Shown: one piece after another, positions 1 through 64,000 of the stretch | Layout: the number at the start of each line of letters is the position of its first letter | Position numbering within the stretch: position 1 is the stretch's first letter | DNA from: a virus | Lineage: Duplodnaviria; Heunggongvirae; Uroviricota; Caudoviricetes | Strand: one strand, 5' to 3' | Length of the DNA: 64,000 nt | IMG/VR virus record: IMGVR_UViG_3300031998_000037 | Made by a program: the position numbers and the translations under genes | The notes under the pieces: model-generated | What the model saw: the letters and a program-made list of their open reading frames with translations, nothing else | Database searches by the model: none | Told to the model about the DNA's origin: nothing

Positions 1-119
1 TAGGTAAGAAGGGCAATGAACTAAAAACCTATAAGATACATGATTGCAAGGCTATACTCCGCGAATGTTTTGATGCGATACGTCAGCTCGGTCTTACTGA
101 TCTTGACGATAAGTTAAAA

Positions 120-413
120 ATGGAGGCACAAAAAGAATATCTTGGTTATGTTGATTTGACTACAGGCAAGGAAGAAGATAGGCGTAAGCTGCTTATTGAA
201 AACATTTATCCTTTACGAAAAGCTGGAGAAGAACCGTGGGGATATGCAGCATTCACTCGGTCAATAGGTTCAGGCAAATCCGCAAGGCTTACAGTACGGG
301 CAAGAGTTTATGACAGTGATCCTATAGAAAAAATGAATATTATATACGCAAAATCTGTAGAAAAAAACAGGTCAGGATATTGGTACTTACAGGACTATGA
401 TATTCTGTCCTGA
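120..413 (+). CDS. hypothetical protein
   Basis: ORF track; no recognisable motif. Confidence 0.3.
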   Translation: MEAQKEYLGYVDLTTGKEEDRRKLLIENIYPLRKAGEEPWGYAAFTRSIGSGKSARLTVRARVYDSDPIEKMNIIYAKSVEKNRSGYWYLQDYDILS

Positions 414-1704
414 GAAAGAGGTGAATATGAGTCTATTTGATATTGGTCAAGAGGTCTATATTAGAAAAGGTAAATTTGACCGTCCAGAAAAAGGCAGAAT
501 TATTGGCTGCACTATAGGCAGCGTACAACAGTATCAAGTTAAAACAGAACTTATATGTGATTTTTTAAGTCAAGATGATATCTATGCTATTCCTTCATTG
601 CAAGAAATTCGTGATAAGAAGATGACTTGCTTTGTTGAAGCCAGATGCCGTGACGATGTTATGAAAATGCAAAAGAGTTTACCTACATTTGATAACATAC
701 CTAATTATGCGGTAGATATATGGGATATGAATATTGGTTGTAAGAAATATGAAACAGCCATTTGTTTTATAATCCGTGAAGGCATAATTAATGGTTGGTG
801 TTATTGGGAGTTTTATGCAAAAGACCATGAGGAATATGGCAATGGCTATTTTCTGAGAGATGTTTTAAAGGCAAGCGGAGAATATGCAACTGGAGGAGTA
901 GTTTCCTATACAATAAAAGCAGAGGACTTTCCTGATGGACTACCTCACGATCTTAGCATTAAAGTTGGTCACTCTATATCATCAAAAGATATATGTGACT
1001 TTATAGCACGTACAAGTCAAGTATCAATACAAAATTTACAGGAGGATAACAAAATGAAATTTAAAGTTGGAGATAAGGTTATAGGTAATATAGAAGCAAA
1101 TTTATATTATGGCATTACAAGAGAAGGCTGGATTGGCGAAGTTACTAAAACTTATGATAACGGCAATATAAAGGTACGTGGAACAGATCGTTTTGATAAT
1201 ATCGCTGACTATGAGGTTAAAGAAGAATGCTTTGACCTTTATACAGGCAAAATACAAAAATCTCACAAGCTTCGCTTTGAAACAACCGAAGGTGAGCGTT
1301 ACGTATCTCATGGCAAGCATAAGGGTGAAACAATTCCTACAATAACAACTACAGCTTATGATGACACAATGGGTAATTCAGGTTCAGCAACTTGCGATAA
1401 GGCAGACTACAATAAACGTCAGGGTATTATTGAAGCTGTTGCAAACATGACTTATGGCAATTTTGACCGCGAGTACAATAAGTTCCTTAATCACCAGAAA
1501 GAAGTTGAAAATGCTCTTTGCAAGTGTTCAACTTGCGGCAAGACCTATAAGACTAAGGAAGAGGCAAGAGCTTGCGAACAGGCACACATTGACCGCAAGA
1601 AGGCAAAACGCGAAAACTATCTGATGCGTAAGGCTGCAAAGAAACGTGCTCGTGAAATGCAGATTGAACAGATGGCAAAGGATATGCTGAAAGGCGCAAA
1701 ATGA
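397..1704 (+). CDS. hypothetical protein with C-terminal CxxC...C..H zinc-ribbon-like motif and Lys/Arg-rich tail
   Basis: ORF; 'KCSTCGKTYKTKEEARACEQAH' followed by a basic tail; two internal SH3/KOW-like repeats by eye. Confidence 0.35.
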   Translation: MIFCPEKEVNMSLFDIGQEVYIRKGKFDRPEKGRIIGCTIGSVQQYQVKTELICDFLSQDDIYAIPSLQEIRDKKMTCFVEARCRDDVMKMQKSLPTFDNIPNYAVDIWDMNIGCKKYETAICFIIREGIINGWCYWEFYAKDHEEYGNGYFLRDVLKASGEYATGGVVSYTIKAEDFPDGLPHDLSIKVGHSISSKDICDFIARTSQVSIQNLQEDNKMKFKVGDKVIGNIEANLYYGITREGWIGEVTKTYDNGNIKVRGTDRFDNIADYEVKEECFDLYTGKIQKSHKLRFETTEGERYVSHGKHKGETIPTITTTAYDDTMGNSGSATCDKADYNKRQGIIEAVANMTYGNFDREYNKFLNHQKEVENALCKCSTCGKTYKTKEEARACEQAHIDRKKAKRENYLMRKAAKKRAREMQIEQMAKDMLKGAK

Positions 1705-1907
1705 GAAGTGCTGAAAGATTAGACAAGTTCTACGAAGAACTTAAAGAGATACACGCAAAATCTTTTCAGGACTGGCGTTTTGGGCAGCTCATGTTCAACT
1801 TTATTTGTGAGTACGGTGATCCGTTCTTTTTAGAAGAAGATGCCTTTATAGTTGAAATGAAAAAGTATGCAAATAAATACAGCCCGTACTATCATTGGGA
1901 GGTTTAG
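1701..1907 (+). CDS. hypothetical small protein
   Basis: ORF track. Confidence 0.3.
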   Translation: MRSAERLDKFYEELKEIHAKSFQDWRFGQLMFNFICEYGDPFFLEEDAFIVEMKKYANKYSPYYHWEV

Positions 1908-1946
1908 TATATCCTCACAAATAATATGTAGTGGGATTTTTAAAAA

Positions 1947-1959
1947 GGAACTCAGTTCC
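1947..1959. promoter_or_regulatory. GGAACTCAGTTCC 13-bp palindromic intergenic motif (copy 1), followed by CCAAAAAAAAA and the RBS of the SPFH gene
   Basis: exact palindrome seen; recurs at 16058, 16972, 20740, 20776, 20812 (AGAAC variant) and 54694. Confidence 0.6.
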
Positions 1960-1984
1960 AATTCCAAAAAAAAAGGAGAATACA

Positions 1985-2920
1985 ATGGGATTTTTTTACA
2001 ACACAGAAAAGGAAACAGTTCGTGCAGGTCGTATTGTCGGCACAGTAATAGCAGGTGTTGCAGCATTTCTATTACTTACAGGTTCAATCACAAGAGTTCC
2101 CGTAGGCTCAGTAGGCGTACAGACTAACATGGCTAAGGTTACAGGTAACACATATAGTTCTGGTTGGTATTTCAAGATACCGTTTGCCGAGCACATGATA
2201 GATATGTCGATTCAGCAGCAGTCAATTGAATATCCTTCTATTCAGGGCGAACTCTCAGGCAAAGAGCTTATTAACATGACGCTTAAACTTACATATTCCC
2301 TTAATGGTGATAAGGCAGCAAGTGTTTATGAAAACTATGGTGAGAACTATATAACCACACTCATGCCGCAAGAAGAAGTGTTTGATGTTGTAAAGGGTAT
2401 TGTAGCAACATATGACATAGAAGATATCAGAACAAACCGTGCCGCTATAATGCAGCAAGCCGCTGACGGTTTACGCGAAAGATTTGGTTCAAGAGGTATC
2501 ACTATCACTTCACTGGCACTTGCAAATTATGATTTTGGTGATCTTGAAGCCTCTATTGATGCTGAGGTCAAGGCAAAGCAAGAACGCAAAACAGTTGCGG
2601 AACAGAATGAACTTGCAATTGAGGTAGCTGAAAACGCAAAGAAAGTCGCTGAAATTGAAGCTGAAAAAGCAGCGGAGGTCAAGCGTACACAAGCACAGGC
2701 TGATGCGGACGCGGCTAAAATCAAAGCCGAGGGTGAAGCTAATGCCATTAAGATAAGGGGAGAAGCTGAGGCTGAGGCAAATGAAAAGCTTGCAGCGTCT
2801 TTAACCCCTGAACTTATAAAGGCTAAAGAAATTGAACAATGGAACGGATCAAAGGCAACTGTAATTCTTGGTGAAAGCACACAACCTATAGTTCCTATTC
2901 CCGAAACAACACAAGAATAA
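1985..2920 (+). CDS. SPFH/band-7 (HflK/C, prohibitin-like) domain membrane protein
   Basis: N-terminal TM helix, SPFH-like core, then Ala/Glu/Lys-rich coiled coil; start moved to the ATG at 1985 after AGGAG, because the track start at 1931 would run through the palindromic motif. Confidence 0.6.
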   Translation: MGFFYNTEKETVRAGRIVGTVIAGVAAFLLLTGSITRVPVGSVGVQTNMAKVTGNTYSSGWYFKIPFAEHMIDMSIQQQSIEYPSIQGELSGKELINMTLKLTYSLNGDKAASVYENYGENYITTLMPQEEVFDVVKGIVATYDIEDIRTNRAAIMQQAADGLRERFGSRGITITSLALANYDFGDLEASIDAEVKAKQERKTVAEQNELAIEVAENAKKVAEIEAEKAAEVKRTQAQADADAAKIKAEGEANAIKIRGEAEAEANEKLAASLTPELIKAKEIEQWNGSKATVILGESTQPIVPIPETTQE

Positions 2921-2931
2921 AGGAGGACGTT

Positions 2932-3285
2932 ATGAGTAAGTTTATACGTACAGAAACTTATACATATCTGAATGAAGAATATTTTGAAAAGGGCGGCATC
3001 TATTATATCTACAACACTTTTGGCATGGAGTATATCGCTGTATGCACTGGCAAGAAGCCTGATGGTATACATCTTGTAAAAGTTTATAATTTGCCTATAG
3101 AGCAAAAGGACGAGACAGTTATTATACCAGACGATGAGATTATAATGAATGACAGCAATGTTTCATCATTTAAGACCTGTGAGAGAATTGAGCTTAAAGA
3201 AGATACCGACAAGTATGATCGCACAATTTCTTTCTTCTTTAAATTCTCTGCAAAGAAAGACGAGAAAAAGTCTGATGATGAATAA
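2932..3285 (+). CDS. hypothetical protein
   Basis: ORF with RBS AGGAGG. Confidence 0.35.
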   Translation: MSKFIRTETYTYLNEEYFEKGGIYYIYNTFGMEYIAVCTGKKPDGIHLVKVYNLPIEQKDETVIIPDDEIIMNDSNVSSFKTCERIELKEDTDKYDRTISFFFKFSAKKDEKKSDDE

Positions 3286-3884
3286 GAAAGATTGGACAGG
3301 CAATAAGACTTCTGTATTCTCTACATTAGCTGCAAGTAGTCATTCAAAAGATGATAGAGCAAATGACGACTATTATTGTACCCCCCCCCTATGCGGTTGA
3401 GGAACTTCTAAAACGTGAGACATTCAGCACTTATGTTTTAGAGCCTTCCGTTGGCGGAGGGCATATTGCAGAAGTCCTTGAAAGAAACGGTCATAAGATA
3501 CAAGCCTTTGATATTGTAGATCGTGGATATAACAAAACAGAAGTAAGGGACTTCTTAAATGTATCAAAAGAAGATGTCAAGTTTTCCCCTGATATCATCA
3601 CAAATCCTCCATATGCTTTGGCAAAAGAATTTGTTGAACACGCACTTGATATTTCTATGGACAGCACAAAGGTTGCAATGTTTCTTAAAATACAGTTCCT
3701 TGAAAGCAAGAAGCGGTATGAATTATTTAAGAAATATCCACCACGAAAAATATACGTGTTTGTTAACCGCGTTAATTGTGGTAAGAATGGTGTTTTTGGC
3801 AAAGAGTCAAGTGCTGTATGCTATGCATGGTTTGTATGGGTAAAGGGTTATAAAGGCTGTCCACAGGTAGATTGGATAGCATAA
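3275..3884 (+). CDS. phage Dam-family N6-adenine DNA methyltransferase, interrupted by a frameshift at a C9 tract (3381-3389); C8 would give the intact protein
   Basis: N-part 'DDYYCTPP' is in frame 2 and the C-part '...DIITNPPYALAKEF...' in frame 0, joined only across the poly-C; close paralog of the intact ORF 14571-15167. Confidence 0.7.
3381..3389. repeat. poly-C homopolymer (9 nt) inside a methyltransferase gene; candidate slipped-strand phase-variation tract
   Basis: seen in sequence; GC homopolymers this long are otherwise very rare in this AT-rich window. Confidence 0.8.
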
Positions 3885-3895
3885 GGAGATATAAG

Positions 3896-4318
3896 ATGAA
3901 AGTTTATAGAGTTGAAAACCCAAGTGAAGAACATGGACTTTGGCGCAACTTTGACGGTTCTCCATGTGATGTTTTTGAAAAACTTAAAGTTGGCAAATGT
4001 CGTGAAATGCCGATGCCCGATAATGATTTTTATAGGCGAGAGGGAAAGCGTTGGTTTTCCGCAACTGATGCTCCTGAAAAATTAAAGGCATGGTTTGATG
4101 TCTTTGACGTTATACAACTTTGTGAATTAGGGTATAAGGTTTATGAATTTGAGGTTGAATATGCTAAACCTGTAAATGAGTTTGAAGTTGTTTTCACGCG
4201 AGATTTAATTACTTCGTCAACTGCCATTGAACCATCTACTATTTGGAATGATTATGATACGGCAAAAAAATTTTTGACTTGTTGTTGCTGTGACTGTGAG
4301 GATTGTTATGCAAATTAA
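3896..4318 (+). CDS. hypothetical protein (C-terminal Cys cluster CCCCDCEDC)
   Basis: ORF; start placed at the ATG after AGGAG. Confidence 0.35.
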   Translation: MKVYRVENPSEEHGLWRNFDGSPCDVFEKLKVGKCREMPMPDNDFYRREGKRWFSATDAPEKLKAWFDVFDVIQLCELGYKVYEFEVEYAKPVNEFEVVFTRDLITSSTAIEPSTIWNDYDTAKKFLTCCCCDCEDCYAN

Positions 4319-5453
4319 TTGTGATAATGCTGCACAAAAGCCTTTAACCGAATCAGTAAAGCGAACCATAGTTAACTTTATTGATAATGAATTTGGCAAT
4401 CCTTCATCTATATATTCTAAAGGGCGCAACGCTAAACGTGCTCTTGAAGAAGCAAGAAGTCAGATTGCAGAATCAATAGGGGCTGACACAGACGAAATTT
4501 ATTTTACAAGTGGTAGCACCGAGGCAATCAACTGGCTTTATCATTCAACCAACAAACATATTCTGATTTCACCTATAGAGCACAAAGCTATTCTAAAAGG
4601 GAATGAAAATTATGATGGTATCTCTTACGGTTTGGACGTTAAACAAAATGGCGTTATAGATATTGAAAAACTTAAATATCTTTGTAATTGGGTACATGAC
4701 GATGGGGTTGCTATCATAGGTTGGGTAAATAATGAGATCGGTACAATTCAGCCTATAAAAGAAATAGCTAATATTTGCCACGCAAAAGGCGTTGAACTAT
4801 TCGTTGATGCTTCACAAGCTATCGGGCATATACCAATTAATGTGCATGAAATCGGGATGGATTATATGTGCGGTTCATTTCAGAAAATAGGCGGTTTGGC
4901 TGGTAGCGGTTTCCTTTATATAAAAAAAGGCAAAGGGTTCAATCCTATGTTATCTGGCGGATCACAAGAACGCGGCATGAGAGCTGGGACTGAAAACCTT
5001 TTAGGGGTAATGTGTGGTGCAACCGCGATATCCGAAGCAACTAAAAATCTAAGTGATAAAGTCTCCAGACAAAAAGAAATTCAAAGCAAAATTATCTCTG
5101 AACTTCTGAAACTCCCCAAAACACATTTGAATGGCGACTTATGTAATAGAGTTGCAAGCAATGTGAATATATGCTTTGAGGGTATTGAGGCTGAAAGTCT
5201 TGTGCTTCTGCTTGATTTAGATAATATTTGTGTTAGCAGTGGCTCTGCCTGTAACTCAGGTGATGTTAAGCCCAGCCATGTTTTGAAGGCGATAGGTCTT
5301 AGTGATGATAATGCTAAAGCAAGTATACGTATCACCTTTGATGACATGACGGATGATGAAATTGATTATCTTGTAGAGCGAATAAAGGCAAGAGTTAGTC
5401 AGTTAAGAGATATGTCCCCTAAATGGAAGGAGATATTCAATGCAAGTAATTGA
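4308..5453 (+). CDS. cysteine desulfurase (IscS/NifS family, class V aminotransferase)
   Basis: aligns along its whole length with IscS as recalled from memory: 'FTSGSTEAINW', 'NNEIGTIQPI', PLP lysine in 'SFQKIGG', 'SGGSQERGMRAGTEN', catalytic Cys in 'SSGSACNSGDVKPSHVLKAIGL', 'SIRITFDD..EIDYLVERI'. Confidence 0.8.
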   Translation: MQINCDNAAQKPLTESVKRTIVNFIDNEFGNPSSIYSKGRNAKRALEEARSQIAESIGADTDEIYFTSGSTEAINWLYHSTNKHILISPIEHKAILKGNENYDGISYGLDVKQNGVIDIEKLKYLCNWVHDDGVAIIGWVNNEIGTIQPIKEIANICHAKGVELFVDASQAIGHIPINVHEIGMDYMCGSFQKIGGLAGSGFLYIKKGKGFNPMLSGGSQERGMRAGTENLLGVMCGATAISEATKNLSDKVSRQKEIQSKIISELLKLPKTHLNGDLCNRVASNVNICFEGIEAESLVLLLDLDNICVSSGSACNSGDVKPSHVLKAIGLSDDNAKASIRITFDDMTDDEIDYLVERIKARVSQLRDMSPKWKEIFNASN

Positions 5454-5871
5454 AAATAAATATAACTCTGAGTCGCAAAAGGTAAAGTGTGAAGGATGCT
5501 CCAGCACATTTATAATTGATGAGTCAGATTTGAATATAGGCACATACGGCTGCAAGTTCTGGTCTTGTCCATATTGCGGTCAACAAAACTTGATTGACGA
5601 CAGTATTGAACTTACAGAAAGCAACTTTCAATTCCCTCAACACTTTGCAAGTTATAAAAATGGCAAACAGATAAGTAAAGATACTTTGCAAAAATGGGCG
5701 CAAGAAGCTTTATCCTTGCTTGACAAAGATCACAGTTTTGCTCTTCATGCCAGTGGTAATAGTCTTGTGTTTGCCTTTAAATCAGATTATGACGCACATG
5801 AGGCATCTGTGATAGTTTGTGATAACGGCTATTACGAAACCTATGTTAGTTTGCCAGAGGATAGGTTTTAA
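5440..5871 (+). CDS. hypothetical zinc-ribbon protein
   Basis: CEGC...CPYCG motif. Confidence 0.35.
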   Translation: MQVIENKYNSESQKVKCEGCSSTFIIDESDLNIGTYGCKFWSCPYCGQQNLIDDSIELTESNFQFPQHFASYKNGKQISKDTLQKWAQEALSLLDKDHSFALHASGNSLVFAFKSDYDAHEASVIVCDNGYYETYVSLPEDRF

Positions 5872-5971
5872 TACACAAATTCCAGTTTATAATATGGCAA
5901 ACGCCATGTTATATAGGCGTGTGATATTCACACAAAACACAATTTCCATAGAAAGGGTATGGTGATACACA

Positions 5972-6634
5972 ATGAAGAACTATTCTTCTAAAATCCGAAG
6001 TCTCCTCGCAAGAGGGACGAAAGCATTAGCATTAACATCTGTCTTACTCGCTACTGTAAGCTGCTCTCACGGTAAGACGGACACAGACACTTCCAGCAGC
6101 AGAAATGAGGTGACAACGACTTGTACAACTTCTACAACGACATCTACCTCTACAACATCAACAACGTCCTCTACGACAACAAGCACCGAGACAACGACGG
6201 CTGCGACGACGATGCCGACAACAACAATGATGACTGTGCAGGAGAATATTCAAGTGACTGAGTCTGTATATGTTGCTCCTGTTCAAGAGTATATTGAACC
6301 TGTGAACAGCAATCTTCCTATTACTGAGCGTGAAAGGGTTTTACTTTGTAATATTGTTGCAAATGAATATGGCTCAGACTGGGTAAGCGTCTATGACAAA
6401 GCTTGTGTTGTGGCAACTGTTATGAACCGTGTAAATAGCTCGCAATTCCCAAATGATATAGAAAGTGTCCTGACACAACCTCGTCAATTTACTGGCTATT
6501 GGGCAAGCGATAGTTATTATAGCACTGTTACAGACAGTTGCATAGAGGCAGTTGATTATTACTTTGCTCATCAAAATGAATTTGGTAATTACTTATATTT
6601 TGAAGGCGATGGGCGAGTGAATTATTTTCATTAA
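5972..6634 (+). CDS. secreted/lipoprotein cell-wall hydrolase (SleB/Hydrolase_2-like) with a Thr/Ser-rich linker
   Basis: signal peptide with a lipobox-like 'LATVSC', ~60-aa T/S low-complexity stretch, and C-terminal 'VVATVMNRVNSSQFPNDIESVLTQPRQFTGYW' that resembles the SleB family. Confidence 0.5.
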   Translation: MKNYSSKIRSLLARGTKALALTSVLLATVSCSHGKTDTDTSSSRNEVTTTCTTSTTTSTSTTSTTSSTTTSTETTTAATTMPTTTMMTVQENIQVTESVYVAPVQEYIEPVNSNLPITERERVLLCNIVANEYGSDWVSVYDKACVVATVMNRVNSSQFPNDIESVLTQPRQFTGYWASDSYYSTVTDSCIEAVDYYFAHQNEFGNYLYFEGDGRVNYFH

Positions 6635-6680
6635 ACAAAAATCCCCGACTTATGTCGGGGAGAAAGGAACACAAAGATGC

Positions 6681-6899
6681 ATGACAGCTAAACGAATGTA
6701 TTTATGGTCTGTGCATTACAGGGACGAAGTTGAACGCAGCATTGAATACTATAACTACATAAATTTGAAACAACCTGTATGGACAAGACCTTTAACAGAG
6801 ATAGAAAAGAAAGAGATTTTCGGTGGCAATCCGAATTACATAAAGAACATAGGCAGAAATGACGGACACGAATGGAGGCTATTGAATGATAATAATTGA
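6681..6899 (+). CDS. hypothetical small protein
   Basis: ORF. Confidence 0.3.
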   Translation: MTAKRMYLWSVHYRDEVERSIEYYNYINLKQPVWTRPLTEIEKKEIFGGNPNYIKNIGRNDGHEWRLLNDNN

Positions 6900-7560
6900 C
6901 AAAGCAGACGTATGCGGCTGGCAATCCGCTATTCGTGGCATGAGAAATCCTATGAATAGTTGGGATAAGTCTGACAGCCTTTATATGACGGTAAATGATA
7001 TTGTAGGGCATCCATGTGATGATGGCATGAAAGAAGAATTTGTTGTTGGCAATGATGACTTAAATTTAATGAAACGTCTTGTTAAAGCTGGCTCAGATCA
7101 CAGCAAGTTTATGCGAATGATAAATGTAACTTGCGATATTACAGCTCCTTTGTATTGGTGGAAGGAATTTGATACTTATAAGGTAGGCACTGTCAGAAAT
7201 AGCTGCTCGACCATGCATAAGATACACGCAAAACAATTTGAAATTGATGATTTTTCTTGTGATAAGCTTGACTCAAAATCATTAAAAGTTCTTCATTATA
7301 TTATTAACTATCTTAATGGCATGAGAGAATGGCACAACAATACTGAACCAAGTTTAAAAAAAGATGCATGGTGGCAAATGATACAACTCCTTCCGAGTTC
7401 CTATAATCAAAAGGCTACAGTTCAGATAAATTATGCTGTGCTTAGAAATATGTATCATAGTCGTCGTACACATAAGCTTGACGAATGGCATACATTTTGC
7501 AAATGGGTTGAAGATTTACCATACAGTGAATTAATTACAATGGAGGATAAGAATGGCTAA
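6886..7560 (+). CDS. divergent ThyX-fold (flavin-dependent thymidylate synthase-like) protein lacking the canonical RHR motif
   Basis: by-eye alignment to ThyX: 'LMKRLVKAGSDHSKFMRMINVTCDITAPLYWWKEF' versus 'L..L.KHGHETPFEH..FTF.V.APIFVARQWFRHR', and C-terminal 'LRNMYHSRRTHKLDEWHTF' versus 'NLRADSHAQWEI'; the RHR position reads DTY/TYK. Confidence 0.4.
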   Translation: MIIIDKADVCGWQSAIRGMRNPMNSWDKSDSLYMTVNDIVGHPCDDGMKEEFVVGNDDLNLMKRLVKAGSDHSKFMRMINVTCDITAPLYWWKEFDTYKVGTVRNSCSTMHKIHAKQFEIDDFSCDKLDSKSLKVLHYIINYLNGMREWHNNTEPSLKKDAWWQMIQLLPSSYNQKATVQINYAVLRNMYHSRRTHKLDEWHTFCKWVEDLPYSELITMEDKNG

Positions 7561-8104
7561 ACCACTAATAGCAATACTTGGTGTTTCAGGCAGCGGCAAG
7601 ACCTCTCTCGTAAATAAGATTAGTAAGAAATATGGGCGCACTGTTTTGAAGTCTTATACAACACGTAAGCCGCGAGAGGGTGACGATACCGATTTAACAT
7701 CGCATGAGTTTATTACAATGCAAGAAGCTGCATTTATTGCAGAAAACGATAAGATTATAGCAAGCAATTGGTTTGATGGTAACTTTTATTTTGCCACTAA
7801 GAGTCAGCTTGATAAGGCAGACCTGTATGTGGTAGATGTTGCAGGATTAAAAGCTCTGTATCGTAACTATTTTGAGCGTCCAATTTTAAGTGTACTTCTT
7901 AGCGTTGACAGTTCTATTGTTGCTGAAAGAATGGCAAAGCGCGGCGATACAAACGAAGCCATTTTTAAACGCTTGCAGCACGACAGCGAAGCCTTTAAAG
8001 ACGCAACAGATTATGTTGATTTTGTATGCACTAACTTTAATCAAGATCAGTGCAATGACAATGTGGAGTTTATAGAGTTTTTATTTCGCAATTATAAGGG
8101 GTAA
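7553..8104 (+). CDS. P-loop nucleoside/deoxynucleoside monophosphate kinase-like protein
   Basis: Walker A 'GVSGSGKTS'; size 183 aa; sits among nucleotide-metabolism genes. Confidence 0.5.
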   Translation: MAKPLIAILGVSGSGKTSLVNKISKKYGRTVLKSYTTRKPREGDDTDLTSHEFITMQEAAFIAENDKIIASNWFDGNFYFATKSQLDKADLYVVDVAGLKALYRNYFERPILSVLLSVDSSIVAERMAKRGDTNEAIFKRLQHDSEAFKDATDYVDFVCTNFNQDQCNDNVEFIEFLFRNYKG

Positions 8105-8107
8105 GAG

Positions 8108-8311
8108 ATGGTAATAGGTTATTTTGACGGCTCATATGAGAGTTTTAATTTGGTACATCAATTAGATGATAGAGAGATACCCTATGAAGCCAAGAACCAG
8201 CAAGACGCACATGAGTTTGGCTTTTATGATTTGCCAATGCTGGTTGTCGGCAATAAGGTTTTGAATTATAAGAGAGCCTTGAAATGGTTAAAGAAACAAA
8301 AGGGGGATTGA
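8108..8311 (+). CDS. hypothetical small protein
   Basis: ORF. Confidence 0.3.
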   Translation: MVIGYFDGSYESFNLVHQLDDREIPYEAKNQQDAHEFGFYDLPMLVVGNKVLNYKRALKWLKKQKGD

Positions 8312-8312
8312 C

Positions 8313-8513
8313 ATGGTTACATTATATACAATAGACTGCCCTAAATGTAAAATTCTTGAAAAAAAACTTAACAATGCAAATATAAACTATCTTATAGTTA
8401 AGGACAGGGATGAAATAAAAGCAAAGGGTATGGACTTAATGCCAGTCTTAGAGGTCGATGATATTAGAATGAATTTTAAGCAAGCTTGCGATTGGGTTAA
8501 CGAGAGGAGCTAA
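8313..8513 (+). CDS. glutaredoxin-like protein (NrdH-like redoxin)
   Basis: 66 aa; CPKC active-site motif near the N-terminus; immediately upstream of nrdD. Confidence 0.55.
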   Translation: MVTLYTIDCPKCKILEKKLNNANINYLIVKDRDEIKAKGMDLMPVLEVDDIRMNFKQACDWVNERS

Positions 8514-8517
8514 GACT

Positions 8518-10479
8518 ATGGCAAAAAAACAAACATCTACTATAAACGTTGGTATTACTTTAGATAAAGATTTTATTACCCAATACAATAAACTTCAAGC
8601 TGAGTACGGCACAGACATAGCAAGACTTAATGGCTTCGGTGACGATCAGCTTTCATATACAGATTTTATTGATAATTTTATTGATGATGATACAATTGCA
8701 GACGTAAGTATTGACGGCAATAGTAATGTCAGAAGAAAAGATATCGTGACACTGATAACAGAAATGCCAAAACCACACAGAAAGCTTCTTGCCTATAATA
8801 AGATTTACTATGAGTTCAAGAAAAAGTATGGCTTTAAGGCAGCAAATACGTGGCTTGAATATGAATGGTCTGGCAAGCTTTATCTCCATGACGCTGACAC
8901 TTCTTCTATGAAGCCTTACTGTTTTGCCTATGACCTTAAAGACCTTGCTGAAAGAGGGTTGTATTTCTTAGGCATAAACAATACTCAGCCAGCACAGCAC
9001 CTTACTACATTTGTTGATTTTGTAAAGGAGTTTATCTCTTTTGCAAGCAACAGAAGTAGCGGTGCGGTAGGCTTACCAAATATAATCCCGTATATGTTCT
9101 ATTATTGGCGCAAAGATGTCAAGTCTGATTATCTCGGAGTAAGAACAAGCGGCAATGAAAAGAAGTATGCTATTCAGAATTTCCAGAGATTTATCTACGC
9201 TGTCAATCAGCCGTGTGTACGTGATGGTCAGCAGTCAGCCTTTACCAATACAACTGTCTTTGATCGTCCTTACTTTGAAGCTCTTTTCGGCGGAACTGAG
9301 TTTCCTGACGGATCGTTTATGATTGATGCCGAAGAAGAAATAATTGAGTTTCAGAAATGGTATATGGAGACAATGGCTGAAATACGCAGCGAGAATATGT
9401 TTACATTCCCCGTATCAACTATTTCTCTTATTCGCAAGAACGGTAAGTTTGAGGATGAGGAATTTGCACATTGGGCAATTCGCCACAATATGAAGTGGTG
9501 CGATAGCAATATGTTTATTGACAAGGACGTAACTTCACTGTCAAATTGTTGTCGCCTTAAATCTCAGATTGATAACCTCGGCTACTTTAACAGTATCGGT
9601 GGAACAGCTTTAAAGGTTGGTTCAGTCAAAGTTGGCACAATCAATCTGGCTCGTATTGCACTTGATACTGAAAATGAAACTGAGTATCTTACAGAACTTA
9701 AAAAGCGTACCCTTATTGACTTAAAGGTACTTGATATAATCAGAGGCATTATAAAGAGAAATGTTGACAAGGGGCTTCTGCCTAACTTTACTTATGGGCT
9801 AATTGACTTTAAACATTTATATAATACAGTGGGCTTTACTGGTGTATATGAGAGCATGAAAAAGTTTGGCTATATCTCACGCGACTTATTCAATAATGTT
9901 TCCTATACAGAACAAGCCGAAAAGTTTGGTAAGAAGATATTCGATACCATACGCAAGACCGCCGATAAGTTCCTTGAAGATAACACTTGCGATTATCTTG
10001 TTTCACTTGAACAATCACCTGTAGAACAAGCGGCAAGCAAACTGATTCGTAAGGACAAGTTCTTCTATCCTGAGTCTGACATCTACGATTTGCCCGTATA
10101 TGGTAATCAGTTTATGCCACTCGGCATCAAGTCAATCTTACAAGAGAGAATAAGGGTTCAGGCTTTATTTGATGGTTTCTGTTCTGGCGGCAGCATACTT
10201 CATGCCAACATTGAAACGCCTTTTGACAGTTATGAAAAGGCATTGGCAATGACAGAGTATGTCGCAGATCAGGGGGTAACATACTTTGCATGGAACACAA
10301 AGATTTCTGCCTGTGAACATAATCACGCATTTCATGGCAAGATTTGCCCAAAGTGTGGTAAGCCTGTAAAAACAGAGTATACCCGTGTAGTCGGTTTTTA
10401 TACGCCGATTGAAAGCTGGTCAAGTGACCGTAAGGCGGAATATAAATTAAGACAATGGGAGGTAGTGAATGAAACTTAA
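8518..10479 (+). CDS. nrdD: anaerobic ribonucleoside-triphosphate reductase (class III RNR)
   Basis: 653 aa; C-terminal Zn-ribbon 'CPKCGKP' followed by the glycyl-radical motif 'TRVVGFYTP'. Confidence 0.75.
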   Translation: MAKKQTSTINVGITLDKDFITQYNKLQAEYGTDIARLNGFGDDQLSYTDFIDNFIDDDTIADVSIDGNSNVRRKDIVTLITEMPKPHRKLLAYNKIYYEFKKKYGFKAANTWLEYEWSGKLYLHDADTSSMKPYCFAYDLKDLAERGLYFLGINNTQPAQHLTTFVDFVKEFISFASNRSSGAVGLPNIIPYMFYYWRKDVKSDYLGVRTSGNEKKYAIQNFQRFIYAVNQPCVRDGQQSAFTNTTVFDRPYFEALFGGTEFPDGSFMIDAEEEIIEFQKWYMETMAEIRSENMFTFPVSTISLIRKNGKFEDEEFAHWAIRHNMKWCDSNMFIDKDVTSLSNCCRLKSQIDNLGYFNSIGGTALKVGSVKVGTINLARIALDTENETEYLTELKKRTLIDLKVLDIIRGIIKRNVDKGLLPNFTYGLIDFKHLYNTVGFTGVYESMKKFGYISRDLFNNVSYTEQAEKFGKKIFDTIRKTADKFLEDNTCDYLVSLEQSPVEQAASKLIRKDKFFYPESDIYDLPVYGNQFMPLGIKSILQERIRVQALFDGFCSGGSILHANIETPFDSYEKALAMTEYVADQGVTYFAWNTKISACEHNHAFHGKICPKCGKPVKTEYTRVVGFYTPIESWSSDRKAEYKLRQWEVVNET

Positions 10480-10942
10480 AGGTTTGATTGACGAGGATTT
10501 TGTGAATTATAAAAAGCCCTCTATGTTTATATCAACCTATACTTGTTCATTCAAATGTTGCGAGGAATGTGGTCAAGCGGTATGCCAAAACTTACCGCTT
10601 GTATCACAGCCTACAATTGAGGTTGATAATGCAGATTTGGCTGTGCGCTACCTTAATAATGATATAACCCATGCTGTTGTTATCGGCGGACTTGAACCAT
10701 TTGACGACTTTGCAGATTTAAACCGTTTTGTCACTTGTTTTCGTTCTTTCTGCAATGACGATATAGTGATCTATACTGGCTACAATGAAGATGAAATAAA
10801 GCATTATGTTGATAAGCTTAGATGGGTTCACAACCTTTACATTAAATATGGCAGATATATCCCTAATCAGCAGCCGCATTATGATGCCGCCCTCGGTGTT
10901 AAGCTTGCAAGCGACAACCAGAAAGGAGTTAAGGTATGCTGA
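10469..10942 (+). CDS. nrdG: anaerobic RNR activating protein (radical SAM)
   Basis: 157 aa directly downstream of nrdD, overlapping it; Cys cluster 'CSFKCCEEC' and 'GGLEP' motif. Confidence 0.6.
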   Translation: MKLKGLIDEDFVNYKKPSMFISTYTCSFKCCEECGQAVCQNLPLVSQPTIEVDNADLAVRYLNNDITHAVVIGGLEPFDDFADLNRFVTCFRSFCNDDIVIYTGYNEDEIKHYVDKLRWVHNLYIKYGRYIPNQQPHYDAALGVKLASDNQKGVKVC

Positions 10943-11133
10943 GAATAATAAAGAACCCCGATGAAGAAATGTTCAAAGAAGTTCTGACAGCAGTTAAGGC
11001 TAACGATTTATACTGTCCGTGCCGTTTGGAGCGCACACCAGATACTAAATGTCCGTGCAAAGAGTTTCGCGATCAGCGAACAGAAGGGGAGTGCAACTGC
11101 GGGCTTTATGTAAAGGTGCAAGAAGATGATTGA
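10936..11133 (+). CDS. small Cys-rich protein
   Basis: CPC...CPC...CNC. Confidence 0.3.
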   Translation: MLRIIKNPDEEMFKEVLTAVKANDLYCPCRLERTPDTKCPCKEFRDQRTEGECNCGLYVKVQEDD

Positions 11134-11329
11134 TGATACTGTTGCAAACTATTTCCCAATAAACAATAACTTCTTGCTTTGGGTAACACATAAAACAACC
11201 GATGGTCAGTTGTGGTATGTCGTTTCAGATTTGTTTCGGAATGAGTATTACTTATTTAAAGGTAAGCGGCAGTTAAGATATAAAAGTGAAAATCCATTAG
11301 ACCTATACAAATATATAAAGGAGAAATGA
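11126..11329 (+). CDS. hypothetical small protein
   Basis: ORF. Confidence 0.3.
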   Translation: MIDDTVANYFPINNNFLLWVTHKTTDGQLWYVVSDLFRNEYYLFKGKRQLRYKSENPLDLYKYIKEK

Positions 11330-11330
11330 T

Positions 11331-11570
11331 ATGAGCTATTACTGCGAAGTTTGCGGTCATATAGGTGGTCACGCTTACGGCTGCCCAGAAGCACCATCGC
11401 CCAAACCTGTAACATATTGTACCTACTGCGATGAGCCTTTATATATCGGTGATGAAGCTTATCAAGCTGGTAATGATATTTATTGTGCTCAGTGCTGCGG
11501 TAGGATTGAAATAGAAGAGCCTGAAAGAGACTGGGATTTTGAGATAGATAAAAGGAGAGAGAATGAGTAA
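11331..11570 (+). CDS. small zinc-binding protein (multiple CxxC)
   Basis: CEVCGH, CTYCDE, CAQCCG. Confidence 0.35.
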   Translation: MSYYCEVCGHIGGHAYGCPEAPSPKPVTYCTYCDEPLYIGDEAYQAGNDIYCAQCCGRIEIEEPERDWDFEIDKRRENE

Positions 11571-12515
11571 CGAAAATCTAAGAATGGCACGAAAGATTAA
11601 GAATGATGAGTTCTATAGCCGCTATGAAGATATAGAAAAAGAGCTTGTCCATTACAAAGATCAGCTACGCGGCAAGATTGTTTATTGCAACTGTGATATT
11701 CCTGAGAGCAACTTTGTCAAGTTCTTGAATGATGTCAAAGACGAATGGGGCATTCAAGATGTATGGCATACCTCGCTTGACGAGGGTATAAGCTTTGATA
11801 GTGATTATGCGAAAGACTTACTAAGCAAATGTGATGTGGTCATAACAAATCCTCCATTTTCAATCACAAGAGAAAGGTTCGTTCCTATGCTTGAAGAAAG
11901 CGGCAAACAGTTTCTCTTTATAGGCAATCTAAATATGGCAACTATGCGAGAAATATTTCCGCTGATCCGTGACGGCAAACTATGGACAGGCTATACGCAC
12001 CCTAAAGAGTTCCTACAGCCAGATGGCACATACAAAAAGTTTGGTAATTGTTTATGGTGGACTAATATGCCTGTAGAAAAAGAGTTTAGGCTTGACACAT
12101 CAAAAAAGTATTATGGTAATGAAAGTAAATATCCTCACTATGATAATTATGATGCCATTAATGTTGATAGAGTTGCTGATATTCCTTCAGATTATTCAGG
12201 CGTGATTGGCGTACCCGTTACGTTCATTGAACATTATACCCCCACCCCGACAAGATAGGAGGGGACTTCGGCTCAGTATTGTCGGATTTAGAAAGGGAGC
12301 AGACGGCAAAGACCTTCACGCCAACGGAAGATATTATTACGGCAGATACCTTATCGTTATTGGATCATAGATGTGATCTATATAACGAAGTAGGTAGGGG
12401 GGGGTACGACATACATACTTCCATCGCTTGCTCATTAAGAGTCGTTGACGCATTGAACTGTCCAAGTTTAAATAATGAAAAGATATTTAAAAGATTAATG
12501 ATAAGGAGATTATAA
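11563..12515 (+). CDS. N6-adenine DNA methyltransferase (NPPF motif), split by a frameshift at a C5AC4 tract (12239-12248); also carries an in-frame G8 tract (12397-12404)
   Basis: 'CDVVITNPPFS' motif IV. The frame-1 ORF stops at 12258, but frame 0 is open from 12231 to 12515, so a +1 C would fuse them to ~317 aa. Confidence 0.55.
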
Positions 12516-12517
12516 GA

Positions 12518-13044
12518 TTGAGCTTTTCAGAGTCGATAAAGACAAGCTTAGGAGGAGATGAATATTATACTCCTTCTAATGCGGTAGAAATGATTTTACC
12601 TGTGCTGCGCAAGCATAATTTTTCAAAAGTCTGGTGTCCATTTGATACTGCCGAAAGTAATTTTGTTGTAAAACTCAGCAAAGAATTTGAAGTAGTATAC
12701 GGTCATATTTATACTGGACAAGATTTCTTTGAATATGATACCCCCCCGAAGGTGTGGAATGTGTAGTAAGCAATCCGCCATTTAGTAAAAGAAATGATAT
12801 ATTTAAGAGGCTGTTTGAATGGGATATACCTTTTGCTCTTATTATGAATATGAACGGCATCTTTGATAGCAAAGAAAGATATGATTTGTTTAAAGATAAA
12901 CAGGTTGAGTTCTTTATACCAAAGGGTAGAATGAAATTCTTTACGCCTGATGGTGTTACAAAAAACTCGCCTAATTTTCAGAGTATTTATATTTGCAGTA
13001 AATTATTAGATAAACAACTTGAATTTTCTGAAAGTGAATTTTAA
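12518..13044 (+). CDS. phage Dam-family N6-adenine DNA methyltransferase, interrupted at a C7 tract (12741-12747); C8 would restore the frame
   Basis: N-part 'EYYTPSNAVE...YDTPP' (frame 2) and C-part 'ECVVSNPPFSKRNDIF' (frame 1) meet only across the poly-C. Confidence 0.65.
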
Positions 13045-13769
13045 AGGAGATGTAATGAGTAATATACAACTTTTTCAAGGGGACTGCTTGGAACTTATGA
13101 AAGATATACCAGACAAAAGTGTGGATTTAATTTTGACAGATTTACCTTACGGAACAACAGCTTGTAAGTGGGACAGCATAATTCCATTTGATTTACTATG
13201 GGGGGGGGTACGACCGTATCATAAAAGACGATGGTTGCATTGCTTTGTTTGGTAGCGAACCATTTTCTACGATGTTAAGATATAGCAATCTGAAGCATTT
13301 TAAATATGATTGGATATGGGAGAAAGAACAGGGTGCTAATTTTATGCTTTGTAAATATCAGCCCTATAAAGTACATGAAGTCATTTCTATCTTTGGCAAT
13401 AAGAAGATGCGTTATTATCCGCAAATGACCGCTGGCAAACCTTATATATCAGGCAAGGGTACAAGTGGTGATATTACAAACAATGTACCAAAGATACAGA
13501 CAGTTAATTCGGGTACAAGATATCCGCGAAGCATTCAAAAATTTAACACTCAAAAAAATCACTCGGTTCATCCAACTCAGAAGCCAGTGCCACTACTTGA
13601 ATACCTTATTAAGACCTATACAATTGAGGGTGACACAGTATTAGATAGTTGCATGGGCAGTGGCAGCACGGGCGTAGCTGCCGTCAATACAAATCGCAAC
13701 TTTATTGGCATGGAACTTGATGAGAAATATTTTCAGATTGCACAAACCAGAATTAAGGAGGCAACATAA
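13019..13769 (+). CDS. beta-class N6A/N4C DNA methyltransferase, interrupted at a G9 tract (13200-13208); G8 would restore the frame
   Basis: 'LILTDLPYG' motif IV first, then 'HPTQKP', then 'CMGSGSTG' motif I at the C-terminus. N-part 'FDLLWGG' is in frame 2 and C-part 'GGGYDRIIKDDG' in frame 0. Confidence 0.7.
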
Positions 13770-14011
13770 TGAAAGACTATTTCGGGCATAAGATAAATAT
13801 AGGCGACATTGTTCTATACAACGAACGCGGCTCAAAAGGATATCGCTCTTCCTTTAGTGAAGGAACTGTGATTGAATTTGTTGGCAAAACAAAAGTAAAA
13901 ATTAAAAACGATTCAAGCTTTTGGGCAGCAACTAAATATCCAGAAAACACAGTTGATCTTACAGCTCTTGATATAAGACAAAAGGTAACACTTAATGAAG
14001 ATAGCGTTTGA
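13769..14011 (+). CDS. hypothetical protein
   Basis: ORF. Confidence 0.3.
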   Translation: MKDYFGHKINIGDIVLYNERGSKGYRSSFSEGTVIEFVGKTKVKIKNDSSFWAATKYPENTVDLTALDIRQKVTLNEDSV

Positions 14012-14570
14012 TTTAGATAGTGTTTGCGTAAATACAGTTGACGCGATTATAGAGTACATAAATGAGCGAGTGCCTGTAAATCTGAAAGTTGATGATATCA
14101 CTTCCTACAATATTGAATCAGCTTTACCAGAGCAATTTCAATGGATTGTAGACGCAGGTTTCCGTGACTCAAAAATGTGGAAGAAAGTAAAACTGTTGCC
14201 GCGATGTGCCGAAATCATGGAGAAGCTTTACAAAGAGGGCTATGAGATTTGGTTTGCCACATCATCGCTGCCTGAGAATATGCGCAAGAAGATAAAACAC
14301 TTGGCTCGTAATATGCAATTCTTTCCTGAGCATTATGTGTGGCAGCACACTATCAATATTCAGGACAAGTATTTGCTTAATGTTGATGTGCTTGTAGACG
14401 ATTGCCTGAAACACGCAATTCACCCTGATAGATTGTATTGGTCTATTATCATGGACTACCCGTGGAATAGATTATCTGAGCCTGTAGAACGCACAGTACG
14501 AGCATATGATTGGGATTGGATATATGAAAAGATACATATGATAGACAACATACTAAAGGAGGATAAGTAA
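13995..14570 (+). CDS. HAD-family 5'(3')-deoxyribonucleotidase-like (NT5C-type)
   Basis: N-terminal 'IAFDLDSVC' (DxD nucleophile motif) and a later 'LVDDC'. Confidence 0.45.
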   Translation: MKIAFDLDSVCVNTVDAIIEYINERVPVNLKVDDITSYNIESALPEQFQWIVDAGFRDSKMWKKVKLLPRCAEIMEKLYKEGYEIWFATSSLPENMRKKIKHLARNMQFFPEHYVWQHTINIQDKYLLNVDVLVDDCLKHAIHPDRLYWSIIMDYPWNRLSEPVERTVRAYDWDWIYEKIHMIDNILKEDK

Positions 14571-15167
14571 ATGGGCTTAACCGCAGCGAAGCTTGCTGGC
14601 AGTGATCCGACAAGAGGCAGAATGAAGAACGATTATTATGCTACCCCTCCCATTGCGACTGAACTTCTTTTGAAAGAAGTGAAACTATATGATGATACTA
14701 TTTTAGAACCAGCAGCAGGTGAAGGTCATATTGTTAAAGTGCTGAAAGAATTTTACCCTTATAATGAGATAACAGCTAATGATTTAGTTTACCGCAGTAG
14801 TCGTATAGGCATTGATGTGAACGGCGGCATAGATTTCCTTACATATGAACCACACCGCAAATTTGATACTATCATTACAAACCCACCTTTTAATCAGGCA
14901 AAAGAGTTTATTGAGAAAGCATTGACGCTTGCAAATCATTACGTCATTATATTTGCCAAGCTTCAATTTCTGGAGACTGTTGAACGCCGCAAGCTGTTTG
15001 ACGAATATCCACCTAAGTATGTTTATGTACATAGCCGTCGTGTTAGCCCGTATATAAATGGTGATCCTGTAGATGAAAAGGGTAAGCCGTGGGCAAGTCC
15101 TATGGCGTTTGCTTGGTTTGTGTGGGAGATAGATTATGAAGGAGAGACAACATTAAGATGGTTATAA
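14571..15167 (+). CDS. phage Dam-family N6-adenine DNA methyltransferase (intact)
   Basis: 'DYYATPP' and 'TIITNPPFNQAKEF'; paralog of the 3275-3884 gene. Confidence 0.7.
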   Translation: MGLTAAKLAGSDPTRGRMKNDYYATPPIATELLLKEVKLYDDTILEPAAGEGHIVKVLKEFYPYNEITANDLVYRSSRIGIDVNGGIDFLTYEPHRKFDTIITNPPFNQAKEFIEKALTLANHYVIIFAKLQFLETVERRKLFDEYPPKYVYVHSRRVSPYINGDPVDEKGKPWASPMAFAWFVWEIDYEGETTLRWL

Positions 15168-15439
15168 AAGGATTTAGCCCATATATAAAAGAAATTCCTG
15201 AGTTTGCTGATCCCGAAGGCTCTATAAGATATTGCAATGTTGATATTATGCATGAACAGATTGAGTGTAAACATAATGAGGTCACGTTCTATGATAATAT
15301 TTGCAAAGACAATACCTTTATAATTGAGGACAAGTCCCCTGATTATTCAGGATATCAATGCCGTTACTTTAAAGGTTACGTTCTTAAAGAAAAGGATGGT
15401 GATTATTCATGGTGGATGAAGCCGATACAAAAACAGTAA
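15158..15439 (+). CDS. hypothetical Cys-rich protein
   Basis: ORF. Confidence 0.3.
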   Translation: MVIKGFSPYIKEIPEFADPEGSIRYCNVDIMHEQIECKHNEVTFYDNICKDNTFIIEDKSPDYSGYQCRYFKGYVLKEKDGDYSWWMKPIQKQ

Positions 15440-15550
15440 TATGTACTAACGAGGATTGTAAATATAATAGCTCTTGCATCTGTACCGCAGATGTTATTTG
15501 GATAAGCAAAACTGGGAATTGTCGCACATTTAAAACAAAGGAGAACAATA

Positions 15551-16045
15551 ATGAATAAGTTTGAGAAAGTAAGTTACGATCAGTTTGAAAAGGATTTAAG
15601 TGGCGACGCTTGGGTTGAGCCTATAATAAACATTATGTATGAGCAAATCAAATTGCCACAGAGAGCCACAAAGTTCTCTGCTGGCTATGATATATACGCT
15701 CCATATGATTTAGTAATACCGCCTAAAGGCACGGTCAAAGTTCCTACAGGTATTAGGGTTCAGCTTGATGATGATAAGTTCCTCGCTGTTTATCCGCGTT
15801 CAGGATTAGGCTTTAAGTTTAAGATGCAGTTATATAATAGTGTCGGCATTATTGACAGCGACTATTACAATTCAGATAATGAGGGGCATATCTGGTGTAA
15901 GTTCTATAATGACAGTCCTGACGGTAAGACGATTACTATTAAGCAAGGCGAAGCAATGTGTCAAGGTATTATTCAGCAATATTTTAAGATAAATGGTGAT
16001 GAGACAGACGGTGTACGCAATGGGGGCTTTGGCAGCACAACGTAA
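15551..16045 (+). CDS. dut: dUTP diphosphatase (trimeric dUTPase)
   Basis: motifs 'ATKFSAGYDIYA', 'YPRSGLG', 'GIIDSDY', 'RNGGFGST'. Confidence 0.85.
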   Translation: MNKFEKVSYDQFEKDLSGDAWVEPIINIMYEQIKLPQRATKFSAGYDIYAPYDLVIPPKGTVKVPTGIRVQLDDDKFLAVYPRSGLGFKFKMQLYNSVGIIDSDYYNSDNEGHIWCKFYNDSPDGKTITIKQGEAMCQGIIQQYFKINGDETDGVRNGGFGSTT

Positions 16046-16057
16046 AATTTTGGTCTG

Positions 16058-16070
16058 GGAACTCAGTTCC
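16058..16070. promoter_or_regulatory. GGAACTCAGTTCC palindromic motif (copy 2), between dut and the HNH gene
   Basis: exact match, followed by TTTTCCAAAAAAA. Confidence 0.6.
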
Positions 16071-16111
16071 TTTTCCAAAAAAATGATATAGGAGGGATAT
16101 GTAAAAACAAA

Positions 16112-16699
16112 ATGAGTTATAGATTAAACGAAGAACAGACAAGGAAATACACAGCTAAGTTTACGGTTAATGAATGGCTCGCGTTTAGAGAACGTCTTAA
16201 TAAATTAATTGAACTTAATTTAATTTCAGAAAGAGACAGAAAACTTTTAACTGAAATAATAATAAATAATAAGTCTACTGAACAACTTGCGTATTTGGCA
16301 AAAACTGATGAAGAGTACAATTGGCTGGTATCTAACCAGAATAAACCTATGAGTTCTCGAAGAATACTTCAAATACTCACTCAGTATTTTCCAGAGTTTC
16401 ATATACAAAAATCGCACAAGCAAAACCGTAAAAACCAAAAAATCAGAACTGAGCAAACCAGATTGCGCAAAGTAATGATAACTCCTGATTCGTGTTGTGG
16501 CAAATGTGGCTCTAAGGATAATTTAGAAATACATCATATGCTGCCAGTTATTCTTGGCGGTGATAATATCGACGATAACTTGCTTATTCTTTGCAGAGAT
16601 TGTCACCAAAAAGTCACAACTATTTATGACGAATGGTTAAGAAAATATCCACAAATTAAGGACTTTTTCAAAAACACAGAAATTAATCCTTCTGAATAA
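16112..16699 (+). CDS. HNH endonuclease
   Basis: 'CCGKCGS...EIHHMLPVILGGDNIDDNLLILCRDCHQ'. Confidence 0.7.
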   Translation: MSYRLNEEQTRKYTAKFTVNEWLAFRERLNKLIELNLISERDRKLLTEIIINNKSTEQLAYLAKTDEEYNWLVSNQNKPMSSRRILQILTQYFPEFHIQKSHKQNRKNQKIRTEQTRLRKVMITPDSCCGKCGSKDNLEIHHMLPVILGGDNIDDNLLILCRDCHQKVTTIYDEWLRKYPQIKDFFKNTEINPSE

Positions 16700-16971
16700 A
16701 GTTTCGCAAAAGGTTCTCCAAATTTCCTCAAATATGAATTTGGTGCAACTTTGGTGCAACTCTTGACAAACCGCTTTCCCCGTACTATAATATACATAAG
16801 GTCACAGGTTTGTCGGACTTCTGTGACTGTCAAGCCACTTGCAAATGTAGTAACCAACTGCGTTTGCATAAAGGAACCCCAAGAGATCACGGCTCTTGGG
16901 GTTTTATCTATAACTCATAATAATACAAAAGTCAACTAATTTATTAGCCATAGCTTTCATTTTTTTGGCTT

Positions 16972-16984
16972 AGGAACTCAGTTC
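16972..16984. promoter_or_regulatory. GGAACTCAGTTCC palindromic motif (copy 3), at the convergent junction between the + module and rep
   Basis: exact match, flanked by TTTTTTT and AATTCAAAAATTTT. Confidence 0.6.
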
Positions 16985-16988
16985 CAAT

Positions 16989-18062
16989 TCAAAAATTTTC
17001 TCTTTGTTTATCACGTTCAGCCTTTAACATAGCCCTAAAATAACTGTAACGGTTAGCGATATTTTGCTGTTCAGATATAGCATTAAAGTGAGTATATTGT
17101 TCCTGTAAATAATGATACCTTGCAAACCCAATGCCAAGAGGATGTTCAGGCATATCCGTAGAAAATACAATTGCAAGCAGACTTTCCATTTCTTTTACTG
17201 AAAATTCATTATTACAAGCACCTGAGAAAAAGTCAAGTTCAACATCTTGTGTCTCTATTTCTTCTTTAATCTTGTCAACATCAATTAAATCTGAAAATCC
17301 CTCAAAGATAGGAATTTGTTTTTGAGCTGGTTCATTTTTAGTGATAGTAAACACAATAGATATCCACCTACCACCTGCACCTGTCTTGCCGCGCTCATAG
17401 GTATAGCTAATGTCTGTAAGTTCCTTTAAAGCCTTTTGACAGCTATCGAGTACATACTTTTTAAATAAAGACCAACCATTTTTATTTGAATATTCAGTTT
17501 CGGCAATACCGAGCAATTCTCTAAGTTCTTTTACAGGTATCTCTCTCTTCCCTATATTCTCGTATTGTTTTAAAATTTCATACATTCTAATTTGATTTGC
17601 TGATTTAAGGATCAGTGCATTCCAAAGTTCGTACTTAAAATATCTCTCTTTAAAATCAAACATTAAAGGCAATGCTTTATCGTGGGCATCTATCTGAACA
17701 TACCATTCGCCGTCCTCATTCTTATCAACTTCACATTCTTTAAAAAGCTGAAATCCAGAATATCCGCCACTCTCTTTTGGTATATTGACAACCTTACAAA
17801 GTAAGCTATTAGTGCTTGATTTAAGTTGCTGAATATTCATTCTACTAAACCCCATGATCTTCTGGAAGTCAGACAGTGGGAATCGAACAATTCTTGTTGA
17901 CTCATCTCTGGGGTTTATCTTAGATAGATAAATCGAAAAAAAGCGTAACTCTTGTAAGGATAGATTATTGGCTCTAATCTCGTTAAGGATATTTCTTTTT
18001 TCTACTATAGCTCCCTCATAAATAGTAGACATATATATCACCTCAATATTATTATAACACAC
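16989..18062 (-). CDS. rep: plasmid-type replication initiator (RepA_N-like)
   Basis: 357 aa whose N-terminal region resembles Firmicute theta-plasmid RepA_N; iterons lie immediately upstream. Confidence 0.6.
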   Translation of the reverse strand: MCYNNIEVIYMSTIYEGAIVEKRNILNEIRANNLSLQELRFFSIYLSKINPRDESTRIVRFPLSDFQKIMGFSRMNIQQLKSSTNSLLCKVVNIPKESGGYSGFQLFKECEVDKNEDGEWYVQIDAHDKALPLMFDFKERYFKYELWNALILKSANQIRMYEILKQYENIGKREIPVKELRELLGIAETEYSNKNGWSLFKKYVLDSCQKALKELTDISYTYERGKTGAGGRWISIVFTITKNEPAQKQIPIFEGFSDLIDVDKIKEEIETQDVELDFFSGACNNEFSVKEMESLLAIVFSTDMPEHPLGIGFARYHYLQEQYTHFNAISEQQNIANRYSYFRAMLKAERDKQRENF

Positions 18063-18063
18063 A

Positions 18064-18215
18064 TTCTATAGATTGTCAATGCTATCTATAGTATTATGCA
18101 ATGAAATCTATAGAATCGTGCAATACAATCTATAGTATCTTGCAATGAAATCTATAGAATTGTGCAATACAATCTATAGAATTGTGCAATACAATCTATA
18201 GAATCGATTCCGCAA
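18064..18215. repeat. iteron array: ~7 tandem 22-bp repeats (consensus AATCTATAGAATYGTGCAATAC)
   Basis: counted by eye at 22-bp periodicity, directly upstream of rep; 2 further copies at 18411-18448. Confidence 0.8.
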
Positions 18216-18410
18216 AGGTGCTATTTTAGGTCGTTTACGATAACCGAAAATATATATAAAATAAATAAAATACTTCTAAAACATCTTTCAAACTATCATG
18301 GAGCAAAAACTGATATTAATTTAAGACTTAAAGAAATAAAATTGGCAAAACAACCAAAACATAAATATAAAATTCATTATCAAACGAATTATAAAGTACA
18401 ATTCAATCAT
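18216..18410. other. AT-rich spacer between iteron groups (putative DNA unwinding element/origin)
   Basis: extreme AT content between the two iteron sets. Confidence 0.5.
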
Positions 18411-18448
18411 CTATAGAATTGTGCAATCAAATCTATAGAATTGAAAAT
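18411..18448. repeat. two additional iterons (ATCTATAGAATTG...)
   Basis: same repeat family as 18064-18215. Confidence 0.7.
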
Positions 18449-18652
18449 TAATGTCCGTAATTTAGAAAATCAATGTCCGTAATTAAAACTTTATGTTAAA
18501 ATTAAATGGCATTATTTGATGACTAAATTTGTCTTTTGCAGATAAATGTCCTATTTTATTATACGCAAAATAGGCAAGAAAAACACTTTGCAGAAATCTG
18601 TCCTATTTAGAAAATCAATGTCCGTAATTAAGAAAATTTATGTCCGTAATTA
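18447..18652. repeat. parS-like repeats: 4 copies of ATGTCCGTAATTA plus 2 degenerate TGTCCTATTT copies, downstream of parB
   Basis: copies at 18447, 18469, 18617 and 18639; the pairs are spaced 22 bp apart. Confidence 0.6.
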
Positions 18653-18664
18653 ATCTTGTTTAAC

Positions 18665-19867
18665 TTACGAGCAATGATTATTCCTATAACTATCCATCAA
18701 TTCCTGAATAGTTTTAAGTTCCTCAGCAGGGTTCATATCCAGCAATCTTTTGATTGCGGTATCAACGGCTTGAACTTCCTTGATAATCTTTTTGCTTTGA
18801 GCGATCTTGCCAGACTTATCCTTCTGAGCATCGTCAAGTCCCTTTTCGGCAGAGAAGATAGTATTCGTAAATATCTTCTTTACCTCACTATTTTGCTTTT
18901 GAGTTTTGAGATCAATGTCGCGGTCAAGCTGTTCAAGAGCTGCATTGTACTTAGCAACACTCTTTTCAATACTTGCCTTACGGGATTCAAGCTCAGGCGA
19001 TTGTTCTATATCAAGCTCCTTGTTGATATTTGCAAGCTCCTCATTTGCTTGTAAAAGCCTTCCATTATAATACATACGCGAGGTTTTATCTTTTGAAAGA
19101 GAAGTGTTTGTCTTTGAAATAATATTCTTAGCCTGTTTTGCAAAAGCGAGTGTGTGCTCGATAGCATATTTCTTAGTCTCAGGATCAGCGTTGTCCGCAG
19201 CCTTTAGAATATCATTGGCATAGTTCTGATATTCTTCTGGGAGCTGCGCAAGTGAAGCAGCCGTGTTGATATCAATAGCATCCGCATAGAGCAATTCCTT
19301 TAAAGGATTGATAAGCTCAGACGTAATGGCGATAAGCTTATTAGCCTGACGTTCACTGACATTAAAAGCCTGTGAAACATACTCTTTAAATTTTTGAGCC
19401 GCCTCTCGTTCAGCGGTTTCATCAAACTGCTTTATCTTAGCGAGAAAGCCTTCAATGATTTGAACCTTTTCTTCAATGCTATATTCTCTTGTTTCACTAT
19501 TGGCAAAGAAAAGCATTTTGAGAATTTCGAGCTGAGAAAGATTGCTTCTTACAGTCGCCTTAATCTTATCGCGTCCGAGGTACTTGACAGCCTTTGTGCG
19601 GCGTTCTCCAGATATGAGCAAGTATTTCGTAGGCTCTATCTTTGCAACCACAATATTATGCAGCAAGCCGTTCTCTTTGATATTCTCAGCAAGTTCTGCA
19701 ATGCCCTCGTCAGAGTCGCCCATATTGAAAATGTTATCCTGATTAAAAACGATTTGATCTATGGGGATAATATCAGTTGTCTCGATAGACTCCTGTTCCT
19801 TTTTGACGCTATCAGCAAGCTCATTAAAGCGGCTCAACGCCTTGTCGGTGTTTAACTTCTTAGCCAT
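18665..19867 (-). CDS. parB: ParB-family partition protein
   Basis: N-terminal ParB/Srx-like box ending in 'GERRTKA'; long helical C-terminus; translationally coupled to parA. Confidence 0.7.
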   Translation of the reverse strand: MAKKLNTDKALSRFNELADSVKKEQESIETTDIIPIDQIVFNQDNIFNMGDSDEGIAELAENIKENGLLHNIVVAKIEPTKYLLISGERRTKAVKYLGRDKIKATVRSNLSQLEILKMLFFANSETREYSIEEKVQIIEGFLAKIKQFDETAEREAAQKFKEYVSQAFNVSERQANKLIAITSELINPLKELLYADAIDINTAASLAQLPEEYQNYANDILKAADNADPETKKYAIEHTLAFAKQAKNIISKTNTSLSKDKTSRMYYNGRLLQANEELANINKELDIEQSPELESRKASIEKSVAKYNAALEQLDRDIDLKTQKQNSEVKKIFTNTIFSAEKGLDDAQKDKSGKIAQSKKIIKEVQAVDTAIKRLLDMNPAEELKTIQELMDSYRNNHCS

Positions 19868-20664
19868 TAATTAACGCCCCCTAAAATGATATTTTCAAGC
19901 TCCTCAGCGACAGCCAGATAATCAGCCGTGACTTTTTCATTCTTGGCATAATTTATCAATGGGTTGTGATCCGTAAGGCTCTTCTCTACAATGGTCGTCT
20001 TTCTGATCTCGGTATTAAAGAAATGGTATGATGTAAGATTAGCCTTGAATTGTTCAAGGTAAAAGTTCTGAGCTGCCGTGTTCTCCTTCTTTGTAAAAAG
20101 CAGCCCAGCGATTTTGAGATTTGGGTTGACATATTGCTGAATGTTTGTGATAAATTCATTCATGGCGAAGATACTGTCAATGCCGTACTCAGTCGCCTCG
20201 CAAGGCAGCACGGTATAGTTACTTGCTGTGAGGGCGTTTGTGGTTAAATTATTACGTGCAGGTGGGCAGTCGATAAAAACATATTCATATTCATCCTGTA
20301 TCTCTGTAAGCTTATTCTTTAAAATAAACTCTCTTGCTATTGGCAAAGCTGATAATTCAGTATCAGCCTTATCCAGATTGACGTTAGACGGCAGCAAATC
20401 AAGCCCGTCAATGTCAGTACCTATGGTAGCTTTACGGACGCTTAAATCGCCACATATGACATTGTAGACGCTTACCTCGTCTTTGCTGAGAAACTTTCCG
20501 AGGTAAGTTGTGGCATTTGCTTGCGGATCAAGGTCAACAAGTAGCACCTTTTTGTTTTTAATTTTAGCAAATATTGCAGCAAGGTTTACACTCGCCGTGG
20601 TTTTGCCAGCACCACCTTTACGGTTCAATAAAGAAATCGTAATCATTAATTTTGCTCCTTTCAC
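19867..20664 (-). CDS. parA: ParA/Soj-family partition ATPase
   Basis: deviant Walker A 'NRKGGAGKTT', 'VLLVDLDPQ'. Confidence 0.85.
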   Translation of the reverse strand: MKGAKLMITISLLNRKGGAGKTTASVNLAAIFAKIKNKKVLLVDLDPQANATTYLGKFLSKDEVSVYNVICGDLSVRKATIGTDIDGLDLLPSNVNLDKADTELSALPIAREFILKNKLTEIQDEYEYVFIDCPPARNNLTTNALTASNYTVLPCEATEYGIDSIFAMNEFITNIQQYVNPNLKIAGLLFTKKENTAAQNFYLEQFKANLTSYHFFNTEIRKTTIVEKSLTDHNPLINYAKNEKVTADYLAVAEELENIILGGVN

Positions 20665-20739
20665 TGTTTGAGTGTTTGACTGTTTGCTTCTTTCATTATA
20701 TCACACTTTATTTTAAAATGCAAGAGTTTTTTTGAAAAA

Positions 20740-20824
20740 GGAACTCAGTTCCTAAGCCAAAATTTTTTTGAAAAAGGAACTCAGTTCCCAGAGCAAAATT
20801 TTTTTGAGAAAAGAACTCAGTTCC
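20740..20824. promoter_or_regulatory. three tandem copies of the palindromic motif (GGAACTCAGTTCC x2, AGAACTCAGTTCC x1), each between T- and A-runs; upstream of parAB and downstream of the lysis genes
   Basis: copies at 20740, 20776 and 20812, ~36 bp apart. Confidence 0.65.
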
Positions 20825-20880
20825 TAAGCCAAAAAAATAGGGTACAGCAAGTCCATAATAAGACCTGTTGTACCCTAAGT

Positions 20881-21237
20881 TTACTTAGCAAGTGCAAGTA
20901 TGACCGCACCTGCAATACCAGTGGCGACCATAGTAACTACCGCCGTAATTGCAGCTATTTTTATCTTTTTAAAGTTTGCGAGTGTTTCTTGTGCTGGAGC
21001 GTTTTCAAGTTCAGACACTTTTCTTGAAAGTGACTTTTGATTTTCCTTAACCTCAACCACATCGTTCTCAACGTGCTTTAGCGACTGAGCCATCAAGGAT
21101 AAGCTTTTACTTATATCGTAGAGAGCTTCTTGTCTGTGTTCAATATCATTTACTCGCACGGCAAGATTATCAATTGACTTGCCATGCGACAATACATTCG
21201 CTTTTACTTCATAAAATTCCTTGTCAGATATTGGCAT
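20881..21237 (-). CDS. coiled-coil protein with C-terminal transmembrane helix
   Basis: hydrophobic C-terminus 'IAAITAVVTMVATGIAGAVILALAK'. Confidence 0.35.
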   Translation of the reverse strand: MPISDKEFYEVKANVLSHGKSIDNLAVRVNDIEHRQEALYDISKSLSLMAQSLKHVENDVVEVKENQKSLSRKVSELENAPAQETLANFKKIKIAAITAVVTMVATGIAGAVILALAK

Positions 21238-21251
21238 GGCTGTCCTCCTCT

Positions 21252-22034
21252 CTACAGATTATATATATCGCAAAGTGCCATGAACATTGATTTTGTAAAG
21301 GCACTATCATTCTTGCCATTAACCTCACAGTTATATCCTTTATCTTTAAGGGTATTCTGTAAAGTCTTGATATCATTTTCATTATCTATACTTAAAGTCG
21401 CCAGTTTTAAATCTGACATTTTTATAGGCGACTGAATATTTCGTGTCTTTGTTTTGTTCTGACCAAGCACAACTCTATCCCCTGAGACAGACGACACGTA
21501 CCATTTATCTTCTTTTACCCAATCGGGAATAGTTTGACCATCGTAATACTTAGCATCGGCACTGATCTTTACGAGGTCGCCAACTGCAACTTTAACAGTT
21601 TGCTTTGGTCTGTAGCCGTCGTCATAAGTTCCTCCCTGATTATTTGGAATGCCTGAAAGAGAGCAAACATTGACGACCTCAGCACCTTTATAAAATGCCT
21701 TACGCACTTCATAATGGCAATGGCTGCCTGTAGAATAACCTGTTGAACCTTCTACGCCAATAACATCTGTGATCTTTACAGAGTCGCCAGTCTTAACTTT
21801 AAGCTGGCTCATATGACCAAAATAATAAAACAGATTATCAACGCCTTTAATACAAACGTAAAGTCCAAAACCTTGTGAATGATTTGCTGGATTTTCCCAG
21901 CCAGCATAATGCACTACACCTTTTTGGGTTGCATGAATATTCTTGCTATCTTTTCCAACAAGGTCAAGTCCGTCATGGCGTTTCGGATAATAACCTTGTG
22001 AGATATAGAAATTTCCTTCATATGGGCTATTCAT
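21252..22034 (-). CDS. endolysin: M23 (LytM-type) peptidase plus SH3-like binding domain
   Basis: 'HDGLD' and 'GSTGYSTGSHCHYEV' zinc-peptidase motifs; follows the holin. Confidence 0.7.
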   Translation of the reverse strand: MNSPYEGNFYISQGYYPKRHDGLDLVGKDSKNIHATQKGVVHYAGWENPANHSQGFGLYVCIKGVDNLFYYFGHMSQLKVKTGDSVKITDVIGVEGSTGYSTGSHCHYEVRKAFYKGAEVVNVCSLSGIPNNQGGTYDDGYRPKQTVKVAVGDLVKISADAKYYDGQTIPDWVKEDKWYVSSVSGDRVVLGQNKTKTRNIQSPIKMSDLKLATLSIDNENDIKTLQNTLKDKGYNCEVNGKNDSAFTKSMFMALCDIYNL

Positions 22035-22038
22035 AATA

Positions 22039-22248
22039 TCACTCCTTTCTTATTTCATCTTCCGATTCTGTGCGCTTGTCGCGCTGAAAACTAAAGTAAA
22101 ATGTAAATGCCATAGTGCAGACTGTCAGATAATCCTTTACATCTACACGACCATCAAGAAAACCTATAGACAAGCATACCGCAAACAATAGTGATATGAT
22201 ACTTTTTACGTCTATAAGCTTTGCAATTTTCTGCCAAAACATTTTCAT
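22039..22248 (-). CDS. holin-like small membrane protein
   Basis: 69 aa, two TM segments, charged C-terminus, immediately upstream of the endolysin. Confidence 0.55.
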   Translation of the reverse strand: MKMFWQKIAKLIDVKSIISLLFAVCLSIGFLDGRVDVKDYLTVCTMAFTFYFSFQRDKRTESEDEIRKE

Positions 22249-22336
22249 AAAACCACCTCGTCATTAAAAAAGAGGCGGCAGTCGCTAAACCGCCGCCGTA
22301 TCTATCTGATATATCAGACGAAGGTCGTCACAACAA

Positions 22337-22774
22337 TTATCTCATTTCTGAGAGCATACGCTCAAATTTCTTGCGTGTGTGCTCGTCTGGAGCTTTCTCC
22401 ATAAGCTCTTCTATCTCTTCAATAAAATCCTCTTTAGACTCATCTCTGCTATAGCGTCTGTTAGCATATGAATTGCGTCCGCGATAGGAGTTTCCGCCGC
22501 GATTGATACCGCGACCTCCTCTGCCATCCATAGCCATACTTCCGTCATAGTAGTATCTGCCATCCCAGTAATATCCTGAGTAGCCTTCTTCCTCGGCTTC
22601 AATCATGCCGATTGTCATTTTAATATTTTTCATTGTAGAGGATAACTTCTGTAAGTATTCTACGTCGCCTTGTGAAAGTTCTCCACCACTCATTTTGATT
22701 TTCTCATTTGCCGACTCTATGTCGTGATATACAAGATCACAAAGTTCATAGAGTGTATTGAGCTTGTTATTCAT
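22337..22774 (-). CDS. hypothetical protein with Gly/Arg/Tyr-rich (RGG-like) region
   Basis: 'GRGGRGINRGGNSYRGRNSYANRRYSRD'. Confidence 0.35.
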   Translation of the reverse strand: MNNKLNTLYELCDLVYHDIESANEKIKMSGGELSQGDVEYLQKLSSTMKNIKMTIGMIEAEEEGYSGYYWDGRYYYDGSMAMDGRGGRGINRGGNSYRGRNSYANRRYSRDESKEDFIEEIEELMEKAPDEHTRKKFERMLSEMR

Positions 22775-22790
22775 CGCTTATCATCACTCC

Positions 22791-23252
22791 TTATGCAATG
22801 CGGTTTATTACGAGATTTGCGTTTTGCACATCAATTACAGGTGCAGGATCAACAGTAGGATCGGTTGAAGCTGGCACTGCCTCTATAGCAAGTGAGAAGC
22901 AACAACCACGAGGCACTTTGATTATTGCCGTGCTCGTTACATTACCAAGTTCCTCAACAGCCGCAGGACTAAAGATAGCCTTGCTTGTTGGGCGTTCTTC
23001 ACCGTTAACCCCTATTGCAATTGCTATAGGGGTTACAGTGCCACCAGTAGGAATTTGGATATTGCCATTGAATGTTACCTGATATGTTGCAAAATTAGCG
23101 CATGGGTTGTTTACGATACCACGGAGAATAAAAATCCCAGTGCCGTCCTCGTGATAAACATATCCTTTAGTGCATGGGATAGAAGCTGTAAAAACAATTG
23201 CAGAGTTGTTATTAACAGACTGCAATGCATTTGCTAAATATTCTGCTGCCAT
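22791..23252 (-). CDS. hypothetical protein
   Basis: ORF. Confidence 0.3.
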   Translation of the reverse strand: MAAEYLANALQSVNNNSAIVFTASIPCTKGYVYHEDGTGIFILRGIVNNPCANFATYQVTFNGNIQIPTGGTVTPIAIAIGVNGEERPTSKAIFSPAAVEELGNVTSTAIIKVPRGCCFSLAIEAVPASTDPTVDPAPVIDVQNANLVINRIA

Positions 23253-23264
23253 GATATCACCACC

Positions 23265-24140
23265 TTAGAATGAGCCGCATCCGCAAGATGTTACGTTGCT
23301 GCAACAATTAGGGTTCTGAACTACATAAGCTGGCATTGCCTTTGGAGCAACATACTGCTCAACTTCATTTGCAAGTGCTCTTTGACCTGCCTGAATAGCG
23401 GCTGTCTGAACATCTTGTGAAGCCTGTCCACGAGCAAACATAAGCTCTGAACGAAGCTGTGCAATGATGTCATTCTTGCTTTCAATTTTGTCTGCACAAA
23501 GCTGATCCTTGATTGACTGAATGCCATTGTTTACAGCATTGAGAAGTGCGGTTGTGTTCTGAGTGTCAGTTGCTCTTGTTGCGCAAGCCTCTGTTGCAAG
23601 AGTATACTTTACATCTGCTGTGTTAGCAGACTGATTACAACAGCACTGTGCAAGTTGAGCCTGTAATGAATTTAAGCCCTGAGTGTTAGCTGTTTGTGCT
23701 GCAAAGCTTCTTTCAAGGTCTGCAAGCTGATTGGTATAGAGTTGCTGTGAGAGTGCGTTCTGTGCGCTGTTTACAGTTGCATTTACACCTGCGAAACCGC
23801 CGCAAAGTGATGTCTGTACATCGCCAAAGCCGCTTGTGATAGCGTTCTGAATACCGCCTATTTGAGTTGAGAGCTGCTGGTCGCGGAAACCATCATTAAT
23901 GTTCTGGCTATTGTTGAGCCACGGATAGAGATAATCCATGCCCATCATACCTGCGCCCATCATAGCACCGTAACCGCCGCCGAAGCCGCCAAAGCCAAAG
24001 CCGCCGTTGCAGAGTGCGATAAGGAATAAGATACCGAGCCATGAGTCGCCGTTGTTGCCGAACAGACCGCCGCCATTAGCAAGTCCGTTAGCTGGAGATA
24101 AGAGCATTGTTGTGTTTATTCCTTCTTCTGTAAGAGCCAT
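23265..24140 (-). CDS. low-complexity Gly-rich then Gln/Ala/Asn-rich protein with N-terminal TM segment and C-terminal Cys cluster
   Basis: 'GGFGFGGFGGGYGAMMGAGMMG', long Q/A/N tract, ends 'NPNCCSNVTSCGCGSF'; start placed at 'MALTEEG' after AGGAGAG. Confidence 0.35.
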   Translation of the reverse strand: MALTEEGINTTMLLSPANGLANGGGLFGNNGDSWLGILFLIALCNGGFGFGGFGGGYGAMMGAGMMGMDYLYPWLNNSQNINDGFRDQQLSTQIGGIQNAITSGFGDVQTSLCGGFAGVNATVNSAQNALSQQLYTNQLADLERSFAAQTANTQGLNSLQAQLAQCCCNQSANTADVKYTLATEACATRATDTQNTTALLNAVNNGIQSIKDQLCADKIESKNDIIAQLRSELMFARGQASQDVQTAAIQAGQRALANEVEQYVAPKAMPAYVVQNPNCCSNVTSCGCGSF

Positions 24141-24244
24141 AATAACTCTCCTTTCTCCCCATAATTGGTAGGGGTGAGCGTTTACATCCATTATGTGTAA
24201 ACGGGGTTTATAACTATTTATATCAAGGCGTAAGCCTCAATATC

Positions 24245-24463
24245 TTACTTATTGCCGAGCATTGCAGCCACACGATCACGTAACATCGGAGGCACTTTGC
24301 CCATAGTGTAGTAATATTGTAATGCCTGTTGAGGCGTAGTTATATTAGAAGGTAAGTTAAGATATTTATTAGGGTTCTGTTTGAATTGCTCAAACAAAGC
24401 GTTCAAATCGGGTTGCTGCTGTTGCTGACGCATCCCGACATTTAAAGGATTACCCATTGCCAT
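24245..24463 (-). CDS. small Gln-rich protein
   Basis: QQQQQ tract. Confidence 0.3.
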   Translation of the reverse strand: MAMGNPLNVGMRQQQQQPDLNALFEQFKQNPNKYLNLPSNITTPQQALQYYYTMGKVPPMLRDRVAAMLGNK

Positions 24464-24869
24464 TCAGCTCCTTTGCTATCTTTTGCATTTCATTTATGAT
24501 ATCTTTATATGGTTCAAACTCAGCTTTTGTCATATAGTCGTCAAGATTAACCTGCGACTTTTCTTCTGGCTGAGATTGGGGAGTCTGCGATATATCCTCT
24601 TCTTCAAGACGAAACCTTTTGAAAACAGGAGGTTCAAGCATTGAGCCGCCCATAGTTTTTGTGTAGCAATAAGGCGCATTGTCATCTATAAAGGTCATTG
24701 ATGTATTAGGAGCAACCGCCCATTCACGAGCTTGTGCTTCTGATTGTACATGAATGAATACGCTGCTTTGAGTTTGTGTTGGCTGCTGCATAGGTATACT
24801 TTGTTGATACTGTTGCATTGCCATTTGTGGATATGAAGAATATCCTTGCGGATAGTAAGGGTAGCCCAT
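24450..24869 (-). CDS. Gln/Tyr/Pro-rich low-complexity protein
   Basis: 'YPYYPQGYSSYPQMAMQQYQQSIPMQQPTQTQ'; start placed at the ATG after AGGAG. Confidence 0.35.
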   Translation of the reverse strand: MGYPYYPQGYSSYPQMAMQQYQQSIPMQQPTQTQSSVFIHVQSEAQAREWAVAPNTSMTFIDDNAPYCYTKTMGGSMLEPPVFKRFRLEEEDISQTPQSQPEEKSQVNLDDYMTKAEFEPYKDIINEMQKIAKELNGNG

Positions 24870-24873
24870 TAAA

Positions 24874-25251
24874 TCACTCCTTTGTGTAATAATAGATTGG
24901 ACGTTCCGAGCCGCTATCCCAAGAGTCGTAGTAGTCGCCTGAAATGACAGCAACCACATGAGAGCCAGTTGCGGCTATGTATTTTCCTGTTTGATGATCT
25001 TCTGCAAAGTCTGCTATCGAATAGCAGTAAGGACAGTCATTCGGGCAGATATAACGCTTGAATCCACGACTGCGCAAGTATGCATCCCAGACTGCATTAT
25101 TGTTGCCCCAATCACCGTAAGCAAAACCTTCTGCGCAAAGGTCTGTATAAATCTTTTCCCACGGATCGTCTGTAACAACTGAGATTGCCCTGATAACACA
25201 ATCGCCAGCACGATAGTTTCTTTGTGGGTTTTCGTTATAGTTTACATACAT
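24874..25251 (-). CDS. putative papain-like/transglutaminase-like Cys-His-Asp fold protein
   Basis: 'GDCVIRAIS' ... 'TGSHVVAVISGDYYDSWDSG'; assignment is tentative. Confidence 0.3.
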   Translation of the reverse strand: MYVNYNENPQRNYRAGDCVIRAISVVTDDPWEKIYTDLCAEGFAYGDWGNNNAVWDAYLRSRGFKRYICPNDCPYCYSIADFAEDHQTGKYIAATGSHVVAVISGDYYDSWDSGSERPIYYYTKE

Positions 25252-25307
25252 ATTAGCTCCCTTCGGATATAATTAAAGCGCGACCATTAGGTTGATCGCG
25301 CTGTTTT

Positions 25308-25745
25308 TTATTCAATTAACGTTCCGCCCGTGACTTGACAGTTAGACGGGAATGATGTTGAGTAGTAAGTCGTTGCATTATTGGGAATATTAACTTTTTT
25401 AAGTGCCGACTCAGCAAACGCATATGCTCCGATACTTTCAAGAGACATTGGCAGTGTGATTTCTCTCAATCGCTTTGCACGAACAAACGCACCCATTTTC
25501 ATATAGTCAAGTTCTCCACCATGAACAACATCATTATTATCTACGTACCAAAAGGCAGAAGGATAGGGGAGATCAAAACAAGGCGAAATATAATTAAGCT
25601 CACCTAAATGAATAACATCATCATTTGTTTGGTTCACGTACCAGAAAGCAGAAGGGTAAGGAGCTTCAAAGCAAGTATGAAGATTGCCCTGTACTGTATC
25701 TTCTGTATAGATATCTGGTATTGTAGTATCAAGTACCCATCCCAT
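25308..25745 (-). CDS. tail-fibre-associated protein with an internal tandem duplication and BspA-like LRR segment
   Basis: 'CFEAPYPSAFWYVNQTNDDVIHLGELNYI' is repeated as 'CFDLPYPSAFWYVDNNDVVHGGELDYM'. Confidence 0.4.
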   Translation of the reverse strand: MGWVLDTTIPDIYTEDTVQGNLHTCFEAPYPSAFWYVNQTNDDVIHLGELNYISPCFDLPYPSAFWYVDNNDVVHGGELDYMKMGAFVRAKRLREITLPMSLESIGAYAFAESALKKVNIPNNATTYYSTSFPSNCQVTGGTLIE

Positions 25746-26764
25746 TATGGTATCACCTGACCTACTAAGAAACCAGCATTAGACAGGTTTTCAGCATTGT
25801 AAATATAATTAGTTTGTGTTGAGTCAGTCTCTTGCATTGGTATACCATTAGTTATGTATTGAATACCTGTAATTCTGCTTGTATTAACAAGAATATGATT
25901 GTTACCTACATCAACTGTTCCTTCTTGAATACTTCCAGTTATATACATCTTAAAATAATTATAAGTGGTTGAATATTTACTTCCACTTGATGCTACAGTC
26001 ATAACAAGTTTAGGTCTTGGTGTTCCATTTCCAAGTGCTAATGGATTTGTAGAGGAATTGGTAAACACGCAATTATCCAAAACTACACTCTTACATAAAT
26101 ATGCAGCATAGTTATACTCTGTTGGAATTTTTCCTGAAATACAAATAGTGCAATTAGACATCTCTACAGGATAACTACCGCTACCTTGGAATATAACCAA
26201 CTCAGTATTATTAGCTACAACAGTTGTATTAAAATTAAGATTGAAAGTGCAATCTTTAAATGCTAAACTGTTCCATGCATCACCGCCTATTATACAAGTG
26301 CTGTTGCCACGAGGACGACCCTTAAATATACCAGTAAAATTACAATTTTTAAAGAACTTAGTGTGTCCTTGATAATTACTACCTGCATCGGCTATAAATT
26401 TAGCGAGATGCCATGCGTCAGAAGTTAAGATACACATATTATAAAAATTTATGTTATATACATCTATTGTATAACCTGATGAGGTAGTTTGAAAATATAT
26501 TAGAATTGAATTTGAATTTTGAGTGAACAGATTTCTTATATTAGTTCCTTTTCCATCTATGTATTTGCATCGGAATACTACTCTTGTAATAACCCCATTA
26601 TTAGCATCAAAATTTAAATTTGGCTCACCAGCTTCTATGTATGACTCAGTAACCGCAATCGCTTCTACGAATCCTTCTTCTGTAGTATAAATATAAGGGT
26701 CAGCTTGTGTGCCTGTACCAGTACAATGTGGTAATGTATCTCCTACATTTGCCATAAACCTCAC
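25745..26764 (-). CDS. putative receptor-binding/tail fibre protein (beta-helix-like, N/T/S-rich)
   Basis: composition and position in the tail-tip module. Confidence 0.4.
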   Translation of the reverse strand: MRFMANVGDTLPHCTGTGTQADPYIYTTEEGFVEAIAVTESYIEAGEPNLNFDANNGVITRVVFRCKYIDGKGTNIRNLFTQNSNSILIYFQTTSSGYTIDVYNINFYNMCILTSDAWHLAKFIADAGSNYQGHTKFFKNCNFTGIFKGRPRGNSTCIIGGDAWNSLAFKDCTFNLNFNTTVVANNTELVIFQGSGSYPVEMSNCTICISGKIPTEYNYAAYLCKSVVLDNCVFTNSSTNPLALGNGTPRPKLVMTVASSGSKYSTTYNYFKMYITGSIQEGTVDVGNNHILVNTSRITGIQYITNGIPMQETDSTQTNYIYNAENLSNAGFLVGQVIP

Positions 26765-26890
26765 TCCTTTCGTTCATAGTAAAAGGCGCGACCATTAATC
26801 AGACCGCGCCTTGTAAAAAATATAATTTTGTTAAGTTACTGTCATTCTGAAAAGTCATCTCTAACCAGATAAAATTACCTTTTTATTGGG

Positions 26891-27193
26891 TTAGTCCCAA
26901 ATTCCTAATTTAGCATAAAAAGAAATTTTCTGTTGTCTTTCCTCTATTATGCTATCTTTGATTTGTTCGTCTTTAACTTCTGTGATAATCATAGGATAAA
27001 AAGCACCGATATCTGATGTACCTTTTTTCGATAAATCGTGCGCCCACAAAACAGATGCTATATCCATTAAATTACCATATCCTATGGTTTCACCAAGTTT
27101 TTTTACTTGCTGTATCTGTATCTTGTAAAGTTCATCATTCATGAATAATTCCTCCTTAATCCCACTGACCGTTTTCACGCTCATGAACTCCAC
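26891..27193 (-). CDS. hypothetical protein
   Basis: ORF. Confidence 0.3.
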   Translation of the reverse strand: MEFMSVKTVSGIKEELFMNDELYKIQIQQVKKLGETIGYGNLMDIASVLWAHDLSKKGTSDIGAFYPMIITEVKDEQIKDSIIEERQQKISFYAKLGIWD

Positions 27194-28001
27194 TCACAGG
27201 ATGCCACCCACTAAACCCTGCCGTAACCTCAGACGGTGCAACCGTAGTGTCAACATCAAAGCTATTTTCTCCTGCTGTTACTGTAAATGTCGGCATTGTT
27301 ATCTGTGTCACAACAGGAGTTGCAAGCACAGAGCCGTCACTGTCAACACGCTGAGTAAGTGTGCCGTCAGCGTCAAGCGTATCATAAGCAGTACCGTCAA
27401 GGGACTTGCGCAAAGGGTTTTCTCCGATATAAATATTGGTTGTATTACCATTTATTAAAATTGGGATTTTATAGCCGTATGGTTCGACTGGTAGAGATGT
27501 TTCACCGACATTAAGCATAGGCATAGTAGCACCAGAATTAACTCGAAATGTTACGTATCCTGTAATTGGTGCTGTGAAAGTTTGTGCAGCAAAAGCCATA
27601 CGCTGTCCGTTATAGCTGCGTGAACCAATTACAGGTTTGCTTGTAAAAAAACCGCCTGTGATACTTGCTGACGCGGTGTATGTTACCCCTTGCTCAATTT
27701 TAGCAATGTACATATCAAATGAAGAATTGCTTATAAGATAGCCGTTTGCATCTATACTGCAATTAGCGATTTTATCCTCAAAAAGCTGTGCTGTCCTCTC
27801 CCCTGTACCATTCACATCAACAGGATTACTCGGTGTCGGCGTACCCGACTGCGTAGTGTTGCCCTTGATGCCGACTGTCACTGACGTATCATTGGGATAT
27901 ATCGTTGTCGGGAGCTGAGAGAGTGTGTCGGTATCTGTACCCATGATATAGTGACTATCAGTCCATGAATTATCACTCTCGTTGTATCGTTTAAAATTCA
28001 T
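27156..28001 (-). CDS. putative tail fibre protein
   Basis: T/S/G-rich composition; position. Confidence 0.4.
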   Translation of the reverse strand: MNFKRYNESDNSWTDSHYIMGTDTDTLSQLPTTIYPNDTSVTVGIKGNTTQSGTPTPSNPVDVNGTGERTAQLFEDKIANCSIDANGYLISNSSFDMYIAKIEQGVTYTASASITGGFFTSKPVIGSRSYNGQRMAFAAQTFTAPITGYVTFRVNSGATMPMLNVGETSLPVEPYGYKIPILINGNTTNIYIGENPLRKSLDGTAYDTLDADGTLTQRVDSDGSVLATPVVTQITMPTFTVTAGENSFDVDTTVAPSEVTAGFSGWHPVSGVHERENGQWD

Positions 28002-28016
28002 GTTTCATCAACTCCT

Positions 28017-28790
28017 TTACCAGCCTACCCCGACACTTCCATCGGGAATATTGCCTGTAGGAGCTGTGCTGCTGACGTATAATCTTATACCGTTAATGAG
28101 AGCGTAGCCGTTGCCACCAGAAGCCGTAGTATTCTGCTGACCGTCAATGTTATTCTGGTTTACATCAACACGCTTTTCTACTTTGCCTATAGCCTGATTG
28201 AGTGTATCAGATGTCGTAATTGCAGAACCAGTTGAAGCCTTTTCATAACCAGTCATTGCAGTGACTTTATTTGAGGCGTGGTCTACAGGAGTACGAGCGT
28301 CAGTAAGTCTTGTATCATTACCCATAACGACCTGAGATGAACTTGCGTTACCACTTGTAGGAACATCTTTATATGCGGCAGTACCAAGACCACTCATATC
28401 ACCAAATTCATGCCATTTTGTGCCATCAAATAAAAATTCCTTATTACCATAAAGCACCGCATCATTAGGTTGCGCGGTATAAGACTGACCGTCAATCGTA
28501 ATAGGATTTGTAGTCGCACCATCTGTAAGAGTAGTAGTAGTTTCACCGACAAGCTTTATGCCGCCTCCACCACCGCCGCCAAGTGAGACTTCATACCAAG
28601 TCGCATTTGCAGCGTCAAACATATATGTCTTGCCAGTGTCAATTTCTGTATACACTGAGCCATTTGGTATTCCCATACCATCTATAGTTATAGTGGGCTT
28701 ACTGTCTCTGCTGAGTCCGTCAATATACATTTGATTGACATTATACTTTTCTCCGCCAGACAATGCCCCGTATTTAATAAGCGTTACCAT
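28017..28790 (-). CDS. putative tail fibre protein (poly-Gly hinge)
   Basis: GGGGGGG hinge; its N-terminal domain is shared with the 28800-29018 ORF. Confidence 0.4.
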   Translation of the reverse strand: MVTLIKYGALSGGEKYNVNQMYIDGLSRDSKPTITIDGMGIPNGSVYTEIDTGKTYMFDAANATWYEVSLGGGGGGGIKLVGETTTTLTDGATTNPITIDGQSYTAQPNDAVLYGNKEFLFDGTKWHEFGDMSGLGTAAYKDVPTSGNASSSQVVMGNDTRLTDARTPVDHASNKVTAMTGYEKASTGSAITTSDTLNQAIGKVEKRVDVNQNNIDGQQNTTASGGNGYALINGIRLYVSSTAPTGNIPDGSVGVGW

Positions 28791-28799
28791 TCAATCACC

Positions 28800-29018
28800 T
28801 CACACTTCATTCCAAGTTTGATTTTCCTCGTCATAAAGGTATTTCTTATCCGTGTTCATTTCTATGTAAAGAGAGCCGTTTGCGATACCAATACCATCAT
28901 ACTGAATGATAGGTTTAGTGTCAGTTGATAAACCGCAAAGCTCGCAGTAAGTTGTGTTATATTTCGCGCCGTACTTTCGCAATGTTTCTGCCATACTCTC
29001 GCTCCTTTCTTTATTCAA
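28800..29018 (-). CDS. short paralog of the tail-fibre N-terminal anchor domain
   Basis: 'KYGAKYNTTYCELCGLSTDTKPIIQYDGIGIANGSLYIEMNTDKKYLYDEENQTWNEV' against 'KYGALSGGEKYNVNQMYIDGLSRDSKPTITIDGMGIPNGSVYTEIDTGKTYMFDAANATWYEV'. Confidence 0.4.
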   Translation of the reverse strand: MNKERSESMAETLRKYGAKYNTTYCELCGLSTDTKPIIQYDGIGIANGSLYIEMNTDKKYLYDEENQTWNEV

Positions 29019-29847
29019 TTACAGTTACACCTTCTGGGATTATAACGCCTTCAATGTCAGTGTCAGCAAATGTAGTCATGCCTATAACGTTTAATGGCAA
29101 ATCCTCAAAAGTTGTAGGCATTAAGATGTATTTGTAAGCACTCTTATAGTAGATCGTATCAGAATTTGTGCTATTCAATTTATATACATAGTCATCTTCA
29201 TTAGTAACAAGATAAGCTGAACTCTGCAAATCTTGTCCAAAAATATATGCTTTACTCTGAATAACAGTGCAATCTCCTACACCAGCAATTCTAATAAGAT
29301 GCATTCCTGAATCATATATTTCAATAGGAATAGTGAAAGAACAATTATCGTAGCCTTCTGCTGCAACTGTACCGATTATTGAAAAATCCTGTAGAACATT
29401 ATCTACATATATTGTAAAGGTATAATTACTACCTTCTTCCGAAGAAAGTACTGCATTAAAAACCAGATTTATAGTTGTCTCATCTTTATTCTCAAACAAT
29501 ATTTCTGAAACCGATGATACAGTCTCAATTGAAATATTTGATTTGTCAGTTCCATAAAAATACCTAATCTTATTGCCGTCACTCTTGTTAAGCGAAGCCC
29601 CTATGAATGCACTCTTAGACGATACGCCACCACCGCGATAGAACACCTGCACATTCTCATCAACATTAAGGGACGATCCGCTAAAGTTTACAAGATTAAA
29701 TTTGCTCTTACTTGTTATTAACTCAACTGTATAAAACTCATTTCCTAAGTTTTCAATGACTTTAGCTGGTAAAGAGGAAATGAGAACTGAGTTTGCTATT
29801 TCTTTTTCAAATTCATTTTGTATAATCTGTTCTAATGCATCCATCAA
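29011..29847 (-). CDS. tail/baseplate protein
   Basis: position. Confidence 0.35.
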   Translation of the reverse strand: MMDALEQIIQNEFEKEIANSVLISSLPAKVIENLGNEFYTVELITSKSKFNLVNFSGSSLNVDENVQVFYRGGGVSSKSAFIGASLNKSDGNKIRYFYGTDKSNISIETVSSVSEILFENKDETTINLVFNAVLSSEEGSNYTFTIYVDNVLQDFSIIGTVAAEGYDNCSFTIPIEIYDSGMHLIRIAGVGDCTVIQSKAYIFGQDLQSSAYLVTNEDDYVYKLNSTNSDTIYYKSAYKYILMPTTFEDLPLNVIGMTTFADTDIEGVIIPEGVTVIE

Positions 29848-31655
29848 TCCTCACTCTCCTCTCCAAGTAATTCCGAAGTTCCTTCGTATTGCATATCATT
29901 TGGCAGCCAGTTTATATTTGTTGCCGACACGTTCATCGCATTTGAACTTAGTGGTATTGTAATGCTCTGTAAAACAAAAATGCCGTTTGCAATATCTGCA
30001 TATTTATCTGTAATCTCAATAGTTTTATTTACATCTAAGTGGGGGATAATAGGACAACTAAAAGTAAGTTGCATACCAAGCATAGAGTTTCTTTTAAGAT
30101 AATAGGTTGCCGCAGAACGACAGTCTTTAATTTGTTGTATCTCATTTGCGTGCTCTGCATCATAAAGATTTTGTTGTGCTATAGCCAAAGCACCGTCTTT
30201 ACCTACATAATGCATTGCTATGCCAGTATGTATAGCAGTTTCGCCAGCATCGGCAATAAGGTCTTTAACCAATACTCCATCAATTTCAAGTCCTACAACA
30301 TCTGCTGCAAGTAAATCTTCTTTTGTCCAATCTTCATCAAGAGCCGAAATTAATGTTTCTATGTAACTATAAACTACATCTGATATAAGTAAAACCGCAC
30401 CATTAGCAGTTTGTAGCATTGGGGAGAAAGCGATTTCAACACCATCAAATTCTGTTGACATACCAATGATTGTAGAAAAAGAGCCTTCTTCTGGTTCTTC
30501 ATCCCATGATGCAAGTTCATCTGCATACAATGTAAGATTATCCTGAGTCCAAACAAGCTTTTGCCTATTGTTGGTATCAATATTTCCATAAACAGTTTGG
30601 TTAATATCAATATTATATTGTATAATATCATATTCAACCTTTTTTAAATCTTCTTGACACTGTTTAATTTCTTCCGAATTATCTTTGAGATAGTATGGGA
30701 TTTCAATATCTTGCGCTCTATGAATACCAATAGATATATTAAGAGGGGACAAAGGGTTTGTGTTATATGCCGTATACGCAACATTGACTATTCCTTCACC
30801 ACTGGCATTTGTGAATGCACAAACAGCATTTTCACCCTCAAAAGAATATTGATAATTAGGATTTTCAAAAGACGAGCTTAAATCAGAAAAGCTCCATTGT
30901 GTAGGAACATAATTATATCCATAGTTATCAATTACAGGCTCGAATATAAAATTGCCATTGGCATCGTAATAAGCCTCAGCATTATACAAATCTGTAAGTT
31001 GTAAGATAAGTTCGCTCATATAAGTATTAGTATCAATCGTAAGCTCATTTTGAATGATTTCATTTTTATAAATTGTATTAATTCGCGGCGGTATTACATC
31101 CATAGGCTTGCCGCCGCCCATACGCATTGCTCCTCTTGATGTAATATCTATACTTCCTGTGCTTTCAGACAAAATTTGCTTCAATGTCTCAGGAAGATTT
31201 GAACCTTGATATATCACATACTGAGCATTTGTCATATTGACTTTAAGAGCACCGTCTAATGCACCGCCCTTATCAACAGCTTCAATATTGACAACATTAT
31301 TTGTTGAGGACGCTGATCTTGTATAGTACACGCCTTGCGACCACCAGTATACATTTTCCCTTACAACAAGACCGATCCAAAGCTTAAATTTTCTGTTAAA
31401 CCAAAATGCGCTATTTTTACTGGGGAGATACTTCTGATTAACATTAACAAGTGCAAGGCTGCATGACCTGCGAGTTATTTGCGCATAGTTAATATTTATT
31501 TGTCCGACAGTCGCATCTAAGTCCTGTACGATATCACCAATTGACTTTTCATCATCAGATAATAGTTCAAGGCGCAAAAGATACCTATTGTCATAGTTGT
31601 ATAAGGCAGCAATATACTCATTCGTATAAGTATTGAAATACTCCATACATATCAC
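29844..31655 (-). CDS. tail-associated (Tal-like) baseplate protein
   Basis: 603 aa, second gene downstream of the TMP. Confidence 0.4.
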   Translation of the reverse strand: MICMEYFNTYTNEYIAALYNYDNRYLLRLELLSDDEKSIGDIVQDLDATVGQININYAQITRRSCSLALVNVNQKYLPSKNSAFWFNRKFKLWIGLVVRENVYWWSQGVYYTRSASSTNNVVNIEAVDKGGALDGALKVNMTNAQYVIYQGSNLPETLKQILSESTGSIDITSRGAMRMGGGKPMDVIPPRINTIYKNEIIQNELTIDTNTYMSELILQLTDLYNAEAYYDANGNFIFEPVIDNYGYNYVPTQWSFSDLSSSFENPNYQYSFEGENAVCAFTNASGEGIVNVAYTAYNTNPLSPLNISIGIHRAQDIEIPYYLKDNSEEIKQCQEDLKKVEYDIIQYNIDINQTVYGNIDTNNRQKLVWTQDNLTLYADELASWDEEPEEGSFSTIIGMSTEFDGVEIAFSPMLQTANGAVLLISDVVYSYIETLISALDEDWTKEDLLAADVVGLEIDGVLVKDLIADAGETAIHTGIAMHYVGKDGALAIAQQNLYDAEHANEIQQIKDCRSAATYYLKRNSMLGMQLTFSCPIIPHLDVNKTIEITDKYADIANGIFVLQSITIPLSSNAMNVSATNINWLPNDMQYEGTSELLGEESED

Positions 31656-33442
31656 TCCCTATCACTATATCTTACAGGCAAAGAGTCACCTGTGAGAATG
31701 TCACCAACACTACAGCACTCAGCCCACGAGAAGTTAAACCTTGTAGGTATGCTTGCCGTTTTTTCATCATATTCAGTTGTAGGGTTGTCTGTAATATTGA
31801 CTATCCAAACATCACCCTTTTGTGATCTTAAAATAAATTGGCAGTTTTGAGTTATGAAATTTCTCCAAGCCTCAACTACCTTTATGTCATCATTAAACTT
31901 TTTTCCGCTACAATCCATAGTTCCAAGCATTCCTGAAACACTACCACTCATATAGTTCACATTAGTTGATGTTATTGAGCTATACCTTCCAAAACCAACA
32001 TGAAGTGTTTTGTCAGTGTTTTGAGTAACGGTTGTATTATCTATGTCAGCCATAAATATCCATGTATCACCAATCAAATAAAATGGTTTGCCGTTTACAT
32101 CTTTGCCGCTGTCTGTGATAGCTGTGATAGAATATCCAGATTTGTTTACAATTGCAACGTCAGATAAAACAGCATTGTCAATTTCTGTACTGCTTGACAC
32201 CCACCCATTATATGGGACTACCATATATTTATATCGCTTCTGTGTACTTGCGGTCAGATCAAAGAAGCCAGTAGCACTTCGTATATCCGCAACAAGAAGC
32301 TTTTGAGGATTAACGCCATAATTCTCGTCAGCATCAATTCGATAAACTCTATAATTTCGATAAACTTGTTGTGTTACAGTCCAGTCAACATAAATAGCAT
32401 TATAACTCACATTTGAATTTACACTTATGCTGTCTATGATATCAGTATCAGTTCTTTCGGGAGCTGTAATATCACTTGAAACGCCTGATATCATTACGCC
32501 GTCCTGAGATACCGTATTAACTATAAAGCGATACTTCCTTGTTGTATCATTGCCGCCAATACCTGCAAAGTCATAGTCATCAACAAAATCATATTTAATA
32601 TCAACTGAATAGATGTTTTCGGTTTGTGCGATAGTATGATAAACGCCAGAGTCAGTCTTTTTCTGCATTGTTATATTGTAATATTTGAGTGGTAAATTTT
32701 GCGGTTGAGAGTAACTTGCTGTAAAGTGAATACCATAAGCATCAAAAGTGGCGTTCATGTTTGTAACTTGTGGCAGGGGAGCAGTGCTAAAATAATATTG
32801 ACTTGTAATAAGATAATTGCAATATATTTGATACGGAGTTCCTTTTGGTATATTATTGTAAAAACCTTGCGCTAAAGTTATATCGCCCGTGTTATAATCA
32901 TAGCTTGTGATCTTTGCAGTTACACCATTTATTTTTATAAACATGACATTAAGATCATAAACGTTTCCGCTTTCAGTTACAGAAAACGGACTACGTATGT
33001 TTGTCACATTCAAATCCCATTCGTAAATGTTATTAATTTTGTCCTCTAAAGTCATAGAAGTTGAGCCAGACACGTAGTCATCTTGCAAAGTTCCCCTTAA
33101 AACGAACCTGTCTGCCTGTACGCCAGCACCGCTGTTTGTGCCAGCAATAAGCATCATTTGCATAACATAATTGCCTACGCTTGGTAAAAGAGGAATTAGA
33201 CCGCCATGTGTTACAGTGTCATTATTAAACGCTAATTTCCTGAATACTAAATTCTCGGAGTCAAAATCATAAACAGGAGCGTCATTTGTAACCACATTCC
33301 CCGTATCGTAATTTATAAATCGCACCACATAAGCCTTCAATATATCACCTTTAAATGTGTAATGTATTGAGCGATCATTGTGACTATCAGCTTTATCAAT
33401 AGTTACATTATCAGGATATACATTAATAGGATATTGAAGCAT
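31652..33442 (-). CDS. distal tail (Dit-like) protein
   Basis: 596 aa immediately downstream of the TMP. Confidence 0.4.
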   Translation of the reverse strand: MLQYPINVYPDNVTIDKADSHNDRSIHYTFKGDILKAYVVRFINYDTGNVVTNDAPVYDFDSENLVFRKLAFNNDTVTHGGLIPLLPSVGNYVMQMMLIAGTNSGAGVQADRFVLRGTLQDDYVSGSTSMTLEDKINNIYEWDLNVTNIRSPFSVTESGNVYDLNVMFIKINGVTAKITSYDYNTGDITLAQGFYNNIPKGTPYQIYCNYLITSQYYFSTAPLPQVTNMNATFDAYGIHFTASYSQPQNLPLKYYNITMQKKTDSGVYHTIAQTENIYSVDIKYDFVDDYDFAGIGGNDTTRKYRFIVNTVSQDGVMISGVSSDITAPERTDTDIIDSISVNSNVSYNAIYVDWTVTQQVYRNYRVYRIDADENYGVNPQKLLVADIRSATGFFDLTASTQKRYKYMVVPYNGWVSSSTEIDNAVLSDVAIVNKSGYSITAITDSGKDVNGKPFYLIGDTWIFMADIDNTTVTQNTDKTLHVGFGRYSSITSTNVNYMSGSVSGMLGTMDCSGKKFNDDIKVVEAWRNFITQNCQFILRSQKGDVWIVNITDNPTTEYDEKTASIPTRFNFSWAECCSVGDILTGDSLPVRYSDRE

Positions 33443-33490
33443 CTATTCACCTCCTTAAAATATTAGAGCCGCCATAAAGACGGCTCATTA

Positions 33491-36400
33491 TTATGAACGC
33501 GAAGTATAATTCTGCGTCAGTTTAGTTTGAAAATATCTGTCAAGTTCTTTATCAAGTCCTCTCGAAAGTTCAGCAGGGTTGTTAGCATAAACGTTGATGC
33601 TGTCAATATTGACGGATGATGTATTAGTAGTGCTGCCAACCTTAGCCATATTAAATTGAGACAGTTTAGTTGCCTTATCAATCATATCCGCCATTAAGTT
33701 AGGTGTGCCATGAACTAACTCATACAGTTTTGCAGAGTCGCTTGCATTAAAGATTACTTCTGGAGCATCCTTACGTCCATGCAACATCGCAAGACCTGTA
33801 TAATCAGCTACGCCACCAGACGAGTAAAGACCTATTCTGTTAAGTATATCCTTAACTGTATCAGCGATGTCATCAGCACTTTGAAAAATTGGACTATTCG
33901 CTATTGCCATAACACCACCAACGCCCACCATAGCTCCGCCTACACCTGTCATGCCAGCAGTAGTCGCAATGACAGTTGCCGCAGCCGCAGCTTGTTTTAG
34001 CTCGTCTAAACCGTTTACATGAACATCATAATTAATTTCTCCGCCATTATTATCAAGTTGATTTTGCAAATCAATAGCTGTTTGCAAAGCACCACTATAC
34101 GCATTTTTGAAATTGTTTAAGTTCTCAGTTCTTGTTTGAAGATCAGACGTTTCATTAATCGTGACAGTATCAAGAAGTTCAATATAACCCTCAGTAGCGT
34201 CTTTGATGTCCTTTGCGGCAGTTTGAACCTCGGTCTTGTACGCCTTCCATATTTTGATTTGCTCTTCCTTAGATTTGATTTCAGCATCCTTTGCTTCGAT
34301 GGCTGCCTCTTTTAATTTAATCTCCGTATTAGTGAGATTATTCAAAGCAACATTGTGATTGCGATATTCAGACCTAAACTTGTCCATAACAGCAGTGTCT
34401 TTTTGAGCAATCTTTTCGCGCCAGTCCGCACCAAGAATTTGTTCGGCAAGAAGTTCATCTTCCTCTGTTTGAATTTCTTCGGCAATCTCTTTCCATATAT
34501 CTTCATAATCTTTGTAACTGTCAATCTGGTCATCAATTCCCTTAGTAAGTTCATCACGTTCTTTTTCAAGCTTTTTGATTTCCTGAGAAGTCTGAAATTC
34601 AGCGAGTTCATTCTCGGCTTTCTTTACATCTTCCTTTACAGACTCATAACGCCAGCCACGGGTTTCGTCATAAACACGACGTTTATTTTTCTTTGCATTT
34701 TCAAGATTGGCAAGTTTTTCAGCATATTCCAGAGCATCACTACGTTCCTCGTTCTCAGCCTTTAACGCATCAATACGAGCATTGTAAGTGTCCTCGATAG
34801 CTTGCTTTTGTTCTTCAAGGGAGTCTATTTCTTTCTCAACTGTTTTCTGTACAAGCTTATTTACAGTATCATAGTTGCTAATTATATCCTCAATAGCATC
34901 CTTTTGATCGTTGAGAATATCAAGCTCATCTTGTAAAGCTTCTTTCTCTTTTTCAAGAGCTTCTTTTTCAGCCTCGTGACTATCTATGATCTGGTCAATG
35001 CGGTGCTCCTGAGCTTTAAGCAGATTGTCAGCATAATTTTCGGCTTTCTCGACCAAAGCTTTTTGCTGCTCAACCGTATAATCAAGTTGTGCATTTAACT
35101 GTTGCAACAATAACTTATCACGATAAACCTCAGCACTATATTTCTTTTGAACCTCAACGAGTTCGTTAACCTTTTTCTTAGCATCAGATAACGCTTTGAG
35201 GTTTGCTTCGTTAGGCTTTGAGTTACCCATAGTCTTAGCAATGATTTCCTGTTGCTTATCAATGATTGCATACTGTGCGCTAATTTGATTATCAAGATCG
35301 GCAATTTGAGTTTGAGCTAATTTTAAATCTGCCTCAACCTGTTCACGGCTAAGTCCAATAAGTCTTTCCTTTAAAGCGACAAGCTGTTCAGATTGCATTA
35401 TCCATTCACCGTTTGCCTCTATTACAGGCGTAAGAATACCCGTAGTATCTAATTCAAGAAGTTCCCAAGCCTCAGTTGCAGACAAGCCTTCCCCACTAAA
35501 TGCCTTAGTGATAGCATCGTTGATCTTATCAACCTTTTTAAAAACGCCATCTTCCATTTCGTCAAGAGTGTCAAAGAAATTCTTTCTAAGAAGCTCTGCG
35601 CTCTCTGAAACGTCCTCAGACTGCAAGCCGATAGTTGAAAAAATAAGCTCAAAACGCTTTTGGAGTTCAGGACTTGATTTAGCAAGTTCCTCCAGTTCGG
35701 TTCTTATTTGATTAAGCTGCCTTGAATATGTATACACATCCGCTGGCAATGCACCCTCAGCATTCATCTTACGGGACGCATCACTGGCAGCCTCAGCAAG
35801 TTCGTTGAACTTTTTTACCGTGCCGTCAATAGCAATAGCAGTATTATCAAAAAGCTCATTATTAATCTCTTCATTTTTGTGTAGGAGTCCGAGATACTTT
35901 TCCCAGTCAGAGATAGATTGGTCGAGGGAGTCTGAGTCATCCGTGCCTTTAACCCAATTGAAGTCTATATACGAATAATTATCAAGCTGCTCATATAACT
36001 CTCTAAATGACTTTAAAATATCTGGAATTATGTCTTTATCCAAACCGTCTTTAAGTTTAAAGCCATAAGACTTAACAGCATAACCTGCTTTGTCTATTGT
36101 TACTTCTTCTACAATATCTAAATAATTCCATAAATCCGCATCATTTTCATTAATCAGATGCTTCATTCGCTCAAAGTAAAATTTTGCTTCTTTAATAGCA
36201 TCACTATAATTTTCACGAGTATTAGCATAGCTGGCTGAAAAATCAGCAACAACACTTGTAGAATTATCAGCAACATATTTTGTCGCTTCATCAATATTGT
36301 CCTTATTGTCTCTCTGCCATTGTTTATCTAATTCTAATTGTTGTTCACGAATAAGTTGTATATTTTCACTTAAAGAGCCATTAACTAAATCAATCTGGGT

Positions 36401-39400
36401 TTTCTCACTACCAAGTTTTTTATTTAATTCATCAGTGATACTTGTGAGAGATTCTTTCGCATTTTCTATGTCGGAAGTTGTATTCAATAAAGCTGTATAT
36501 TTTTTGGTTATGCCGTCTATACTGTCTTGTTCATCTTCAAAACTTTTTAACTCATTTATAGTTGTTTCAAGATTTTGCTGACGTTCTTCTTCGAGCCTTT
36601 TAGCTTCGACAATAGCCTCTTGTCTTTTATTTTTTAAGTGAGATATACCTATTCCTAACAGTGTAATAGCGGTAACTATTGCACCAATTGGGTTTGCAGC
36701 TATTGCTGCACCTAATCCTTTAAGAGCACCAGCTAATGTGAACGTAGATGCTGTTGCGCCTGTCTCTGCGACAGCTAACCCATTAGTAGCAATAGTCTGA
36801 CTACGAACTGCCAACTGCGCTTGAATTTGTTCTTGGGTAAAACCACGAGCAGTCATCATTGCTTCTAATTGAGCATTGGTTAAACTTTTTGTAGATAGCA
36901 CAAGCTCAAACTGTTTATTAGTCAACGCCTTAGACGCAATAGAAAGTTGTTCTAAGGTTAAAAGTTGACCACCGCCACCGCCTGAACCAACAGTGTCCAT
37001 TATAGTGCTAAATGCCGCAAGAGAAGTACCTAATGTTTTAACTTTATTTATTAATGCAGGAATAGCTTTGAAAATAGCCAAGCTACCAAATCCAGTAAGA
37101 ATACCTTGTAAGATTCCTGTCTTGGTAATTATAAAATCTAATCCCTTTAAAACACGCGAACCGAAGTCAATGACTTCTTTTACAAATCCACTTTTTACAA
37201 CATCAGAGGCAAGCGTTTGGTATACAGCCTTAAAACTATTGATTGAGTATTGAATTGACTGTGAGAACTTTTCTTGTTCTTTTGTAGCCGAGCCGATTGA
37301 ATGTTCAGCAGTTTCATATACATTTTGTAGTAAGTCACCGTTTTCAAGAATAGCTGCACCGATATTAGCTTGACGTTTTCCAAAAAGCTGTTCAAGCAAA
37401 CTTGCTTGTGAAATATCGCTTAACTCACTCCATACTCTTGATATTTCAAGTAAGATATCATAAGACGACTTATAGGTGTTTTCGTCAAGTTGAATATCAA
37501 CTTTATTCTTAGTAAGCGCAAGAACCTGTTCTCTAAGTTTTGAAACATTTTCTGCCGCACCCTCAGCATCCTCGCCCATTTCTTCAAGCTCGGTCTTTGT
37601 AGAACGCAGACGTAAAGCCATTGTTTTCAAACCTGTACCAACAGCTTCAGGATCTTGTGCTACTGTATTTGCGGTTGTAATGATAGCAATGGTTTGCGAT
37701 AAGGTGTTGTTAGCAGATGCCATTGCCGAAGCTGATCTTAACAAGGCTTGTCCGATACCGCCTGAAGAAATTGCAAAGTTATTACCAACCTCATTTAACT
37801 TATCTACAATTTGAATAGCATCTGTAGCTTCGTCATTAAATTCTGGAAAGGCTTTAAGTGTACTTACCAGAGTTTCAGATGCAGTTGAGACATCTATGCC
37901 GTCACCGACATTCTTATATAATGTTGCTATCTCACCAAGCTTTTGAGCGTCACTCAAACTATATCCTACACGGCTGAATGTTGATGTCGCATCTACAAGG
38001 TCTGTAACACTCGAACCCAAATATTGTGCGGATTGCTTTGCTGTCTCCAGAAACTTATTAAATTCTGGTTCAGTTGCTTCAGTAACTTTTCTTAATTCTG
38101 TCATAGCAGAATCAAGATTGACAACTTCCTGTATCATATTCTGCACTTGGCGTTTAAAGATATTAAACACCATATTTGCAGTGATATATGACGAAAACGT
38201 TTTAAATGTTCCTAAGAATTTTTCCCATGCAGTCTTACCTTTAAGACCAGCCGCCTCAGCTTCTTTACCAAATATAGTAAAGCGTTCCTGTAAATGTCTG
38301 AGTTCATCAGGGGAGAGGTTGCCCTTTGTAAGAGCATTAGATATTTCTTGCCATTCCTGAGCGAACGTCTTACCAGTTGACATTAACTGAACCGATCTTA
38401 CAGCACGTTCATTTTTTTCAGCAAATACAGACATTGTAGCTGAAAGCTTTTCAATTCTGCTTTTTAAGGTCTTTTCAAATGACACCTTCTTAGCCGCTGA
38501 GTCAAGAGAGGTAAACTCACCTCTAAGTTTATTTAGCTCATCCCTTGCGGTTTTGATACCTTTAGAGTCGCCAACTTTATCAAGAGATTTTTTAATTTTC
38601 TCCGCGCTCTTGATTATACTGTCTGGATCATCTATACTCGATTTTGAAACCTGAGTGACAAATTTGGTAATCTGTCCACTTAATGCAGACTTGGCAGATG
38701 CGATATCATTTGAAGCCAAACTTGTTGCCGTATTTTCAGCATCCCTTAGAGACTTGCCAAGCGTATCATAAGCTGTTATAGCTTTATTAGCATCAGATAC
38801 TACTTTGTCAAATGTCTCAGAAGAAGAAGTTTTAATTCTTTTAATTATCTTGTCCGTTTCATCAAATTTAGAATTAAGCTGTTTAATGTTATCCTCATCA
38901 AGAATAGGACGAGGAGCATTTTTATTTTCAAAGCCAGCTCTAAGTTTTTCTAATTTCTGAGTAAGCTTTTCAACCTCTGAAGCTTGTTTGTTTACGAGCT
39001 GAATTGCACCCTTATCATTAGTACGACTTCCGATAGCCTTAATTTCAAAATAATCGTCTTTAGTATTTTTGTTTTTCTTCTGATTGACTTTATAGTTATA
39101 AGTCTCGACTTGACCTTGTAACCTTGTAACTTCAAGACTAAAGTTTTTGATTTGACCTTTTGCATTTTCAATTGTTCGGGTGATTATTTTAGAAGCGTCT
39201 ACCCCAAGCTTTTTAGCCAGATTGTTTTTGATTTCGTCTATCTTATCATCAACAGTCTCAGCAATATGAGTGACGTTACTCACCACTGCATTATTCTTGC
39301 CAATACCATTTGATAAATCTATGCCGCCCTCAGTAAGTTTAGCCAAACCTTCTAATACGTGTTTGATATTATTTATACAATCATTATCTAAGCTGCACTT

Positions 39401-39514
39401 TATTGTAAGCCCCTTGATTTTATCTTGCAGTATAGGAATATCAGTATTATTAATTTGATTTGCACTATCGTCTACATTTAGCGATGCGACCAACTCTATC
39501 ATATTATCTGCCAT
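33491..39514 (-). CDS. tail tape measure protein
   Basis: 2007 aa, long coiled-coil regions and hydrophobic glycine-rich segments, downstream of the G/T chaperone pair. Confidence 0.8.
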   Translation of the reverse strand: MADNMIELVASLNVDDSANQINNTDIPILQDKIKGLTIKCSLDNDCINNIKHVLEGLAKLTEGGIDLSNGIGKNNAVVSNVTHIAETVDDKIDEIKNNLAKKLGVDASKIITRTIENAKGQIKNFSLEVTRLQGQVETYNYKVNQKKNKNTKDDYFEIKAIGSRTNDKGAIQLVNKQASEVEKLTQKLEKLRAGFENKNAPRPILDEDNIKQLNSKFDETDKIIKRIKTSSSETFDKVVSDANKAITAYDTLGKSLRDAENTATSLASNDIASAKSALSGQITKFVTQVSKSSIDDPDSIIKSAEKIKKSLDKVGDSKGIKTARDELNKLRGEFTSLDSAAKKVSFEKTLKSRIEKLSATMSVFAEKNERAVRSVQLMSTGKTFAQEWQEISNALTKGNLSPDELRHLQERFTIFGKEAEAAGLKGKTAWEKFLGTFKTFSSYITANMVFNIFKRQVQNMIQEVVNLDSAMTELRKVTEATEPEFNKFLETAKQSAQYLGSSVTDLVDATSTFSRVGYSLSDAQKLGEIATLYKNVGDGIDVSTASETLVSTLKAFPEFNDEATDAIQIVDKLNEVGNNFAISSGGIGQALLRSASAMASANNTLSQTIAIITTANTVAQDPEAVGTGLKTMALRLRSTKTELEEMGEDAEGAAENVSKLREQVLALTKNKVDIQLDENTYKSSYDILLEISRVWSELSDISQASLLEQLFGKRQANIGAAILENGDLLQNVYETAEHSIGSATKEQEKFSQSIQYSINSFKAVYQTLASDVVKSGFVKEVIDFGSRVLKGLDFIITKTGILQGILTGFGSLAIFKAIPALINKVKTLGTSLAAFSTIMDTVGSGGGGGQLLTLEQLSIASKALTNKQFELVLSTKSLTNAQLEAMMTARGFTQEQIQAQLAVRSQTIATNGLAVAETGATASTFTLAGALKGLGAAIAANPIGAIVTAITLLGIGISHLKNKRQEAIVEAKRLEEERQQNLETTINELKSFEDEQDSIDGITKKYTALLNTTSDIENAKESLTSITDELNKKLGSEKTQIDLVNGSLSENIQLIREQQLELDKQWQRDNKDNIDEATKYVADNSTSVVADFSASYANTRENYSDAIKEAKFYFERMKHLINENDADLWNYLDIVEEVTIDKAGYAVKSYGFKLKDGLDKDIIPDILKSFRELYEQLDNYSYIDFNWVKGTDDSDSLDQSISDWEKYLGLLHKNEEINNELFDNTAIAIDGTVKKFNELAEAASDASRKMNAEGALPADVYTYSRQLNQIRTELEELAKSSPELQKRFELIFSTIGLQSEDVSESAELLRKNFFDTLDEMEDGVFKKVDKINDAITKAFSGEGLSATEAWELLELDTTGILTPVIEANGEWIMQSEQLVALKERLIGLSREQVEADLKLAQTQIADLDNQISAQYAIIDKQQEIIAKTMGNSKPNEANLKALSDAKKKVNELVEVQKKYSAEVYRDKLLLQQLNAQLDYTVEQQKALVEKAENYADNLLKAQEHRIDQIIDSHEAEKEALEKEKEALQDELDILNDQKDAIEDIISNYDTVNKLVQKTVEKEIDSLEEQKQAIEDTYNARIDALKAENEERSDALEYAEKLANLENAKKNKRRVYDETRGWRYESVKEDVKKAENELAEFQTSQEIKKLEKERDELTKGIDDQIDSYKDYEDIWKEIAEEIQTEEDELLAEQILGADWREKIAQKDTAVMDKFRSEYRNHNVALNNLTNTEIKLKEAAIEAKDAEIKSKEEQIKIWKAYKTEVQTAAKDIKDATEGYIELLDTVTINETSDLQTRTENLNNFKNAYSGALQTAIDLQNQLDNNGGEINYDVHVNGLDELKQAAAAATVIATTAGMTGVGGAMVGVGGVMAIANSPIFQSADDIADTVKDILNRIGLYSSGGVADYTGLAMLHGRKDAPEVIFNASDSAKLYELVHGTPNLMADMIDKATKLSQFNMAKVGSTTNTSSVNIDSINVYANNPAELSRGLDKELDRYFQTKLTQNYTSRS

Positions 39515-39528
39515 TTAATCACCCTCTT

Positions 39529-40149
39529 TCATTTATAAGCTTTTCCATTAAAGAAATCATCGGCATTAATTTTGATACCGAGTTTATTGTTTTTATTAAA
39601 ATCTGCTATGCCGCGTTCGACAGCATGAATACCTTCAAAGTATGTCAAACGATATACACTTCTACCAATCATCGAAGCAAGGTTAGGGGACTCCCATCCA
39701 AGTTCCATCATCAAAGGAACAAAAGTCTCATGCTTTCCCTTTATAGGAATCCAACCTTCGGTGTATTCGTCAGCCCAATATACATTTGTAAGATTAGGAT
39801 GCATAGAAAGGTCGTTATTAAAAACCACCCCTATGCGTAAAGTATTTCCAACAACCCGAATAGCTGCAATATCCTCTGCAAATAAAGCACCCTGAAATCT
39901 ATATGTACGATCATAGACTTTAGGATTATAGCTCTTATAATACTCATCTATATATTTCTGAATGCAGTCATAAAGCCTTCGGGCTTCGTTTGCCATTGTT
40001 TCAGCAAGCGTTTCACCGTTTGAAAGTTTAACCCTCTTCAGGGCTATCTTGCTTAGTTGTTCTCTTAGACTTTTTACCATTTTTATCACCGCCCTTATTC
40101 TTAGCGATGTTCTGGTCAATAACCTCCTTAACAAACGCCTTCTGGTCAA
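39529..40149 (-). CDS. tail assembly chaperone T-extension, presumably made as a G-T fusion by -1 frameshift
   Basis: overlaps the 3' 122 nt of the upstream ORF in the -1 frame; classic position before the TMP. Confidence 0.55.
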   Translation of the reverse strand: MTRRRLLRRLLTRTSLRIRAVIKMVKSLREQLSKIALKRVKLSNGETLAETMANEARRLYDCIQKYIDEYYKSYNPKVYDRTYRFQGALFAEDIAAIRVVGNTLRIGVVFNNDLSMHPNLTNVYWADEYTEGWIPIKGKHETFVPLMMELGWESPNLASMIGRSVYRLTYFEGIHAVERGIADFNKNNKLGIKINADDFFNGKAYK

Positions 40150-40630
40150 CCTTACTCAAAGCATCAAAAATTTCTTTAAGCTCATTAAAGTTACCTGAAT
40201 TACCAACCTTGATTATATCCGACAAATCAGAACATAGATTGTCAAATGCTGTAGGTCTTGTGGATATAACATATTCAACCTGTTTGTCTATGGCAAGATC
40301 AATCTCACCCCAAAGAGGAGACTTAGTTACCTCACGGTAAATATCCGCGTACCAGTTACCGCATTGAGTTGCAACAAATATATCTGCAATTTTATCTTCC
40401 TCAACCTCTATATCAGTCAGGTACTTTAAGATAGCAAAACGACTTGCAATCTCCCTGTTTTCAGCACGATACTCGCTACCCTGAAAGCACGATTTTGCGA
40501 CTGTCTGTACTATATTACCAAAAGTATCAATGTCAATACAAAGTTTTATTTCAACAGGCACTCCATTAATTCTTTTTGTCATAGACTTTATAGACGGATT
40601 TCTTTCAGTGATTTCGCTAAATGTACTCAT
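40028..40630 (-). CDS. tail assembly chaperone (G-like)
   Basis: 200 aa directly upstream of, and overlapping, the T ORF; A-rich candidate slip sites near its 3' end, none a perfect X_XXY_YYZ heptamer. Confidence 0.55.
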   Translation of the reverse strand: MSTFSEITERNPSIKSMTKRINGVPVEIKLCIDIDTFGNIVQTVAKSCFQGSEYRAENREIASRFAILKYLTDIEVEEDKIADIFVATQCGNWYADIYREVTKSPLWGEIDLAIDKQVEYVISTRPTAFDNLCSDLSDIIKVGNSGNFNELKEIFDALSKVDQKAFVKEVIDQNIAKNKGGDKNGKKSKRTTKQDSPEEG

Positions 40631-41178
40631 TGTTCATTCTCCTTTTCTTTAATACAGGCGTATGTGCCTATGGCTATTGCATCAGTTATATCGTCCTTTT
40701 TTATATCAAGACCATAGCGGTCATTCATTTTCTTCATAATATCTGCTTTGCGTTCTGGGCGCGATATCTTAAAACTATAATTGCCCAATGCGTTAATCCA
40801 TTTGTTTTCTTCAACTATCACATAGCGTATTTTCAGCTTATGACAAAGATGTGCGATAAATCCTTGAAGTCTTGCTAAACTACGAAACCCTGCAATATTA
40901 CGTGCAGCATATATCTCTTCAAAGTAAACCACATCTGGTTTTTCTTTTTGCAATATAGTTTCAAGAACATCAACTGTTTCGGTAATGCGCAGCAACGTTG
41001 TGCCGTAATCATCTTCCGTCATCTTAATTTCATAATGATGTGGGGAGTATTCAATAGTAGTGTAACCCACCTTTTTGCTAACCTTTGGTTCTATAAGCAT
41101 ATAATTTAAAAGTTCTTCATCATCAAAGACACTAACCCCTGTAGATGTAGAACTTTGATCTATTCCGATTATTCTCAT
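40627..41178 (-). CDS. RuvC-like Holliday junction resolvase
   Basis: 'MRIIGIDQSSTSTGVSVFDD' N-terminal catalytic Asp motif and acidic residues later. Confidence 0.5.
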   Translation of the reverse strand: MRIIGIDQSSTSTGVSVFDDEELLNYMLIEPKVSKKVGYTTIEYSPHHYEIKMTEDDYGTTLLRITETVDVLETILQKEKPDVVYFEEIYAARNIAGFRSLARLQGFIAHLCHKLKIRYVIVEENKWINALGNYSFKISRPERKADIMKKMNDRYGLDIKKDDITDAIAIGTYACIKEKENEQ

Positions 41179-41240
41179 TATTCCTCCTCATAAAATAAAA
41201 TAAGGGCAAGCCTGTTATTACAAATGACTTGCCCCTTTCT

Positions 41241-41561
41241 TTATTCAAATAATTTAGATTTAATATTCGTTTTCTTTGTGGTTTTAGTGGTCTTTTCTTT
41301 ATCTCCAATTATTTCACGGACTTGCTTTTCTATATGAGGGCGAAGCCATGAAAGATCATTTTCTGGGTAAACATCAAGATTAGCCAATGTTTCAACTGCA
41401 TCTTTTTGTTCCTTTACACCAGATTGAAATTCATTTATAGTTATGTAAATCTGATAACACTTAGGAGTGTCAGCTACATATCTCCACCCATTAGTCTGTC
41501 CGCAAGTAGGGCAATAGTCATGCTCCTTACCACAAACCCAACATTTTAACATTTTACTCAT
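41241..41561 (-). CDS. small zinc-ribbon protein
   Basis: 'CWVCGKEHDYCPTCG'. Confidence 0.35.
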   Translation of the reverse strand: MSKMLKCWVCGKEHDYCPTCGQTNGWRYVADTPKCYQIYITINEFQSGVKEQKDAVETLANLDVYPENDLSWLRPHIEKQVREIIGDKEKTTKTTKKTNIKSKLFE

Positions 41562-41563
41562 AA

Positions 41564-42418
41564 TTAGTTATTCCAAGTAAAGTCCTCATCAGCAACAGTA
41601 ATCTCGTAGAAGCTCTTATCAGTATCGCAGTAAGAGTATGCAAGATCAAGAGTTACACTAATAGTATCTTCAAGATTGAAACCTATTGTATTACCAGTTT
41701 CAGGTTTTGCATTCTTTGCGGTAATCCAAAGAGCACGAACCTTAGACTGGTCGCAAAGGTCTACTGCAAGAACAAGGAAACGAACCTTTGCAGCGTCAGG
41801 GAACTTATCAGCAGCATTAACAACCTTAACACCAGCAGTTACTTCATATTCATAAATAACTTCAACTCTTGTGCCAACGGCAAGGATTACGTCACCTGCT
41901 GCTGCACCAGATACATTATTAGTAGGGAGCATAACTTTAGTACCAGTTGCCTCATACTTAAATGTAGTCTTAGTTGTTTCTGAATCTTGTGCATAGTTAG
42001 TATCAAGTGAACCGTCTGTAGTAAGCACATGGAAAGAAATTTTAGCACTTGCACCGCCAGTAGGTGTCTTTGTCAATGTTACATACTTATTTGTATTTAC
42101 ATCAGTAGAGTTAAGAGTAAATCTTTCAATATAAGGTACTTTGATTGTAGAAAGAGTTGTTGCATCAATTCTTTCAGTACCATTAAGTGCAGCAATAAGT
42201 GAAAGATCAAGAACAGATGAGTCAAAGCTTATCTGACAGGACTTATTTCTATCAATTGAGAAGATAGTTGAACCGTTAGCATCTTGCTTTTCGGTTGTCT
42301 CTCCGTCCTGTGTAATCTGGAGATTTTCAACCTGTGAACACATCCACTTGATTTCTTCCGAACTATCAAATGCCCATGCGCCTATAATCTGCTTAATAGC
42401 AATAGAATTTATAGCCAT
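41564..42418 (-). CDS. putative major tail protein
   Basis: 284 aa, upstream of chaperones/TMP; T/S-rich beta-type composition. Confidence 0.45.
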   Translation of the reverse strand: MAINSIAIKQIIGAWAFDSSEEIKWMCSQVENLQITQDGETTEKQDANGSTIFSIDRNKSCQISFDSSVLDLSLIAALNGTERIDATTLSTIKVPYIERFTLNSTDVNTNKYVTLTKTPTGGASAKISFHVLTTDGSLDTNYAQDSETTKTTFKYEATGTKVMLPTNNVSGAAAGDVILAVGTRVEVIYEYEVTAGVKVVNAADKFPDAAKVRFLVLAVDLCDQSKVRALWITAKNAKPETGNTIGFNLEDTISVTLDLAYSYCDTDKSFYEITVADEDFTWNN

Positions 42419-42434
42419 ATACTACCACCTTTCT

Positions 42435-43175
42435 TTATAATGTTTTTGTTTTTATTGGTCGCATCCAATCTAAATCTGATTTATGTATATTCTTTATGGA
42501 GACAGTGCCAGCATAAAGACCACGATAAAGATTGTTTGCATTTTGCTTATAGCCCATACGTAAGATAGCATCAAAGAACTGACCTACCCGTAGACTAAAT
42601 ACTTTGTCATAATCGTGCCATTCACAAGCAAGCGAGGATATTAGTGATGCGTAATGCGAGTTGTCACCAAACAACTCTTTCTTGCGTTGTGCTCTATCAA
42701 TTTCCTTTTTCTGTTGTCTTATCATTAAATCATGCGTAAACTTATTTTCGCATGACGTTAATATATTTTTAGGTAAACAGTGCATACGCCGCACATTATC
42801 TGCTATTCTTTCACGAGTCATTGAGTCTATAATAACTCCTTGTTGATTTATCATTATAAGTTCATCGCCCTTTATTACAACTTTAAACTTTGTAAAGTCA
42901 AGATCACCAAACAAGAGTCTTGAAGTTGACTGAGGTATTCCCGAAACTAATATACAAAATAATTCAAAAGGTTTAATTTCTTCAAAATCAATACCCATCT
43001 GGTCAAGATAATACGGCATATCAAAAGGTTCAGATGTTAATGCACTTACCAAACTTAAATATTCGCCCTCGCCAAACTGAGCTATTTCAGATATCGTTGG
43101 TTGACGTAGAGTTATGCCAACCCCAATATCAAATGGTTGCCCTGTAAGTAATCGAATTTCATCTACAGCAAACAT
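42435..43175 (-). CDS. hypothetical structural (head-tail joining region) protein
   Basis: position. Confidence 0.3.
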   Translation of the reverse strand: MFAVDEIRLLTGQPFDIGVGITLRQPTISEIAQFGEGEYLSLVSALTSEPFDMPYYLDQMGIDFEEIKPFELFCILVSGIPQSTSRLLFGDLDFTKFKVVIKGDELIMINQQGVIIDSMTRERIADNVRRMHCLPKNILTSCENKFTHDLMIRQQKKEIDRAQRKKELFGDNSHYASLISSLACEWHDYDKVFSLRVGQFFDAILRMGYKQNANNLYRGLYAGTVSIKNIHKSDLDWMRPIKTKTL

Positions 43176-43179
43176 TCAA

Positions 43180-43671
43180 TCACCCACAAACTCCGTTTAT
43201 ATCCACCGCCTCAAATATCAGTTGTCTAAATCTGTATGTTGTGTTTACACTTCCAGCGATATCGGACTTTAATAATAAAGTTCCTACGCCAAAATCTTGT
43301 CTGCCTTGATACTTGTCCTCTATAAGCTCTGCAAGATAATCCATGCGAGTACCACTTTCACCAACTAAATTCATACGCATATCCTCTTGATGAGTCAATA
43401 CATAAAATATAATAGTAGGGTGTACCCATATCGGACTTTCAGTTGTACCATAACGCAATCTACGTTCTGGGATATCAATTTCAACAAGTATATACGTCTT
43501 GACATCTTCTTCGGTTTGTGGAATATAATAGTGTGGATATAGTCTTACCCACACCAAATCGTCAGGAGACTCGTCGGGATTAAGACCAAGTGCATTTACA
43601 ATAATATCGTCTTGTGAAAGCTCAGACATTATCTTATCTTTCCATTGACGTATACAATCACTTTTTGCCAT
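43180..43671 (-). CDS. putative tail terminator/completion protein
   Basis: position and size. Confidence 0.3.
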   Translation of the reverse strand: MAKSDCIRQWKDKIMSELSQDDIIVNALGLNPDESPDDLVWVRLYPHYYIPQTEEDVKTYILVEIDIPERRLRYGTTESPIWVHPTIIFYVLTHQEDMRMNLVGESGTRMDYLAELIEDKYQGRQDFGVGTLLLKSDIAGSVNTTYRFRQLIFEAVDINGVCG

Positions 43672-43683
43672 CCTGACACCTCC

Positions 43684-44670
43684 TTATACTGCACCTATAA
43701 TATTGACAAGCAACTCACTACTTTGTCCGCCGCCAGTCGCTACGACTTTAAAGCTTGCACCGACCATTGCTGGCTCATTTGCACATTTGACTACACACTT
43801 ATTTCCAGTCTGCGTCTTTGTTATCTTGCCTTCCCACATCGCAGCATACACTAAAGTAAACACTAAGTCGTCTGCTTCTGTCGCTGCTGTAAAGGTCTTA
43901 CGTCCGCCTATTCTAATTTCGGGACTGCCAGCATATGTTATGAGGATGGGGGATGTAGGCTGAGGAACGCTGTTAGGATCAACATAGTCACATAACATTA
44001 AGTCAGGTCTGTCAACATCAGGATTATATTCTGTTTCGGTCAAAATCAAAAGTATGCAACCCTTACCGTCGTATCTCGGTTCAGCAACGCCGTCATAACC
44101 CATAGTTACAGTATCAACACGGGTTACATCATAGCACTTAGGGCTTGTGGTATTGAAGTCAACCATCAATCTCATATTAGCTCTAAGTTGTAACGTGTCA
44201 GTATCAATGGGCAAATAAACCATTAATTGGTTAGAGCCGACAACAATAATGTTGTTATATTTTTCACCATTGTTATACTTTGATGCTGAAAGGATTACAG
44301 ACCATCGTTCAATGGTAGTAGCATTTTTATCTTGCCATTTGAGAACGTAATTACATTGTTGCATTTTGCCGTATGTATATACTTCCTTATCCCAGTCGCA
44401 CGAAACGACAATCCACATACTATCAGCATATTCAACATAATTGCCAGCCTCAAAATATTCATCGGGTAAGCTTTTGACCTCTTTATAGTAAGGGAGTGTA
44501 CCATCGTCTATAATTAGAAGCTGATCCACTCCATTAACCTTACAGCTTTTGCAACTGAGGGAGTTTACAGCAAGTTCTTTAACATATTGTTTCTCATAAA
44601 ACAAGGTGCGATCTCTCATAGTGTTTCCACGTTGATGCACCCTTGCTTTATATAAATCAAAGGTTGCCAT
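43684..44670 (-). CDS. hypothetical structural protein
   Basis: position. Confidence 0.3.
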   Translation of the reverse strand: MATFDLYKARVHQRGNTMRDRTLFYEKQYVKELAVNSLSCKSCKVNGVDQLLIIDDGTLPYYKEVKSLPDEYFEAGNYVEYADSMWIVVSCDWDKEVYTYGKMQQCNYVLKWQDKNATTIERWSVILSASKYNNGEKYNNIIVVGSNQLMVYLPIDTDTLQLRANMRLMVDFNTTSPKCYDVTRVDTVTMGYDGVAEPRYDGKGCILLILTETEYNPDVDRPDLMLCDYVDPNSVPQPTSPILITYAGSPEIRIGGRKTFTAATEADDLVFTLVYAAMWEGKITKTQTGNKCVVKCANEPAMVGASFKVVATGGGQSSELLVNIIGAV

Positions 44671-44671
44671 A

Positions 44672-44992
44672 TTATCCCTCCTTTACAATATCTTTATTTA
44701 TTCTTTCAATAAGGTGTATAGCCTTAAATACTTCACGCTTGCAAGTAGATATATCATATTCTTCCGAGGACAGATATTTAACGATATGTATTACTGCTAC
44801 AAACTGAGAATTGTCATTTAAAATATCCCATAATTTATAACAACCTATAAGTTCATTTTCCAAGCTAAGAAGATAAGATGTAAGTGTTTCGCACTGTTCT
44901 TCACGCATTGGTAAAATCTTATACACCTTATTTATCAAATTTCGCAAATAGCTTTTCAACGCCCTATATGGCAGTCTGCATTCATTGCTCAT
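44672..44992 (-). CDS. hypothetical protein
   Basis: ORF. Confidence 0.3.
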   Translation of the reverse strand: MSNECRLPYRALKSYLRNLINKVYKILPMREEQCETLTSYLLSLENELIGCYKLWDILNDNSQFVAVIHIVKYLSSEEYDISTCKREVFKAIHLIERINKDIVKEG

Positions 44993-45414
44993 TTCAATTC
45001 TCCTATATTGTTATATCTGTAAGAATATTCATTTATCATTGAACGTGCTCTTTTATGAGCCGCCTCATACGATTCACGATTTTCTTTGTGCAGATTAGCA
45101 GGGGAGAATGTTGTAAAATCTTTTGTGCTAAGTTGATTTCGCAAAAGCTCATTAAAGTTGACGCGCGGTTTGAACCACGCCTCAACCATAAGCTCCGCTA
45201 AAATTTCAATCTCATAATCGGTAAGGTCATCTTCCCAACCTGTAGATGTAACCACAGATAAATCTTTTTTACAAGACTCACTAAAGATTACAACACCATA
45301 TTTGAGCAAGTCAGATAAAACGCTATTTGCTTCTTCTTGTGTCATATCTGATAAATCGGTATCAGTTACTTTACCCAGAAAGCAATTATATACAGCGTCA
45401 AATTCTGTTGCCAT
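44989..45414 (-). CDS. putative head-tail connector/adaptor
   Basis: position and size. Confidence 0.3.
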   Translation of the reverse strand: MATEFDAVYNCFLGKVTDTDLSDMTQEEANSVLSDLLKYGVVIFSESCKKDLSVVTSTGWEDDLTDYEIEILAELMVEAWFKPRVNFNELLRNQLSTKDFTTFSPANLHKENRESYEAAHKRARSMINEYSYRYNNIGELK

Positions 45415-45416
45415 GA

Positions 45417-45890
45417 TTACACCTCATCAAAATCAATATCAAGCATTTTTTCAAGTGCGGCGACCTTTGTCTTGGAATCCATACGCGGATCGCCGTCCTG
45501 ATACAATCTCTTAGCATAAGAAGCAAAAGTTTCACGATAATCCGTACTCATTCCTTTAAGATAGTCAGCAATCTCTTTGGGCTTCATTGATATAAGAACA
45601 CTTACATCCTTAAATTTATCAGCATCGGGATAATATTCTTTTACGCCAAGTGCAGTATAAAGTTGCGCAGCAGTATATTCTTTTGTAGGTTCAAGAACAA
45701 TCCAGTTCCTTTCAAAAGTTTTTCTGCCATACTTTCTGATATCCTTTATGCCACTCCACGGCATCTCAACAATGTCACCTATGCCATACCATGTTTCGTT
45801 CCAACCATTGTCGTTGAATGAAAGTGTACCATCGAAATTTGACTTTACAGGAACAATATAATTATCGTCTATCATAACTCTTTCTTCCAT
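45417..45890 (-). CDS. hypothetical head-associated protein
   Basis: position. Confidence 0.3.
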   Translation of the reverse strand: MEERVMIDDNYIVPVKSNFDGTLSFNDNGWNETWYGIGDIVEMPWSGIKDIRKYGRKTFERNWIVLEPTKEYTAAQLYTALGVKEYYPDADKFKDVSVLISMKPKEIADYLKGMSTDYRETFASYAKRLYQDGDPRMDSKTKVAALEKMLDIDFDEV

Positions 45891-45917
45891 TTGTTTTACT
45901 CCTTTTATTCATATAAA

Positions 45918-46895
45918 TTAAAGCTGATAAATACCAACCTTGCCAGCCATTACAACTGATACACCATATGTGCGCTCAACCTGAAGCTCTTGTGTCTTGT
46001 CAGCAGTCTCAGTAAAGTTGTGTGCGATTGTAAGTGTATCGCCTTCATCAAACATCTTGATGAACTTTTCATCAGAACCGATTACAAAGAGCTTGTCTGT
46101 AGGTACATTCTTGCCTGAGATACGGAATGTATCATAACCGTTGAACTTGCCCATATAACCGAAGTTATAATAGTCGTCCTTTACCTTTTCACCAGCCATT
46201 CCGCTTGTGGTCATGTTAAGACCGCGAAGTGCCTGAAGTGAACCAAATATCTTAGGTGTATTACCATCATTCTCAACAGTTGTAAGAAGGTCAATCATAT
46301 CCTTTTCGCTAAGTGCCTGACCAGCGATACCCTTTGAGTAATCTGCACCAGAAGAAGGAATGTTAGCAAATGCAGAAGCAACGGCATTAAATCTGTCGTT
46401 GTCAAATGACTTACCAACCTTCTCAACAAACTTAGCCCAGTTAAGTCTACCAGCAGCAAGTCTAACCATTTCTTCATAAATCTTGATTGCCTTTGTTGTT
46501 GTTTCAACAGAGATTTCTCTGCCCAGCATACGCTGTCTGTGTACACCCTGAGTACCATGTGTTATAACATCAACATGAAGCAGATCGTTACCCTCTACAA
46601 TAAACTTGTTCTTGTCGCCAAGTGCAGCTGACTTAAACTCAACAAAATTCCAAACTTCTGAATTTTCGTTTGCTGACAGGTCAATAGCCACATCAATGAT
46701 CTCATTGATTATCTCAAAGTCAACCTTGTTATAAGCAATTGCATTTCTAATTGCTTTGCCGTCTGTCAGGCTAATGCCATTAAATGCTTTATTAAGAGCG
46801 TTGCGAATCATATCTTCGCCAGTTTCGCCGTTTTCAAACTTTACATCAACGCCATTGTAAACGTCAATTGCAAGCTGTCTTAATTCCTTACTCAT
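45918..46895 (-). CDS. putative major capsid protein
   Basis: 325 aa, downstream of the portal/scaffold genes. Confidence 0.45.
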   Translation of the reverse strand: MSKELRQLAIDVYNGVDVKFENGETGEDMIRNALNKAFNGISLTDGKAIRNAIAYNKVDFEIINEIIDVAIDLSANENSEVWNFVEFKSAALGDKNKFIVEGNDLLHVDVITHGTQGVHRQRMLGREISVETTTKAIKIYEEMVRLAAGRLNWAKFVEKVGKSFDNDRFNAVASAFANIPSSGADYSKGIAGQALSEKDMIDLLTTVENDGNTPKIFGSLQALRGLNMTTSGMAGEKVKDDYYNFGYMGKFNGYDTFRISGKNVPTDKLFVIGSDEKFIKMFDEGDTLTIAHNFTETADKTQELQVERTYGVSVVMAGKVGIYQL

Positions 46896-46918
46896 ATTAT
46901 TACCTCACTTTCCTAAAA

Positions 46919-47395
46919 TTAAAGAACCTGAAATCTGTAGAATGTTACGCCATCCTGTACATCAGAACCAAGATATGTAGCAAATGCCTTTGTAGAGGAG
47001 CTTGATACTGTCCACTGAGCTGTGCCAGCGGCAATATACTTATCGTTTGCGTCAGGAGTTGCAGAAAGAACTTCAGATGTTACTGAGAAAATATCATACT
47101 TTTCCATAGCAACTGCTCTGCCGATTGCACCACTTGCATTTGTGAAATCACTAAGAGTATACTTCTCATAATCAAGTTCAGGGGTTGTTACTACCCATAC
47201 ATCAGCAGCATTTGCGCCTGTTGCAGCGGCTGTTGTGAATACCTCTCTTTCACCAGCATACTTGCCAGTTGAAGCAAGTGCGCCAAGAGTAATTGGTGCT
47301 CCGTTATCTATATTTGCATAAGTCTGAATTGTTCTGATCTTTGCAGGATCATGTGTATAAGTGCAATTATCACTTCTAAAAATTCCGTGTGCCAT
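46919..47395 (-). CDS. putative head decoration/Ig-like protein
   Basis: position between scaffold and capsid genes; Ala/Thr-rich. Confidence 0.3.
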   Translation of the reverse strand: MAHGIFRSDNCTYTHDPAKIRTIQTYANIDNGAPITLGALASTGKYAGEREVFTTAAATGANAADVWVVTTPELDYEKYTLSDFTNASGAIGRAVAMEKYDIFSVTSEVLSATPDANDKYIAAGTAQWTVSSSSTKAFATYLGSDVQDGVTFYRFQVL

Positions 47396-47414
47396 ACCTT
47401 TACCTTCCTTTCAT

Positions 47415-48851
47415 TTATTTGGTTTTGTAAGTTTCATATACTTCGCCGTAGCGATTTACTGTTTGTTCAAATGTGTTGTCAAGTGCAAATGTGATTGTAG
47501 GCTCTACTTCAGGCTCTACAGGTTCATCGTTTGATACGTTCATTGCGAACTTACCAACAAGAATAAGACATTCTCTTTCAAGTTCCTCAATGCTATATTC
47601 GCCTGACTTTGATTTAAGCTCTAAATATTCTTGCATTGTTCCAATGCGCGAATTATATTTTGAGAATACCTCGTTTTCAGCTTTTTCTCTTTCGGCTTTT
47701 TCAGCCGCAAGTTTGTAAGGACGGAGTGTCTCCACTTCATTCTTAACTTCCTCATAGTTGTCTCTTGCTTCTTCTAAAGATGATGCTTCATCAAGTGTAA
47801 GCCACATAAGTCTCATTTCTTCAAATTCTGTATTGATAGCCACATTGTTGTCAACGAAACCATAACCAAATCTGCCATACTGTCTTGTCATATTGCCGTC
47901 ATTGTAGGTATAAGTATACTTTTCAACATAAGCAAAGCTATCATCAAAATCTGAAAGATAAAACCAAGTGTCGGTTTCGTTTGTTACCAAACCCATTGCC
48001 TTTACAGCCGAACCTATCTTATCCCACTTTTCATTAGCTGTAAGCTGAAATTCTGAAACCGTTAGCTCAGGTTCAGGATCAGCAGGTGTTTCAACAATAG
48101 GCTCTGTCTGCTCAATAGTTTCATCTGTAAATTCTGTTGTTACAGGCTCAGTTATTTCTTTGTTGTTATCCAATTCTCCACCCTCTTTCTGTAAATTAAA
48201 GCATTCGTTCATAGCGGTTTTTAACTCTTCAAGTTTAGCTGTAAAGTCATCAGCACTAAAATTGATCGGCTCAACATGAGCAGATATAAAACAAGGTTCT
48301 ACATTTTCCTCTGGCTTATCTGACTTATTGAGTAAACAAAGTGCATCAAACGAAAAGTCAAGCAATTCAACAAAGTTTGAATCTTCTTCTAAAACGCGGT
48401 ATTGCGAAACATTAAGCTCCATAGACTGATTGAAATAGATTTCATCTGAATATATTGCCTCTTTCAATTCAGGATAACGCCCTGTCCAAAGAACAGCATT
48501 TGCAGTTAAATACTCAACTTCAGTGCCGTATTCATTAACTGTTTCCCAATCAAAAGAGTTTTCCATTACCACGCCAAAAGGAACGCAAAGTGAAACAAAT
48601 TTGTAATTATCATCAAGAACAACATCATGTCCGCCTAAGCGATAATTGCCTTCTTCATCTTTAAATAGATGTCCAACTACTGGTGCATAGTTTAAAGAAT
48701 TTAAGTTTGCTTCAACTCTGTCTTTCCCGATATATGACATATTTCGATTTTTACCACAAGCCATTACATAAACCTTTGTCAGAGTAAACTCGCTATTAAG
48801 TTCCTTTATTACAGAAAACTTTGTGCAAGCATTTACGTTAAATTTCTCCAT
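47415..48851 (-). CDS. putative scaffolding protein (acidic C-terminal half)
   Basis: 478 aa between portal and capsid genes; Glu-rich helical C-terminal segments. Confidence 0.35.
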   Translation of the reverse strand: MEKFNVNACTKFSVIKELNSEFTLTKVYVMACGKNRNMSYIGKDRVEANLNSLNYAPVVGHLFKDEEGNYRLGGHDVVLDDNYKFVSLCVPFGVVMENSFDWETVNEYGTEVEYLTANAVLWTGRYPELKEAIYSDEIYFNQSMELNVSQYRVLEEDSNFVELLDFSFDALCLLNKSDKPEENVEPCFISAHVEPINFSADDFTAKLEELKTAMNECFNLQKEGGELDNNKEITEPVTTEFTDETIEQTEPIVETPADPEPELTVSEFQLTANEKWDKIGSAVKAMGLVTNETDTWFYLSDFDDSFAYVEKYTYTYNDGNMTRQYGRFGYGFVDNNVAINTEFEEMRLMWLTLDEASSLEEARDNYEEVKNEVETLRPYKLAAEKAEREKAENEVFSKYNSRIGTMQEYLELKSKSGEYSIEELERECLILVGKFAMNVSNDEPVEPEVEPTITFALDNTFEQTVNRYGEVYETYKTK

Positions 48852-48886
48852 TTGCCTTACCTCCTTTCTTATGATTTCTCAAAAAC

Positions 48887-49093
48887 TCAGAAGAACAGAC
48901 GATTACTTTTTATGTAATACCATTCCTCGTCACTATAACGTTGAGAAAGATATTTCTGAAGCTCGTCTGTATCGGCAAAGGCGTAAACAGTCTTGCCATT
49001 GATTTCTGTTTTAGTATAAGTAAAGCCTAAAGCTAACAGTTCTTCCTGTGCTTTAGGCTCAACTACCTTTATAAAATTAGTCACAACTCCCAC
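48887..49093 (-). CDS. hypothetical small protein
   Basis: ORF. Confidence 0.3.
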   Translation of the reverse strand: MGVVTNFIKVVEPKAQEELLALGFTYTKTEINGKTVYAFADTDELQKYLSQRYSDEEWYYIKSNRLFF

Positions 49094-49094
49094 C

Positions 49095-50621
49095 TCACTT
49101 ATAATCTGAATTTGAATTAGGGTTGTCTACAGTGTTTTCAGAAGGTGAGTCCGTTTGTGGTCTGCCTCCCTCGTTACCGACTTCGCCGTTACTAAGCGTA
49201 TTACTACTTATAAGTGGGCGGTTGTATATATCAACGCCGCATTTGAGAATTGTGTTCTCCAGATAGCTTGCCGTATATGCATCTATCGGTTCTTGACCAA
49301 GTGCGGCAGCGTACCATAATTTCGACGGCAGCCCATACATTGCTGATTTCTGTAGTCTGTTTGCAACCTCATCTTTATTGAAACTATATTGTTCAAGAAA
49401 ATAGATTTCAAATAAATAATCATCATGTATCGACATTTCTCTTTGATATTTTACATTAAATACTCTTTCAATTTGACGTAGCAACTTCATCATCATAGTC
49501 GCATCAACTATGAGTGACAATTCAATTACCTTATAAGTAGGATTTGCACCTACGCCAAACAAAAGAGGGGATATACCAACATTATTGAATAAGTCTTTAG
49601 TCGCATCTTCCGTATAGTCTTTTTGAGCGTTAGTTGTATCTTTGAGAGTAATGCCTTGTGCCTTAAATGGATTGACGGCAATTCCAATTCCTTCTGGAAC
49701 TGCGCCAGCTATCTGCGTCCAATACTTTTGAATTTGTTCAAATGAAAGGGCTGGGTTGCCGTCGCTATCAGTCTCAACAGTATAATTGATAAGTTTATAG
49801 TTATCAAGAATAGCACCGTCCTTCTGAATTTCTTCATAAGTCTGAAGGTCTATGATAGCCTTGAAACAACCAGCAAGAGGTGGAATGATAAAGGGATATT
49901 CCTCATCAAACTTTACACAAATTTGTTTCTTAGGAATAAACCACCGCAGCGTTCTATCACCAGTAATACCCTTTTCTTCATCACCTTTATATAATGAATA
50001 TGCTTTTATAAATTCTCTACCATAAGAGGGGAGCAGTGCCTTAGTCTTTTTAGTGTCAAAATAACTAAGATCAAATGCAAATCGCCACACTCCGTTTTCA
50101 ACAGCCGCTAACTTACAGAACTTATGCAATAGAGGTTTTAAAAAGAAGCTGCGCTTATCCTCAATCATAAGACCATAATACACGCCATCTACAAGTGTGC
50201 GCAACATAACTTGTGGGTTAATATCCTTAAACTTAAAACGACTGCATTGTAAAGCATAGTTGATATATTCTTGCTCAAAATCATCTTTATCAATATTCTT
50301 TATATTTGCAATGGGGCGAATAACATAATTGTTAGTTAGGATTGTTGCAAGCATTATAATTGCTCTGCGGTAATGCGGCGAGATAGCAAAATAAAAACGG
50401 CTTACCTCTCGCAATACTTCTTCTGATCTGGGATTTGTAGGATCAGCTAATGCACCAAGAATAATCTTGCGTGGGTATTTTTTAAGGAACACGCACACTT
50501 CATCCATACTTTGTTTCAGATCAAGAAGCACATCTGAACGTAGCTTTGCAAATCTTTTGAGACTATATATCTCTTTTAATTCATCTCTTTCTTCCAAATA
50601 ATTCACCCCTTTCTTAATCAT
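49095..50621 (-). CDS. putative portal protein
   Basis: 508 aa immediately downstream of the large terminase. Confidence 0.45.
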   Translation of the reverse strand: MIKKGVNYLEERDELKEIYSLKRFAKLRSDVLLDLKQSMDEVCVFLKKYPRKIILGALADPTNPRSEEVLREVSRFYFAISPHYRRAIIMLATILTNNYVIRPIANIKNIDKDDFEQEYINYALQCSRFKFKDINPQVMLRTLVDGVYYGLMIEDKRSFFLKPLLHKFCKLAAVENGVWRFAFDLSYFDTKKTKALLPSYGREFIKAYSLYKGDEEKGITGDRTLRWFIPKKQICVKFDEEYPFIIPPLAGCFKAIIDLQTYEEIQKDGAILDNYKLINYTVETDSDGNPALSFEQIQKYWTQIAGAVPEGIGIAVNPFKAQGITLKDTTNAQKDYTEDATKDLFNNVGISPLLFGVGANPTYKVIELSLIVDATMMMKLLRQIERVFNVKYQREMSIHDDYLFEIYFLEQYSFNKDEVANRLQKSAMYGLPSKLWYAAALGQEPIDAYTASYLENTILKCGVDIYNRPLISSNTLSNGEVGNEGGRPQTDSPSENTVDNPNSNSDYK

Positions 50622-52470
50622 AACGTTTGGCTGGTCGAGCCATAAATAGTGTTGTTATATCCTGAACAGGCTGTTGTTTAACAACACTGCCTCTTCTTAA
50701 TTCATATAACCTATGTGCTAAAAGTATCAACACATAAAATCTATCATCGTGCATACGTGTTTCTTTTTCCTTAGATAGAGCATAATTTACAGTTGTCTTT
50801 TCAGCGTTTTGTGTTTTATGAATTGATGTTACTTCTGTTTTCATTAGGTCAATTTGAACTAATGCCATTTTTTCATCATCCGATAGCTCATGGTTTTCCC
50901 ATGTCTCATTACCATCTTTATCAACGCCAGTTATAACCTTTAATGAATCTTGCCCTGAGTATTCATAAGGGAATCTGATTACACCCAAATCCATTAACTC
51001 AATCATTTCTTCAACCATTTGAGTTCTGTATTTCTTTGGGCTAATAACTCTTAATTTATCACAAGCATTAGGGTAACGGTTGACAAAGCTTTGATACAAC
51101 TCATTGGTCTTATCAATAAAGCCTCGATGCTTCTTTCCAAATTTATCTGTATAATCATTCAGCAAGCCGTCAGCATATGTACTTACGCCGCCGCCAGCCG
51201 CACCAGCATCAACATTCAAAACATCTATATATTCATAATCTGGGTTTTGACCGTTATAGCATATTATCAATTTGCGCAGCTCTTCTAATTGCCTATTGGA
51301 GTCCAGCTTGTATTTTTGCTTTGTGAAAGTATCTACCATATTAACGCAATTTATTATATCTCCGCACCATCCAAGCTCTTTATCCTTATATATATTCATA
51401 ACACCCACAATTGAATTATCGTTTGTTCGCGCTGGATCAAACGCCAAAGCTATTCTGCTATTGGGCTGCCATTTAAGTGTAGGCAAATAGAACTTTTCAT
51501 TTCTGCGAATTACGTCCCACTTTATTATCTGACTACTTCCGCCGTCAGCAGTAGGCTGGTTGAAATACTCTCTAAGGGCTTTTTCTTTATTGCTCTTCAA
51601 AGCTGTCTCAACCTTGCTTCTTGTAAGCAGAGGAATATATGGCTCACCATTCATGTATGTCTGAATTGCAACATCGCATATCATATCACATACAAAATAG
51701 TCCCTATCTCCAGCAAGCATTCTCTTAGCATAATATTTGTAATGCTTATAGAATGTCTTATCCATCTGATCTTGCGATGATGCATATACCAGTTGTGTAG
51801 GTACTCTTCTCTTTTCAGTCTCAGGGTTAAAGTCATCTTCGGTAGAAGTTATAAAGTCTGTATTTTGCATAGCAAATGCTTCACAAACACTTATAAGCTC
51901 GTCAGAACAGAATGCGGCTTCATCAAAGAAAACAAGAGTTGCACGGCGGCTTCTTGCGGAGTCTGGTTTACTGTTCAGGGTATGAATTGTACTGCCATTA
52001 TAAAACTCTACTGAATAACCTGCTGGGTTGTGGCTAAAGCCTGTTTTATTCGTTGCAGATTTTGTTGTTTCCTTTTCAACAATATCCTTTAATGAACGAA
52101 TAGAGGCAGCCGTCTTTCCCATGCGTGTAACAATTTCTTCTATCTTTGTAAAGGTTTCCTTAGACTGATCTCCGACAGACGATATGATATATATAGCCTG
52201 ATTTTCATAAAGGACTGCTTTGAGTATCATAAATATTGCGCCCAAAAATGATTTACCAAAGTTACGACTACAGCACCATACACTATGTTGGGCATTCCAT
52301 GTACTTTGCAATATCCATTTCTGCGCATCAATCAAACGAATGCCGAGTAAGTCCTCACACGCAATACAAGGATTTCGCCTATAAAAAGCTATAGACTCAG
52401 CATCTAATTCATATATTCTTTTTTTTATCGGTGTGAGAATGATTTTACGCCTCTTCATCACTATCACCAT
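50614..52470 (-). CDS. terL: terminase large subunit
   Basis: 618 aa; Walker-B-like 'TLVFFDEAAF'; position in front of the portal. Confidence 0.65.
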   Translation of the reverse strand: MVIVMKRRKIILTPIKKRIYELDAESIAFYRRNPCIACEDLLGIRLIDAQKWILQSTWNAQHSVWCCSRNFGKSFLGAIFMILKAVLYENQAIYIISSVGDQSKETFTKIEEIVTRMGKTAASIRSLKDIVEKETTKSATNKTGFSHNPAGYSVEFYNGSTIHTLNSKPDSARSRRATLVFFDEAAFCSDELISVCEAFAMQNTDFITSTEDDFNPETEKRRVPTQLVYASSQDQMDKTFYKHYKYYAKRMLAGDRDYFVCDMICDVAIQTYMNGEPYIPLLTRSKVETALKSNKEKALREYFNQPTADGGSSQIIKWDVIRRNEKFYLPTLKWQPNSRIALAFDPARTNDNSIVGVMNIYKDKELGWCGDIINCVNMVDTFTKQKYKLDSNRQLEELRKLIICYNGQNPDYEYIDVLNVDAGAAGGGVSTYADGLLNDYTDKFGKKHRGFIDKTNELYQSFVNRYPNACDKLRVISPKKYRTQMVEEMIELMDLGVIRFPYEYSGQDSLKVITGVDKDGNETWENHELSDDEKMALVQIDLMKTEVTSIHKTQNAEKTTVNYALSKEKETRMHDDRFYVLILLAHRLYELRRGSVVKQQPVQDITTLFMARPAKRYD

Positions 52471-53572
52471 TCTTTAATTTTTGAATTTCCAAAAGCAGTT
52501 GCCTTTTTTCCTCTTGTAAATCATCTACCTTTTCCTGAAGTTTAGTAACCATTTCTCTTTTTATTCCATCAATTTCACGCAAGTCATTTTCATCAAAGAA
52601 TGTATTTTTCTGTATTGCATTCATTGATACTTCTGCCGCCCATCTTGTGCCAGCAGATTTAAGTTGATCGTAATAATCTGCCTCAGCTCTATCAAAATTC
52701 TTCTCGCGCAGATTTCGCATGAGATAAGTAAGAGTTGATTTGCCAGCATCTTTATTTGACCTGTTCTTTACAGATATCTCATTTTCCTTTGCAATCTTAT
52801 CATTTGACATAACAAGCCTGCTTTTTAATTCATTAAGGGCTTGGATATCTTTGCTATCACTTAAAGGTTTAAGTTGTGCAATCAGCAAGTCATACTGTCT
52901 GATCTGATTATTATTATTTACTATCTGAATTATCTGAGACATCTTATAGTTATCTTCTACGACCTCATCATCATCAAGATACTTAACAAGCTCGCTAAAC
53001 AGATAACGCCTGTCCGACGATTGATAACCTGCAAACGGATCATAGCCTATAACCTCAATTACTGTTTGCATATTATTCTGTTCTTCCTCAGTCCAGTTTG
53101 CCTCAAACATTTCGTCAGTTTCTTGCTTTGACCTCAAAAACTTTTCATTATTAATTGACGACATAATATAGTCAACAAAAGTTTTATTTTTGTTTTGCGA
53201 TAGGTTAAGCCGCTTTATATATTCCCCAAGTCGTATATCCTCACGGCTTTTCTCTTTCATTTGCAGATATGTTTTTTCTGAGAAGAACCAACCCATTTCA
53301 CAACAAGTTACCAATAAAGCAACTTCTTCGTCCTGATATTTCTCTTTCATTCTGCCAAAGAAATCATCACAGCAGCAAGCACATATTGTACTGTAATTTT
53401 CATTTCCATTATATAGTGCATTCTGTGCAACCTTGAAAAACTTGCCTTCAGGATCTTGGACAAGCTTGCCGCAGCAAGAGCACTTATATAATGGCGGCAA
53501 TGTCTCCAAATCTACCTTTGCATATTTAGGCTGCTTTTTTCTTGTTGAAGTTTGTTTTGTACTTCTTGCCAA
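52445..53572 (-). CDS. putative terminase small subunit/DNA-binding protein with zinc ribbon and C-terminal coiled coil
   Basis: position upstream of terL; 'CSCCGK...' motif; larger than a typical TerS. Confidence 0.3.
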   Translation of the reverse strand: MARSTKQTSTRKKQPKYAKVDLETLPPLYKCSCCGKLVQDPEGKFFKVAQNALYNGNENYSTICACCCDDFFGRMKEKYQDEEVALLVTCCEMGWFFSEKTYLQMKEKSREDIRLGEYIKRLNLSQNKNKTFVDYIMSSINNEKFLRSKQETDEMFEANWTEEEQNNMQTVIEVIGYDPFAGYQSSDRRYLFSELVKYLDDDEVVEDNYKMSQIIQIVNNNNQIRQYDLLIAQLKPLSDSKDIQALNELKSRLVMSNDKIAKENEISVKNRSNKDAGKSTLTYLMRNLREKNFDRAEADYYDQLKSAGTRWAAEVSMNAIQKNTFFDENDLREIDGIKREMVTKLQEKVDDLQEEKRQLLLEIQKLKNGDSDEEA

Positions 53573-54534
53573 ACTGAACTCACTCCTTTAACTCGATCAC
53601 GCAATAAATTTAAAAAATCCACAAAAGTTATATTAGGAATATAAGAAAAATCTTTCATTATACGACAATAGATTGTGGTAATTAAATCATCTGAAACATT
53701 TTGAACAAACGGTTCGCAGTAATTCCAGTATTGTTTACATACTTGCAGATAGTCATTTTTGTTCTCAGGGCAATCGTCAAGCACTATATTAAAGTATTGA
53801 TAAATAACCACAAGATTTTGTAATGCACGAAAAGTAATTTTATCACCTGACATATTTCTGGCAAGACATTCTTCTAAATAATACATTATTGCAAGAACGT
53901 ATGTTCGCTTATTTTCGTATAATGATTGATGCGTCACAGACTTAGGATTGTCCCTCCACATTAATGTTGTTATCGGTTCTTCAATTATCTTAGCCCCTAA
54001 ATCAATAAGAATTTGATGGAACTTAACATCTTCATTAATGCGCAATCTTTCATCAAAATATAGGTTGTTGTCCAACAAATATTGACGTTTATAAACTCGA
54101 CCATGACACCATGTAGGTGATTTACTAATCTTTCTAATCGCAATACCATTAGGCTGTCTTATCTCACTTTCAAATCCGCTGACAAGCATATCCGCATCTT
54201 CTAACTTAATTCGATTGTACAATATCTCTAATGCAAGACAATTTGTAAAACAATCATCAGCATCCAAAAACATTATATAATCAGATGTAGAGTTTTTAAT
54301 TCCTGTATTCCTTGAAGCACCGCAGCCACCATTTTTATCTCGCACTATATATTTAATGTGCAGTTCACCAAAACTTGCCGTGTCAATAATAGCATCATAA
54401 TTTATACCATCACAATCATTAACAATTATGACCTCTATCTCGTTAGAAATACTTTGCATTGCGATTGAATGAAGTGACTTTGCAATAGTGTCTTTAGCTT
54501 TATAGCAAGGTATTACAACACTTAATTTATACAT
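53512..54534 (-). CDS. family 2 glycosyltransferase
   Basis: 'LSVVIPCYKA', 'IIVNDCDG', DxD 'FLDADD'. Confidence 0.7.
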   Translation of the reverse strand: MYKLSVVIPCYKAKDTIAKSLHSIAMQSISNEIEVIIVNDCDGINYDAIIDTASFGELHIKYIVRDKNGGCGASRNTGIKNSTSDYIMFLDADDCFTNCLALEILYNRIKLEDADMLVSGFESEIRQPNGIAIRKISKSPTWCHGRVYKRQYLLDNNLYFDERLRINEDVKFHQILIDLGAKIIEEPITTLMWRDNPKSVTHQSLYENKRTYVLAIMYYLEECLARNMSGDKITFRALQNLVVIYQYFNIVLDDCPENKNDYLQVCKQYWNYCEPFVQNVSDDLITTIYCRIMKDFSYIPNITFVDFLNLLRDRVKGVSSVWQEVQNKLQQEKSSLNMQR

Positions 54535-54596
54535 AATATCAATCCTTTAATTCAAAATGGTGCAGCCCTTGTCTCGTGCAACTCAGGCTACATAAT

Positions 54597-54616
54597 GGGG
54601 GAGTGCGACACTCCCC
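54597..54616. other. GC-rich hairpin GGGGAGTG-CGAC-CACTCCCC upstream of the late operon
   Basis: perfect 8-bp stem, seen in sequence. Confidence 0.5.
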
Positions 54617-54693
54617 AGTAGGAGGAAATAAAAAAGTAAATGTGCAGAGTTTAAGGGAAGTTTATTAATTCCATCCCTTAAAATTTTGCGAAA

Positions 54694-54706
54694 GGAACTG
54701 AGTTCC
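54694..54706. promoter_or_regulatory. GGAACTGAGTTCC palindromic motif (reverse-orientation copy) followed by AATTCAAAAAAAA, upstream of the GT2-terminase operon
   Basis: exact reverse complement of the other copies. Confidence 0.6.
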
Positions 54707-54934
54707 AATTCAAAAAAAACGGTGTAGGGGTTCGCACACCGCAAAGCGAAAATTGTATCATTCGCTCATGCCCACGTACTTTGCATACGTTTAGACGTAA
54801 ATCGGGGTTATGAGCTATACAGCAGTTTTATGTCCTCTGCAAGACATGGTGACGATTGCGAGACTTGAACTCAGCATTGCGCCCGTGAAAGGGGCGTGTC
54901 CTACCTTTAGACGAAACCGCCACAATAATGCGCA

Positions 54935-54956
54935 CGTTTGCATTGTCCTGCAAACG
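54935..54956. repeat. inverted repeat CGTTTGCA-N6-TGCAAACG, flanked by direct repeats ATAATGCGCA (54925-54934 and 54959-54968)
   Basis: seen in sequence. Confidence 0.6.
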
Positions 54957-54986
54957 GTATAATGCGCATTGTTGCAAGCCGAAAAT

Positions 54987-55020
54987 CAAAGTATCGTTTG
55001 TGCGCACAAACGATACTTTG
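54987..55020. repeat. 34-bp perfect palindrome CAAAGTATCGTTTGTGC|GCACAAACGATACTTTG
   Basis: seen in sequence; both halves are exact reverse complements. Confidence 0.85.
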
Positions 55021-55284
55021 CAAGAGGTGCTTACAAAGCTCTTTTCATGGTTATTAAAGTAAACCTCAATAACCTTTCAACAATATCTTCCTTGAACTGG
55101 CAAGGACACCAATCTAAATGCTCGTAAAGAGCTGAGTATTAAAGACCTTGCGTGGGACACTTCTACGAGAGGTGTGCAAGGTTCTTCTCAGTGAGCTTTT
55201 TTATTTTTATAAGGACGTGGCTCTACGTCCTTATCTTCTGAGAAAACATAGCTTTTGCAATATAACGTGTTCGATGTTATACTA

Positions 55285-55358
55285 TTGGTTGCAGCTCTTA
55301 GAATCGAACTAAGAACATAAGGGTATGAACCTTATATGATACCATTTCACCAAACTGC
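55285..55358 (-). tRNA. tRNA-Met/fMet-like (anticodon CAT) with a C1-A72 mismatch
   Basis: manual fold: acceptor CGCAGTT/AGCTGCA, D-arm GTGA-AATGGTA-TCAT, anticodon arm TAAGG-TTCATAC-CCTTA, 4-nt variable loop, T-arm CTTAG-TTCGATT-CTAAG, then ACCA. Confidence 0.6.
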
Positions 55359-55416
55359 GGCATGACAGGTTAGTTATAGTCCAACCTTCACGAATGACTT
55401 CTCCCGTCAGGAGGAG

Positions 55417-55492
55417 TGGTGTCAAAAGCAGGGGTTGAACCTGCGACCTTCGCCTTATCAAGACGCTGCTCTGCCAACTGAGCTATTCTGAC
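55417..55492 (-). tRNA. tRNA-Ile (anticodon GAT)
   Basis: manual fold: acceptor GTCAGAA/TTTTGAC, D-arm GCTC-AGTTGGCA-GAGC, anticodon loop TTGATAA, T-arm GCAGG-TTCAACC-CCTGC, then ACCA; 76 nt. Confidence 0.75.
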
Positions 55493-55545
55493 ATCGCCTC
55501 TTTCGAGGCGTTTGCTATTTGTAAAGCGCGGCACATTTCGCGCAT

Positions 55546-55965
55546 TTATTTGCATTCAATCCGAAAAGGGATTTTATTGCCTGAAATATCATAATCCATA
55601 GCAGATATTGCATCATATTCAATATAAAACGCTCCGCTATAATCATACATAGGTTTTTTCATAAAGATCGGAGCTACACATATAATTGCTCCAGTCTCAA
55701 AAACAGTTATCATCATATTGTCATCATTCATCCGAGCAGTGTTTATTTCATCATCAAAGGAATATCCACTCTCAGTATCAAGAGCAAAACTCTCACCGTT
55801 AATCGTTCTTTCAAACAAAGATGAGAGAATACCTTGTGTATCTTGCCAATGACATATAATTGAAGCATAACCGTCTGACATCACTACAAATATAAAGTCT
55901 CTCACAAAATCCTCAAAAGACTTATACTTCCGAATAATATTATTCATCTCCGCCACCGCCAACAA
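55546..55965 (-). CDS. hypothetical protein
   Basis: ORF. Confidence 0.3.
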   Translation of the reverse strand: MLAVAEMNNIIRKYKSFEDFVRDFIFVVMSDGYASIICHWQDTQGILSSLFERTINGESFALDTESGYSFDDEINTARMNDDNMMITVFETGAIICVAPIFMKKPMYDYSGAFYIEYDAISAMDYDISGNKIPFRIECK

Positions 55966-56311
55966 GCTTTATTGTGCTGCCAGCGAACACAAAGCTTTCT
56001 GGATCGCAGTCACCAATAGCATCTTTGTCTATGATATAATAACCGTCACCACAGAATGGCATACCATCACCTTCGATGTTGATTGCTTTTTGACAATAGA
56101 TTTTTTTATCCTCACATATATCAATAAGCCAAGCTTCATCATAGTCATCCAAATCTGGAGGGCTAAGTTCTATACTACGAATTTTAGTATCTGGCAGACT
56201 TATAAACTGTTTAAGTATTTTCTTTGCCTTGTTATAACTGGTAACTATACTAACAGGTTCACCAGTATAAAATTGTTCAAGAGCTAATGCAAAAATATTT
56301 TTAGCCTTCAT
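55940..56311 (-). CDS. hypothetical protein
   Basis: ORF. Confidence 0.3.
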   Translation of the reverse strand: MKAKNIFALALEQFYTGEPVSIVTSYNKAKKILKQFISLPDTKIRSIELSPPDLDDYDEAWLIDICEDKKIYCQKAINIEGDGMPFCGDGYYIIDKDAIGDCDPESFVFAGSTIKLVGGGGDE

Positions 56312-56323
56312 AATTACTCTCCT

Positions 56324-57394
56324 TTAATTCAGAACTATATTATAGAATTGACAAAGTTCATCGTCCTCAGCAATTGCCATGAGCTGAGTGGGCTTACCCT
56401 TTAATCGCTTTTCAATTGTGTAGTCATTTCCGCTGCCACACAGACTTCCACCGCGACATATCTTTACATCATAACAATCATCAACTGCAAAACTATGAAG
56501 ATGTCCCATAAAAATAGCAGTAGGTTTATATCCCTTAGCGAGAACAAGGTTAGATAATCCCGACTTGCTGAAAGAATCATTGTCGCCATGTACAAACCAG
56601 TAACCGCCAATTTCAGCAAATGTAGTGTCATTTGGTTTTACATAAGTGAAGTTAGAATAACCATCTAAATGAGTTGAGACAAACCAACCTATAAGGTTGT
56701 CCATACGCTCATCTTTAATAGCTTCATCTTTCTTATCCATACGAGAATGATTTCCGCAGATATTTGTAAAGGTAACAAAGAAGCCCTTAGTTAAAAATGC
56801 CTTTACAAATCCAAGCATCAGTTCACTTGCAAGCATAATCTGTTGAATAACATTTTCTCTGTTTGTAACAGCTATGCTTCTATGTATGTTCCCACTAACC
56901 AGATCACCTAAGCCAGCTATAATTACATTAGTTACACCCTCTGAATGACATCTTTGAATAGCCTTACTTGCATATTCACTTATGCGATCACGGGCTATTT
57001 CTGAGCTATAGTTTCCCCATTCATTATTAAAGCATTCGCCTATATGCCAGTCAGAACAAGTAATGATTGCAGTCTTTTGGGTATTATTCTTTCGGACTGT
57101 AATCTGTAAATCTGTCGGGTTGTTTTTTTTGATTACCCCTTCAAGATAGTCAAGCTTCTGTTCAACTCTTGCGGTGTTATAATTCTGCTTTTGCCAAGCG
57201 TTACGCTCATCACGGAACTGTATTTTTGCTCTTTCAAGTTCACGCTTCTGCAAGTCAATTTCCTTACAGGCATCAGTGCTTGTAGCAAAGATATCTTTGC
57301 AAGCTGAATACATACGATCAAAATATTGCCAAGTTTTTCTGAAACAGCTTTCAGAATATGATGTGCCAAATCTCTTATTAAGTAAATCCGCCAC
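56324..57394 (-). CDS. calcineurin-like metallophosphoesterase
   Basis: 'IIAGLGDLVSGNIHR', 'GNHSRMD', 'FMGHLHSF' metal-ligand motifs. Confidence 0.6.
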   Translation of the reverse strand: MADLLNKRFGTSYSESCFRKTWQYFDRMYSACKDIFATSTDACKEIDLQKRELERAKIQFRDERNAWQKQNYNTARVEQKLDYLEGVIKKNNPTDLQITVRKNNTQKTAIITCSDWHIGECFNNEWGNYSSEIARDRISEYASKAIQRCHSEGVTNVIIAGLGDLVSGNIHRSIAVTNRENVIQQIMLASELMLGFVKAFLTKGFFVTFTNICGNHSRMDKKDEAIKDERMDNLIGWFVSTHLDGYSNFTYVKPNDTTFAEIGGYWFVHGDNDSFSKSGLSNLVLAKGYKPTAIFMGHLHSFAVDDCYDVKICRGGSLCGSGNDYTIEKRLKGKPTQLMAIAEDDELCQFYNIVLN

Positions 57395-57523
57395 CTCATT
57401 CCAGTCCTTATATAATTCTTTTCTGGAACATACTTCATATATTGTACGTAACTGCTCTGTAGTAAATTTAGCCTTAATAGCCCATTCCTCCCTTTTACTG
57501 AATCTTGATTCACTAAATCATAA

Positions 57524-57712
57524 TTAGGCAAGATCAAGCGATTCAGTTATGCTCATTGAAACTTCAGCACCATCAAACTCAGCCAGCACTTCACCAAGCT
57601 CTCTTGCCTCGTCATCCTCTAATTCAACAAGTATAGCATTATTGCTTTTATCAACATTTAGAATGCCAACAATACTAACGCTACGCTTGTGTTTAATTCC
57701 TAATTTTCCCAT
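57524..57712 (-). CDS. small acidic protein
   Basis: ORF. Confidence 0.3.
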   Translation of the reverse strand: MGKLGIKHKRSVSIVGILNVDKSNNAILVELEDDEARELGEVLAEFDGAEVSMSITESLDLA

Positions 57713-57721
57713 ATTATCTCC

Positions 57722-59146
57722 TTATATTTCAAACCTATCTCCCATTACAGGTGTGTGTACTTTTGAACTTCTATCCGCAAAACTTAAACTTTTGCGGAGC
57801 ATTTTTGAAAACTCTATCTTACCAGCCTTTTCCCCATGAACAAGATATATTTTGTCATATGGCATATCTGTATATCTTTGCAATAATTCCTTTTGGCAAG
57901 CATGACTTGAAAAGGAGTTGAGACAAACTACATTTGCATTGTTCTTAACCTTTACGCCGTCAATCTCTACATAGCGTTTATTATGTTGTATTTGATATGC
58001 TACAGATTTTTCATCACCAGCATAACCGCAAAAACATAATCTGTTTTCACTATCTGGTAGAATAGATTTAAGCCATCCAATAATACGACCTGCCTTTAAA
58101 AAGTTAGAAGTCGATATTACAACCTGACTTGTTTTGAGCTGCTGCCATGCGATGCTATCCTCAGATGTGTCAACCCATTCTATATTTTTCCATGATATTA
58201 CTTTTTTCCAAAGGTCATAATCCTTTTCAATAACCCTATCCCAAACATTGCTTACCTTTTTTGCAAGCGGTGCATCTATGACAATAGGTGTGCTGAAAGT
58301 TTCATCATGCCCATATATCTTATAAAGCTCGGTCAAAATTTCCTGAGTACGCTGTAAGCTGAATGCACCAAACACAACCTTTTTTGTGTTTTGTTGACAG
58401 CATTGATCTATAACCGTTTTTATCTTTTCAATATCTTTATCTCTATCCTTTTGCTTGTGTGACTTTGTGCTGCCACCATATGTACATTCAGCTATGACGG
58501 CATTTGCATAAGGCATAGGTTCATAAGGCAGAATATAGTCTTTATTAATATCACTGCCAATGTCGCCTGTATAATTCAGATACTTTATTGTTTCACCAAG
58601 CTTAAAGGTAAGCCTGATTTGTGCCGCATTGACGATATGTGCGGCGTGATAAAAACGTAAAGTGAGATCATCAAAAAGAACTATCTCCTCATTAAATGGC
58701 AGCTCGGTAAGATGCTCATATGCCATATCTATATCAGATTGCTCATATAAAGGCGTTGCTTTTATACCATGACGCTTTTCAAGCTTTACACAATCAGATT
58801 GAAATATCTTTGCGCTATCCTCCCACATGATTTTAGCAAGCGGCTTTGAATTTTGAGGCACGTAAACGTTGCCTCTATATCCACGCTTGAACAGATAGGG
58901 GACAAGCCCCCAGTGGTCAAGATGTTGATGCCCTATAATAACGGCATCTAAATCTGCAAAGGGGACTTTATAGTTTCGCTTATTCACTGTATATTGGGTA
59001 AGGACATCATCACCAGAAGTCTGGTACAAGCCAGCATCAAGCAAAATCTGCTTATCATTAAAGGTAATGTAATACATTGAACCTGTAACGCCATCGCCAG
59101 ATTTGCCAACGATTTCAACCCTTACCTTGTTTTTGCTTTTGCTCAT
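57722..59146 (-). CDS. MBL-fold beta-CASP-type nuclease/hydrolase
   Basis: 'IIGHQHLDHWG' HxHxDH motif; 474 aa. Confidence 0.6.
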   Translation of the reverse strand: MSKSKNKVRVEIVGKSGDGVTGSMYYITFNDKQILLDAGLYQTSGDDVLTQYTVNKRNYKVPFADLDAVIIGHQHLDHWGLVPYLFKRGYRGNVYVPQNSKPLAKIMWEDSAKIFQSDCVKLEKRHGIKATPLYEQSDIDMAYEHLTELPFNEEIVLFDDLTLRFYHAAHIVNAAQIRLTFKLGETIKYLNYTGDIGSDINKDYILPYEPMPYANAVIAECTYGGSTKSHKQKDRDKDIEKIKTVIDQCCQQNTKKVVFGAFSLQRTQEILTELYKIYGHDETFSTPIVIDAPLAKKVSNVWDRVIEKDYDLWKKVISWKNIEWVDTSEDSIAWQQLKTSQVVISTSNFLKAGRIIGWLKSILPDSENRLCFCGYAGDEKSVAYQIQHNKRYVEIDGVKVKNNANVVCLNSFSSHACQKELLQRYTDMPYDKIYLVHGEKAGKIEFSKMLRKSLSFADRSSKVHTPVMGDRFEI

Positions 59147-59775
59147 ATTATCAAATCCAAATCTGTAAGTATTTCATCAACACAGCCAAGTTCAAGCTGT
59201 TGATCCACAGACAAATACCAGTCGCGGCTCTGGTTCTTTTTCATAAGGTTCTTATCAATCTTTGTCTTACTGATAATAAGCTCACGCATTTCCTCAACCA
59301 TTTTCTTATACGATTTAGCGTTTTCCTGAACTTCTTCAAAAGTTCCTGATATACCACTTGCACTACCACTATGAATAAGTACCTGAGAACGCGGCATACA
59401 ATATCTCTTATGTCCTGCAATAAGCAGAAGTCCAGCCGCACTATAAGCGCAATTTGTATTGACTGTGTAAACTGGTGTCTTTGAAGCCTCTATAATTGCA
59501 ACAGTTGCATATGTAGAGTCAAGGCATCCGCCGCATGAGTTTATAAGAATTACTACAGGTTTTCTCTTTTCTACAGGCAAGCCCTTGTCCTTACGGTTGT
59601 ACTCTATAATCTGTCTGCCGACATCACGCATAAGCTCTTCGTCAATATCATAGTCAATATAAATGACGCGATTTTGTCTGTCCTCATAGACATCTAAAAG
59701 TTCAGGGGAGGGGAGCTTTAAATCCCCAATATCCTTTGGTATGATAATATCTAATAACTGTAAGCTTTCTCCCAT
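59143..59775 (-). CDS. ClpP-family (S14) serine protease
   Basis: 'VILINSCGG', 'CAYSAAGLLLIAG', 'LIHSG' and a later Asp match ClpP's INSPGG / GxAASMG / MIHQP; the Ser-His-Asp positions align. Confidence 0.7.
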   Translation of the reverse strand: MGESLQLLDIIIPKDIGDLKLPSPELLDVYEDRQNRVIYIDYDIDEELMRDVGRQIIEYNRKDKGLPVEKRKPVVILINSCGGCLDSTYATVAIIEASKTPVYTVNTNCAYSAAGLLLIAGHKRYCMPRSQVLIHSGSASGISGTFEEVQENAKSYKKMVEEMRELIISKTKIDKNLMKKNQSRDWYLSVDQQLELGCVDEILTDLDLII

Positions 59776-59840
59776 TTTTAATTTCCTCGCTTATTTAAAA
59801 TTACAGTCGTCCGACTGCCCCCTATATTTCATAGAGGATA

Positions 59841-60059
59841 TTAGTTGTTAGGGTATGTCTCAACAACCTTAATAGTCTTGCGGTAGCTTTCCAGCAAGTC
59901 TAAGATGTGCTTATCGTCGGGGCAGTAATACTTGCCGCGTGACTTCCCCTTACGCTTTAATCTGCAAGTCCGAGTGCATATAATGCCGTGGTCTGCTAAG
60001 AACTTTGCTTCATCGCGTGTAATTTGATTCATTATTTTTTCACTACTTTCTCTTGACAA
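59841..60059 (-). CDS. small basic protein
   Basis: ORF. Confidence 0.3.
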   Translation of the reverse strand: MSRESSEKIMNQITRDEAKFLADHGIICTRTCRLKRKGKSRGKYYCPDDKHILDLLESYRKTIKVVETYPNN

Positions 60060-60264
60060 ATATATGTCTTTTATGATATGATAAAAAGAGAAGTTTACGC
60101 ATTTATATAATTAAATAAAATAATAAAAACAAGGAGTATAAGTTGAACGTGTCTTATACTCCCTTCGTTTTTATTGAGTTGCTAATGCGGTGATAGCCTC
60201 TCCTTCATATTGCCCCAACTTTTTATAGAACAGATGTTCTTTTACGGCGAGTTATAGGCAATAA

Positions 60265-62904
60265 TTAAATGTTTTCGGTTGCAATCATTTGGCTTCTTCT
60301 AATTCTGTTTCCTTGAACATTGTATTTTATTCTGTATTTTCTTTGACATTCAGCACACCTGCACTTGCCATTAACCTTGTTTATTTCTACGCCACAATCG
60401 ACACACACATACCCATACTTGGGTTTGTTTGCCAGAATGTTCTCATAAACAATATCCCCATAAACGTTAAAAAAGAACTCTTTAAATCTTCTGTCCTTAA
60501 AAACCGTATGCTCTTTAAACATATCCTTTACCAGCATATCACAAATCTCATACTGAGCATAGTCAAGCTTCTGCATCGCCACAATGATCTCACTGATAGC
60601 AGGGGAGTTATAATTCTCTTCCTTGCCTATTTTCAGTTTAACCTTTGATACCACATCACTATATGCCTTTAAAACAGTCTCGTCAACTTCAATGTCGGGA
60701 TTGTTCATCAACATTCTATAATCAAAGCGTTTCCTGTCCTCAAAAGTAAGTTTGAAGTCTGATTCAGGATAAAGCTTATATATGCGATTTACGATACAAT
60801 CATTTACAGGCTCAACCTGATCCGCCGTCTTATCCTTTGCATAAACAAAGAAGGCTGGCAGTTTTTTGTTGACATACTTTGATATAAGTTCCTTAATATC
60901 ATTTGGCGGAACAGACTTATATAATGTCTTAGCATAATCAATGACCTCATTATTTACCATACATAGATACTTCAAACAATCCATAGCCTCTTGCTTAGTG
61001 TCGGGATTTATTATCTCGGTACTATTTTTTATCTTGCTGATATTGTTTGAAACAATACCTATATTGCCGCCCGTGAACGCATTTGATAGTCCGCGATATC
61101 TACTGTCCGCCGTAATAGCTTCTTTTGCAGCCTTACGCATATTGTAATATAGCGGCACAACTCCGACCTGATTACGCTTGGCAAGATCAATTATATTTTG
61201 ATCCTGTATAATTAAAGTCTTATCTCCGTCAACATCATACATGAGGATTTTACTTATAACATCATGCGTACTTGCATAGCAGCCGTCAGTAATAAACCAT
61301 CTTTCAAGTTCCTGACTTGTGACGTTGTTGCGTATAGCGTGTTCAAAGTAGAGGTGTGGACTACGCAGACAATCAACCTCTTTGCCAAATTCATGTAACC
61401 TACAATAAACCTCACCGTCAGCAAGGAGTCCCGTAGGTACTTTATCCCCCAAAAAGAGCCATTGACAAAAAGCGTAATAGTCTGGCAGCAAGAATGTATA
61501 ATAGCCGTTAACTCTGAACTTTGCTGAATATAAATCCTTGACCGATTTTTTATAGAAGTCTTTTAGCTGCTCTCTGAAATAACTATCCTTTAACAGACCA
61601 TTGTATTCTATGAGGCATTTCTGCATACCATTATATTTACTCTTGGGCTTATTTGGCTTAATCCCAAAAGTTTCAAGCTGTACATTTTTATCTGAGCAGA
61701 TGCCGTTAATAAAATTCACGCTATCCGAGCACATCTGTTTAAGCTCCGCGTCTTTGTAATCAATGAAGCTCTGGAGCATCTGATAGTTCAGATGAGACTT
61801 TTTGAAATAGTCCTCCTCCACATTACACGTTCCAGCACAGCAGCCGTTTTTCTTAAAGCGTTCCTTATAGTCGTCCCAACTATCAAAGTAGGCATACATT
61901 TTGAGCTGACTTTTTGTAAAGATGATTTGAATATTATCCTCGAATATATCCCATTCTTTGCCCCATATATCTTTTATTTTAGAGGAACAACCATACTCAC
62001 GCACAAAGCCTTTAAAGTCAAATACACCAAGTAATCCCTTTGTCCACGGCATACGTACCATGAAATTCTTTTTGCTCAGTTCAGGGCTTATCATACCTGC
62101 GCCGTCTGTATGAGGAATAGTAACGGGCATAGTCTGACGAGTAATGCTATAGTCTCTGTCATCTACATAGTCAACCTCGGTCACAACATTTGTCTCAAAG
62201 TCATCAACCACTATGCACCGATCTATGTCAAAGTCTTTCCATTCTTCGGTTGCAGAGTTGCAAAGAGCCAGATATGCATTATATTTATTTAGGTTCATAC
62301 CGCCCTTTGCGTTTACCTCATCAACTGTAAGACCACAGGTAAGCTTGCCCCAACACTTGTCTAATAAATCCTCACGCACAAACACAGCCTTCTTAGTTCG
62401 GATTTGACCAGCACTACTTGCAAAATATACATAACGACAGCCATTGTGACAAAAGCCTTTGTGTATAAGATTTTCAAGCACTTCAAAGTAAAAGACCGAA
62501 ACAACCATCATTTGTTCATTTACTGTAGTATTCTCGGCTGTTTGTCGCACGTTCAGATTTAACGGGATCATATCAAGGCTACGAGTAAGCTCACTGCTGA
62601 ATACGGATATTCTGCTGCGCTCAGTAAGTTTTCTTTCATTAATGTGCCTGTATCGTTGCATATTGCCCTTCATCATTGAAAGAAGAGTTTCTTTTAAAGA
62701 AGTAAGTTCCTTAGAGACAGCCTTATATTTTTCTTCTATAACGAAACTTACAGCCGCACTCATTCCATTATCTTTTAAGATAGCCTTATATGCTGACTTT
62801 AAGCCGCGAAGCGTATACATCTTACGCTCGACCTCGCGCTCATCATCAAAGTAGAAAGCCGAAGTATCAATCCCATAAATGCAATATTGTTTATCTAACG
62901 CCAA
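60265..62904 (-). CDS. large hypothetical protein (879 aa) with C-terminal Cys4 zinc ribbon; no P-loop or polymerase motif recognised
   Basis: 'CVDCGVEINKVNGKCRCAEC' at the C-terminus. Confidence 0.35.
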   Translation of the reverse strand: MALDKQYCIYGIDTSAFYFDDEREVERKMYTLRGLKSAYKAILKDNGMSAAVSFVIEEKYKAVSKELTSLKETLLSMMKGNMQRYRHINERKLTERSRISVFSSELTRSLDMIPLNLNVRQTAENTTVNEQMMVVSVFYFEVLENLIHKGFCHNGCRYVYFASSAGQIRTKKAVFVREDLLDKCWGKLTCGLTVDEVNAKGGMNLNKYNAYLALCNSATEEWKDFDIDRCIVVDDFETNVVTEVDYVDDRDYSITRQTMPVTIPHTDGAGMISPELSKKNFMVRMPWTKGLLGVFDFKGFVREYGCSSKIKDIWGKEWDIFEDNIQIIFTKSQLKMYAYFDSWDDYKERFKKNGCCAGTCNVEEDYFKKSHLNYQMLQSFIDYKDAELKQMCSDSVNFINGICSDKNVQLETFGIKPNKPKSKYNGMQKCLIEYNGLLKDSYFREQLKDFYKKSVKDLYSAKFRVNGYYTFLLPDYYAFCQWLFLGDKVPTGLLADGEVYCRLHEFGKEVDCLRSPHLYFEHAIRNNVTSQELERWFITDGCYASTHDVISKILMYDVDGDKTLIIQDQNIIDLAKRNQVGVVPLYYNMRKAAKEAITADSRYRGLSNAFTGGNIGIVSNNISKIKNSTEIINPDTKQEAMDCLKYLCMVNNEVIDYAKTLYKSVPPNDIKELISKYVNKKLPAFFVYAKDKTADQVEPVNDCIVNRIYKLYPESDFKLTFEDRKRFDYRMLMNNPDIEVDETVLKAYSDVVSKVKLKIGKEENYNSPAISEIIVAMQKLDYAQYEICDMLVKDMFKEHTVFKDRRFKEFFFNVYGDIVYENILANKPKYGYVCVDCGVEINKVNGKCRCAECQRKYRIKYNVQGNRIRRSQMIATENI

Positions 62905-63249
62905 TCAAAATCCCCCTTTTATAGCATCTTGTTCTTTAATCTTTTGGCGGTACTGGTAATGGCACCAAAAATGTATTAATTCTTTTCCCCACCAATGCCC
63001 TGAACTACTCCACGGCATAGTGTCTGCAAAATCACTATTATATTTTGCGATGTAAAACTGATTATCAAAATATATCAATACCGTTTGACCGTTATCTGGT
63101 AACGCTTTGTCAACGCTTATCCACCTATCAACAGGCTGTACGTTTGTGACTTTATCTGCACAAAAGGTCAACGCTTCATCTAAATGCCCTTCTAATCCAC
63201 ATACACCATCATGTATACAGTTACCGCATATCATCATATCACTCCCCAT
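62905..63249 (-). CDS. DUF551-like phage protein
   Basis: 'DRWISVDKALPDNGQTVLIYF' is the typical DUF551 signature. Confidence 0.4.
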   Translation of the reverse strand: MGSDMMICGNCIHDGVCGLEGHLDEALTFCADKVTNVQPVDRWISVDKALPDNGQTVLIYFDNQFYIAKYNSDFADTMPWSSSGHWWGKELIHFWCHYQYRQKIKEQDAIKGGF

Positions 63250-63279
63250 CTAATAAAATTTCATTTTGCAATCTAAATT

Positions 63280-63645
63280 TTAATCATTCCAATCAGACAG
63301 CATTTCATCAGTTGATTTGAATGATTTTATAAGATACTCCCACCATTCTTTATCTATTCCACCGTCAAGCCTACTTGCATTAAGTAAATAGAATAAACAT
63401 ATTCTTTGTTCAAATGTCAGTTGCAAAAGCAATTCGCAAATTGTTCTGCTAAGTTCTTTGTCTATATGGTCGTTATCATCTTTTTGACAATATTCTATTA
63501 CCCATTTCAAATCATCGTCATCTATATTGTCATCATCTGTAACAATATGACAACAACCGCCAGCCCCACACTCAGGCAAATCGTATAAAATATGTATTAA
63601 TTCTACTATTATTTGCATTTTGGGGTGATATTGCACATCATTCAT
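63280..63645 (-). CDS. hypothetical acidic protein
   Basis: ORF. Confidence 0.3.
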   Translation of the reverse strand: MNDVQYHPKMQIIVELIHILYDLPECGAGGCCHIVTDDDNIDDDDLKWVIEYCQKDDNDHIDKELSRTICELLLQLTFEQRICLFYLLNASRLDGGIDKEWWEYLIKSFKSTDEMLSDWND

Positions 63646-63647
63646 TT

Positions 63648-63857
63648 TCAGTCCTCCTTTAACAACTTCTCAGCTTCATCGGCAAAACGCCACCTAAACT
63701 CTATGCCGTAGCAGCCCTCGTCTTTGCCAGCTACATATAATGTTTCCATATCTTCCACAGCGGCTTTCAATAGCTTTTTAGCTTTTTCATACTTTTTTAG
63801 TATTCTTATGCTATCAGCAATGTACTGTTCTTGAATGTATTCAAATGGTACTGGCAT
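63648..63857 (-). CDS. hypothetical small protein
   Basis: ORF. Confidence 0.3.
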   Translation of the reverse strand: MPVPFEYIQEQYIADSIRILKKYEKAKKLLKAAVEDMETLYVAGKDEGCYGIEFRWRFADEAEKLLKED

Positions 63858-64000
63858 TTATATCACTCCAATCAATAAAATTTCTTTTTTCAAAATCCAA
63901 CATTACATTTGATCCAGTGTTGCCCAAGATATTTCATTGCAGCCTTGCTGTCATAGTAGTCCAGCACATCAGAAAGCGACATATCTACTCTCTGATATGT

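What the first reader, a model, noticed from the sequence alone, without database searches (positions are those of the whole stretch)
4308..5453. Phage-encoded IscS/NifS-type cysteine desulfurase with intact catalytic Cys and PLP Lys
The ORF aligns end-to-end with IscS, including 'SSGSACNS' and the PLP lysine, although the His before the Lys is Gln. Cysteine desulfurases are uncommon in phages. Plausible roles: supplying Fe-S for the co-encoded radical-SAM NrdG and NrdD, tRNA thiolation of the phage tRNAs, or a sulfur-containing DNA or nucleotide modification (DndA-like), given the neighbouring modification genes.
Basis: partly seen in the sequence, partly recalled or inferred. Interest (0 to 1): 0.6.

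Follow-up and report, generated by a model that had tools for sequence, protein, structure and literature searches.

The report
Phage NifS-type cysteine desulfurase gene
A roughly 100-kb gut phage related to Bacillus phage SPbeta carries an intact, conserved copy of the enzyme that strips sulfur from cysteine; it most likely feeds iron-sulfur clusters to the phage's own oxygen-free DNA-precursor machinery, which makes it a plausible but fairly ordinary stolen metabolic gene.

Summary
Window 4308-5453 (+) encodes a 381-aa class-V, PLP-dependent NifS/IscS-type (group I) cysteine desulfurase. It aligns end to end with E. coli IscS. Every catalytic and PLP-binding residue is present except His205, which is Gln.

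The gene belongs to a monophyletic, phage-only clade of more than 100 metagenome protein clusters (49-94% identity). These lie on roughly 95-115 kb contigs of SPbeta-like phages. The nearest cellular relatives are Clostridia NifS enzymes (38-45% identity), whose genes are usually followed by the NifU/IscU scaffold gene.

About 79% of the phage genome was screened, plus the upstream 10 kb of a relative. No phage-encoded sulfur acceptor turned up: no ThiI, MnmA, TusA, DndCDE, SspBCD, IscU/NifU or SufE.

In every clade member examined, the gene lies inside the nucleotide-metabolism module. That module holds NrdD, the [4Fe-4S] activase NrdG and, in most members, a mini ferredoxin-thioredoxin-reductase-like [4Fe-4S] protein. 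In the most divergent member the gene has moved to sit directly after those two Fe-S genes.

The best reading is sulfur supply for Fe-S maturation of the phage's anaerobic ribonucleotide reductase system, using a host scaffold. tRNA 2-thiolation through host MnmA cannot be excluded. A Dnd-like role is unsupported. This is a new member of a known kind, of moderate to low interest.

The parts
4308..5453 (+). NifS/IscS-type (group I) PLP-dependent cysteine desulfurase, 381 aa. Key residues: PLP Lys193, persulfide Cys315, His92, Asp167, Gln170, Arg341. Position 192 (His205 in IscS) is Gln.
   Evidence: Family and structure matches. All these residues are invariant in 103 of 103 clade members. dN/dS is 0.16 against the 87%-identical gene in L001.
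4298..4302 (+). Shine-Dalgarno sequence GAGGA, 5 nt upstream of the ATG at 4308. It lies inside the 3' end of the upstream ORF.
   Evidence: Sequence read.
3872..4318 (+). Upstream ORF (148 aa as listed; called as 140 aa). It belongs to Pfam family Phage_T4_Y00F, function unknown, and overlaps the NifS start by 11 nt. It is not conserved next to NifS outside the closest relatives.
   Evidence: PHROG 23161, unknown function. It is absent upstream of NifS in L005-L008.
5440..5871 (+). ORF143, a 143-aa protein of unknown function. It has a zinc-ribbon N-terminus (invariant Cys17, Cys20, Cys43, Cys46) and an alpha/beta C-terminal domain. Its ATG overlaps the NifS stop by 14 nt and is preceded by AGGAG. 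It is frequently but not always found with NifS.
   Evidence: It sits downstream of NifS in the window, L001, L005, L007, L008 and L169, but is missing in L006, L167 and L168. The family has 399 clusters and occurs without NifS in L183-L186. There is no fold match.
8108..8513 (+). Two small ORFs (67 and 66 aa) just before NrdD that look like glutaredoxin/NrdH. The second carries a CPKC motif. They are presumed electron carriers for the reductase.
   Evidence: Sequences. No Pfam hit, so the assignment rests on motif and position only. Homologues are conserved before NrdD in L005-L007, L167 and L168.
8518..10479 (+). NrdD, the class III (anaerobic) ribonucleoside-triphosphate reductase, 653 aa.
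   Evidence: Pfam NRDD hit on the called gene.
10469..10942 (+). NrdG-like radical-SAM activase, 157 aa, predicted to bind a [4Fe-4S] cluster. A candidate end-user of the mobilised sulfur.
   Evidence: Pfam Fer4_12, 24.8 bits against a cut-off of 22.
10936..11133 (+). A 65-aa mini protein resembling the catalytic chain of ferredoxin-thioredoxin reductase (motifs CPC...CPC...CNC). Predicted to bind a [4Fe-4S] cluster. A second candidate end-user.
   Evidence: Pfam FeThRed_B, 23.9 bits against a cut-off of 22. Best PDB hit is 4tpu, E 0.0038. The same family follows NrdG in L167 and L168.
54847..54921 (-). Phage tRNA-Glu(UUC). In bacteria this tRNA normally carries 2-thiouridine at position 34. 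It is listed only as the possible substrate under the rival tRNA-thiolation hypothesis.
   Evidence: ARAGORN prediction. The s2U34 requirement comes from general knowledge and was not tested here.

Best explanation
The gene encodes a catalytically competent NifS-type cysteine desulfurase.

**Chemistry (inferred from the family).** PLP bound to Lys193 forms an external aldimine with L-cysteine. Cys315, on the flexible loop, attacks the substrate sulfur. This releases L-alanine and leaves an enzyme persulfide.

**Proposed role.** During infection of an anaerobic gut Bacillota (Clostridia-type) host, the persulfide sulfur passes to a host U-type scaffold (NifU/IscU). The [4Fe-4S] clusters built there go into two phage proteins:
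- the radical-SAM activase NrdG;
- the mini ferredoxin-thioredoxin-reductase-like protein.

Together with NrdD and the small redoxins, these make up a self-contained anaerobic pathway for dNTP synthesis.

**What is shown.**
- The fold family.
- The complete catalytic residue set.
- Purifying selection.
- A phage-only clade.
- Constant embedding in the NrdD/NrdG module.

**What is inferred.**
- Enzymatic activity.
- The identity of the sulfur acceptor.
- That the phage Fe-S proteins are the beneficiaries.
For: **Enzyme identity and integrity.**
- End-to-end match to IscS and NifS structures and models.
- All 103 clade representatives keep H92, N142, D167, Q170, S190, K193, T228, C315 and R341.
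- dN/dS is 0.16.
- The clade is monophyletic with no cellular sequence inside it.

**Ancestry.**
- The best NCBIfam model is NifS.
- The nearest cellular relatives are Clostridia NifS.
- In 44 of 67 of those cellular loci, an IscU/NifU-like gene lies directly downstream.

**Context.**
- NifS lies 3-5 kb upstream of NrdD-NrdG in the window, L001, L002, L005, L006, L007, L008, L167 and L169.
- In the most divergent member (P0100, 49% identity, L168) the gene order is NrdD-NrdG-FeThRed_B-NifS, with only 25 nt between the FTR-like gene and NifS.
- The module therefore holds two predicted [4Fe-4S] proteins.

**No alternative phage acceptor.** No phage-encoded sulfur acceptor was found that would point elsewhere.
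Against: - The examined phages are all relatives with conserved synteny. Apart from the L168 rearrangement, repeated proximity is not independent evidence.
- NifS is 3 kb from NrdD in the window, and an unrelated cell-wall hydrolase gene lies between them.
- Related SPbeta-like phages carry NrdD-NrdG with no NifS within 8 kb (L185). NifS is therefore dispensable for the module.
- No phage scaffold is encoded, so the model depends on an untested interaction with a host protein.
- Compared with cellular NifS, the clade has lost His205 and two surface segments. This could alter partner choice.
- 18 of 73 nearest cellular loci also carry an MnmA-like gene after NifS. Ancestry therefore fits tRNA thiolation just as well.
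Confidence: 0.5

Rival explanations
1. tRNA thiolation. The phage desulfurase feeds host MnmA (s2U34) and/or ThiI (s4U8). This would keep host tRNAs and the phage's own tRNAs, notably tRNA-Glu(UUC), thiolated during infection. The model is the dedicated YrvO-MnmA and NifZ-ThiI pairs of Bacillus subtilis.
For: - The phage encodes tRNA-Glu(UUC), tRNA-Met and tRNA-Ile.
- 18 of 73 nearest cellular NifS loci have an MnmA-like PP-loop gene within 3 kb downstream.
- In other viral NifS clades (37-41% identity), NifS sits beside RNA ligase, a kinase/HD phosphatase and RlaP, which are RNA-repair genes.
Against: - No phage-encoded thiouridylase was found, and no PP-loop (SGGxDS) protein occurs in any locus of this clade.
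- The tRNA genes lie about 50 kb away on the opposite strand, in the late region.
- The RNA-repair neighbourhood belongs to different NifS clades, not to this one.
Confidence: 0.2
2. A general-purpose auxiliary metabolic gene. The enzyme simply raises the host's overall capacity to mobilise sulfane sulfur (Fe-S clusters, thiamine, molybdopterin, NAD via NadA, biotin and lipoate synthases) or alters cysteine, alanine and sulfide pools. It has no dedicated phage client.
For: - Viral cysteine desulfurases have so far been reported only as generic auxiliary metabolic genes in metagenome surveys.
- 382 IMG/VR contigs, in very different gene contexts, carry relatives.
- No phage partner was found.
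Against: - The position inside the RNR module is conserved, and the gene has relocated next to NrdG and the FTR-like gene in L168. This suggests a more specific link.
- The clade has been a separate, phage-only lineage for a long time and has its own sequence signature.
Confidence: 0.18
3. A new two-component sulfur system. NifS hands its persulfide to the translationally coupled zinc-ribbon protein ORF143, which occupies the position that NifU holds in cellular operons. ORF143 would act as a phage-specific carrier or scaffold, or direct sulfur to an unknown thio-modification of nucleotides or DNA.
For: - The 14-nt overlap between the NifS stop and the ORF143 start is conserved in the window, L001, L005, L007, L008 and L169.
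- Four Cys residues are invariant.
- ORF143 is under strong purifying selection, with dN/dS of 0.08.
Against: - NifS occurs without ORF143 in L006, L167 and L168.
- The ORF143 family (399 clusters) occurs in other SPbeta-like phages with no NifS within 8 kb.
- No ORF143 relative lies next to NifS in the other 76 viral or 80 cellular loci.
- The Cys pattern is that of an ordinary zinc ribbon.
Confidence: 0.06
4. DNA phosphorothioation, with the enzyme acting as DndA or SspA for phage DNA.
For: The protein matches the DndA model (248 bits) and the structures of DndA (3vax, 1.2e-40) and SspA (6m4j, 1.1e-35) as a family member. Several DNA methyltransferases are encoded nearby.
Against: - The scores are well below the DndA cut-off (480) and below the scores against NifS and IscS.
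- No DndC, DndD, DndE or SspB, SspC, SspD family was detected in contig positions 21,003-99,751, or in the upstream 10 kb of a relative.
- The nearest cellular relatives sit in nifS-nifU operons, not dnd or ssp clusters.
Confidence: 0.04

Closest known systems
Clostridial/Thermotoga-type housekeeping NifS (NCBIfam TIGR03402), normally paired with a NifU/IscU scaffold
   Same: - It is the best-scoring model, at 342.6 bits over the full length.
- It is 38-45% identical to Clostridia NifS.
- It has the same group I architecture, the same long Cys loop 'SSGSAC[NT]S' and the same C-terminal 'LR..SP.W' tail.
   Different: - The score is below the equivalog cut-off of 530.75.
- It forms a separate phage-only clade.
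- No NifU/IscU gene lies downstream, whereas 44 of 67 cellular loci have one.
- The motif 'S[AG]HK' has become 'SF[GQH]K'.
- Two surface segments are shortened, after 'TEAINW' and before the 'VNNEIG' region.
E. coli IscS (PDB 1p3w, 3lvj-3lvm)
   Same: It aligns 4-374 with 6-388, E 1.9e-65, and all catalytic residues are conserved.
   Different: - About 35-40% identity.
- His205 is Gln.
- About 12 residues of the helix that follows the 'TESDN' motif are missing.
- There is no isc operon context, and no TusA, ThiI, IscU, CyaY or IscX partner is encoded by the phage.
DndA / SspA (desulfurases for DNA phosphorothioation)
   Same: Same fold family, with PLP Lys and catalytic Cys.
   Different: - It is more distant: DndA 248 bits against a cut-off of 480, and PDB 3vax at 1.2e-40 against IscS at 1.9e-65.
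- No DndCDE or SspBCD genes are present.
Dedicated Bacillus subtilis desulfurases YrvO (with MnmA) and NifZ (with ThiI)
   Same: They are group I NifS paralogues of Bacillota that serve a single acceptor. The idea of a dedicated donor for a specific client is the same (general knowledge, not tested here).
   Different: In Bacillus the acceptor gene is adjacent. Here no thiouridylase is encoded by the phage.
Viral cysteine desulfurase auxiliary metabolic genes (PHROG 12787; sufS of Microcystis phage MaAM05; AMG lists from metagenomes)
   Same: It matches PHROG 12787 at 4.7e-98. It is listed as an AMG with an unspecified role. 382 IMG/VR contigs carry relatives.
   Different: - Those are heterogeneous: SufS-type in MaAM05, and RNA-repair contexts in other gut-phage clades.
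- This clade is specific to roughly 100-kb SPbeta-like phages and is tied to the NrdD/NrdG module.
Methanosarcina class III RNR electron chain (ferredoxin, then ferredoxin-disulfide reductase, then NrdH-like redoxin, then NrdD; Wei et al. 2015, Biochemistry 54:7019, cited)
   Same: The phage module combines NrdD, NrdG, small CxxC redoxin-like proteins and an FTR-like Fe-S protein. The best PDB hit of the FTR-like protein is the archaeal FTR-like/rubredoxin protein 4tpu.
   Different: - The phage FTR-like protein is only 65 aa and has CNC in place of CHC.
- Its function is untested.
- A co-encoded desulfurase is not part of the archaeal system as described; that paper itself could not be read.

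Membership tests
Class V aminotransferase fold / group I (NifS/IscS-type) cysteine desulfurase | Full-length match to Aminotran_5 and to solved IscS/NifS structures | tested here: met
   Pfam hit at 1.8e-55 over 2-371 of 371 profile positions. 1p3w at E 1.9e-65, aligning 4-374 with 6-388.
Class V aminotransferase fold / group I (NifS/IscS-type) cysteine desulfurase | PLP Schiff-base lysine (IscS Lys206) | tested here: met
   Lys193 is present and invariant in 103 of 103 clade members.
Class V aminotransferase fold / group I (NifS/IscS-type) cysteine desulfurase | Catalytic persulfide cysteine on the long flexible loop, motif SSGSAC(T/N)S (the group I signature) | tested here: met
   Cys315 lies in 'VSSGSACNSGDVKPSHVL'. 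The loop is the same length as in IscS and the Cys is invariant.
Class V aminotransferase fold / group I (NifS/IscS-type) cysteine desulfurase | Remaining PLP and substrate ligands (IscS His104, Asn155, Asp180, Gln183, Ser203, His205, Thr243, Arg354) | tested here: inconclusive
   Seven of the eight are conserved and invariant. His205 is Gln here, and Gly (66), Gln (24) or His (13) across the clade. The effect on PLP phosphate binding is unknown.
Class V aminotransferase fold / group I (NifS/IscS-type) cysteine desulfurase | Cysteine desulfurase activity (L-Cys to L-Ala plus persulfide) | not testable with these tools
   Needs a biochemical assay. Only purifying selection supports function, with dN/dS of 0.16.
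NifS equivalog TIGR03402 (housekeeping Fe-S NifS paired with NifU) | Score above the curated equivalog cut-off | tested here: not met
   342.6 bits against a cut-off of 530.75. It is best described as a NifS-like subfamily outlier, not an equivalog.
NifS equivalog TIGR03402 (housekeeping Fe-S NifS paired with NifU) | Adjacent NifU/IscU scaffold gene | tested here: not met
   No IscU/NifU-like ORF occurs in the window or in loci of this clade. It is present directly downstream in 44 of 67 nearest cellular loci.
IscS equivalog (TIGR02006 / PRK14012) | Score above the cut-off, and an isc operon context | tested here: not met
   291.1 bits against 643.2, and 287 against 548. There are no isc genes.
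DndA (TIGR03235) / SspA | Score above the cut-off | tested here: not met
   248.4 bits against 480.
DndA (TIGR03235) / SspA | Co-occurrence with DndC/D/E or SspB/C/D | tested here: not met
   No such Pfam families were found in contig positions 21,003-99,751 or in the upstream 10 kb of a relative. The first roughly 21 kb of this exact contig was not seen.
SufS / CsdA (group II desulfurases) | Short Cys loop, a group II insertion, and a SufE/SufU/CsdE partner | tested here: not met
   SufS models score only 120.6 bits against a cut-off of 475. The loop is of the group I type.

The most novel reading that the evidence does not exclude
The phage desulfurase is not a generic booster. It would be the sulfur-donating half of a virus-specific maturation pathway. 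One version has it working with the translationally coupled zinc-ribbon protein ORF143 as a new kind of persulfide acceptor or scaffold that replaced NifU. Another has it loading the phage NrdG and mini-FTR directly, without the host Fe-S machinery. A third has it feeding an as yet unknown thio-modification made by the neighbouring divergent ThyX-like and kinase nucleotide enzymes.
Probability: 0.08. Interest if true: 0.7.

Novelty: new member of a known kind. Interest (0 to 1): 0.35.

Why it matters
If the proposed role is right, a widespread group of gut phages carries more than the anaerobic ribonucleotide reductase, its activase and its electron-delivery proteins. It also carries the sulfur-mobilising step needed to load their iron-sulfur clusters.

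That would be a concrete, testable case of a virus securing cofactor biogenesis for its own enzymes. It goes beyond a generic 'auxiliary metabolic gene' label.

The phage-only clade has a distinctive active-site signature (SF[G/Q/H]K) and has lost two surface segments. It is therefore a natural experiment on which IscS/NifS features are needed for catalysis and which for partner recognition.

The practical value is modest. The enzyme family, its chemistry and the presence of such genes in viral metagenomes are all already known.

Tried and rejected
- **Megablast against INPHARED.** Window 1-25000 gave no match. There is no cultured close relative to borrow annotation from.
- **Single-protein scan of IMG/VR.** It found nothing. 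An alignment-based scan was needed.
- **ORF143 as the sulfur partner.**
  - No Pfam hit and only a weak PHROG hit to a family of unknown function.
  - The AlphaFold2 model reached only pLDDT 62.5.
  - Rejected as an obligatory partner because it and NifS each occur without the other.
- **Context look-ups.**
  - Two window proteins (25745-26764 and 120-413) were not on record.
  - One look-up, P0139, landed on a 602-bp contig.
- **Promoter and terminator scan of 1-17000.** Counts did not differ clearly from shuffled sequence (73 against 57.5±6.8, and 12 against 10.4±3.1). No operon boundaries could be drawn.
- **GTDB genome scan for a prophage or plasmid copy, to name the host.** No genome carries a clade member. 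The best hit was 44% identity.
- **Stop-codon recoding.** I considered it when a called gene seemed to be missing from my ORF list. This was an artefact of my own overlap filter; the ORF 53512-54534 is intact under code 11.
- **ThyX-like ORF 6886-7560.** No Pfam or PDB hit, so it gave no lead to a thio-nucleotide pathway.
- **Wei et al. 2015.** The paper could not be read. It is cited only through reference lists.
- **Malformed coordinates.** One Pfam call failed on bad coordinates and was repeated.
Full report
**1. The observation**

The ORF listed at 4290-5453 has its real start at ATG 4308 and encodes 381 aa. A GAGGA ribosome-binding site lies 5 nt upstream, and every homologue begins at the same Met.
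- It matches Pfam Aminotran_5 over the whole profile, at 1.8e-55.
- In NCBIfam it scores best against NifS (TIGR03402, 342.6 bits), then IscS (291.1) and DndA (248.4). All three are below their equivalog cut-offs.
- Against solved structures, E. coli IscS aligns residues 6-388 with 4-374 of the phage protein, E 1.9e-65.

The alignment shows the following residues (phage = IscS):
- PLP lysine: Lys193 = Lys206
- Persulfide cysteine: Cys315 = Cys328, in 'VSSGSACNS'
- His92 = His104
- Asn142 = Asn155
- Asp167 = Asp180
- Gln170 = Gln183
- Ser190 = Ser203
- Thr228 = Thr243
- Arg341 = Arg354

**2. What kind of genome this is**

The window matches a 99,751-bp ENA metagenome contig. I could view contig positions 21,003-99,751, which is about 79% of it.

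- **Structural genes.** They hit Pfam families named after Bacillus prophage SPbeta: YonB, YonD, YonG, YonJ, YomU, YomV and YomW. Terminase and tape-measure genes are also present.
- **Transcription.** An 879-aa protein of the RdRP family is present, resembling the YonO RNA polymerase.
- **Replication and recombination, upstream of the window.** Sak, SSB, a PD-(D/E)XK nuclease, a DnaG-DnaB fusion and a PolIII-alpha-type polymerase.
- **Plasmid-type maintenance module, on the minus strand.** A Rep3 initiator, ParB and ParA. This suggests a phage-plasmid lifestyle.
- **Cultured relatives.** No cultured phage in INPHARED is close at the DNA level.

**3. A phage-only NifS clade**

The large protein search returned about 100 clusters at 49-94% identity, many on contigs of 95-115 kb. 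Cellular NifS follows at 45% identity or less; one example comes from Caproiciproducens.
- A scan of one genome per GTDB species found no clade member. The best hits were Clostridia at 38-44%.
- In a neighbour-joining tree of 227 sequences, the 102 clade members plus four IMG/VR sequences form one clade with no cellular sequence inside.
- In all 103 representatives the nine catalytic and PLP residues above are invariant.
- The position equivalent to IscS His205 is Gly (66), Gln (24) or His (13). The position before it is mostly Phe. Both positions show the canonical residues in the cellular-type hits.
- The His-to-Gln change is therefore a lineage signature (S-F-[G/Q/H]-K), not a lesion.
- dN/dS against the 87%-identical gene of a sister phage is 0.16.

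The gene is maintained by selection and looks catalytically competent. Activity itself is inferred.

**4. Search for sulfur acceptors**

I combined precomputed Pfam hits for the called genes with my own scans. Nothing resembles any of the following:
- ThiI, MnmA or TtcA, or any other PP-loop protein
- TusA or rhodanese
- SufE or SufU
- IscU, NifU or IscA
- MoaD or ThiS
- DndC, DndD or DndE
- SspB, SspC or SspD

A motif search for SGGxDS proteins found none in any locus of this clade.

The 10 kb upstream of the recombination module in a related 115.6-kb phage holds only a metallophosphoesterase, a WDGH-domain protein, Lar, an HD protein and Sak. The first roughly 21 kb of this exact contig stayed out of reach.

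**5. The immediate neighbours**

*Upstream.* A Phage_T4_Y00F-family ORF overlaps the NifS start by 11 nt. It is found there only in the closest relatives.

*Downstream: ORF143 (5440-5871).* Its start overlaps the NifS stop by 14 nt and has its own AGGAG site. It has four invariant cysteines in a zinc-ribbon pattern and an alpha/beta C-terminal domain. Cellular nifS genes are usually followed by nifU/iscU (44 of 67 loci), so ORF143 looked like a possible replacement partner. The evidence goes against a dedicated partnership:
- NifS lacks ORF143 in L006, L167 and L168.
- The ORF143 family is large, with 399 clusters at 50% identity.
- It occurs in other SPbeta-like phages with no NifS within 8 kb.
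- It is absent beside NifS in all other viral and cellular loci.

**6. The conserved wider context**

In every clade member examined, NifS lies in the nucleotide-metabolism block. In the window lineage the order is:
1. NifS
2. ORF143 (in some members)
3. a SleB-like cell-wall hydrolase
4. ThyX or a ThyX-like protein
5. a dNMP kinase
6. two small redoxin-like ORFs
7. NrdD
8. NrdG
9. a 65-aa ORF
10. NT5C
11. dUTPase

This order appears.

The 65-aa ORF (10936-11133) passes the Pfam threshold for the catalytic chain of ferredoxin-thioredoxin reductase, at 23.9 bits against a cut-off of 22. It carries the CPC...CPC...C(N/H)C motif, and its best PDB hit is the archaeal FTR-like/rubredoxin protein 4tpu. 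An FTR-like ferredoxin-disulfide reductase has been reported to deliver electrons to a class III ribonucleotide reductase in Methanosarcina barkeri. I know this only from the paper's title, as cited.

The phage module therefore contains two predicted [4Fe-4S] proteins: NrdG and the mini-FTR.

The most telling locus is L168, which carries the most divergent clade member (49% identity). There the order is NrdD-NrdG-FeThRed_B-NifS, with a 25-nt gap. NifS is followed by the homologue of the ORF that follows the mini-FTR in the window. NifS has changed position and ended up directly behind the two Fe-S genes.

**7. Interpretation**

The best-supported mechanism has three steps:
1. The enzyme makes a Cys315 persulfide from L-cysteine.
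2. It passes the sulfur to a host U-type scaffold.
3. This sustains [4Fe-4S] loading of the phage NrdG and FTR-like protein, so that anaerobic dNTP synthesis can run during infection.

I give this about 0.5. Several caveats apply:
- The surveyed phages are related, so synteny is weak evidence apart from L168.
- Some related phages have NrdD-NrdG without NifS.
- No scaffold is phage-encoded.
- 18 of 73 nearest cellular loci also carry an MnmA-like gene after nifS. Ancestry therefore cannot separate an Fe-S role from a role in 2-thiouridine synthesis.

The phage's own tRNA-Glu(UUC) would normally need s2U34, so the tRNA hypothesis stays alive at about 0.2. A non-specific auxiliary role gets about 0.18, an ORF143-dependent novel system about 0.06, and DNA phosphorothioation about 0.04.

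**8. Comparison with what is known, and novelty**

The protein is a member of the group I NifS/IscS cysteine desulfurase family, and the fold, lysine, cysteine and loop type are all met. It is not an equivalog of NifS, IscS or DndA by NCBIfam cut-offs. It also lacks the operon partners that define those systems.

Viral cysteine desulfurases are already on record:
- PHROG 12787, labelled 'unknown function'.
- 382 IMG/VR contigs with relatives.
- A mention as an auxiliary metabolic gene in a metagenome survey.
- A sufS annotated in Microcystis phage MaAM05.

I found no paper that characterises one or links it to phage NrdG.

This is a new member of a known kind. Its lineage-specific features are the active-site signature, two shortened surface segments and the constant association with the RNR module. 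Interest is moderate to low, at 0.35.

Noticed in passing
window 16989-20664 (-): A plasmid-type maintenance module sits in a phage genome: a Rep3-family initiator (16989-18062), ParB (18665-19867) and ParA (19867-20664). This suggests the phage is kept as a phage-plasmid. Relatives differ: L167 has a tyrosine integrase and L168 a serine recombinase at the equivalent place, while L169 also has Rep3.
   Followed up: partly
window 39500-57400 (-) and 60265-62904 (-): The structural genes hit Pfam families named after Bacillus prophage SPbeta (YonB, YonD, YonG, YonJ, YomU, YomV, YomW). An 879-aa protein hits the RdRP family (PF05183), resembling the YonO single-subunit RNA polymerase. This points to an SPbeta-like lineage in gut anaerobes.
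   Followed up: partly
window 10936-11133 (+), with 8108-8513 (+): A 65-aa mini protein resembling the catalytic chain of ferredoxin-thioredoxin reductase (CPC..CPC..CNC) lies directly after NrdG. Two small redoxin-like ORFs lie before NrdD. Together they suggest a phage-borne ferredoxin-dependent electron supply to a class III RNR, as described for Methanosarcina. The arrangement is conserved in L005, L167 and L168.
   Followed up: partly
IMG/VR loci L054, L055, L057, L058, L068, L071, L074, L076, L079 (NifS at 10001-11140) and L019, L028, L029, L033, L038, L042: In other viral NifS clades (37-41% identical to this one), NifS is immediately followed or flanked by several genes:
- an RNA ligase (PF09414 plus the PHA02142 OB domain);
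- an AAA_33 kinase with an HD domain;
- RlaP, the nucleotidyltransferase of the RNA repair pathway;
- a radical-SAM protein;
- a nucleoside deoxyribosyltransferase-like protein.

This is an RNA-repair neighbourhood that might link viral desulfurases to tRNA repair or re-thiolation.
   Followed up: partly
window 5440-5871 (+); P0126-P0275: ORF143 belongs to a large, unannotated family of small proteins with a zinc ribbon and an alpha/beta domain. The family has 399 clusters at 50% identity, and some members carry a duplicated N-terminal ribbon. It is found in the early regions of roughly 100-kb SPbeta-like phages. It has no Pfam hit and no fold match.
   Followed up: partly
window 6886-7560 (+): This 224-aa ORF occupies the position where relatives (L006, L167, L168) encode a clear ThyX. 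It has no Pfam or PDB hit itself, although L008 has a 62%-identical copy. It may be a highly diverged ThyX or a replacement enzyme in the pyrimidine pathway.
   Followed up: partly
window 11563-12258 and 12754-13044 (+): EcoRI-methylase-like sequence is split into two ORFs, with two small ORFs (12279-12766) between them. The sister phage L001 has one 344-aa gene. This may be a disrupted or interrupted methyltransferase. At least four other methyltransferase-like genes lie on this strand (3351-3884, 13188-13769, 14571-15167).
   Followed up: no
L005 4908-7802; L169 14428-17398: NrdD of related phages is interrupted. In L005 an intein with a LAGLIDADG domain sits inside NrdD. In L169 an HNH homing-endonuclease ORF splits NrdD into two parts.
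   Followed up: no
IMG/VR loci L024 (445-1836), L026 (7365-8756) and 7 others: In another viral NifS clade, a Cys-rich 463-aa ORF with no Pfam hit at E 0.01 ends right at the NifS start. Its N-terminus looks like a PP-loop/PAPS-reductase protein by eye, which is only a lead. This could be a genuine desulfurase-acceptor pair in other phages.
   Followed up: no
window 57722-59775 (-) and 1931-2920 (+): The phage also encodes a beta-CASP/metallo-beta-lactamase RNase-like protein (474 aa), a ClpP-family protease (210 aa) and an SPFH/Band-7 protein (329 aa).
   Followed up: no

What the first reader, a model, noticed from the sequence alone, without database searches (positions are those of the whole stretch)
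6886..8104. Divergent ThyX-fold protein lacking the RHR motif, adjacent to an NMP kinase: possible non-canonical nucleotide biosynthesis
The 224-aa ORF tracks the ThyX fold by eye, but the dUMP-phosphate-binding RHR reads DTY/TYK and the Ser/Arg motif is altered. It sits next to a P-loop NMP kinase and within a cluster with nrdDG, dut, an NT5C-type nucleotidase and five MTases. Phages that hypermodify pyrimidines use diverged thymidylate-synthase homologs plus a dedicated kinase. This could be such a pathway or an inactive paralog.
Basis: inference. Interest (0 to 1): 0.6.

Follow-up and report, generated by a model that had tools for sequence, protein, structure and literature searches.

The report
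RHR-less ThyX-fold phage enzyme family
This phage gene encodes a very divergent relative of the flavin-dependent thymidylate synthase ThyX that has lost ThyX's signature motif; it belongs to a large unstudied family of gut-phage proteins and sits where related phages carry a normal ThyX, so it most likely supplies thymidylate in an unorthodox way.

Summary

Three independent alignments place T97-Y98-K99 on ThyX R78-H79-R80 and S108-T-M110-H111 on S88-G-R90-Y91. The H53, N85, S88, R174 and H178 equivalents are kept.

The protein belongs to PHROG 6721, annotated 'unknown function'. The family has about 3,900 clusters at 50% identity and occurs in at least 594 species genomes, mostly gut and rumen Clostridia.

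The 'dedicated kinase' idea fails. A homologue of the guanylate-kinase-like neighbour lies near only 4-7 of 167 family loci. The same kinase family sits next to canonical ThyX in related phages.

Among 80 loci anchored on close NrdD homologues, 35 carry exactly one ThyX-lineage gene: 17 canonical, 7 a short type, 11 this family. None carries two. The closest relative has a Pfam-positive short ThyX in the identical slot.

Best reading (about 0.45): a retooled ThyX-lineage enzyme filling the thymidylate-synthase slot. A non-canonical pyrimidine product remains possible (about 0.2). No experiment exists.

The parts
6886..7560 (+). 224-aa ThyX-fold protein lacking the RHR motif; member of PHROG 6721 (annotated 'unknown function')
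6875..6879 (+). GGAGG ribosome-binding site 6 nt upstream of the ATG at 6886
   Evidence: Read directly from the sequence.
7099..7101 (+). H72, the probable equivalent of ThyX H53
   Evidence: MAFFT A4 aligns it with the His of canonical ThyX 'GH'. It is His in 127 of 150 family members. hhalign places a 2-residue indel here, so the equivalence is probable rather than certain.
7174..7182 (+). T97-Y98-K99, at the position of the ThyX signature R78-H79-R80
   Evidence: hhalign and MAFFT with canonical phage ThyX. In the family: T 141/150, Y 146/150, K 129/150. Distant members read R-Y-H or R-Y-R.
7198..7218 (+). N105-S-C-S108-T-M110-H111 loop, equivalent to ThyX N85-E-L-S88-G-R90-Y91. Asn and Ser are kept; Arg becomes Met and Tyr becomes His.
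   Evidence: S106, S108, M110 and H111 are each conserved in at least 147 of 150 members. C107 is not conserved (C/T/Q/E).
7462..7485 (+). R193-R-T-H196-K-L-D-E200, equivalent to ThyX R174...H178...E182, all retained
   Evidence: R193 is conserved in 149/150 members and H196 in 150/150.
7553..8104 (+). 183-aa guanylate-kinase-like P-loop NMP kinase. Its start overlaps the upstream stop by 8 nt, with its own GGAGG at 7542-7546.
   Evidence: phrog_1815 E 6e-37. PF00625 scores 25.5 bits against a cutoff of 25.2. TIGR03263 scores 56 bits against a cutoff of 160. All best PDB hits are guanylate kinases, E 7e-8. Sequence read.
6681..6899 (+). 72-aa upstream ORF of unknown function that overlaps the start of the ThyX-fold gene. 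It is conserved in the closest relative, L168.
   Evidence: tblastn gives 57% identity at L168:7169-7336.
8108..8513 (+). Two small glutaredoxin/thioredoxin-like ORFs (8108-8311 and 8313-8513) between the kinase and nrdD
   Evidence: phrog_22 thioredoxin domain, E 3.6e-6, for the second ORF. The second ORF is conserved upstream of NrdD in nearly all related loci.
8518..10479 (+). NrdD, anaerobic ribonucleoside-triphosphate reductase
   Evidence: PF13597 E 2.3e-85.
10469..10942 (+). NrdG-like activase
   Evidence: PF13353 Fer4_12 E 2.9e-5. Its homologue cluster matches Fer4_12 and Radical_SAM.
13995..14570 (+). NT5C-type 5'(3')-deoxyribonucleotidase
   Evidence: PF06941 E 5.9e-14. In relatives it lies between canonical ThyX and NrdD.
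15551..16045 (+). dUTPase, a source of dUMP
   Evidence: PF00692 E 1.6e-17 and phrog_135 E 6.7e-43. In L211 the dUTPase lies directly upstream of the family gene.

Best explanation
Shown. The 224-aa protein is a very divergent member of the ThyX (flavin-dependent thymidylate synthase) lineage. It represents a large, unannotated phage family, PHROG 6721.

Shown. It occupies the thymidylate-synthase slot of the phage's deoxynucleotide-supply operon. The order is ORF72, this gene, GK-like kinase, two glutaredoxin-like genes, NrdD, NrdG, with NT5C and dUTPase further downstream.

Shown. Closely related phages carry one of three mutually exclusive ThyX-lineage genes near NrdD, often in that same upstream slot: a canonical RHR-bearing ThyX, a short Pfam-positive ThyX, or this family.

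Inferred. It still binds a uracil-type pyrimidine nucleotide in the ThyX inter-subunit pocket, using the retained equivalents of R174 (R193), S88 (S108), N85 (N105), H178 (H196) and H53 (H72). It carries out a C5 one-carbon transfer, most probably dUMP to dTMP with dUMP supplied by the dUTPase. The kinase then phosphorylates the product.

Inferred. The contacts to the cofactor and substrate phosphates are rewired. R78, R80, R90, R147 and R165 are lost, while new invariant K74 and R77 appear where ThyX has T55 and E58. Cofactor binding or kinetics may therefore differ from canonical ThyX.
For: Fold.
- Weak sequence link: 17 of 150 diverse members hit PF02511 at E<=1, the best at 4.5e-5.

Pocket under selection.
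- 20 of 23 positions equivalent to ThyX ligand contacts are conserved in at least 80% of members, against 77 of 224 positions overall (Fisher p = 6e-8).

Slot and exclusivity.
- In 80 NrdD-anchored loci, 17 carry a canonical ThyX, 7 a short ThyX and 11 this family. None carries two classes. Under independent placement that has p = 0.003.
- No canonical or short ThyX was found within 6 kb of the family gene in any of 167 family-anchored loci.
- The 64-kb window has no ThyA or ThyX by tblastn.

Synteny.
- L179 and L174 have a canonical ThyX (PF02511 7.5e-43) directly followed by the GK-like kinase, then grx, NrdD, NrdG and dut.
- L168, the closest relative (NrdD 90% and kinase 71% identical), has a short ThyX (PF02511 5e-10) plus an HNH-like gene between ORF72 and the kinase.
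- In L198 the family gene is followed directly by the kinase, and in L211 a dUTPase sits directly upstream of it.

Other context.
- Some members are interrupted in frame by HNH/NUMOD4 homing endonucleases. From my own knowledge, such elements are known from the T4 td and nrd genes.
- The genome paper on the cultured phage PMBT24, which carries the family, lists a dUTPase and an anaerobic RNR but no thymidylate synthase.
- General context is replication and nucleotide metabolism: NrdD, NrdG, MazG, dUTPase, primase, helicase, polymerase.
Against: - The residues the literature describes as binding the FAD phosphates and ribityl (the RHR motif, plus Arg165 in H. pylori numbering) are missing. So are the conserved substrate-loop and lid residues Arg90 and Tyr91 (T. 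maritima numbering); Ser88 and Tyr91 are reported as critical for activity.
- Pfam's ThyX model does not recognise the window protein at all, and hhalign against a ThyX profile is not significant (E 0.13-0.18).
- Positional replacement and mutual exclusion with thymidylate synthase would equally be expected of a TS-derived enzyme that makes a modified pyrimidine.
- The loci compared are related to one another and some are truncated, so the exclusivity p-values are optimistic.
- There are no biochemical data for any member.
Confidence: 0.45

Rival explanations
1. The retooled ThyX-fold enzyme converts a pyrimidine deoxynucleotide (dUMP or dCMP) into a non-canonical C5-modified nucleotide. A phage or host kinase then phosphorylates it and it is built into phage DNA.
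For: - The active-site loop is changed but strongly conserved: R90->M, Y91->H, E86->S, RHR->TYK. That is what one expects of new chemistry rather than decay.
- Enzymes that control the nucleotide pool are frequent neighbours: MazG 16/83 loci, dUTPase 14/83, DUF3310 15/83, NT5C 6/83.
- One member is fused to DUF1599, 'nucleotide modification associated domain 1'.
- Precedent exists for ThyA-fold thymidylate synthase homologues that make 5-hydroxy-dCMP.
- Mutual exclusion with canonical ThyX is also expected under this model.
Against: - No partner gene is conserved; the most frequent neighbour is present in about 20% of loci.
- The kinase is not specific to this family.
- The family occurs in a 38.6-kb C. 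perfringens phage, a 42.6-kb T7-like phage and many contigs from bacterial assemblies.
- The closest relative, L168, keeps a nearly identical kinase and NrdD but has a Pfam-positive ThyX in the slot. A change of DNA chemistry between such close relatives is less parsimonious than a swap of enzymes with the same function.
- The window encodes five DNA methyltransferases. That suggests protection by ordinary methylation of canonical bases.
- R174, which my own knowledge assigns to the uracil O4 contact, is retained.
Confidence: 0.2
2. The protein is non-catalytic. It keeps the ThyX scaffold and pocket only to bind a nucleotide or flavin-like ligand. It could act as a regulator or sensor of the dNTP pool, a sponge for a signalling nucleotide, or an inhibitor of a host enzyme.
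For: - Most of the residues described as needed for ThyX catalysis or cofactor binding are lost.
- The gene is stand-alone with variable neighbours.
Against: - Conservation is very strong exactly at the pocket positions, including polar His, Ser, Arg, Lys and Glu (H196 150/150, R193 149/150).
- It sits in the same operon slot as real ThyX and is mutually exclusive with it.
- It lies in replication and nucleotide-metabolism modules rather than early anti-defence regions.
Confidence: 0.12
3. It is an enzyme on a different substrate class. Because the monophosphate-binding arginines are lost, it may act on a nucleoside, a nucleoside triphosphate, or a uracil within DNA or RNA (a polymer-level C5 modification).
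For: - R147->I166, R78->T97, R90->M110 and R165->E/A remove the positive charges that hold the phosphates in ThyX. New basic residues (K74, R77, K99, K93, K197) lie elsewhere.
- It is often next to polymerase, primase, helicase and recombination genes.
Against: - No DNA- or RNA-binding domain or fusion recurs; the C-terminal extensions are unrelated singletons.
- Its exchange with canonical ThyX in the same slot beside dut, a kinase and NrdD points to the mononucleotide pool.
Confidence: 0.1

Closest known systems
Flavin-dependent thymidylate synthase ThyX (Thy1, PF02511; e.g. T. maritima TM0449, H. pylori ThyX)
   Same: - Same length class, about 220 aa.
- Collinear motifs, with H53, N85, S88, P151, R174, H178 and E182 equivalents retained.
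- Same genomic slot as canonical ThyX in related phages.
   Different: - No Pfam hit for the window protein.
- RHR is replaced by T-Y-K, R90-Y91 by M-H, E86 by S, R147 by I and R165 by A/E. T55 and E58 are replaced by invariant K and R.
- Sequence identity is only 11-19%.
PolB, the UMP/dUMP C5-methylase of polyoxin biosynthesis. It is the only neofunctionalised ThyX paralogue I found described.
   Same: - It is an example of a ThyX paralogue recruited to a new substrate.
   Different: PolB is annotated 'Thymidylate synthase ThyX' in its PDB entry and methylates both dUMP and UMP. From my own knowledge it keeps the RHR motif. The window protein has lost the motif and belongs to a phage family with no link to antibiotic clusters.
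Short (~175-210 aa) ThyX-type proteins of related gut phages (e.g. L168:7563-8090)
   Same: They occupy exactly the same slot between ORF72 and the GK-like kinase in the closest relative. They are also divergent in the signature, reading R-H-V ... S-Q-R-N.
   Different: - The short type scores above Pfam's ThyX threshold (39.8 bits against 24.8).
- It keeps R78, H79 and R90 equivalents.
- It lacks the central helical insert that the window protein has.
ThyA-fold thymidylate synthase homologues of phages that make modified pyrimidines (dCMP/dUMP hydroxymethylases, 5-hydroxy-dCMP synthase)
   Same: This is only an analogy: a diverged thymidylate synthase homologue in a phage nucleotide-metabolism cluster.
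   Different: The fold is unrelated (ThyA, PF00303). No ThyA-like gene is present in the window. ThyA-like genes lie near the family in only 2 of 167 loci.

Membership tests
ThyX / flavin-dependent thymidylate synthase (PF02511, EC 2.1.1.148) | ThyX three-dimensional fold | tested here: met
   [not shown]
ThyX / flavin-dependent thymidylate synthase (PF02511, EC 2.1.1.148) | Scores above the curated Pfam Thy1 threshold (24.8 bits) | tested here: not met
   No hit at E<=1 for the window protein. 17 of 150 diverse family members hit at E<=1, the best at 4.5e-5. hhalign against a ThyX profile gives E 0.13-0.18.
ThyX / flavin-dependent thymidylate synthase (PF02511, EC 2.1.1.148) | Signature motif R-H-R, which binds the FAD phosphates and ribityl, the isoalloxazine and dUMP (review) | tested here: not met
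   T97-Y98-K99 aligns with R78-H79-R80 in hhalign and in MAFFT. The family consensus is T-Y-K, and rare distant members read R-Y-H or R-Y-R.
ThyX / flavin-dependent thymidylate synthase (PF02511, EC 2.1.1.148) | Substrate loop S88-x-R90-Y91; Ser88 and Tyr91 are reported critical and Arg90 conserved | tested here: not met
   The Ser is retained (S108, 147/150). Arg becomes M110 (148/150) and Tyr becomes H111 (147/150).
ThyX / flavin-dependent thymidylate synthase (PF02511, EC 2.1.1.148) | C-terminal R174 (a dUMP contact) and H178 | tested here: met
   R193 is conserved in 149/150 and H196 in 150/150 members. Both align with R174 and H178.
ThyX / flavin-dependent thymidylate synthase (PF02511, EC 2.1.1.148) | Further ligand-binding arginines R147 and R165. 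The R165 contact is taken from the review; the R147 contact is from my own knowledge. | tested here: not met
   R147 aligns with I166 or a gap. R165 aligns with A184, which is Glu in 114 of 150 members.
ThyX / flavin-dependent thymidylate synthase (PF02511, EC 2.1.1.148) | Bound FAD, homotetramer, and dUMP -> dTMP activity with CH2H4folate and NADPH | not testable with these tools
   This needs purified protein (UV-vis, activity assay, thyA complementation) or a multimer-plus-ligand structure prediction.
ThyX / flavin-dependent thymidylate synthase (PF02511, EC 2.1.1.148) | Genomic role: a single thymidylate-synthase gene within the phage nucleotide-metabolism module | tested here: met
   Same slot as canonical ThyX in L179 and L174 and as the short ThyX in L168. 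None of 80 NrdD-anchored loci carries two ThyX-lineage classes.
PHROG 6721 (phage protein family, unknown function) | Full-length match to the family profile | tested here: met
   E 5.8e-74; residues 1-219 match profile positions 7-216 of 218.
Guanylate kinase (PF00625 / TIGR03263), for the neighbouring ORF 7553-8104 | P-loop plus the S-x-T-T-R-x-P-R NMP-binding motif, and a score above the curated thresholds | tested here: inconclusive
   - The P-loop GVSGSGKT and the SYTTRKPR motif are present.
- PF00625 scores 25.5 bits against a cutoff of 25.2.
- TIGR03263 scores 56 bits against 160, so it is not an equivalog.
- All best PDB hits are guanylate kinases.
- In that pairwise alignment the yeast GK 'IEW' Glu aligns with Ala. 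From memory, this Glu is the guanine-binding residue, so base specificity is uncertain.

The most novel reading that the evidence does not exclude
The RHR-less ThyX-fold family is a synthase for a non-canonical C5-modified pyrimidine nucleotide. Thousands of phages of gut and rumen Clostridia, and of Fusobacterium and Desulfovibrio, would then carry an unrecognised DNA base made by a single stand-alone enzyme.

A close second novel reading is that it is a true thymidylate synthase that works without the ThyX RHR motif, which would make it a mechanistically distinct class of flavin-dependent thymidylate synthase.
Probability: 0.2. Interest if true: 0.85.

Novelty: new variant of a known kind. 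Interest (0 to 1): 0.6.

Why it matters
ThyX is defined by its RHR(X7)S signature, and its mechanism has been worked out around those residues.

Here a very large family keeps the fold but replaces most of the cofactor- and substrate-binding arginines. It has about 3,900 clusters at 50% identity and occurs in at least 594 bacterial species assemblies. It is annotated only as 'hypothetical'. It sits exactly where phages keep their thymidylate synthase.

If it makes dTMP, it shows an alternative way to build a flavin-dependent thymidylate synthase active site. That is relevant to ThyX enzymology, to inhibitor design, and to annotating thousands of gut-phage genomes that currently seem to lack a thymidylate synthase.

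If it makes something else, it points to a widespread unknown DNA precursor in phages of the gut microbiome.

Either outcome can be tested directly, because cultured carriers exist: Enterocloster phages PMBT24 and CB457P1, Clostridium phage phiCTP1 and Fusobacterium phage Fnu1.

Tried and rejected
- Sequence-only identification failed. Pfam, NCBIfam, and PDB phmmer and profile searches gave nothing. hhalign against a Thermotogae-type ThyX profile was not significant, although the alignment itself was sensible.
- A catalytic cysteine was rejected. C107 is invariant among close relatives, but it is C, T, Q or E in diverse members.
- A conserved partner gene was rejected. Unbiased clustering of neighbours in 83 and then 167 loci found no partner in more than about 20% of loci.
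- A conserved domain fusion was rejected. C-terminal extensions are unrelated singletons, probably read-through or merged gene calls. The internal inserts are HNH/NUMOD4 homing endonucleases.
- A kinase dedicated to this protein was rejected.
- A canonical ThyA or ThyX elsewhere in the window was not found. The remaining roughly 36 kb of the parent contig could not be examined.
- Literature searches found no description of this family and no DNA-modification data. I searched for ThyX-like, ThyX paralog or homolog, Nmad1/DUF1599, and the carrier phages.
- The afdb50 fold library was unavailable.
Full report
**What is in the window.** ORF 6886-7560 (+) encodes 224 aa. It starts at an ATG six bases after a GGAGG. 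Its stop overlaps by 8 nt the start of ORF 7553-8104 (+, 183 aa), which has its own GGAGG. Both lie in a tightly packed same-strand block:
- a cysteine-desulfurase-like gene (4290-5453)
- a cell-wall hydrolase (5972-6634)
- ORF72 (6681-6899)
- the 224-aa gene and the kinase
- two glutaredoxin-like genes (8108-8513)
- NrdD (8518-10479, PF13597 2e-85) and NrdG (10469-10942)
- several DNA methyltransferases
- an NT5C nucleotidase (13995-14570) and a dUTPase (15551-16045)

**Checking the observation.** By sequence the 224-aa protein matches nothing curated. There is no Pfam family at E<=1, no NCBIfam model, and no PDB chain at E<=10, either as a single sequence or as a 60-sequence profile. It does match PHROG 6721, annotated 'unknown function', at 5.8e-74.

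**Residue mapping.** Two hhalign runs are not statistically significant (E 0.13-0.18), but they give a collinear alignment of up to 142 columns. A MAFFT alignment with canonical ThyX proteins from related phages and with T. maritima ThyX agrees with them.
- Changed: R78-H79-R80 -> T97-Y98-K99; N85-E86-L-S88-G-R90-Y91 -> N105-S106-C-S108-T-M110-H111; R147 -> I166 or a gap; R165 -> A184, which is Glu in most members.
- Retained: P151 = P170, N163 = N182, R174 = R193, H178 = H196, E182 = E200, and probably H53 = H72.

According to a review, the RHR motif H-bonds the AMP phosphate, the ribityl and the FMN phosphate of FAD. Its first Arg also contacts the isoalloxazine and dUMP. The residue corresponding to R165 also binds FAD. 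R174, S88 and R90 bind dUMP, and Y91 forms a lid. S88 and Y91 are reported as critical for activity.

**Weak sequence-level link.** When 150 diverse members were scanned one by one, 17 hit PF02511 at E<=1, the best at 4.5e-5. The family is thus a remote branch of the ThyX lineage rather than a convergent fold.

**Size and spread of the family.** An exhaustive phmmer scan of 50%-identity representatives found 3,944 clusters at E<=1e-3 and 902 at E<=1e-30.

In GenBank phages the family occurs in 27 records, annotated 'hypothetical' wherever the record is annotated. The hosts are Enterocloster, Clostridium, Clostridioides, Fusobacterium and Desulfovibrio. These records include a 38.6-kb C. perfringens phage and a 42.6-kb T7-like phage.

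In one-genome-per-species bacterial assemblies at least 594 carry it, almost all of them gut or rumen Clostridia. I found no paper describing the family.

**Is it a decayed paralogue?** No. Across 150 diverse members, 20 of the 23 positions equivalent to ThyX ligand contacts are conserved at 80% or more, against 77 of 224 positions overall (Fisher p = 6e-8). Nine of the 20 positions conserved at 95% or more are such positions.
- The replacements themselves are fixed: M110 148/150, H111 147/150, S106 147/150, Y98 146/150.
- New invariant basic residues (K74, R77) sit where ThyX has the FAD-contacting T55 and E58. That contact assignment is from my own knowledge.
- The cysteine that looked invariant among close relatives (C107) is not conserved more widely, so a ThyA-like Cys nucleophile is not supported.

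The pocket is under selection but has been retooled.

**Is the kinase a dedicated partner?** No.
- The neighbour is a guanylate-kinase-like P-loop kinase: phrog_1815 at 6e-37, all PDB hits guanylate kinases, and far below the NCBIfam equivalog cutoff.
- Among 167 loci anchored on the 224-aa family, a homologue lies within 6 kb in 4 by tblastn and in 7 by phmmer.
- Unbiased clustering of neighbours shows no partner at all in more than about 20% of loci.
- The commonest neighbours are NrdD, a helicase, a primase-helicase, NrdG, DNA polymerase, MazG, DUF3310, dUTPase and C5-methyltransferases.

The gene is stand-alone within replication and nucleotide-metabolism modules.

**The most informative test.** I anchored on close homologues of the window's NrdD (64-90% identity; 80 IMG/VR loci with up to 10 kb of flank). 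Thirty-five of the 80 loci carry exactly one ThyX-lineage gene: 17 canonical, 7 a short type of roughly 175-210 aa, and 11 the 224-aa family. None carries two classes. Under independent placement that outcome has probability 0.003, and 0.014 for this family against the other two classes combined. The loci are related to one another and some are truncated, so these values are optimistic.

The GK-like kinase is present in 40 of the 80 loci, regardless of class: with canonical ThyX 9/17, with the short type 6/7, with this family 5/11, with none 20/45.

Gene order makes the point directly.
- L179 and L174 read: canonical ThyX (PF02511 7.5e-43, with RHR and S-T-R-Y), GK-like kinase (PF00625 2e-20), a deoxyribosyltransferase-like gene, grx, NrdD, NrdG, dut.
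- L168, the closest relative (NrdD 90% and kinase 71% identical), reads: cysteine desulfurase, ORF143, hydrolase, ORF72, a 75-aa ORF, a 175-aa short ThyX (PF02511 5e-10; motif R-H-V...S-Q-R-N), an HNH-like gene, kinase, grx, grx, NrdD.
- The window has the same order, with the 224-aa family between ORF72 and the kinase.
- In L198 the family gene is again followed directly by the kinase. In L211 a dUTPase lies directly upstream of it.

**Interpretation.** These points are shown:
- the ThyX fold
- a remote ThyX relationship
- loss of the signature residues
- strong selection on the retooled pocket
- a stand-alone distribution
- interchangeability with canonical ThyX in one operon slot
- no specific tie to the kinase

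The following is inferred. The protein does the job of that slot: a C5 one-carbon transfer on a uracil nucleotide, most probably dUMP to dTMP. The dUMP would come from the phage dUTPase, and the kinase would take the product onward.

Several observations fit this.
- R174 is retained.
- The window has no ThyA or ThyX.
- The PMBT24 genome description lists a dUTPase and an anaerobic RNR but no thymidylate synthase.
- Some members are invaded by homing endonucleases.
- A swap of enzymes with the same function, next to an HNH gene in L168, is more parsimonious than a change of DNA chemistry between phages whose other nucleotide enzymes are 70-90% identical.

I put this explanation at about 0.45.

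**What weighs against it.** Nearly every arginine thought necessary to hold FAD and dUMP is gone. If the protein is a thymidylate synthase, it is an unorthodox one.

**Rivals.**
I put this at about 0.2. The lack of any conserved partner, the non-specific kinase, the presence in small phages and prophage-like contigs, and the five DNA methyltransferases in this window all lower it.
- A non-catalytic ligand binder: about 0.12.
- An enzyme acting on a non-monophosphate or polymer substrate: about 0.1.

**Membership.** The protein belongs structurally and evolutionarily to the ThyX superfamily. It fails the family's defining sequence tests: the Pfam threshold, the RHR motif, R90-Y91, R147 and R165. 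It should therefore not be annotated as ThyX (EC 2.1.1.148). 'ThyX-fold protein, RHR-less family (PHROG 6721)' is the defensible label. Flavin binding, oligomeric state and activity cannot be tested with these tools.

**Verdict.** The finding is a new variant of a known kind: a large, uncharacterised, retooled branch of the ThyX lineage that sits in the thymidylate-synthase slot of anaerobe phages. It is moderately to highly interesting, and several cultured carrier phages make it directly testable.

Noticed in passing
window 12518-13769: Two DNA methyltransferase genes appear split into overlapping ORF pairs. 12518-12766 plus 12754-13044 is EcoRI-methylase-like and carries an NPPF motif. 13019-13255 (carrying DLPYG) plus 13188-13769 matches N6_N4_Mtase. 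The cause could be frameshifts, sequencing errors or programmed shifts.
   Followed up: partly
window 10936-11133, with 8108-8513: A 65-aa protein just after NrdG matches the catalytic beta chain of ferredoxin-thioredoxin reductase (PF02943, 4.5e-5, above its cutoff). Together with the two glutaredoxin-like ORFs upstream of NrdD, this suggests a phage-encoded redox relay for the anaerobic reductase.
   Followed up: no
window 4290-5453; also L168:4785-5900, L235:12223-13272, L171:6585-7466: A class-V aminotransferase / cysteine-desulfurase-like gene (PF00266 2e-55, phrog_12787) recurs in the NrdD modules of related phages. Its role is unknown; Fe-S supply for NrdG or thiolation are possibilities.
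   Followed up: no
L235, L224, L225, L232, L233, L236, L237, L242, L245 (NrdD region): In many related phages the NrdD match is split into two pieces, with a gap of about 0.9-1.2 kb between them. This suggests an intron, intein or homing-endonuclease insertion in nrdD.
   Followed up: no
family members P0171, P0182, P0240, P0254 and others; L168:7999-8940: Several family members carry an in-frame HNH_3/NUMOD4/HTH homing-endonuclease insert at about residues 125-139 of the ThyX-fold protein. The closest relative of the window has an HNH-like gene right after its short ThyX. This fits endonuclease-driven cassette exchange in this slot.
   Followed up: partly
L179:6785-8005: A phage contig encodes a 406-aa protein with WGR and PARP catalytic domains (PF00644, 1.2e-19) directly upstream of its ThyX.
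   Followed up: no
window 7553-8104 versus L179:8768-9304: In the pairwise alignment with yeast guanylate kinase, the window kinase has Ala where the yeast 'IEW' Glu lies. From memory, that Glu binds guanine. The L168 orthologue reads 'VCS' in what looks by eye like the same stretch. The kinase next to canonical ThyX in L179 reads 'VET' there, apparently keeping a Glu. Base specificity may therefore differ among these GK-like kinases.
   Followed up: partly
window 1931-2920; L086:2898-3788 (Desulfovibrio phage ProddE): An SPFH/Band-7 (prohibitin-like) protein lies a few kb upstream of the ThyX-fold gene, both in the window and in the unrelated T7-like phage ProddE. This may be coincidence.
   Followed up: no
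L033:4180-5404 and L040: In two family-anchored loci a weakly scoring ThyA-family gene lies near the ThyX-fold gene. In L033 the ThyA-family gene matches PF00303 at 3e-24, is followed by a dUTPase / dCTP-deaminase-like gene, and lies just upstream of the ThyX-fold gene. These are the only co-occurrences with any thymidylate synthase homologue that I found.
   Followed up: partly

What the first reader, a model, noticed from the sequence alone, without database searches (positions are those of the whole stretch)
12231..12404. C5AC4 tract splits an NPPF MTase (11563-12515), which also carries an in-frame G8 tract
The frame-1 ORF stops at 12258, but frame 0 is open from 12231 through to 12515, so inserting one C fuses a ~317-aa protein. 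Its C-terminal part carries a G8 run encoding 'GRGGYD'. The beta-class MTase at 13200 has the same GGGGGGGTACGAC string encoding 'GGGYD'. So the region holds two hypermutable tracts. A 7-bp inverted repeat CCGACAA...TTGTCGG (12247-12284) flanks the junction.
Basis: seen in the sequence. Interest (0 to 1): 0.7.

Follow-up and report, generated by a model that had tools for sequence, protein, structure and literature searches.

The report
Repeat-switched methyltransferase genes in a phage
An uncultured phage-plasmid has four DNA methyltransferase genes interrupted by slippage-prone runs of C or G, and in the flagged gene the run length decides whether the enzyme is cut short or gets one of two alternative tail ends, which is probably a bet-hedging switch for how the phage marks its DNA.

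Summary
The sequence facts in the finding are correct.

The window has just four G/C runs of 7 or more bases: C9 at 3381, G8 at 12397, C7 at 12741 and G9 at 13200. All four lie in DNA methyltransferase genes, and three of them break the reading frame.

A 95%-identical relative differs from the window by 1-2 nt at the C9, C7 and G9 runs and at the flagged C5AC4 junction. No other frame-breaking coding indel occurs in 15 kb.

The flagged gene (M1, PF13651) works as a three-way switch:
- **As sequenced:** it stops at 12258.
- **Minus one C:** it gains a canonical C-terminal module ending at 12370 (268 aa). The nearest in-frame relatives (98%, ~95% and 93% identical) are in this state.
- **Plus one C:** It reads a stop-free, unconstrained linker through the G8 run to a short tail.

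In more distant relatives this read-through frame reaches further genuine C-terminal modules, gated by more poly-G and (AG)n repeats.

The best reading is slipped-strand contingency loci in phage methyltransferases, and probably a switch of the variable C-terminal module. The 7-bp inverted repeat is chance. This is a new variant of a known kind.

The parts
11563..12258 (+). M1 N-terminal catalytic ORF (231 aa, NPPF motif), as sequenced ending at TAG 12256-12258. This is the truncated/OFF phase.
   Evidence: Pfam PF13651 EcoRI_methylase, E 1e-63. 7944 homologues found. Variable columns by codon position are 61/32/175 of about 223 each, the signature of purifying selection.
12239..12248 (.). Junction repeat C5-A-C4 in the Pro codons after GVPVTFIEHY. 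It is the frame selector of M1.
   Evidence: Same position in relatives: C4AC4 (L013, module A), C4AC7 (L001, A), C9 (L175, A), C8 (L173, read-through), C9 (L174, read-through), C8 (L017/L018, truncated)..
12249..12370 (+). Module A, the canonical C-terminal module (RRGLRLSIVGFRKGADGKDLHANGRYYYGRYLIVIGS*) in frame 2. Reached by -1 or +2 nt at the junction, giving a 268-aa enzyme.
   Evidence: P0001 (269 aa, 98% identical) and P0002 (268 aa, 93%) read this frame. BLASTP to the C-termini of distant non-switching homologues P0075/P0064: 48-52% identity, E 9e-6 to 8e-5. Codon-position variability in this frame is 15/7/20 of about 35 each.
12231..12515 (+). Frame-0 open frame of 95 codons.
   Evidence: Only 1 of 2893 off-frame stretches in this phage is this long. 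Homologues P0005, P0007, P0011, P0014, P0017-20, P0026, P0028 and P0039 read the same frame. AlphaFold: residues 234-287 have pLDDT below 50.
12397..12404 (.). G8 run inside the read-through frame (GRGGYD). It is in frame with the tail and is the position of a second switch in relatives.
   Evidence: G9 at the same place in L001 (by A-to-G substitution, same total length), L173 and L174. Absent in L175, L009 and L014.
12429..12515 (+). Tail of the read-through form (IACSLRVVDALNCPSLNNEKIFKRLMIRRL*). It is what remains after a 114-nt in-frame deletion of the V module. Its last codons overlap the ribosome-binding site of the next gene.
   Evidence: AlphaFold strands at residues 292-298 and 311-316, pLDDT 86-92. 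R311 aligns with the invariant Arg of the family's terminal YxRILI strand. Deletion seen against L175. BLASTP is only weak, E 0.07-0.1.
12518..13044 (+). M2, a small NPPF methyltransferase split into 12518-12766 and 12754-13044.
   Evidence: C8 would restore a 175-aa protein. phrog_799 DNA methyltransferase, E 1e-27. Intact 175-aa gene in L175/L176.
12741..12747 (.). C7 run that breaks M2.
   Evidence: C9 in L001 and L009 (both out of frame). Interrupted CCCCTCCC and in frame in L175/L176.
13055..13769 (+). M3, a beta-class N6/N4 methyltransferase split into 13055-13255 and 13188-13769.
   Evidence: With G8 the 237-aa product hits PF01555 at E 6e-29 and phrog_67 at E 3e-78.
13200..13208 (.). 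G9 run that breaks M3. G8 would read LLWGGYDRIIK.
   Evidence: G7 in L001. The family normally has LWEQY here (78 of about 112 sequences). WGGY or WEGY occurs only in the nearest relatives, so the run is recent.
3275..3884 (+). M0, an NPPY methyltransferase split into 3275-3400 and 3351-3884.
   Evidence: C8 restores a 202-aa protein. phrog_799, E 1e-64. Called intact at 202 aa in L001.
3381..3389 (.). C9 run that breaks M0, in DYYCTPP.
   Evidence: C8 and in frame in L001. C8 plus loss of a T, out of frame, in L005/L007.
14571..15167 (+). M4, a tract-free intact paralogue of M0 that serves as an internal control.
   Evidence: phrog_799, E 7e-59. Its TPP is coded ACC CCT CCC, with no homopolymer.
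12247..12285 (.). 7-bp inverted repeat CCGACAA...TTGTCGG. Judged to be chance and not part of the mechanism.
   Evidence: Fold z-score -0.39, and the repeat is not used in the minimum-energy structure. Not conserved in L175.

Best explanation
The C and G runs are slipped-strand (simple-sequence-repeat) contingency loci inside phage-encoded orphan DNA methyltransferases. Gain or loss of one base during replication moves each gene between reading frames.

For M0, M2 and M3 this is an ON/OFF switch, and all three are OFF in this window.

For the flagged gene M1 the junction repeat selects among three outcomes:
1. A protein truncated at 12258. This is the state sequenced here, and it is probably inactive because the last beta-hairpin is missing.
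2. The catalytic domain joined to canonical module A, ending at 12370.
3. The catalytic domain joined, through an unconstrained stop-free linker that is the other-frame reading of module A, to whatever lies downstream.

In this lineage the downstream element is only a short tail, gated by the G8 run. In relatives it is a series of further genuine C-terminal modules (H, V, K and one more), gated by additional poly-G and (AG)n repeats.

These modules are the variable part of an otherwise 92-98% identical enzyme. I therefore infer that they set target recognition, so that the repeats diversify which DNA motifs the phage population methylates. That would be a bet-hedge against hosts with different restriction systems and methyl-dependent restriction systems.

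**Shown:** the tracts, their non-random placement, their length polymorphism between close genomes, both frames used in nature, and the module homologies.

**Inferred:** the switching rate, enzymatic activity of each form, any change of specificity, and the selective benefit.
For: **Placement and composition of the tracts**
- There are 4 long G/C runs against about 0.23 expected, and all lie in methyltransferase genes, P about 8e-6.
- The tracts use codons that are otherwise rare and never doubled in this phage.

**Length polymorphism**
- Between the window and L001 (95.3% identical over 15 kb) there are only 8 indels. Four sit in the methyltransferase tracts. The other four are one 3-nt in-frame indel near the start of the 1931-2920 ORF and three indels that lie outside my ORF map (two at 5873-5910, between ORFs 5440-5871 and 5972-6634; one in an A run at 16077, between 16045 and 16112).
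- Three assemblies, one JGI metagenome and two separate SRA runs, are 100% identical to the window. A fourth is 99.9% identical over 20 kb. All carry the same tract lengths wherever they cover a tract, so the lengths are not random assembly noise.

**Junction states seen in nature**
- Truncated: window, L017/L018.
- Module A: L001, L013, L175, L020/L021.
- Read-through: L173, L174, L015/L016.

**Intactness of the gene halves**
- Both halves of each split gene are intact ORFs, and the M1 N-terminal domain shows purifying selection (61/32/175 variable columns).
- A 93% relative has M1, M2 and M3 all in frame, with the M2 tract interrupted and the M3 tract absent.

**Module evidence**
- Modules A, H, K and V match the extreme C-termini of distant non-switching family members, E 9e-6 to 3e-10.
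- N-terminal domains 92-98% identical carry at least six different C-termini.
- In the overlap, frame 2 shows the coding pattern of variability and frame 0 does not, yet frame 0 stays stop-free in all relatives examined.
- In the AlphaFold model of the +1C form the catalytic domain has pLDDT above 90, the linker below 50 and the tail 86-92.
- (AG)n varies between 5, 8, 8 and 11 units among relatives.
Against: - No read-level data, so heterogeneity within a population and reversibility are not shown.
- The window's own M1 junction is an interrupted C5AC4 tract, which should slip rarely. Four assemblies of this strain show one fixed state, so in this lineage M1 may be effectively locked OFF.
- OFF states dominate at uninterrupted tracts, which is also what decay would give: M2 is in frame in 0 of 3 (window, L001, L009), and M3 in 0 of the 2 loci examined at DNA level (window, L001), although two close protein homologues (P0122, P0124) are intact with WGGY.
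- The M3 tract is evolutionarily recent.
- The window's read-through tail has only weak homology, and the AlphaFold placement is guided by the alignment.
- No structure or biochemistry exists for this family. No PDB sequence match was found and only weak fold matches. The claim that C-terminal modules determine specificity is therefore inference.
Confidence: 0.7

Rival explanations
1. The methyltransferases are dispensable and decaying. Homopolymer runs are simply where the first disabling mutations land, with no adaptive switching.
For: Most uninterrupted tracts are out of frame. All four are OFF in the window, and M2 and M3 are OFF in L001. The M3 run arose recently from LWEQY. The window lineage has lost 114 nt of a module. 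L005/L007 replaced M1-M3 with a different methyltransferase. The C5AC4 tract is short and interrupted.
Against: Decay does not explain why an AT-rich genome with no other G/C run above 5 built runs of 7-9 in four of its five methyltransferases from rare codons. It does not explain why no second lesion is seen in any half-gene, nor any other frame-breaking coding indel across 15 kb. It also does not explain why the tract position is kept across relatives of 70-98% identity with both frames intact, or why frame 0 is kept stop-free.
Confidence: 0.15
2. The DNA is as intended, and the frames are joined at the RNA or protein level. Transcriptional slippage on C9/G9 runs, or ribosomal frameshifting, would make a mixture of products from one genome.
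For: Runs of 9 identical bases are classic slippage sites (established knowledge). The phage encodes its own two-barrel RNA polymerase, PF05183 at E 1.7e-13, of unknown fidelity. One strain keeps the same out-of-frame lengths in four assemblies.
Against: In-frame DNA alleles exist in close relatives (M0 C8 in L001; M1 in L001, L013 and L175), which recoding would make unnecessary. There is no significant RNA structure at the M1 junction, z = -0.39, and no Rfam element. C5AC4 and C7 are short for efficient transcriptional slippage. This mechanism could also act alongside DNA slippage rather than instead of it.
Confidence: 0.1
3. The frameshifts are homopolymer sequencing or assembly errors, and the genes are intact in reality.
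For: Homopolymers are error-prone, and the data are metagenome assemblies.
Against: Identical lengths were recovered from a JGI assembly, two separate SRA runs and an ENA assembly wherever they cover a tract. No gene is broken at the longer and far more numerous A/T runs. A 2007-aa ORF and 36 other long ORFs are intact. Differences from L001 include 2-nt changes.
Confidence: 0.05

Closest known systems
Poly-G tract in the Type I specificity gene hsdS of Neisseria gonorrhoeae NgoAV, and SSR-bearing hsdS genes generally (Atack et al., PMC7383803; Adamczyk-Poplawska 2011, as cited there)
   Same: A repeat inside the gene decides which recognition module is translated. The result is a change of product form rather than plain ON/OFF, and 'extended' versus 'truncated' forms are described.
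   Different: There the switch is in a separate specificity subunit of a Type I restriction system in a bacterium, and it chooses full-length versus half. Here it sits in a single-chain orphan EcoRI-like methyltransferase of a phage. The alternatives are encoded in overlapping reading frames, with the other-frame reading of one module used as a linker to the next. Up to three repeats occur in series in relatives. A change of specificity is not demonstrated here.
Phase-variable Type III mod, Type IIG and other methyltransferases of Haemophilus, Neisseria, Helicobacter and Campylobacter (phasevarions; PMC4889913, PMC3936762)
   Same: Homopolymeric G/C runs within the coding sequence give ON/OFF switching, with tract lengths differing between close strains. 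M0, M2 and M3 look exactly like this.
   Different: Those are chromosomal genes of host-adapted bacteria, usually paired with restriction activity and shown to control regulons. Here the genes belong to a phage-plasmid, four occur in one 12-kb stretch, and no regulon or restriction partner was seen.
Phage contingency loci: poly-G tracts in Fletchervirus receptor-binding proteins (Sorensen 2021) and repeats in T-even phages (bioRxiv 10.1101/2025.10.21.683753). The preprint also notes a poly-G tract in a methylase gene of Bordetella phage BPP-1.
   Same: Slippage-prone repeats in phage genes generate subpopulations as a bet-hedge. A poly-G run in a phage methylase has been noted before.
   Different: The characterised cases concern receptor binding or other functions. 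According to the preprint, the BPP-1 methylase tract was noted but not studied. Multiple repeat-bearing methyltransferases in one phage, and frame-selected alternative C-termini, did not turn up in my four literature searches.
PF13651 EcoRI-like adenine methyltransferases with fixed C-termini (for example homologues P0064, P0075, P0065, P0093)
   Same: Same catalytic domain, and the same C-terminal module types (A, H, K) as single fixed ends.
   Different: Those have one module and no repeat at the junction. The window's family stacks several modules behind repeats.

Membership tests
Simple-sequence-repeat contingency (phase-variable) locus | A repeat tract of a length known to slip, located inside the coding sequence | tested here: met
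   C9, C7, G9 and G8 lie within methyltransferase ORFs. The M1 junction itself is only C5AC4 in the window, but C7-C9 in relatives.
Simple-sequence-repeat contingency (phase-variable) locus | Tract length differs between otherwise near-identical genomes, in steps that change the frame | tested here: met
   Window versus L001: C9/C8, C5AC4/C4AC7, C7/C9, G9/G7. These are 4 of only 8 indels in 15 kb.
Simple-sequence-repeat contingency (phase-variable) locus | The sequence on both sides of the tract remains an intact, selected ORF | tested here: met
   Restored products are full-length and hit their families. Codon-position variability is 61/32/175.
Simple-sequence-repeat contingency (phase-variable) locus | High-frequency, reversible switching within a clonal population | not testable with these tools
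   Needs reads or culture. Assemblies give only the consensus.
PF13651 EcoRI-like N6-adenine DNA methyltransferase (M1) | Profile match above the curated cut-off, and the catalytic NPPF motif | tested here: met
   216 bits against a cut-off of 26.4. NPPF at residues 96-99 is invariant in alignment A2.
PF13651 EcoRI-like N6-adenine DNA methyltransferase (M1) | Complete C-terminal beta-hairpin ending in the YxRILI-type strand | tested here: not met
   As sequenced, the ORF stops 16 residues after GVPVTF. The feature is met only after -1 nt (module A) or +1 nt (tail).
PF01555 N6/N4 DNA methylase (M3) | Profile match across the whole domain | tested here: met
   After G9 is changed to G8: E 6e-29, profile positions 1-220 of 221. 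As sequenced, the gene is split.
Type I HsdS specificity-subunit repeat switch (NgoAV type) | The gene is an HsdS with two target-recognition domains flanking the repeat, and acts with HsdM | tested here: not met
   M1 is a single-chain methyltransferase. It gave no HsdS family hit, and no hsdM or hsdR is among the called genes of the near-identical locus L004. It works like this system but is not a member.
Phasevarion | Switching of the methyltransferase changes expression of a set of genes | not tested
   No expression data are available.
Programmed ribosomal frameshift or transcriptional slippage site | A slippery sequence with a stimulatory downstream RNA structure, conserved tract length, and no in-frame DNA alleles | tested here: not met
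   Fold z = -0.39. Tract length is not conserved, and in-frame alleles exist. Slippage by the polymerase itself is not excluded.

The most novel reading that the evidence does not exclude
The M1 family may be a 'frameshift shufflon'. One catalytic domain is followed by up to four or five alternative target-recognition modules packed into three overlapping reading frames. The lengths of two or three repeats in series (poly-C or poly-G, then (AG)n, then poly-G) determine which module is attached. A single phage lineage could then generate a combinatorial set of methylation specificities, plus OFF, by replication slippage alone. With three further ON/OFF methyltransferases nearby, one phage-plasmid could produce dozens of epigenetic types.
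Probability: 0.35. Interest if true: 0.8.

Novelty: new variant of a known kind. Interest (0 to 1): 0.66.

Why it matters
Repeat-driven switching of methyltransferases is a well-established way for bacteria to vary their epigenome. In phages, contingency loci are only now being recognised, and mostly for receptor binding.

A phage-plasmid with four repeat-bearing methyltransferases would show that phages also hedge on how their DNA is marked. This bears directly on escape from restriction and from methylation-dependent defences, and on host range in gut and rumen-type communities.

The M1 architecture would also be an unusually compact way to encode alternative protein ends: overlapping frames, with one module's off-frame reading serving as the linker to the next.

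There is a practical consequence for annotation. These genes are routinely called as fragments or as differently sized 'hypothetical proteins', so pipelines under-count them. The many 230-, 268- and 300-394-aa 'variants' in protein databases are phases of the same gene.

Tried and rejected
- **Inverted repeat as a frameshift stimulator or recombination site:** rejected. Fold z = -0.39, the repeat is not used in the best fold, and it is not conserved.
- **AlphaFold on the +1C fusion without an alignment:** uninformative, pLDDT 40.6. Repeated with a 78-sequence alignment.
- **Pfam alone:** could not tell the two candidate C-termini apart, 216.2 versus 215.3 bits. Real homologues were needed.
- **Cultured-phage collection:** no close relative. 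Nucleotide search gave at most 16% coverage, and the terminase is only 25-31% identical to phages of Bacillota.
- **IMG/VR:** a single-protein scan found only 37%-identical relatives, and a degenerate DNA pattern for the junction found nothing.
- **Genome collection:** best hits are only 45-46% identical (gut/rumen Alphaproteobacteria, Saccharibacteria and Lachnospiraceae MAGs). The host remains unresolved.
- **Solved structures:** no sequence match to the PDB and only weak Rossmann-fold matches by Foldseek. There is no structural basis for saying where the DNA-recognition element lies.
- **Promoter/terminator scan and Rfam over the region:** nothing above background.
- **Shared G-run+TACGAC 14-mer as evidence of common origin between M1 and M3:** considered, but there is no extended similarity. 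In M3 the Tyr is the conserved family residue. Left as an unexplained recurrence.
Full report
**1. The observation**

The region was read directly and translated in all frames. All the stated sequence facts hold.
- The ORF from 11563 ends at TAG 12256-12258 (231 aa).
- The tract is C5 (12239-12243), A, C4 (12245-12248).
- Frame 0 is open from 12231 to TAA 12513-12515.
- Inserting one C gives a 317-aa product.
- G8 (12397-12404) reads GRGGYD in that frame.
- The next-but-one gene has G9 (13200-13208) followed by the same TACGAC.
- The 7-bp inverted repeat exists at 12247-12253 and 12279-12285.

**2.

- The 64-kb window (37.7% G+C) has only four G/C runs of 7 or more, and none of length 6: C9 at 3381, G8 at 12397, C7 at 12741 and G9 at 13200.
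- Extrapolating the run-length distribution predicts about 0.23 such runs.
- All four lie in DNA methyltransferase genes, which cover 5.3% of the window (P about 8e-6).
- Five methyltransferases are present.
  - M0, 3275-3884: phrog_799, E 1e-64.
  - M1, 11563 onward: PF13651, E 1e-63.
  - M2, 12518-13044: phrog_799, E 1e-27.
  - M3, 13055-13769: PF01555, E 6e-29.
  - M4, 14571-15167: intact, with no tract.
- C9 breaks M0 (C8 restores 202 aa). C7 breaks M2 (C8 restores 175 aa). G9 breaks M3 (G8 restores 237 aa).
- The runs are built from codons that are rare here: CCC is 9.8% of Pro codons and GGG is 7.2% of Gly codons.
- These codons are never doubled elsewhere: 0 of 9 Pro-Pro and 0 of 67 Gly-Gly dicodons. 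The tract-free paralogue M4 codes the same TPP as ACC CCT CCC.

**3. Are the lengths real, and do they vary?**

- Exact-protein look-ups recovered the same phage from other data sets.
- A JGI metagenome contig and contigs from two separate SRA runs are 100% identical to the window. An ENA assembly is 99.9% identical over 20 kb. All have the same tract lengths wherever they cover a tract. The out-of-frame lengths are therefore the reproducible consensus of this strain, not assembly noise.
- A second strain, L001, is 95.3% identical over 15 kb and differs at every slippage-prone site.
  - M0: C8, in frame, called as 202 aa.
  - M1 junction: C4AC7.
  - M2: C9.
  - M3: G7.
- In that 15-kb comparison there are about 690 substitutions but only 8 indels. 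Four of the indels are these tracts. The others are one 3-nt in-frame change near the start of the 1931-2920 ORF and three that fall outside my ORF map: two at 5873-5910 and one in an A run at 16077.
- Further strains add more states.
  - C4AC4 at the M1 junction in L013.
  - C9 in M2 in L009.
  - C8 plus loss of a T in M0 in L005/L007.
  - A 93% relative, L175/L176, in which M1, M2 and M3 are all in frame. There M2 has an interrupted CCCCTCCC and M3 has the family-typical LWEQY with no run.
- In the M3 family, LWEQY is the rule (78 of about 112 sequences). WGGY and WEGY occur only in the nearest relatives, so that run is recent.

**4. What M1 really is**

- A search with the N-terminal 227 residues gave thousands of homologues. 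After the invariant GVPVTFIEHYxPP they split into two kinds that read the same DNA in different frames.
- **Type A (267-269 aa).** This includes the 98% and 93% relatives. It continues ...RLxIVGFRKGxDGKDLxANGRYYYxRYL and stops. In the window this is frame 2, ending at 12370, reached by deleting one C.
- **Type B (300-394 aa).** It continues ...GGxFGSExxDxEKEQTxKT..., passes a GGG (poly-G), and ends in a different module.
- All three outcomes occur in nature at the same junction.
  - Truncated: window C5AC4; L017/L018 C8.
  - Type A: L013, L001, L175 C9; L020/L021, where the switch is a G8 located 12 nt further on.
  - Type B: L173 C8; L174 C9; L015/L016 G7.
- Two relatives with no run at the junction (L009, L014) are fixed in type A.

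**5. The downstream modules**

- Three-frame translation of relatives shows a series of C-terminal modules.
  - A.
  - H: FKLIGHEHD...GKGVYKRIL.
  - V: FSLIGVTEENGVGLSGGG/RQPNSPAHAYVKGKRKYTRLLI, with an internal G6-G9.
  - K: YKILGIANNRRYVGDFPCYTFINGKSVYNRVLIQRI.
  - At least one more.
- These modules lie in different, partly overlapping frames.
- They are separated by poly-G runs and by an (AG)n repeat of 5, 8, 8 or 11 units.
- Each module type is also the single, fixed C-terminus of distant family members that have no repeats. BLASTP E-values are 9e-6 for A, 2e-9 for H, 3e-10 for K and 2e-5 for V, always at the very end of the target.
- N-terminal domains that are 92-98% identical are found joined to at least six different C-termini. 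This is the pattern expected for a conserved catalytic core with a variable recognition element.

**6. Which frame is selected in the overlap?**

- Across six strains the N-terminal domain varies at codon positions 1/2/3 in 61/32/175 of about 223 columns each.
- In 12262-12367 the figures in frame 2 (module A) are 15/7/20 of about 35 each. This is still the coding pattern.
- In frame 0 the most variable position would be the second. Module A is therefore the selected reading there, and frame 0 is an unconstrained linker.
- Frame 0 is nonetheless stop-free in all relatives examined.
  - The off-frame stop frequency in this phage is 9.6% per codon.
  - Only 1 of 2893 off-frame stretches reaches the 95 codons of the window's frame-0 ORF.
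- This fits selection to keep a passage open to the downstream modules.

**7. The window's own read-through form is a reduced one**

- Relative to L175, L009 and L014, the window and L001 carry an in-frame 114-nt deletion. It removes the core of module V and leaves IACSL-RVVDALNCPSLNNEKIFKRLMIRRL.
- This tail matches family C-termini only over its last 11-15 residues (E 0.07-0.1), and the linker matches nothing.
- AlphaFold results:
  - Without an alignment the run was useless (pLDDT 40.6).
  - With a 78-sequence alignment, residues 1-230 score above 90.
  - In the same model the linker (234-287) scores below 50.
  - The last 28 residues form a beta-hairpin at 86-92.
  - The Arg of KRLMI aligns with the family-invariant Arg.
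- The fold is suggestive, but it is guided by the alignment.
- There is no solved structure for the family.

**8. Mechanism and rivals**

- The best-supported reading is DNA-level slipped-strand mispairing at contingency loci.
  - M0, M2 and M3 would switch ON/OFF.
  - M1 would switch between truncated, module A and read-through.
- That the modules set target specificity, and that the benefit is escape from varied restriction and methyl-dependent defences, is inference.
- Decay without function is the main rival. OFF states dominate, and the window's C5AC4 is interrupted and probably nearly locked.
- Decay does not explain several features:
  - the building of rare-codon runs in four of five methyltransferases;
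  - the absence of any second lesion;
  - the conservation of the tract position;
  - the stop-free off-frame.
- Recoding at the RNA level cannot be excluded and could co-exist with DNA slippage, since the phage encodes its own two-barrel RNA polymerase. However, in-frame DNA alleles exist, and there is no RNA structure or Rfam element.
- Sequencing error is excluded by reproducibility across runs and by the integrity of all other genes.

**9. Comparison with what is known**

- Repeat-controlled methyltransferases are classic in bacteria. The nearest logic is the poly-G in hsdS of NgoAV and related Type I systems, where the repeat decides which recognition domains are translated (PMC7383803).
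- In phages, contingency loci have been described for Campylobacter phage receptor-binding proteins and recently for T-even phages. A poly-G in the BPP-1 methylase was noted but not studied (10.1101/2025.10.21.683753).
- My four literature searches turned up no case of several repeat-bearing methyltransferases in one phage. They also turned up no case of alternative C-termini stacked in overlapping frames behind serial repeats.
- I therefore rate this a new variant of a known kind.

**10. Verdict**

The tract does split a methyltransferase and the +1C frame is genuine. But the canonical restoration is -1 into another frame, the system has more tracts and more states than proposed, slippage at G8 is not shown, and the inverted repeat is chance.
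- Interest is moderate to high.

Noticed in passing
window 16989-20664 (minus strand), with 50614-52470: Rep3-type replication initiator (PF01051, E 2e-23), ParB (PF02195) and a ParA/CbiA-type ATPase sit beside a large terminase and structural genes. The element looks like a phage-plasmid rather than an integrating prophage.
   Followed up: partly
window 60265-62904 (minus strand): An 879-aa protein hits PF05183, the eukaryotic-type RNA-dependent RNA polymerase family (E 1.7e-13). This is a YonO/crAss-like two-barrel RNA polymerase encoded by the phage. Its slippage behaviour on C9/G9 templates is unknown and bears on the recoding rival.
   Followed up: no
window 12397-12410 and 13200-13214; L174 1651-1665 and 1828-1840; L173 3068-3080: Poly-G runs are repeatedly followed by TAC-GA: G8-TACGAC, G9-TACGAC, G9-TACGAT, G7-TACGAG and G7-TACAAG. 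The coding contexts are unrelated. There is no extended similarity around them and the recurrence is unexplained. It could be a context preference, gene conversion or chance.
   Followed up: partly
L015 4823, L016 957, L020 846, L021 675: An (AG)n dinucleotide repeat of 8, 8, 11 and 5 units, read as RSRERERE, lies between module A and the H/V modules in relatives. It acts as a further frame selector and is absent from the window.
   Followed up: partly
window 12426-12447 versus L175 3339-3474: The window and L001 carry an in-frame 114-nt deletion that removes the core of a C-terminal module present in L175, L009 and L014.
   Followed up: yes
window 12481-12517: The last codons of the read-through frame (KRLMIRRL*) overlap the AGGAG ribosome-binding site of M2. 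The stretch TTTAAAAGAyTnATGATAAGGAG (y = C/T, n = any) is kept, with one or two further differences, in L009, L175 and L014, even though L014 has a different downstream gene. L173, which also has a different downstream gene, is more diverged there.
   Followed up: partly
L005 and L007, 10233-11012: In two 96%-identical relatives the whole M1-M2-M3 block is replaced by a single 259-aa PF01555 methyltransferase, so this position is a swap site for methyltransferase cassettes.
   Followed up: no
L014 5026; window 12476-12482: An A7 versus A6 run inside the tail (NNEKIF) shifts the frame in L014, so A runs may add further states.
   Followed up: no
window 8518-10942: A class III anaerobic ribonucleotide reductase, NrdD with its activase, together with terminase similarity only to phages of Bacillota at 25-31%, points to an anaerobic Bacillota host. 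The genome scan gave no direct host match.
   Followed up: partly
window 1966-1974: An A9 run lies immediately before an AGGAG upstream of the band-7 gene. It is the longest A/T run in the window, possibly a spacing-type switch or just a ribosome-binding-site context.
   Followed up: no
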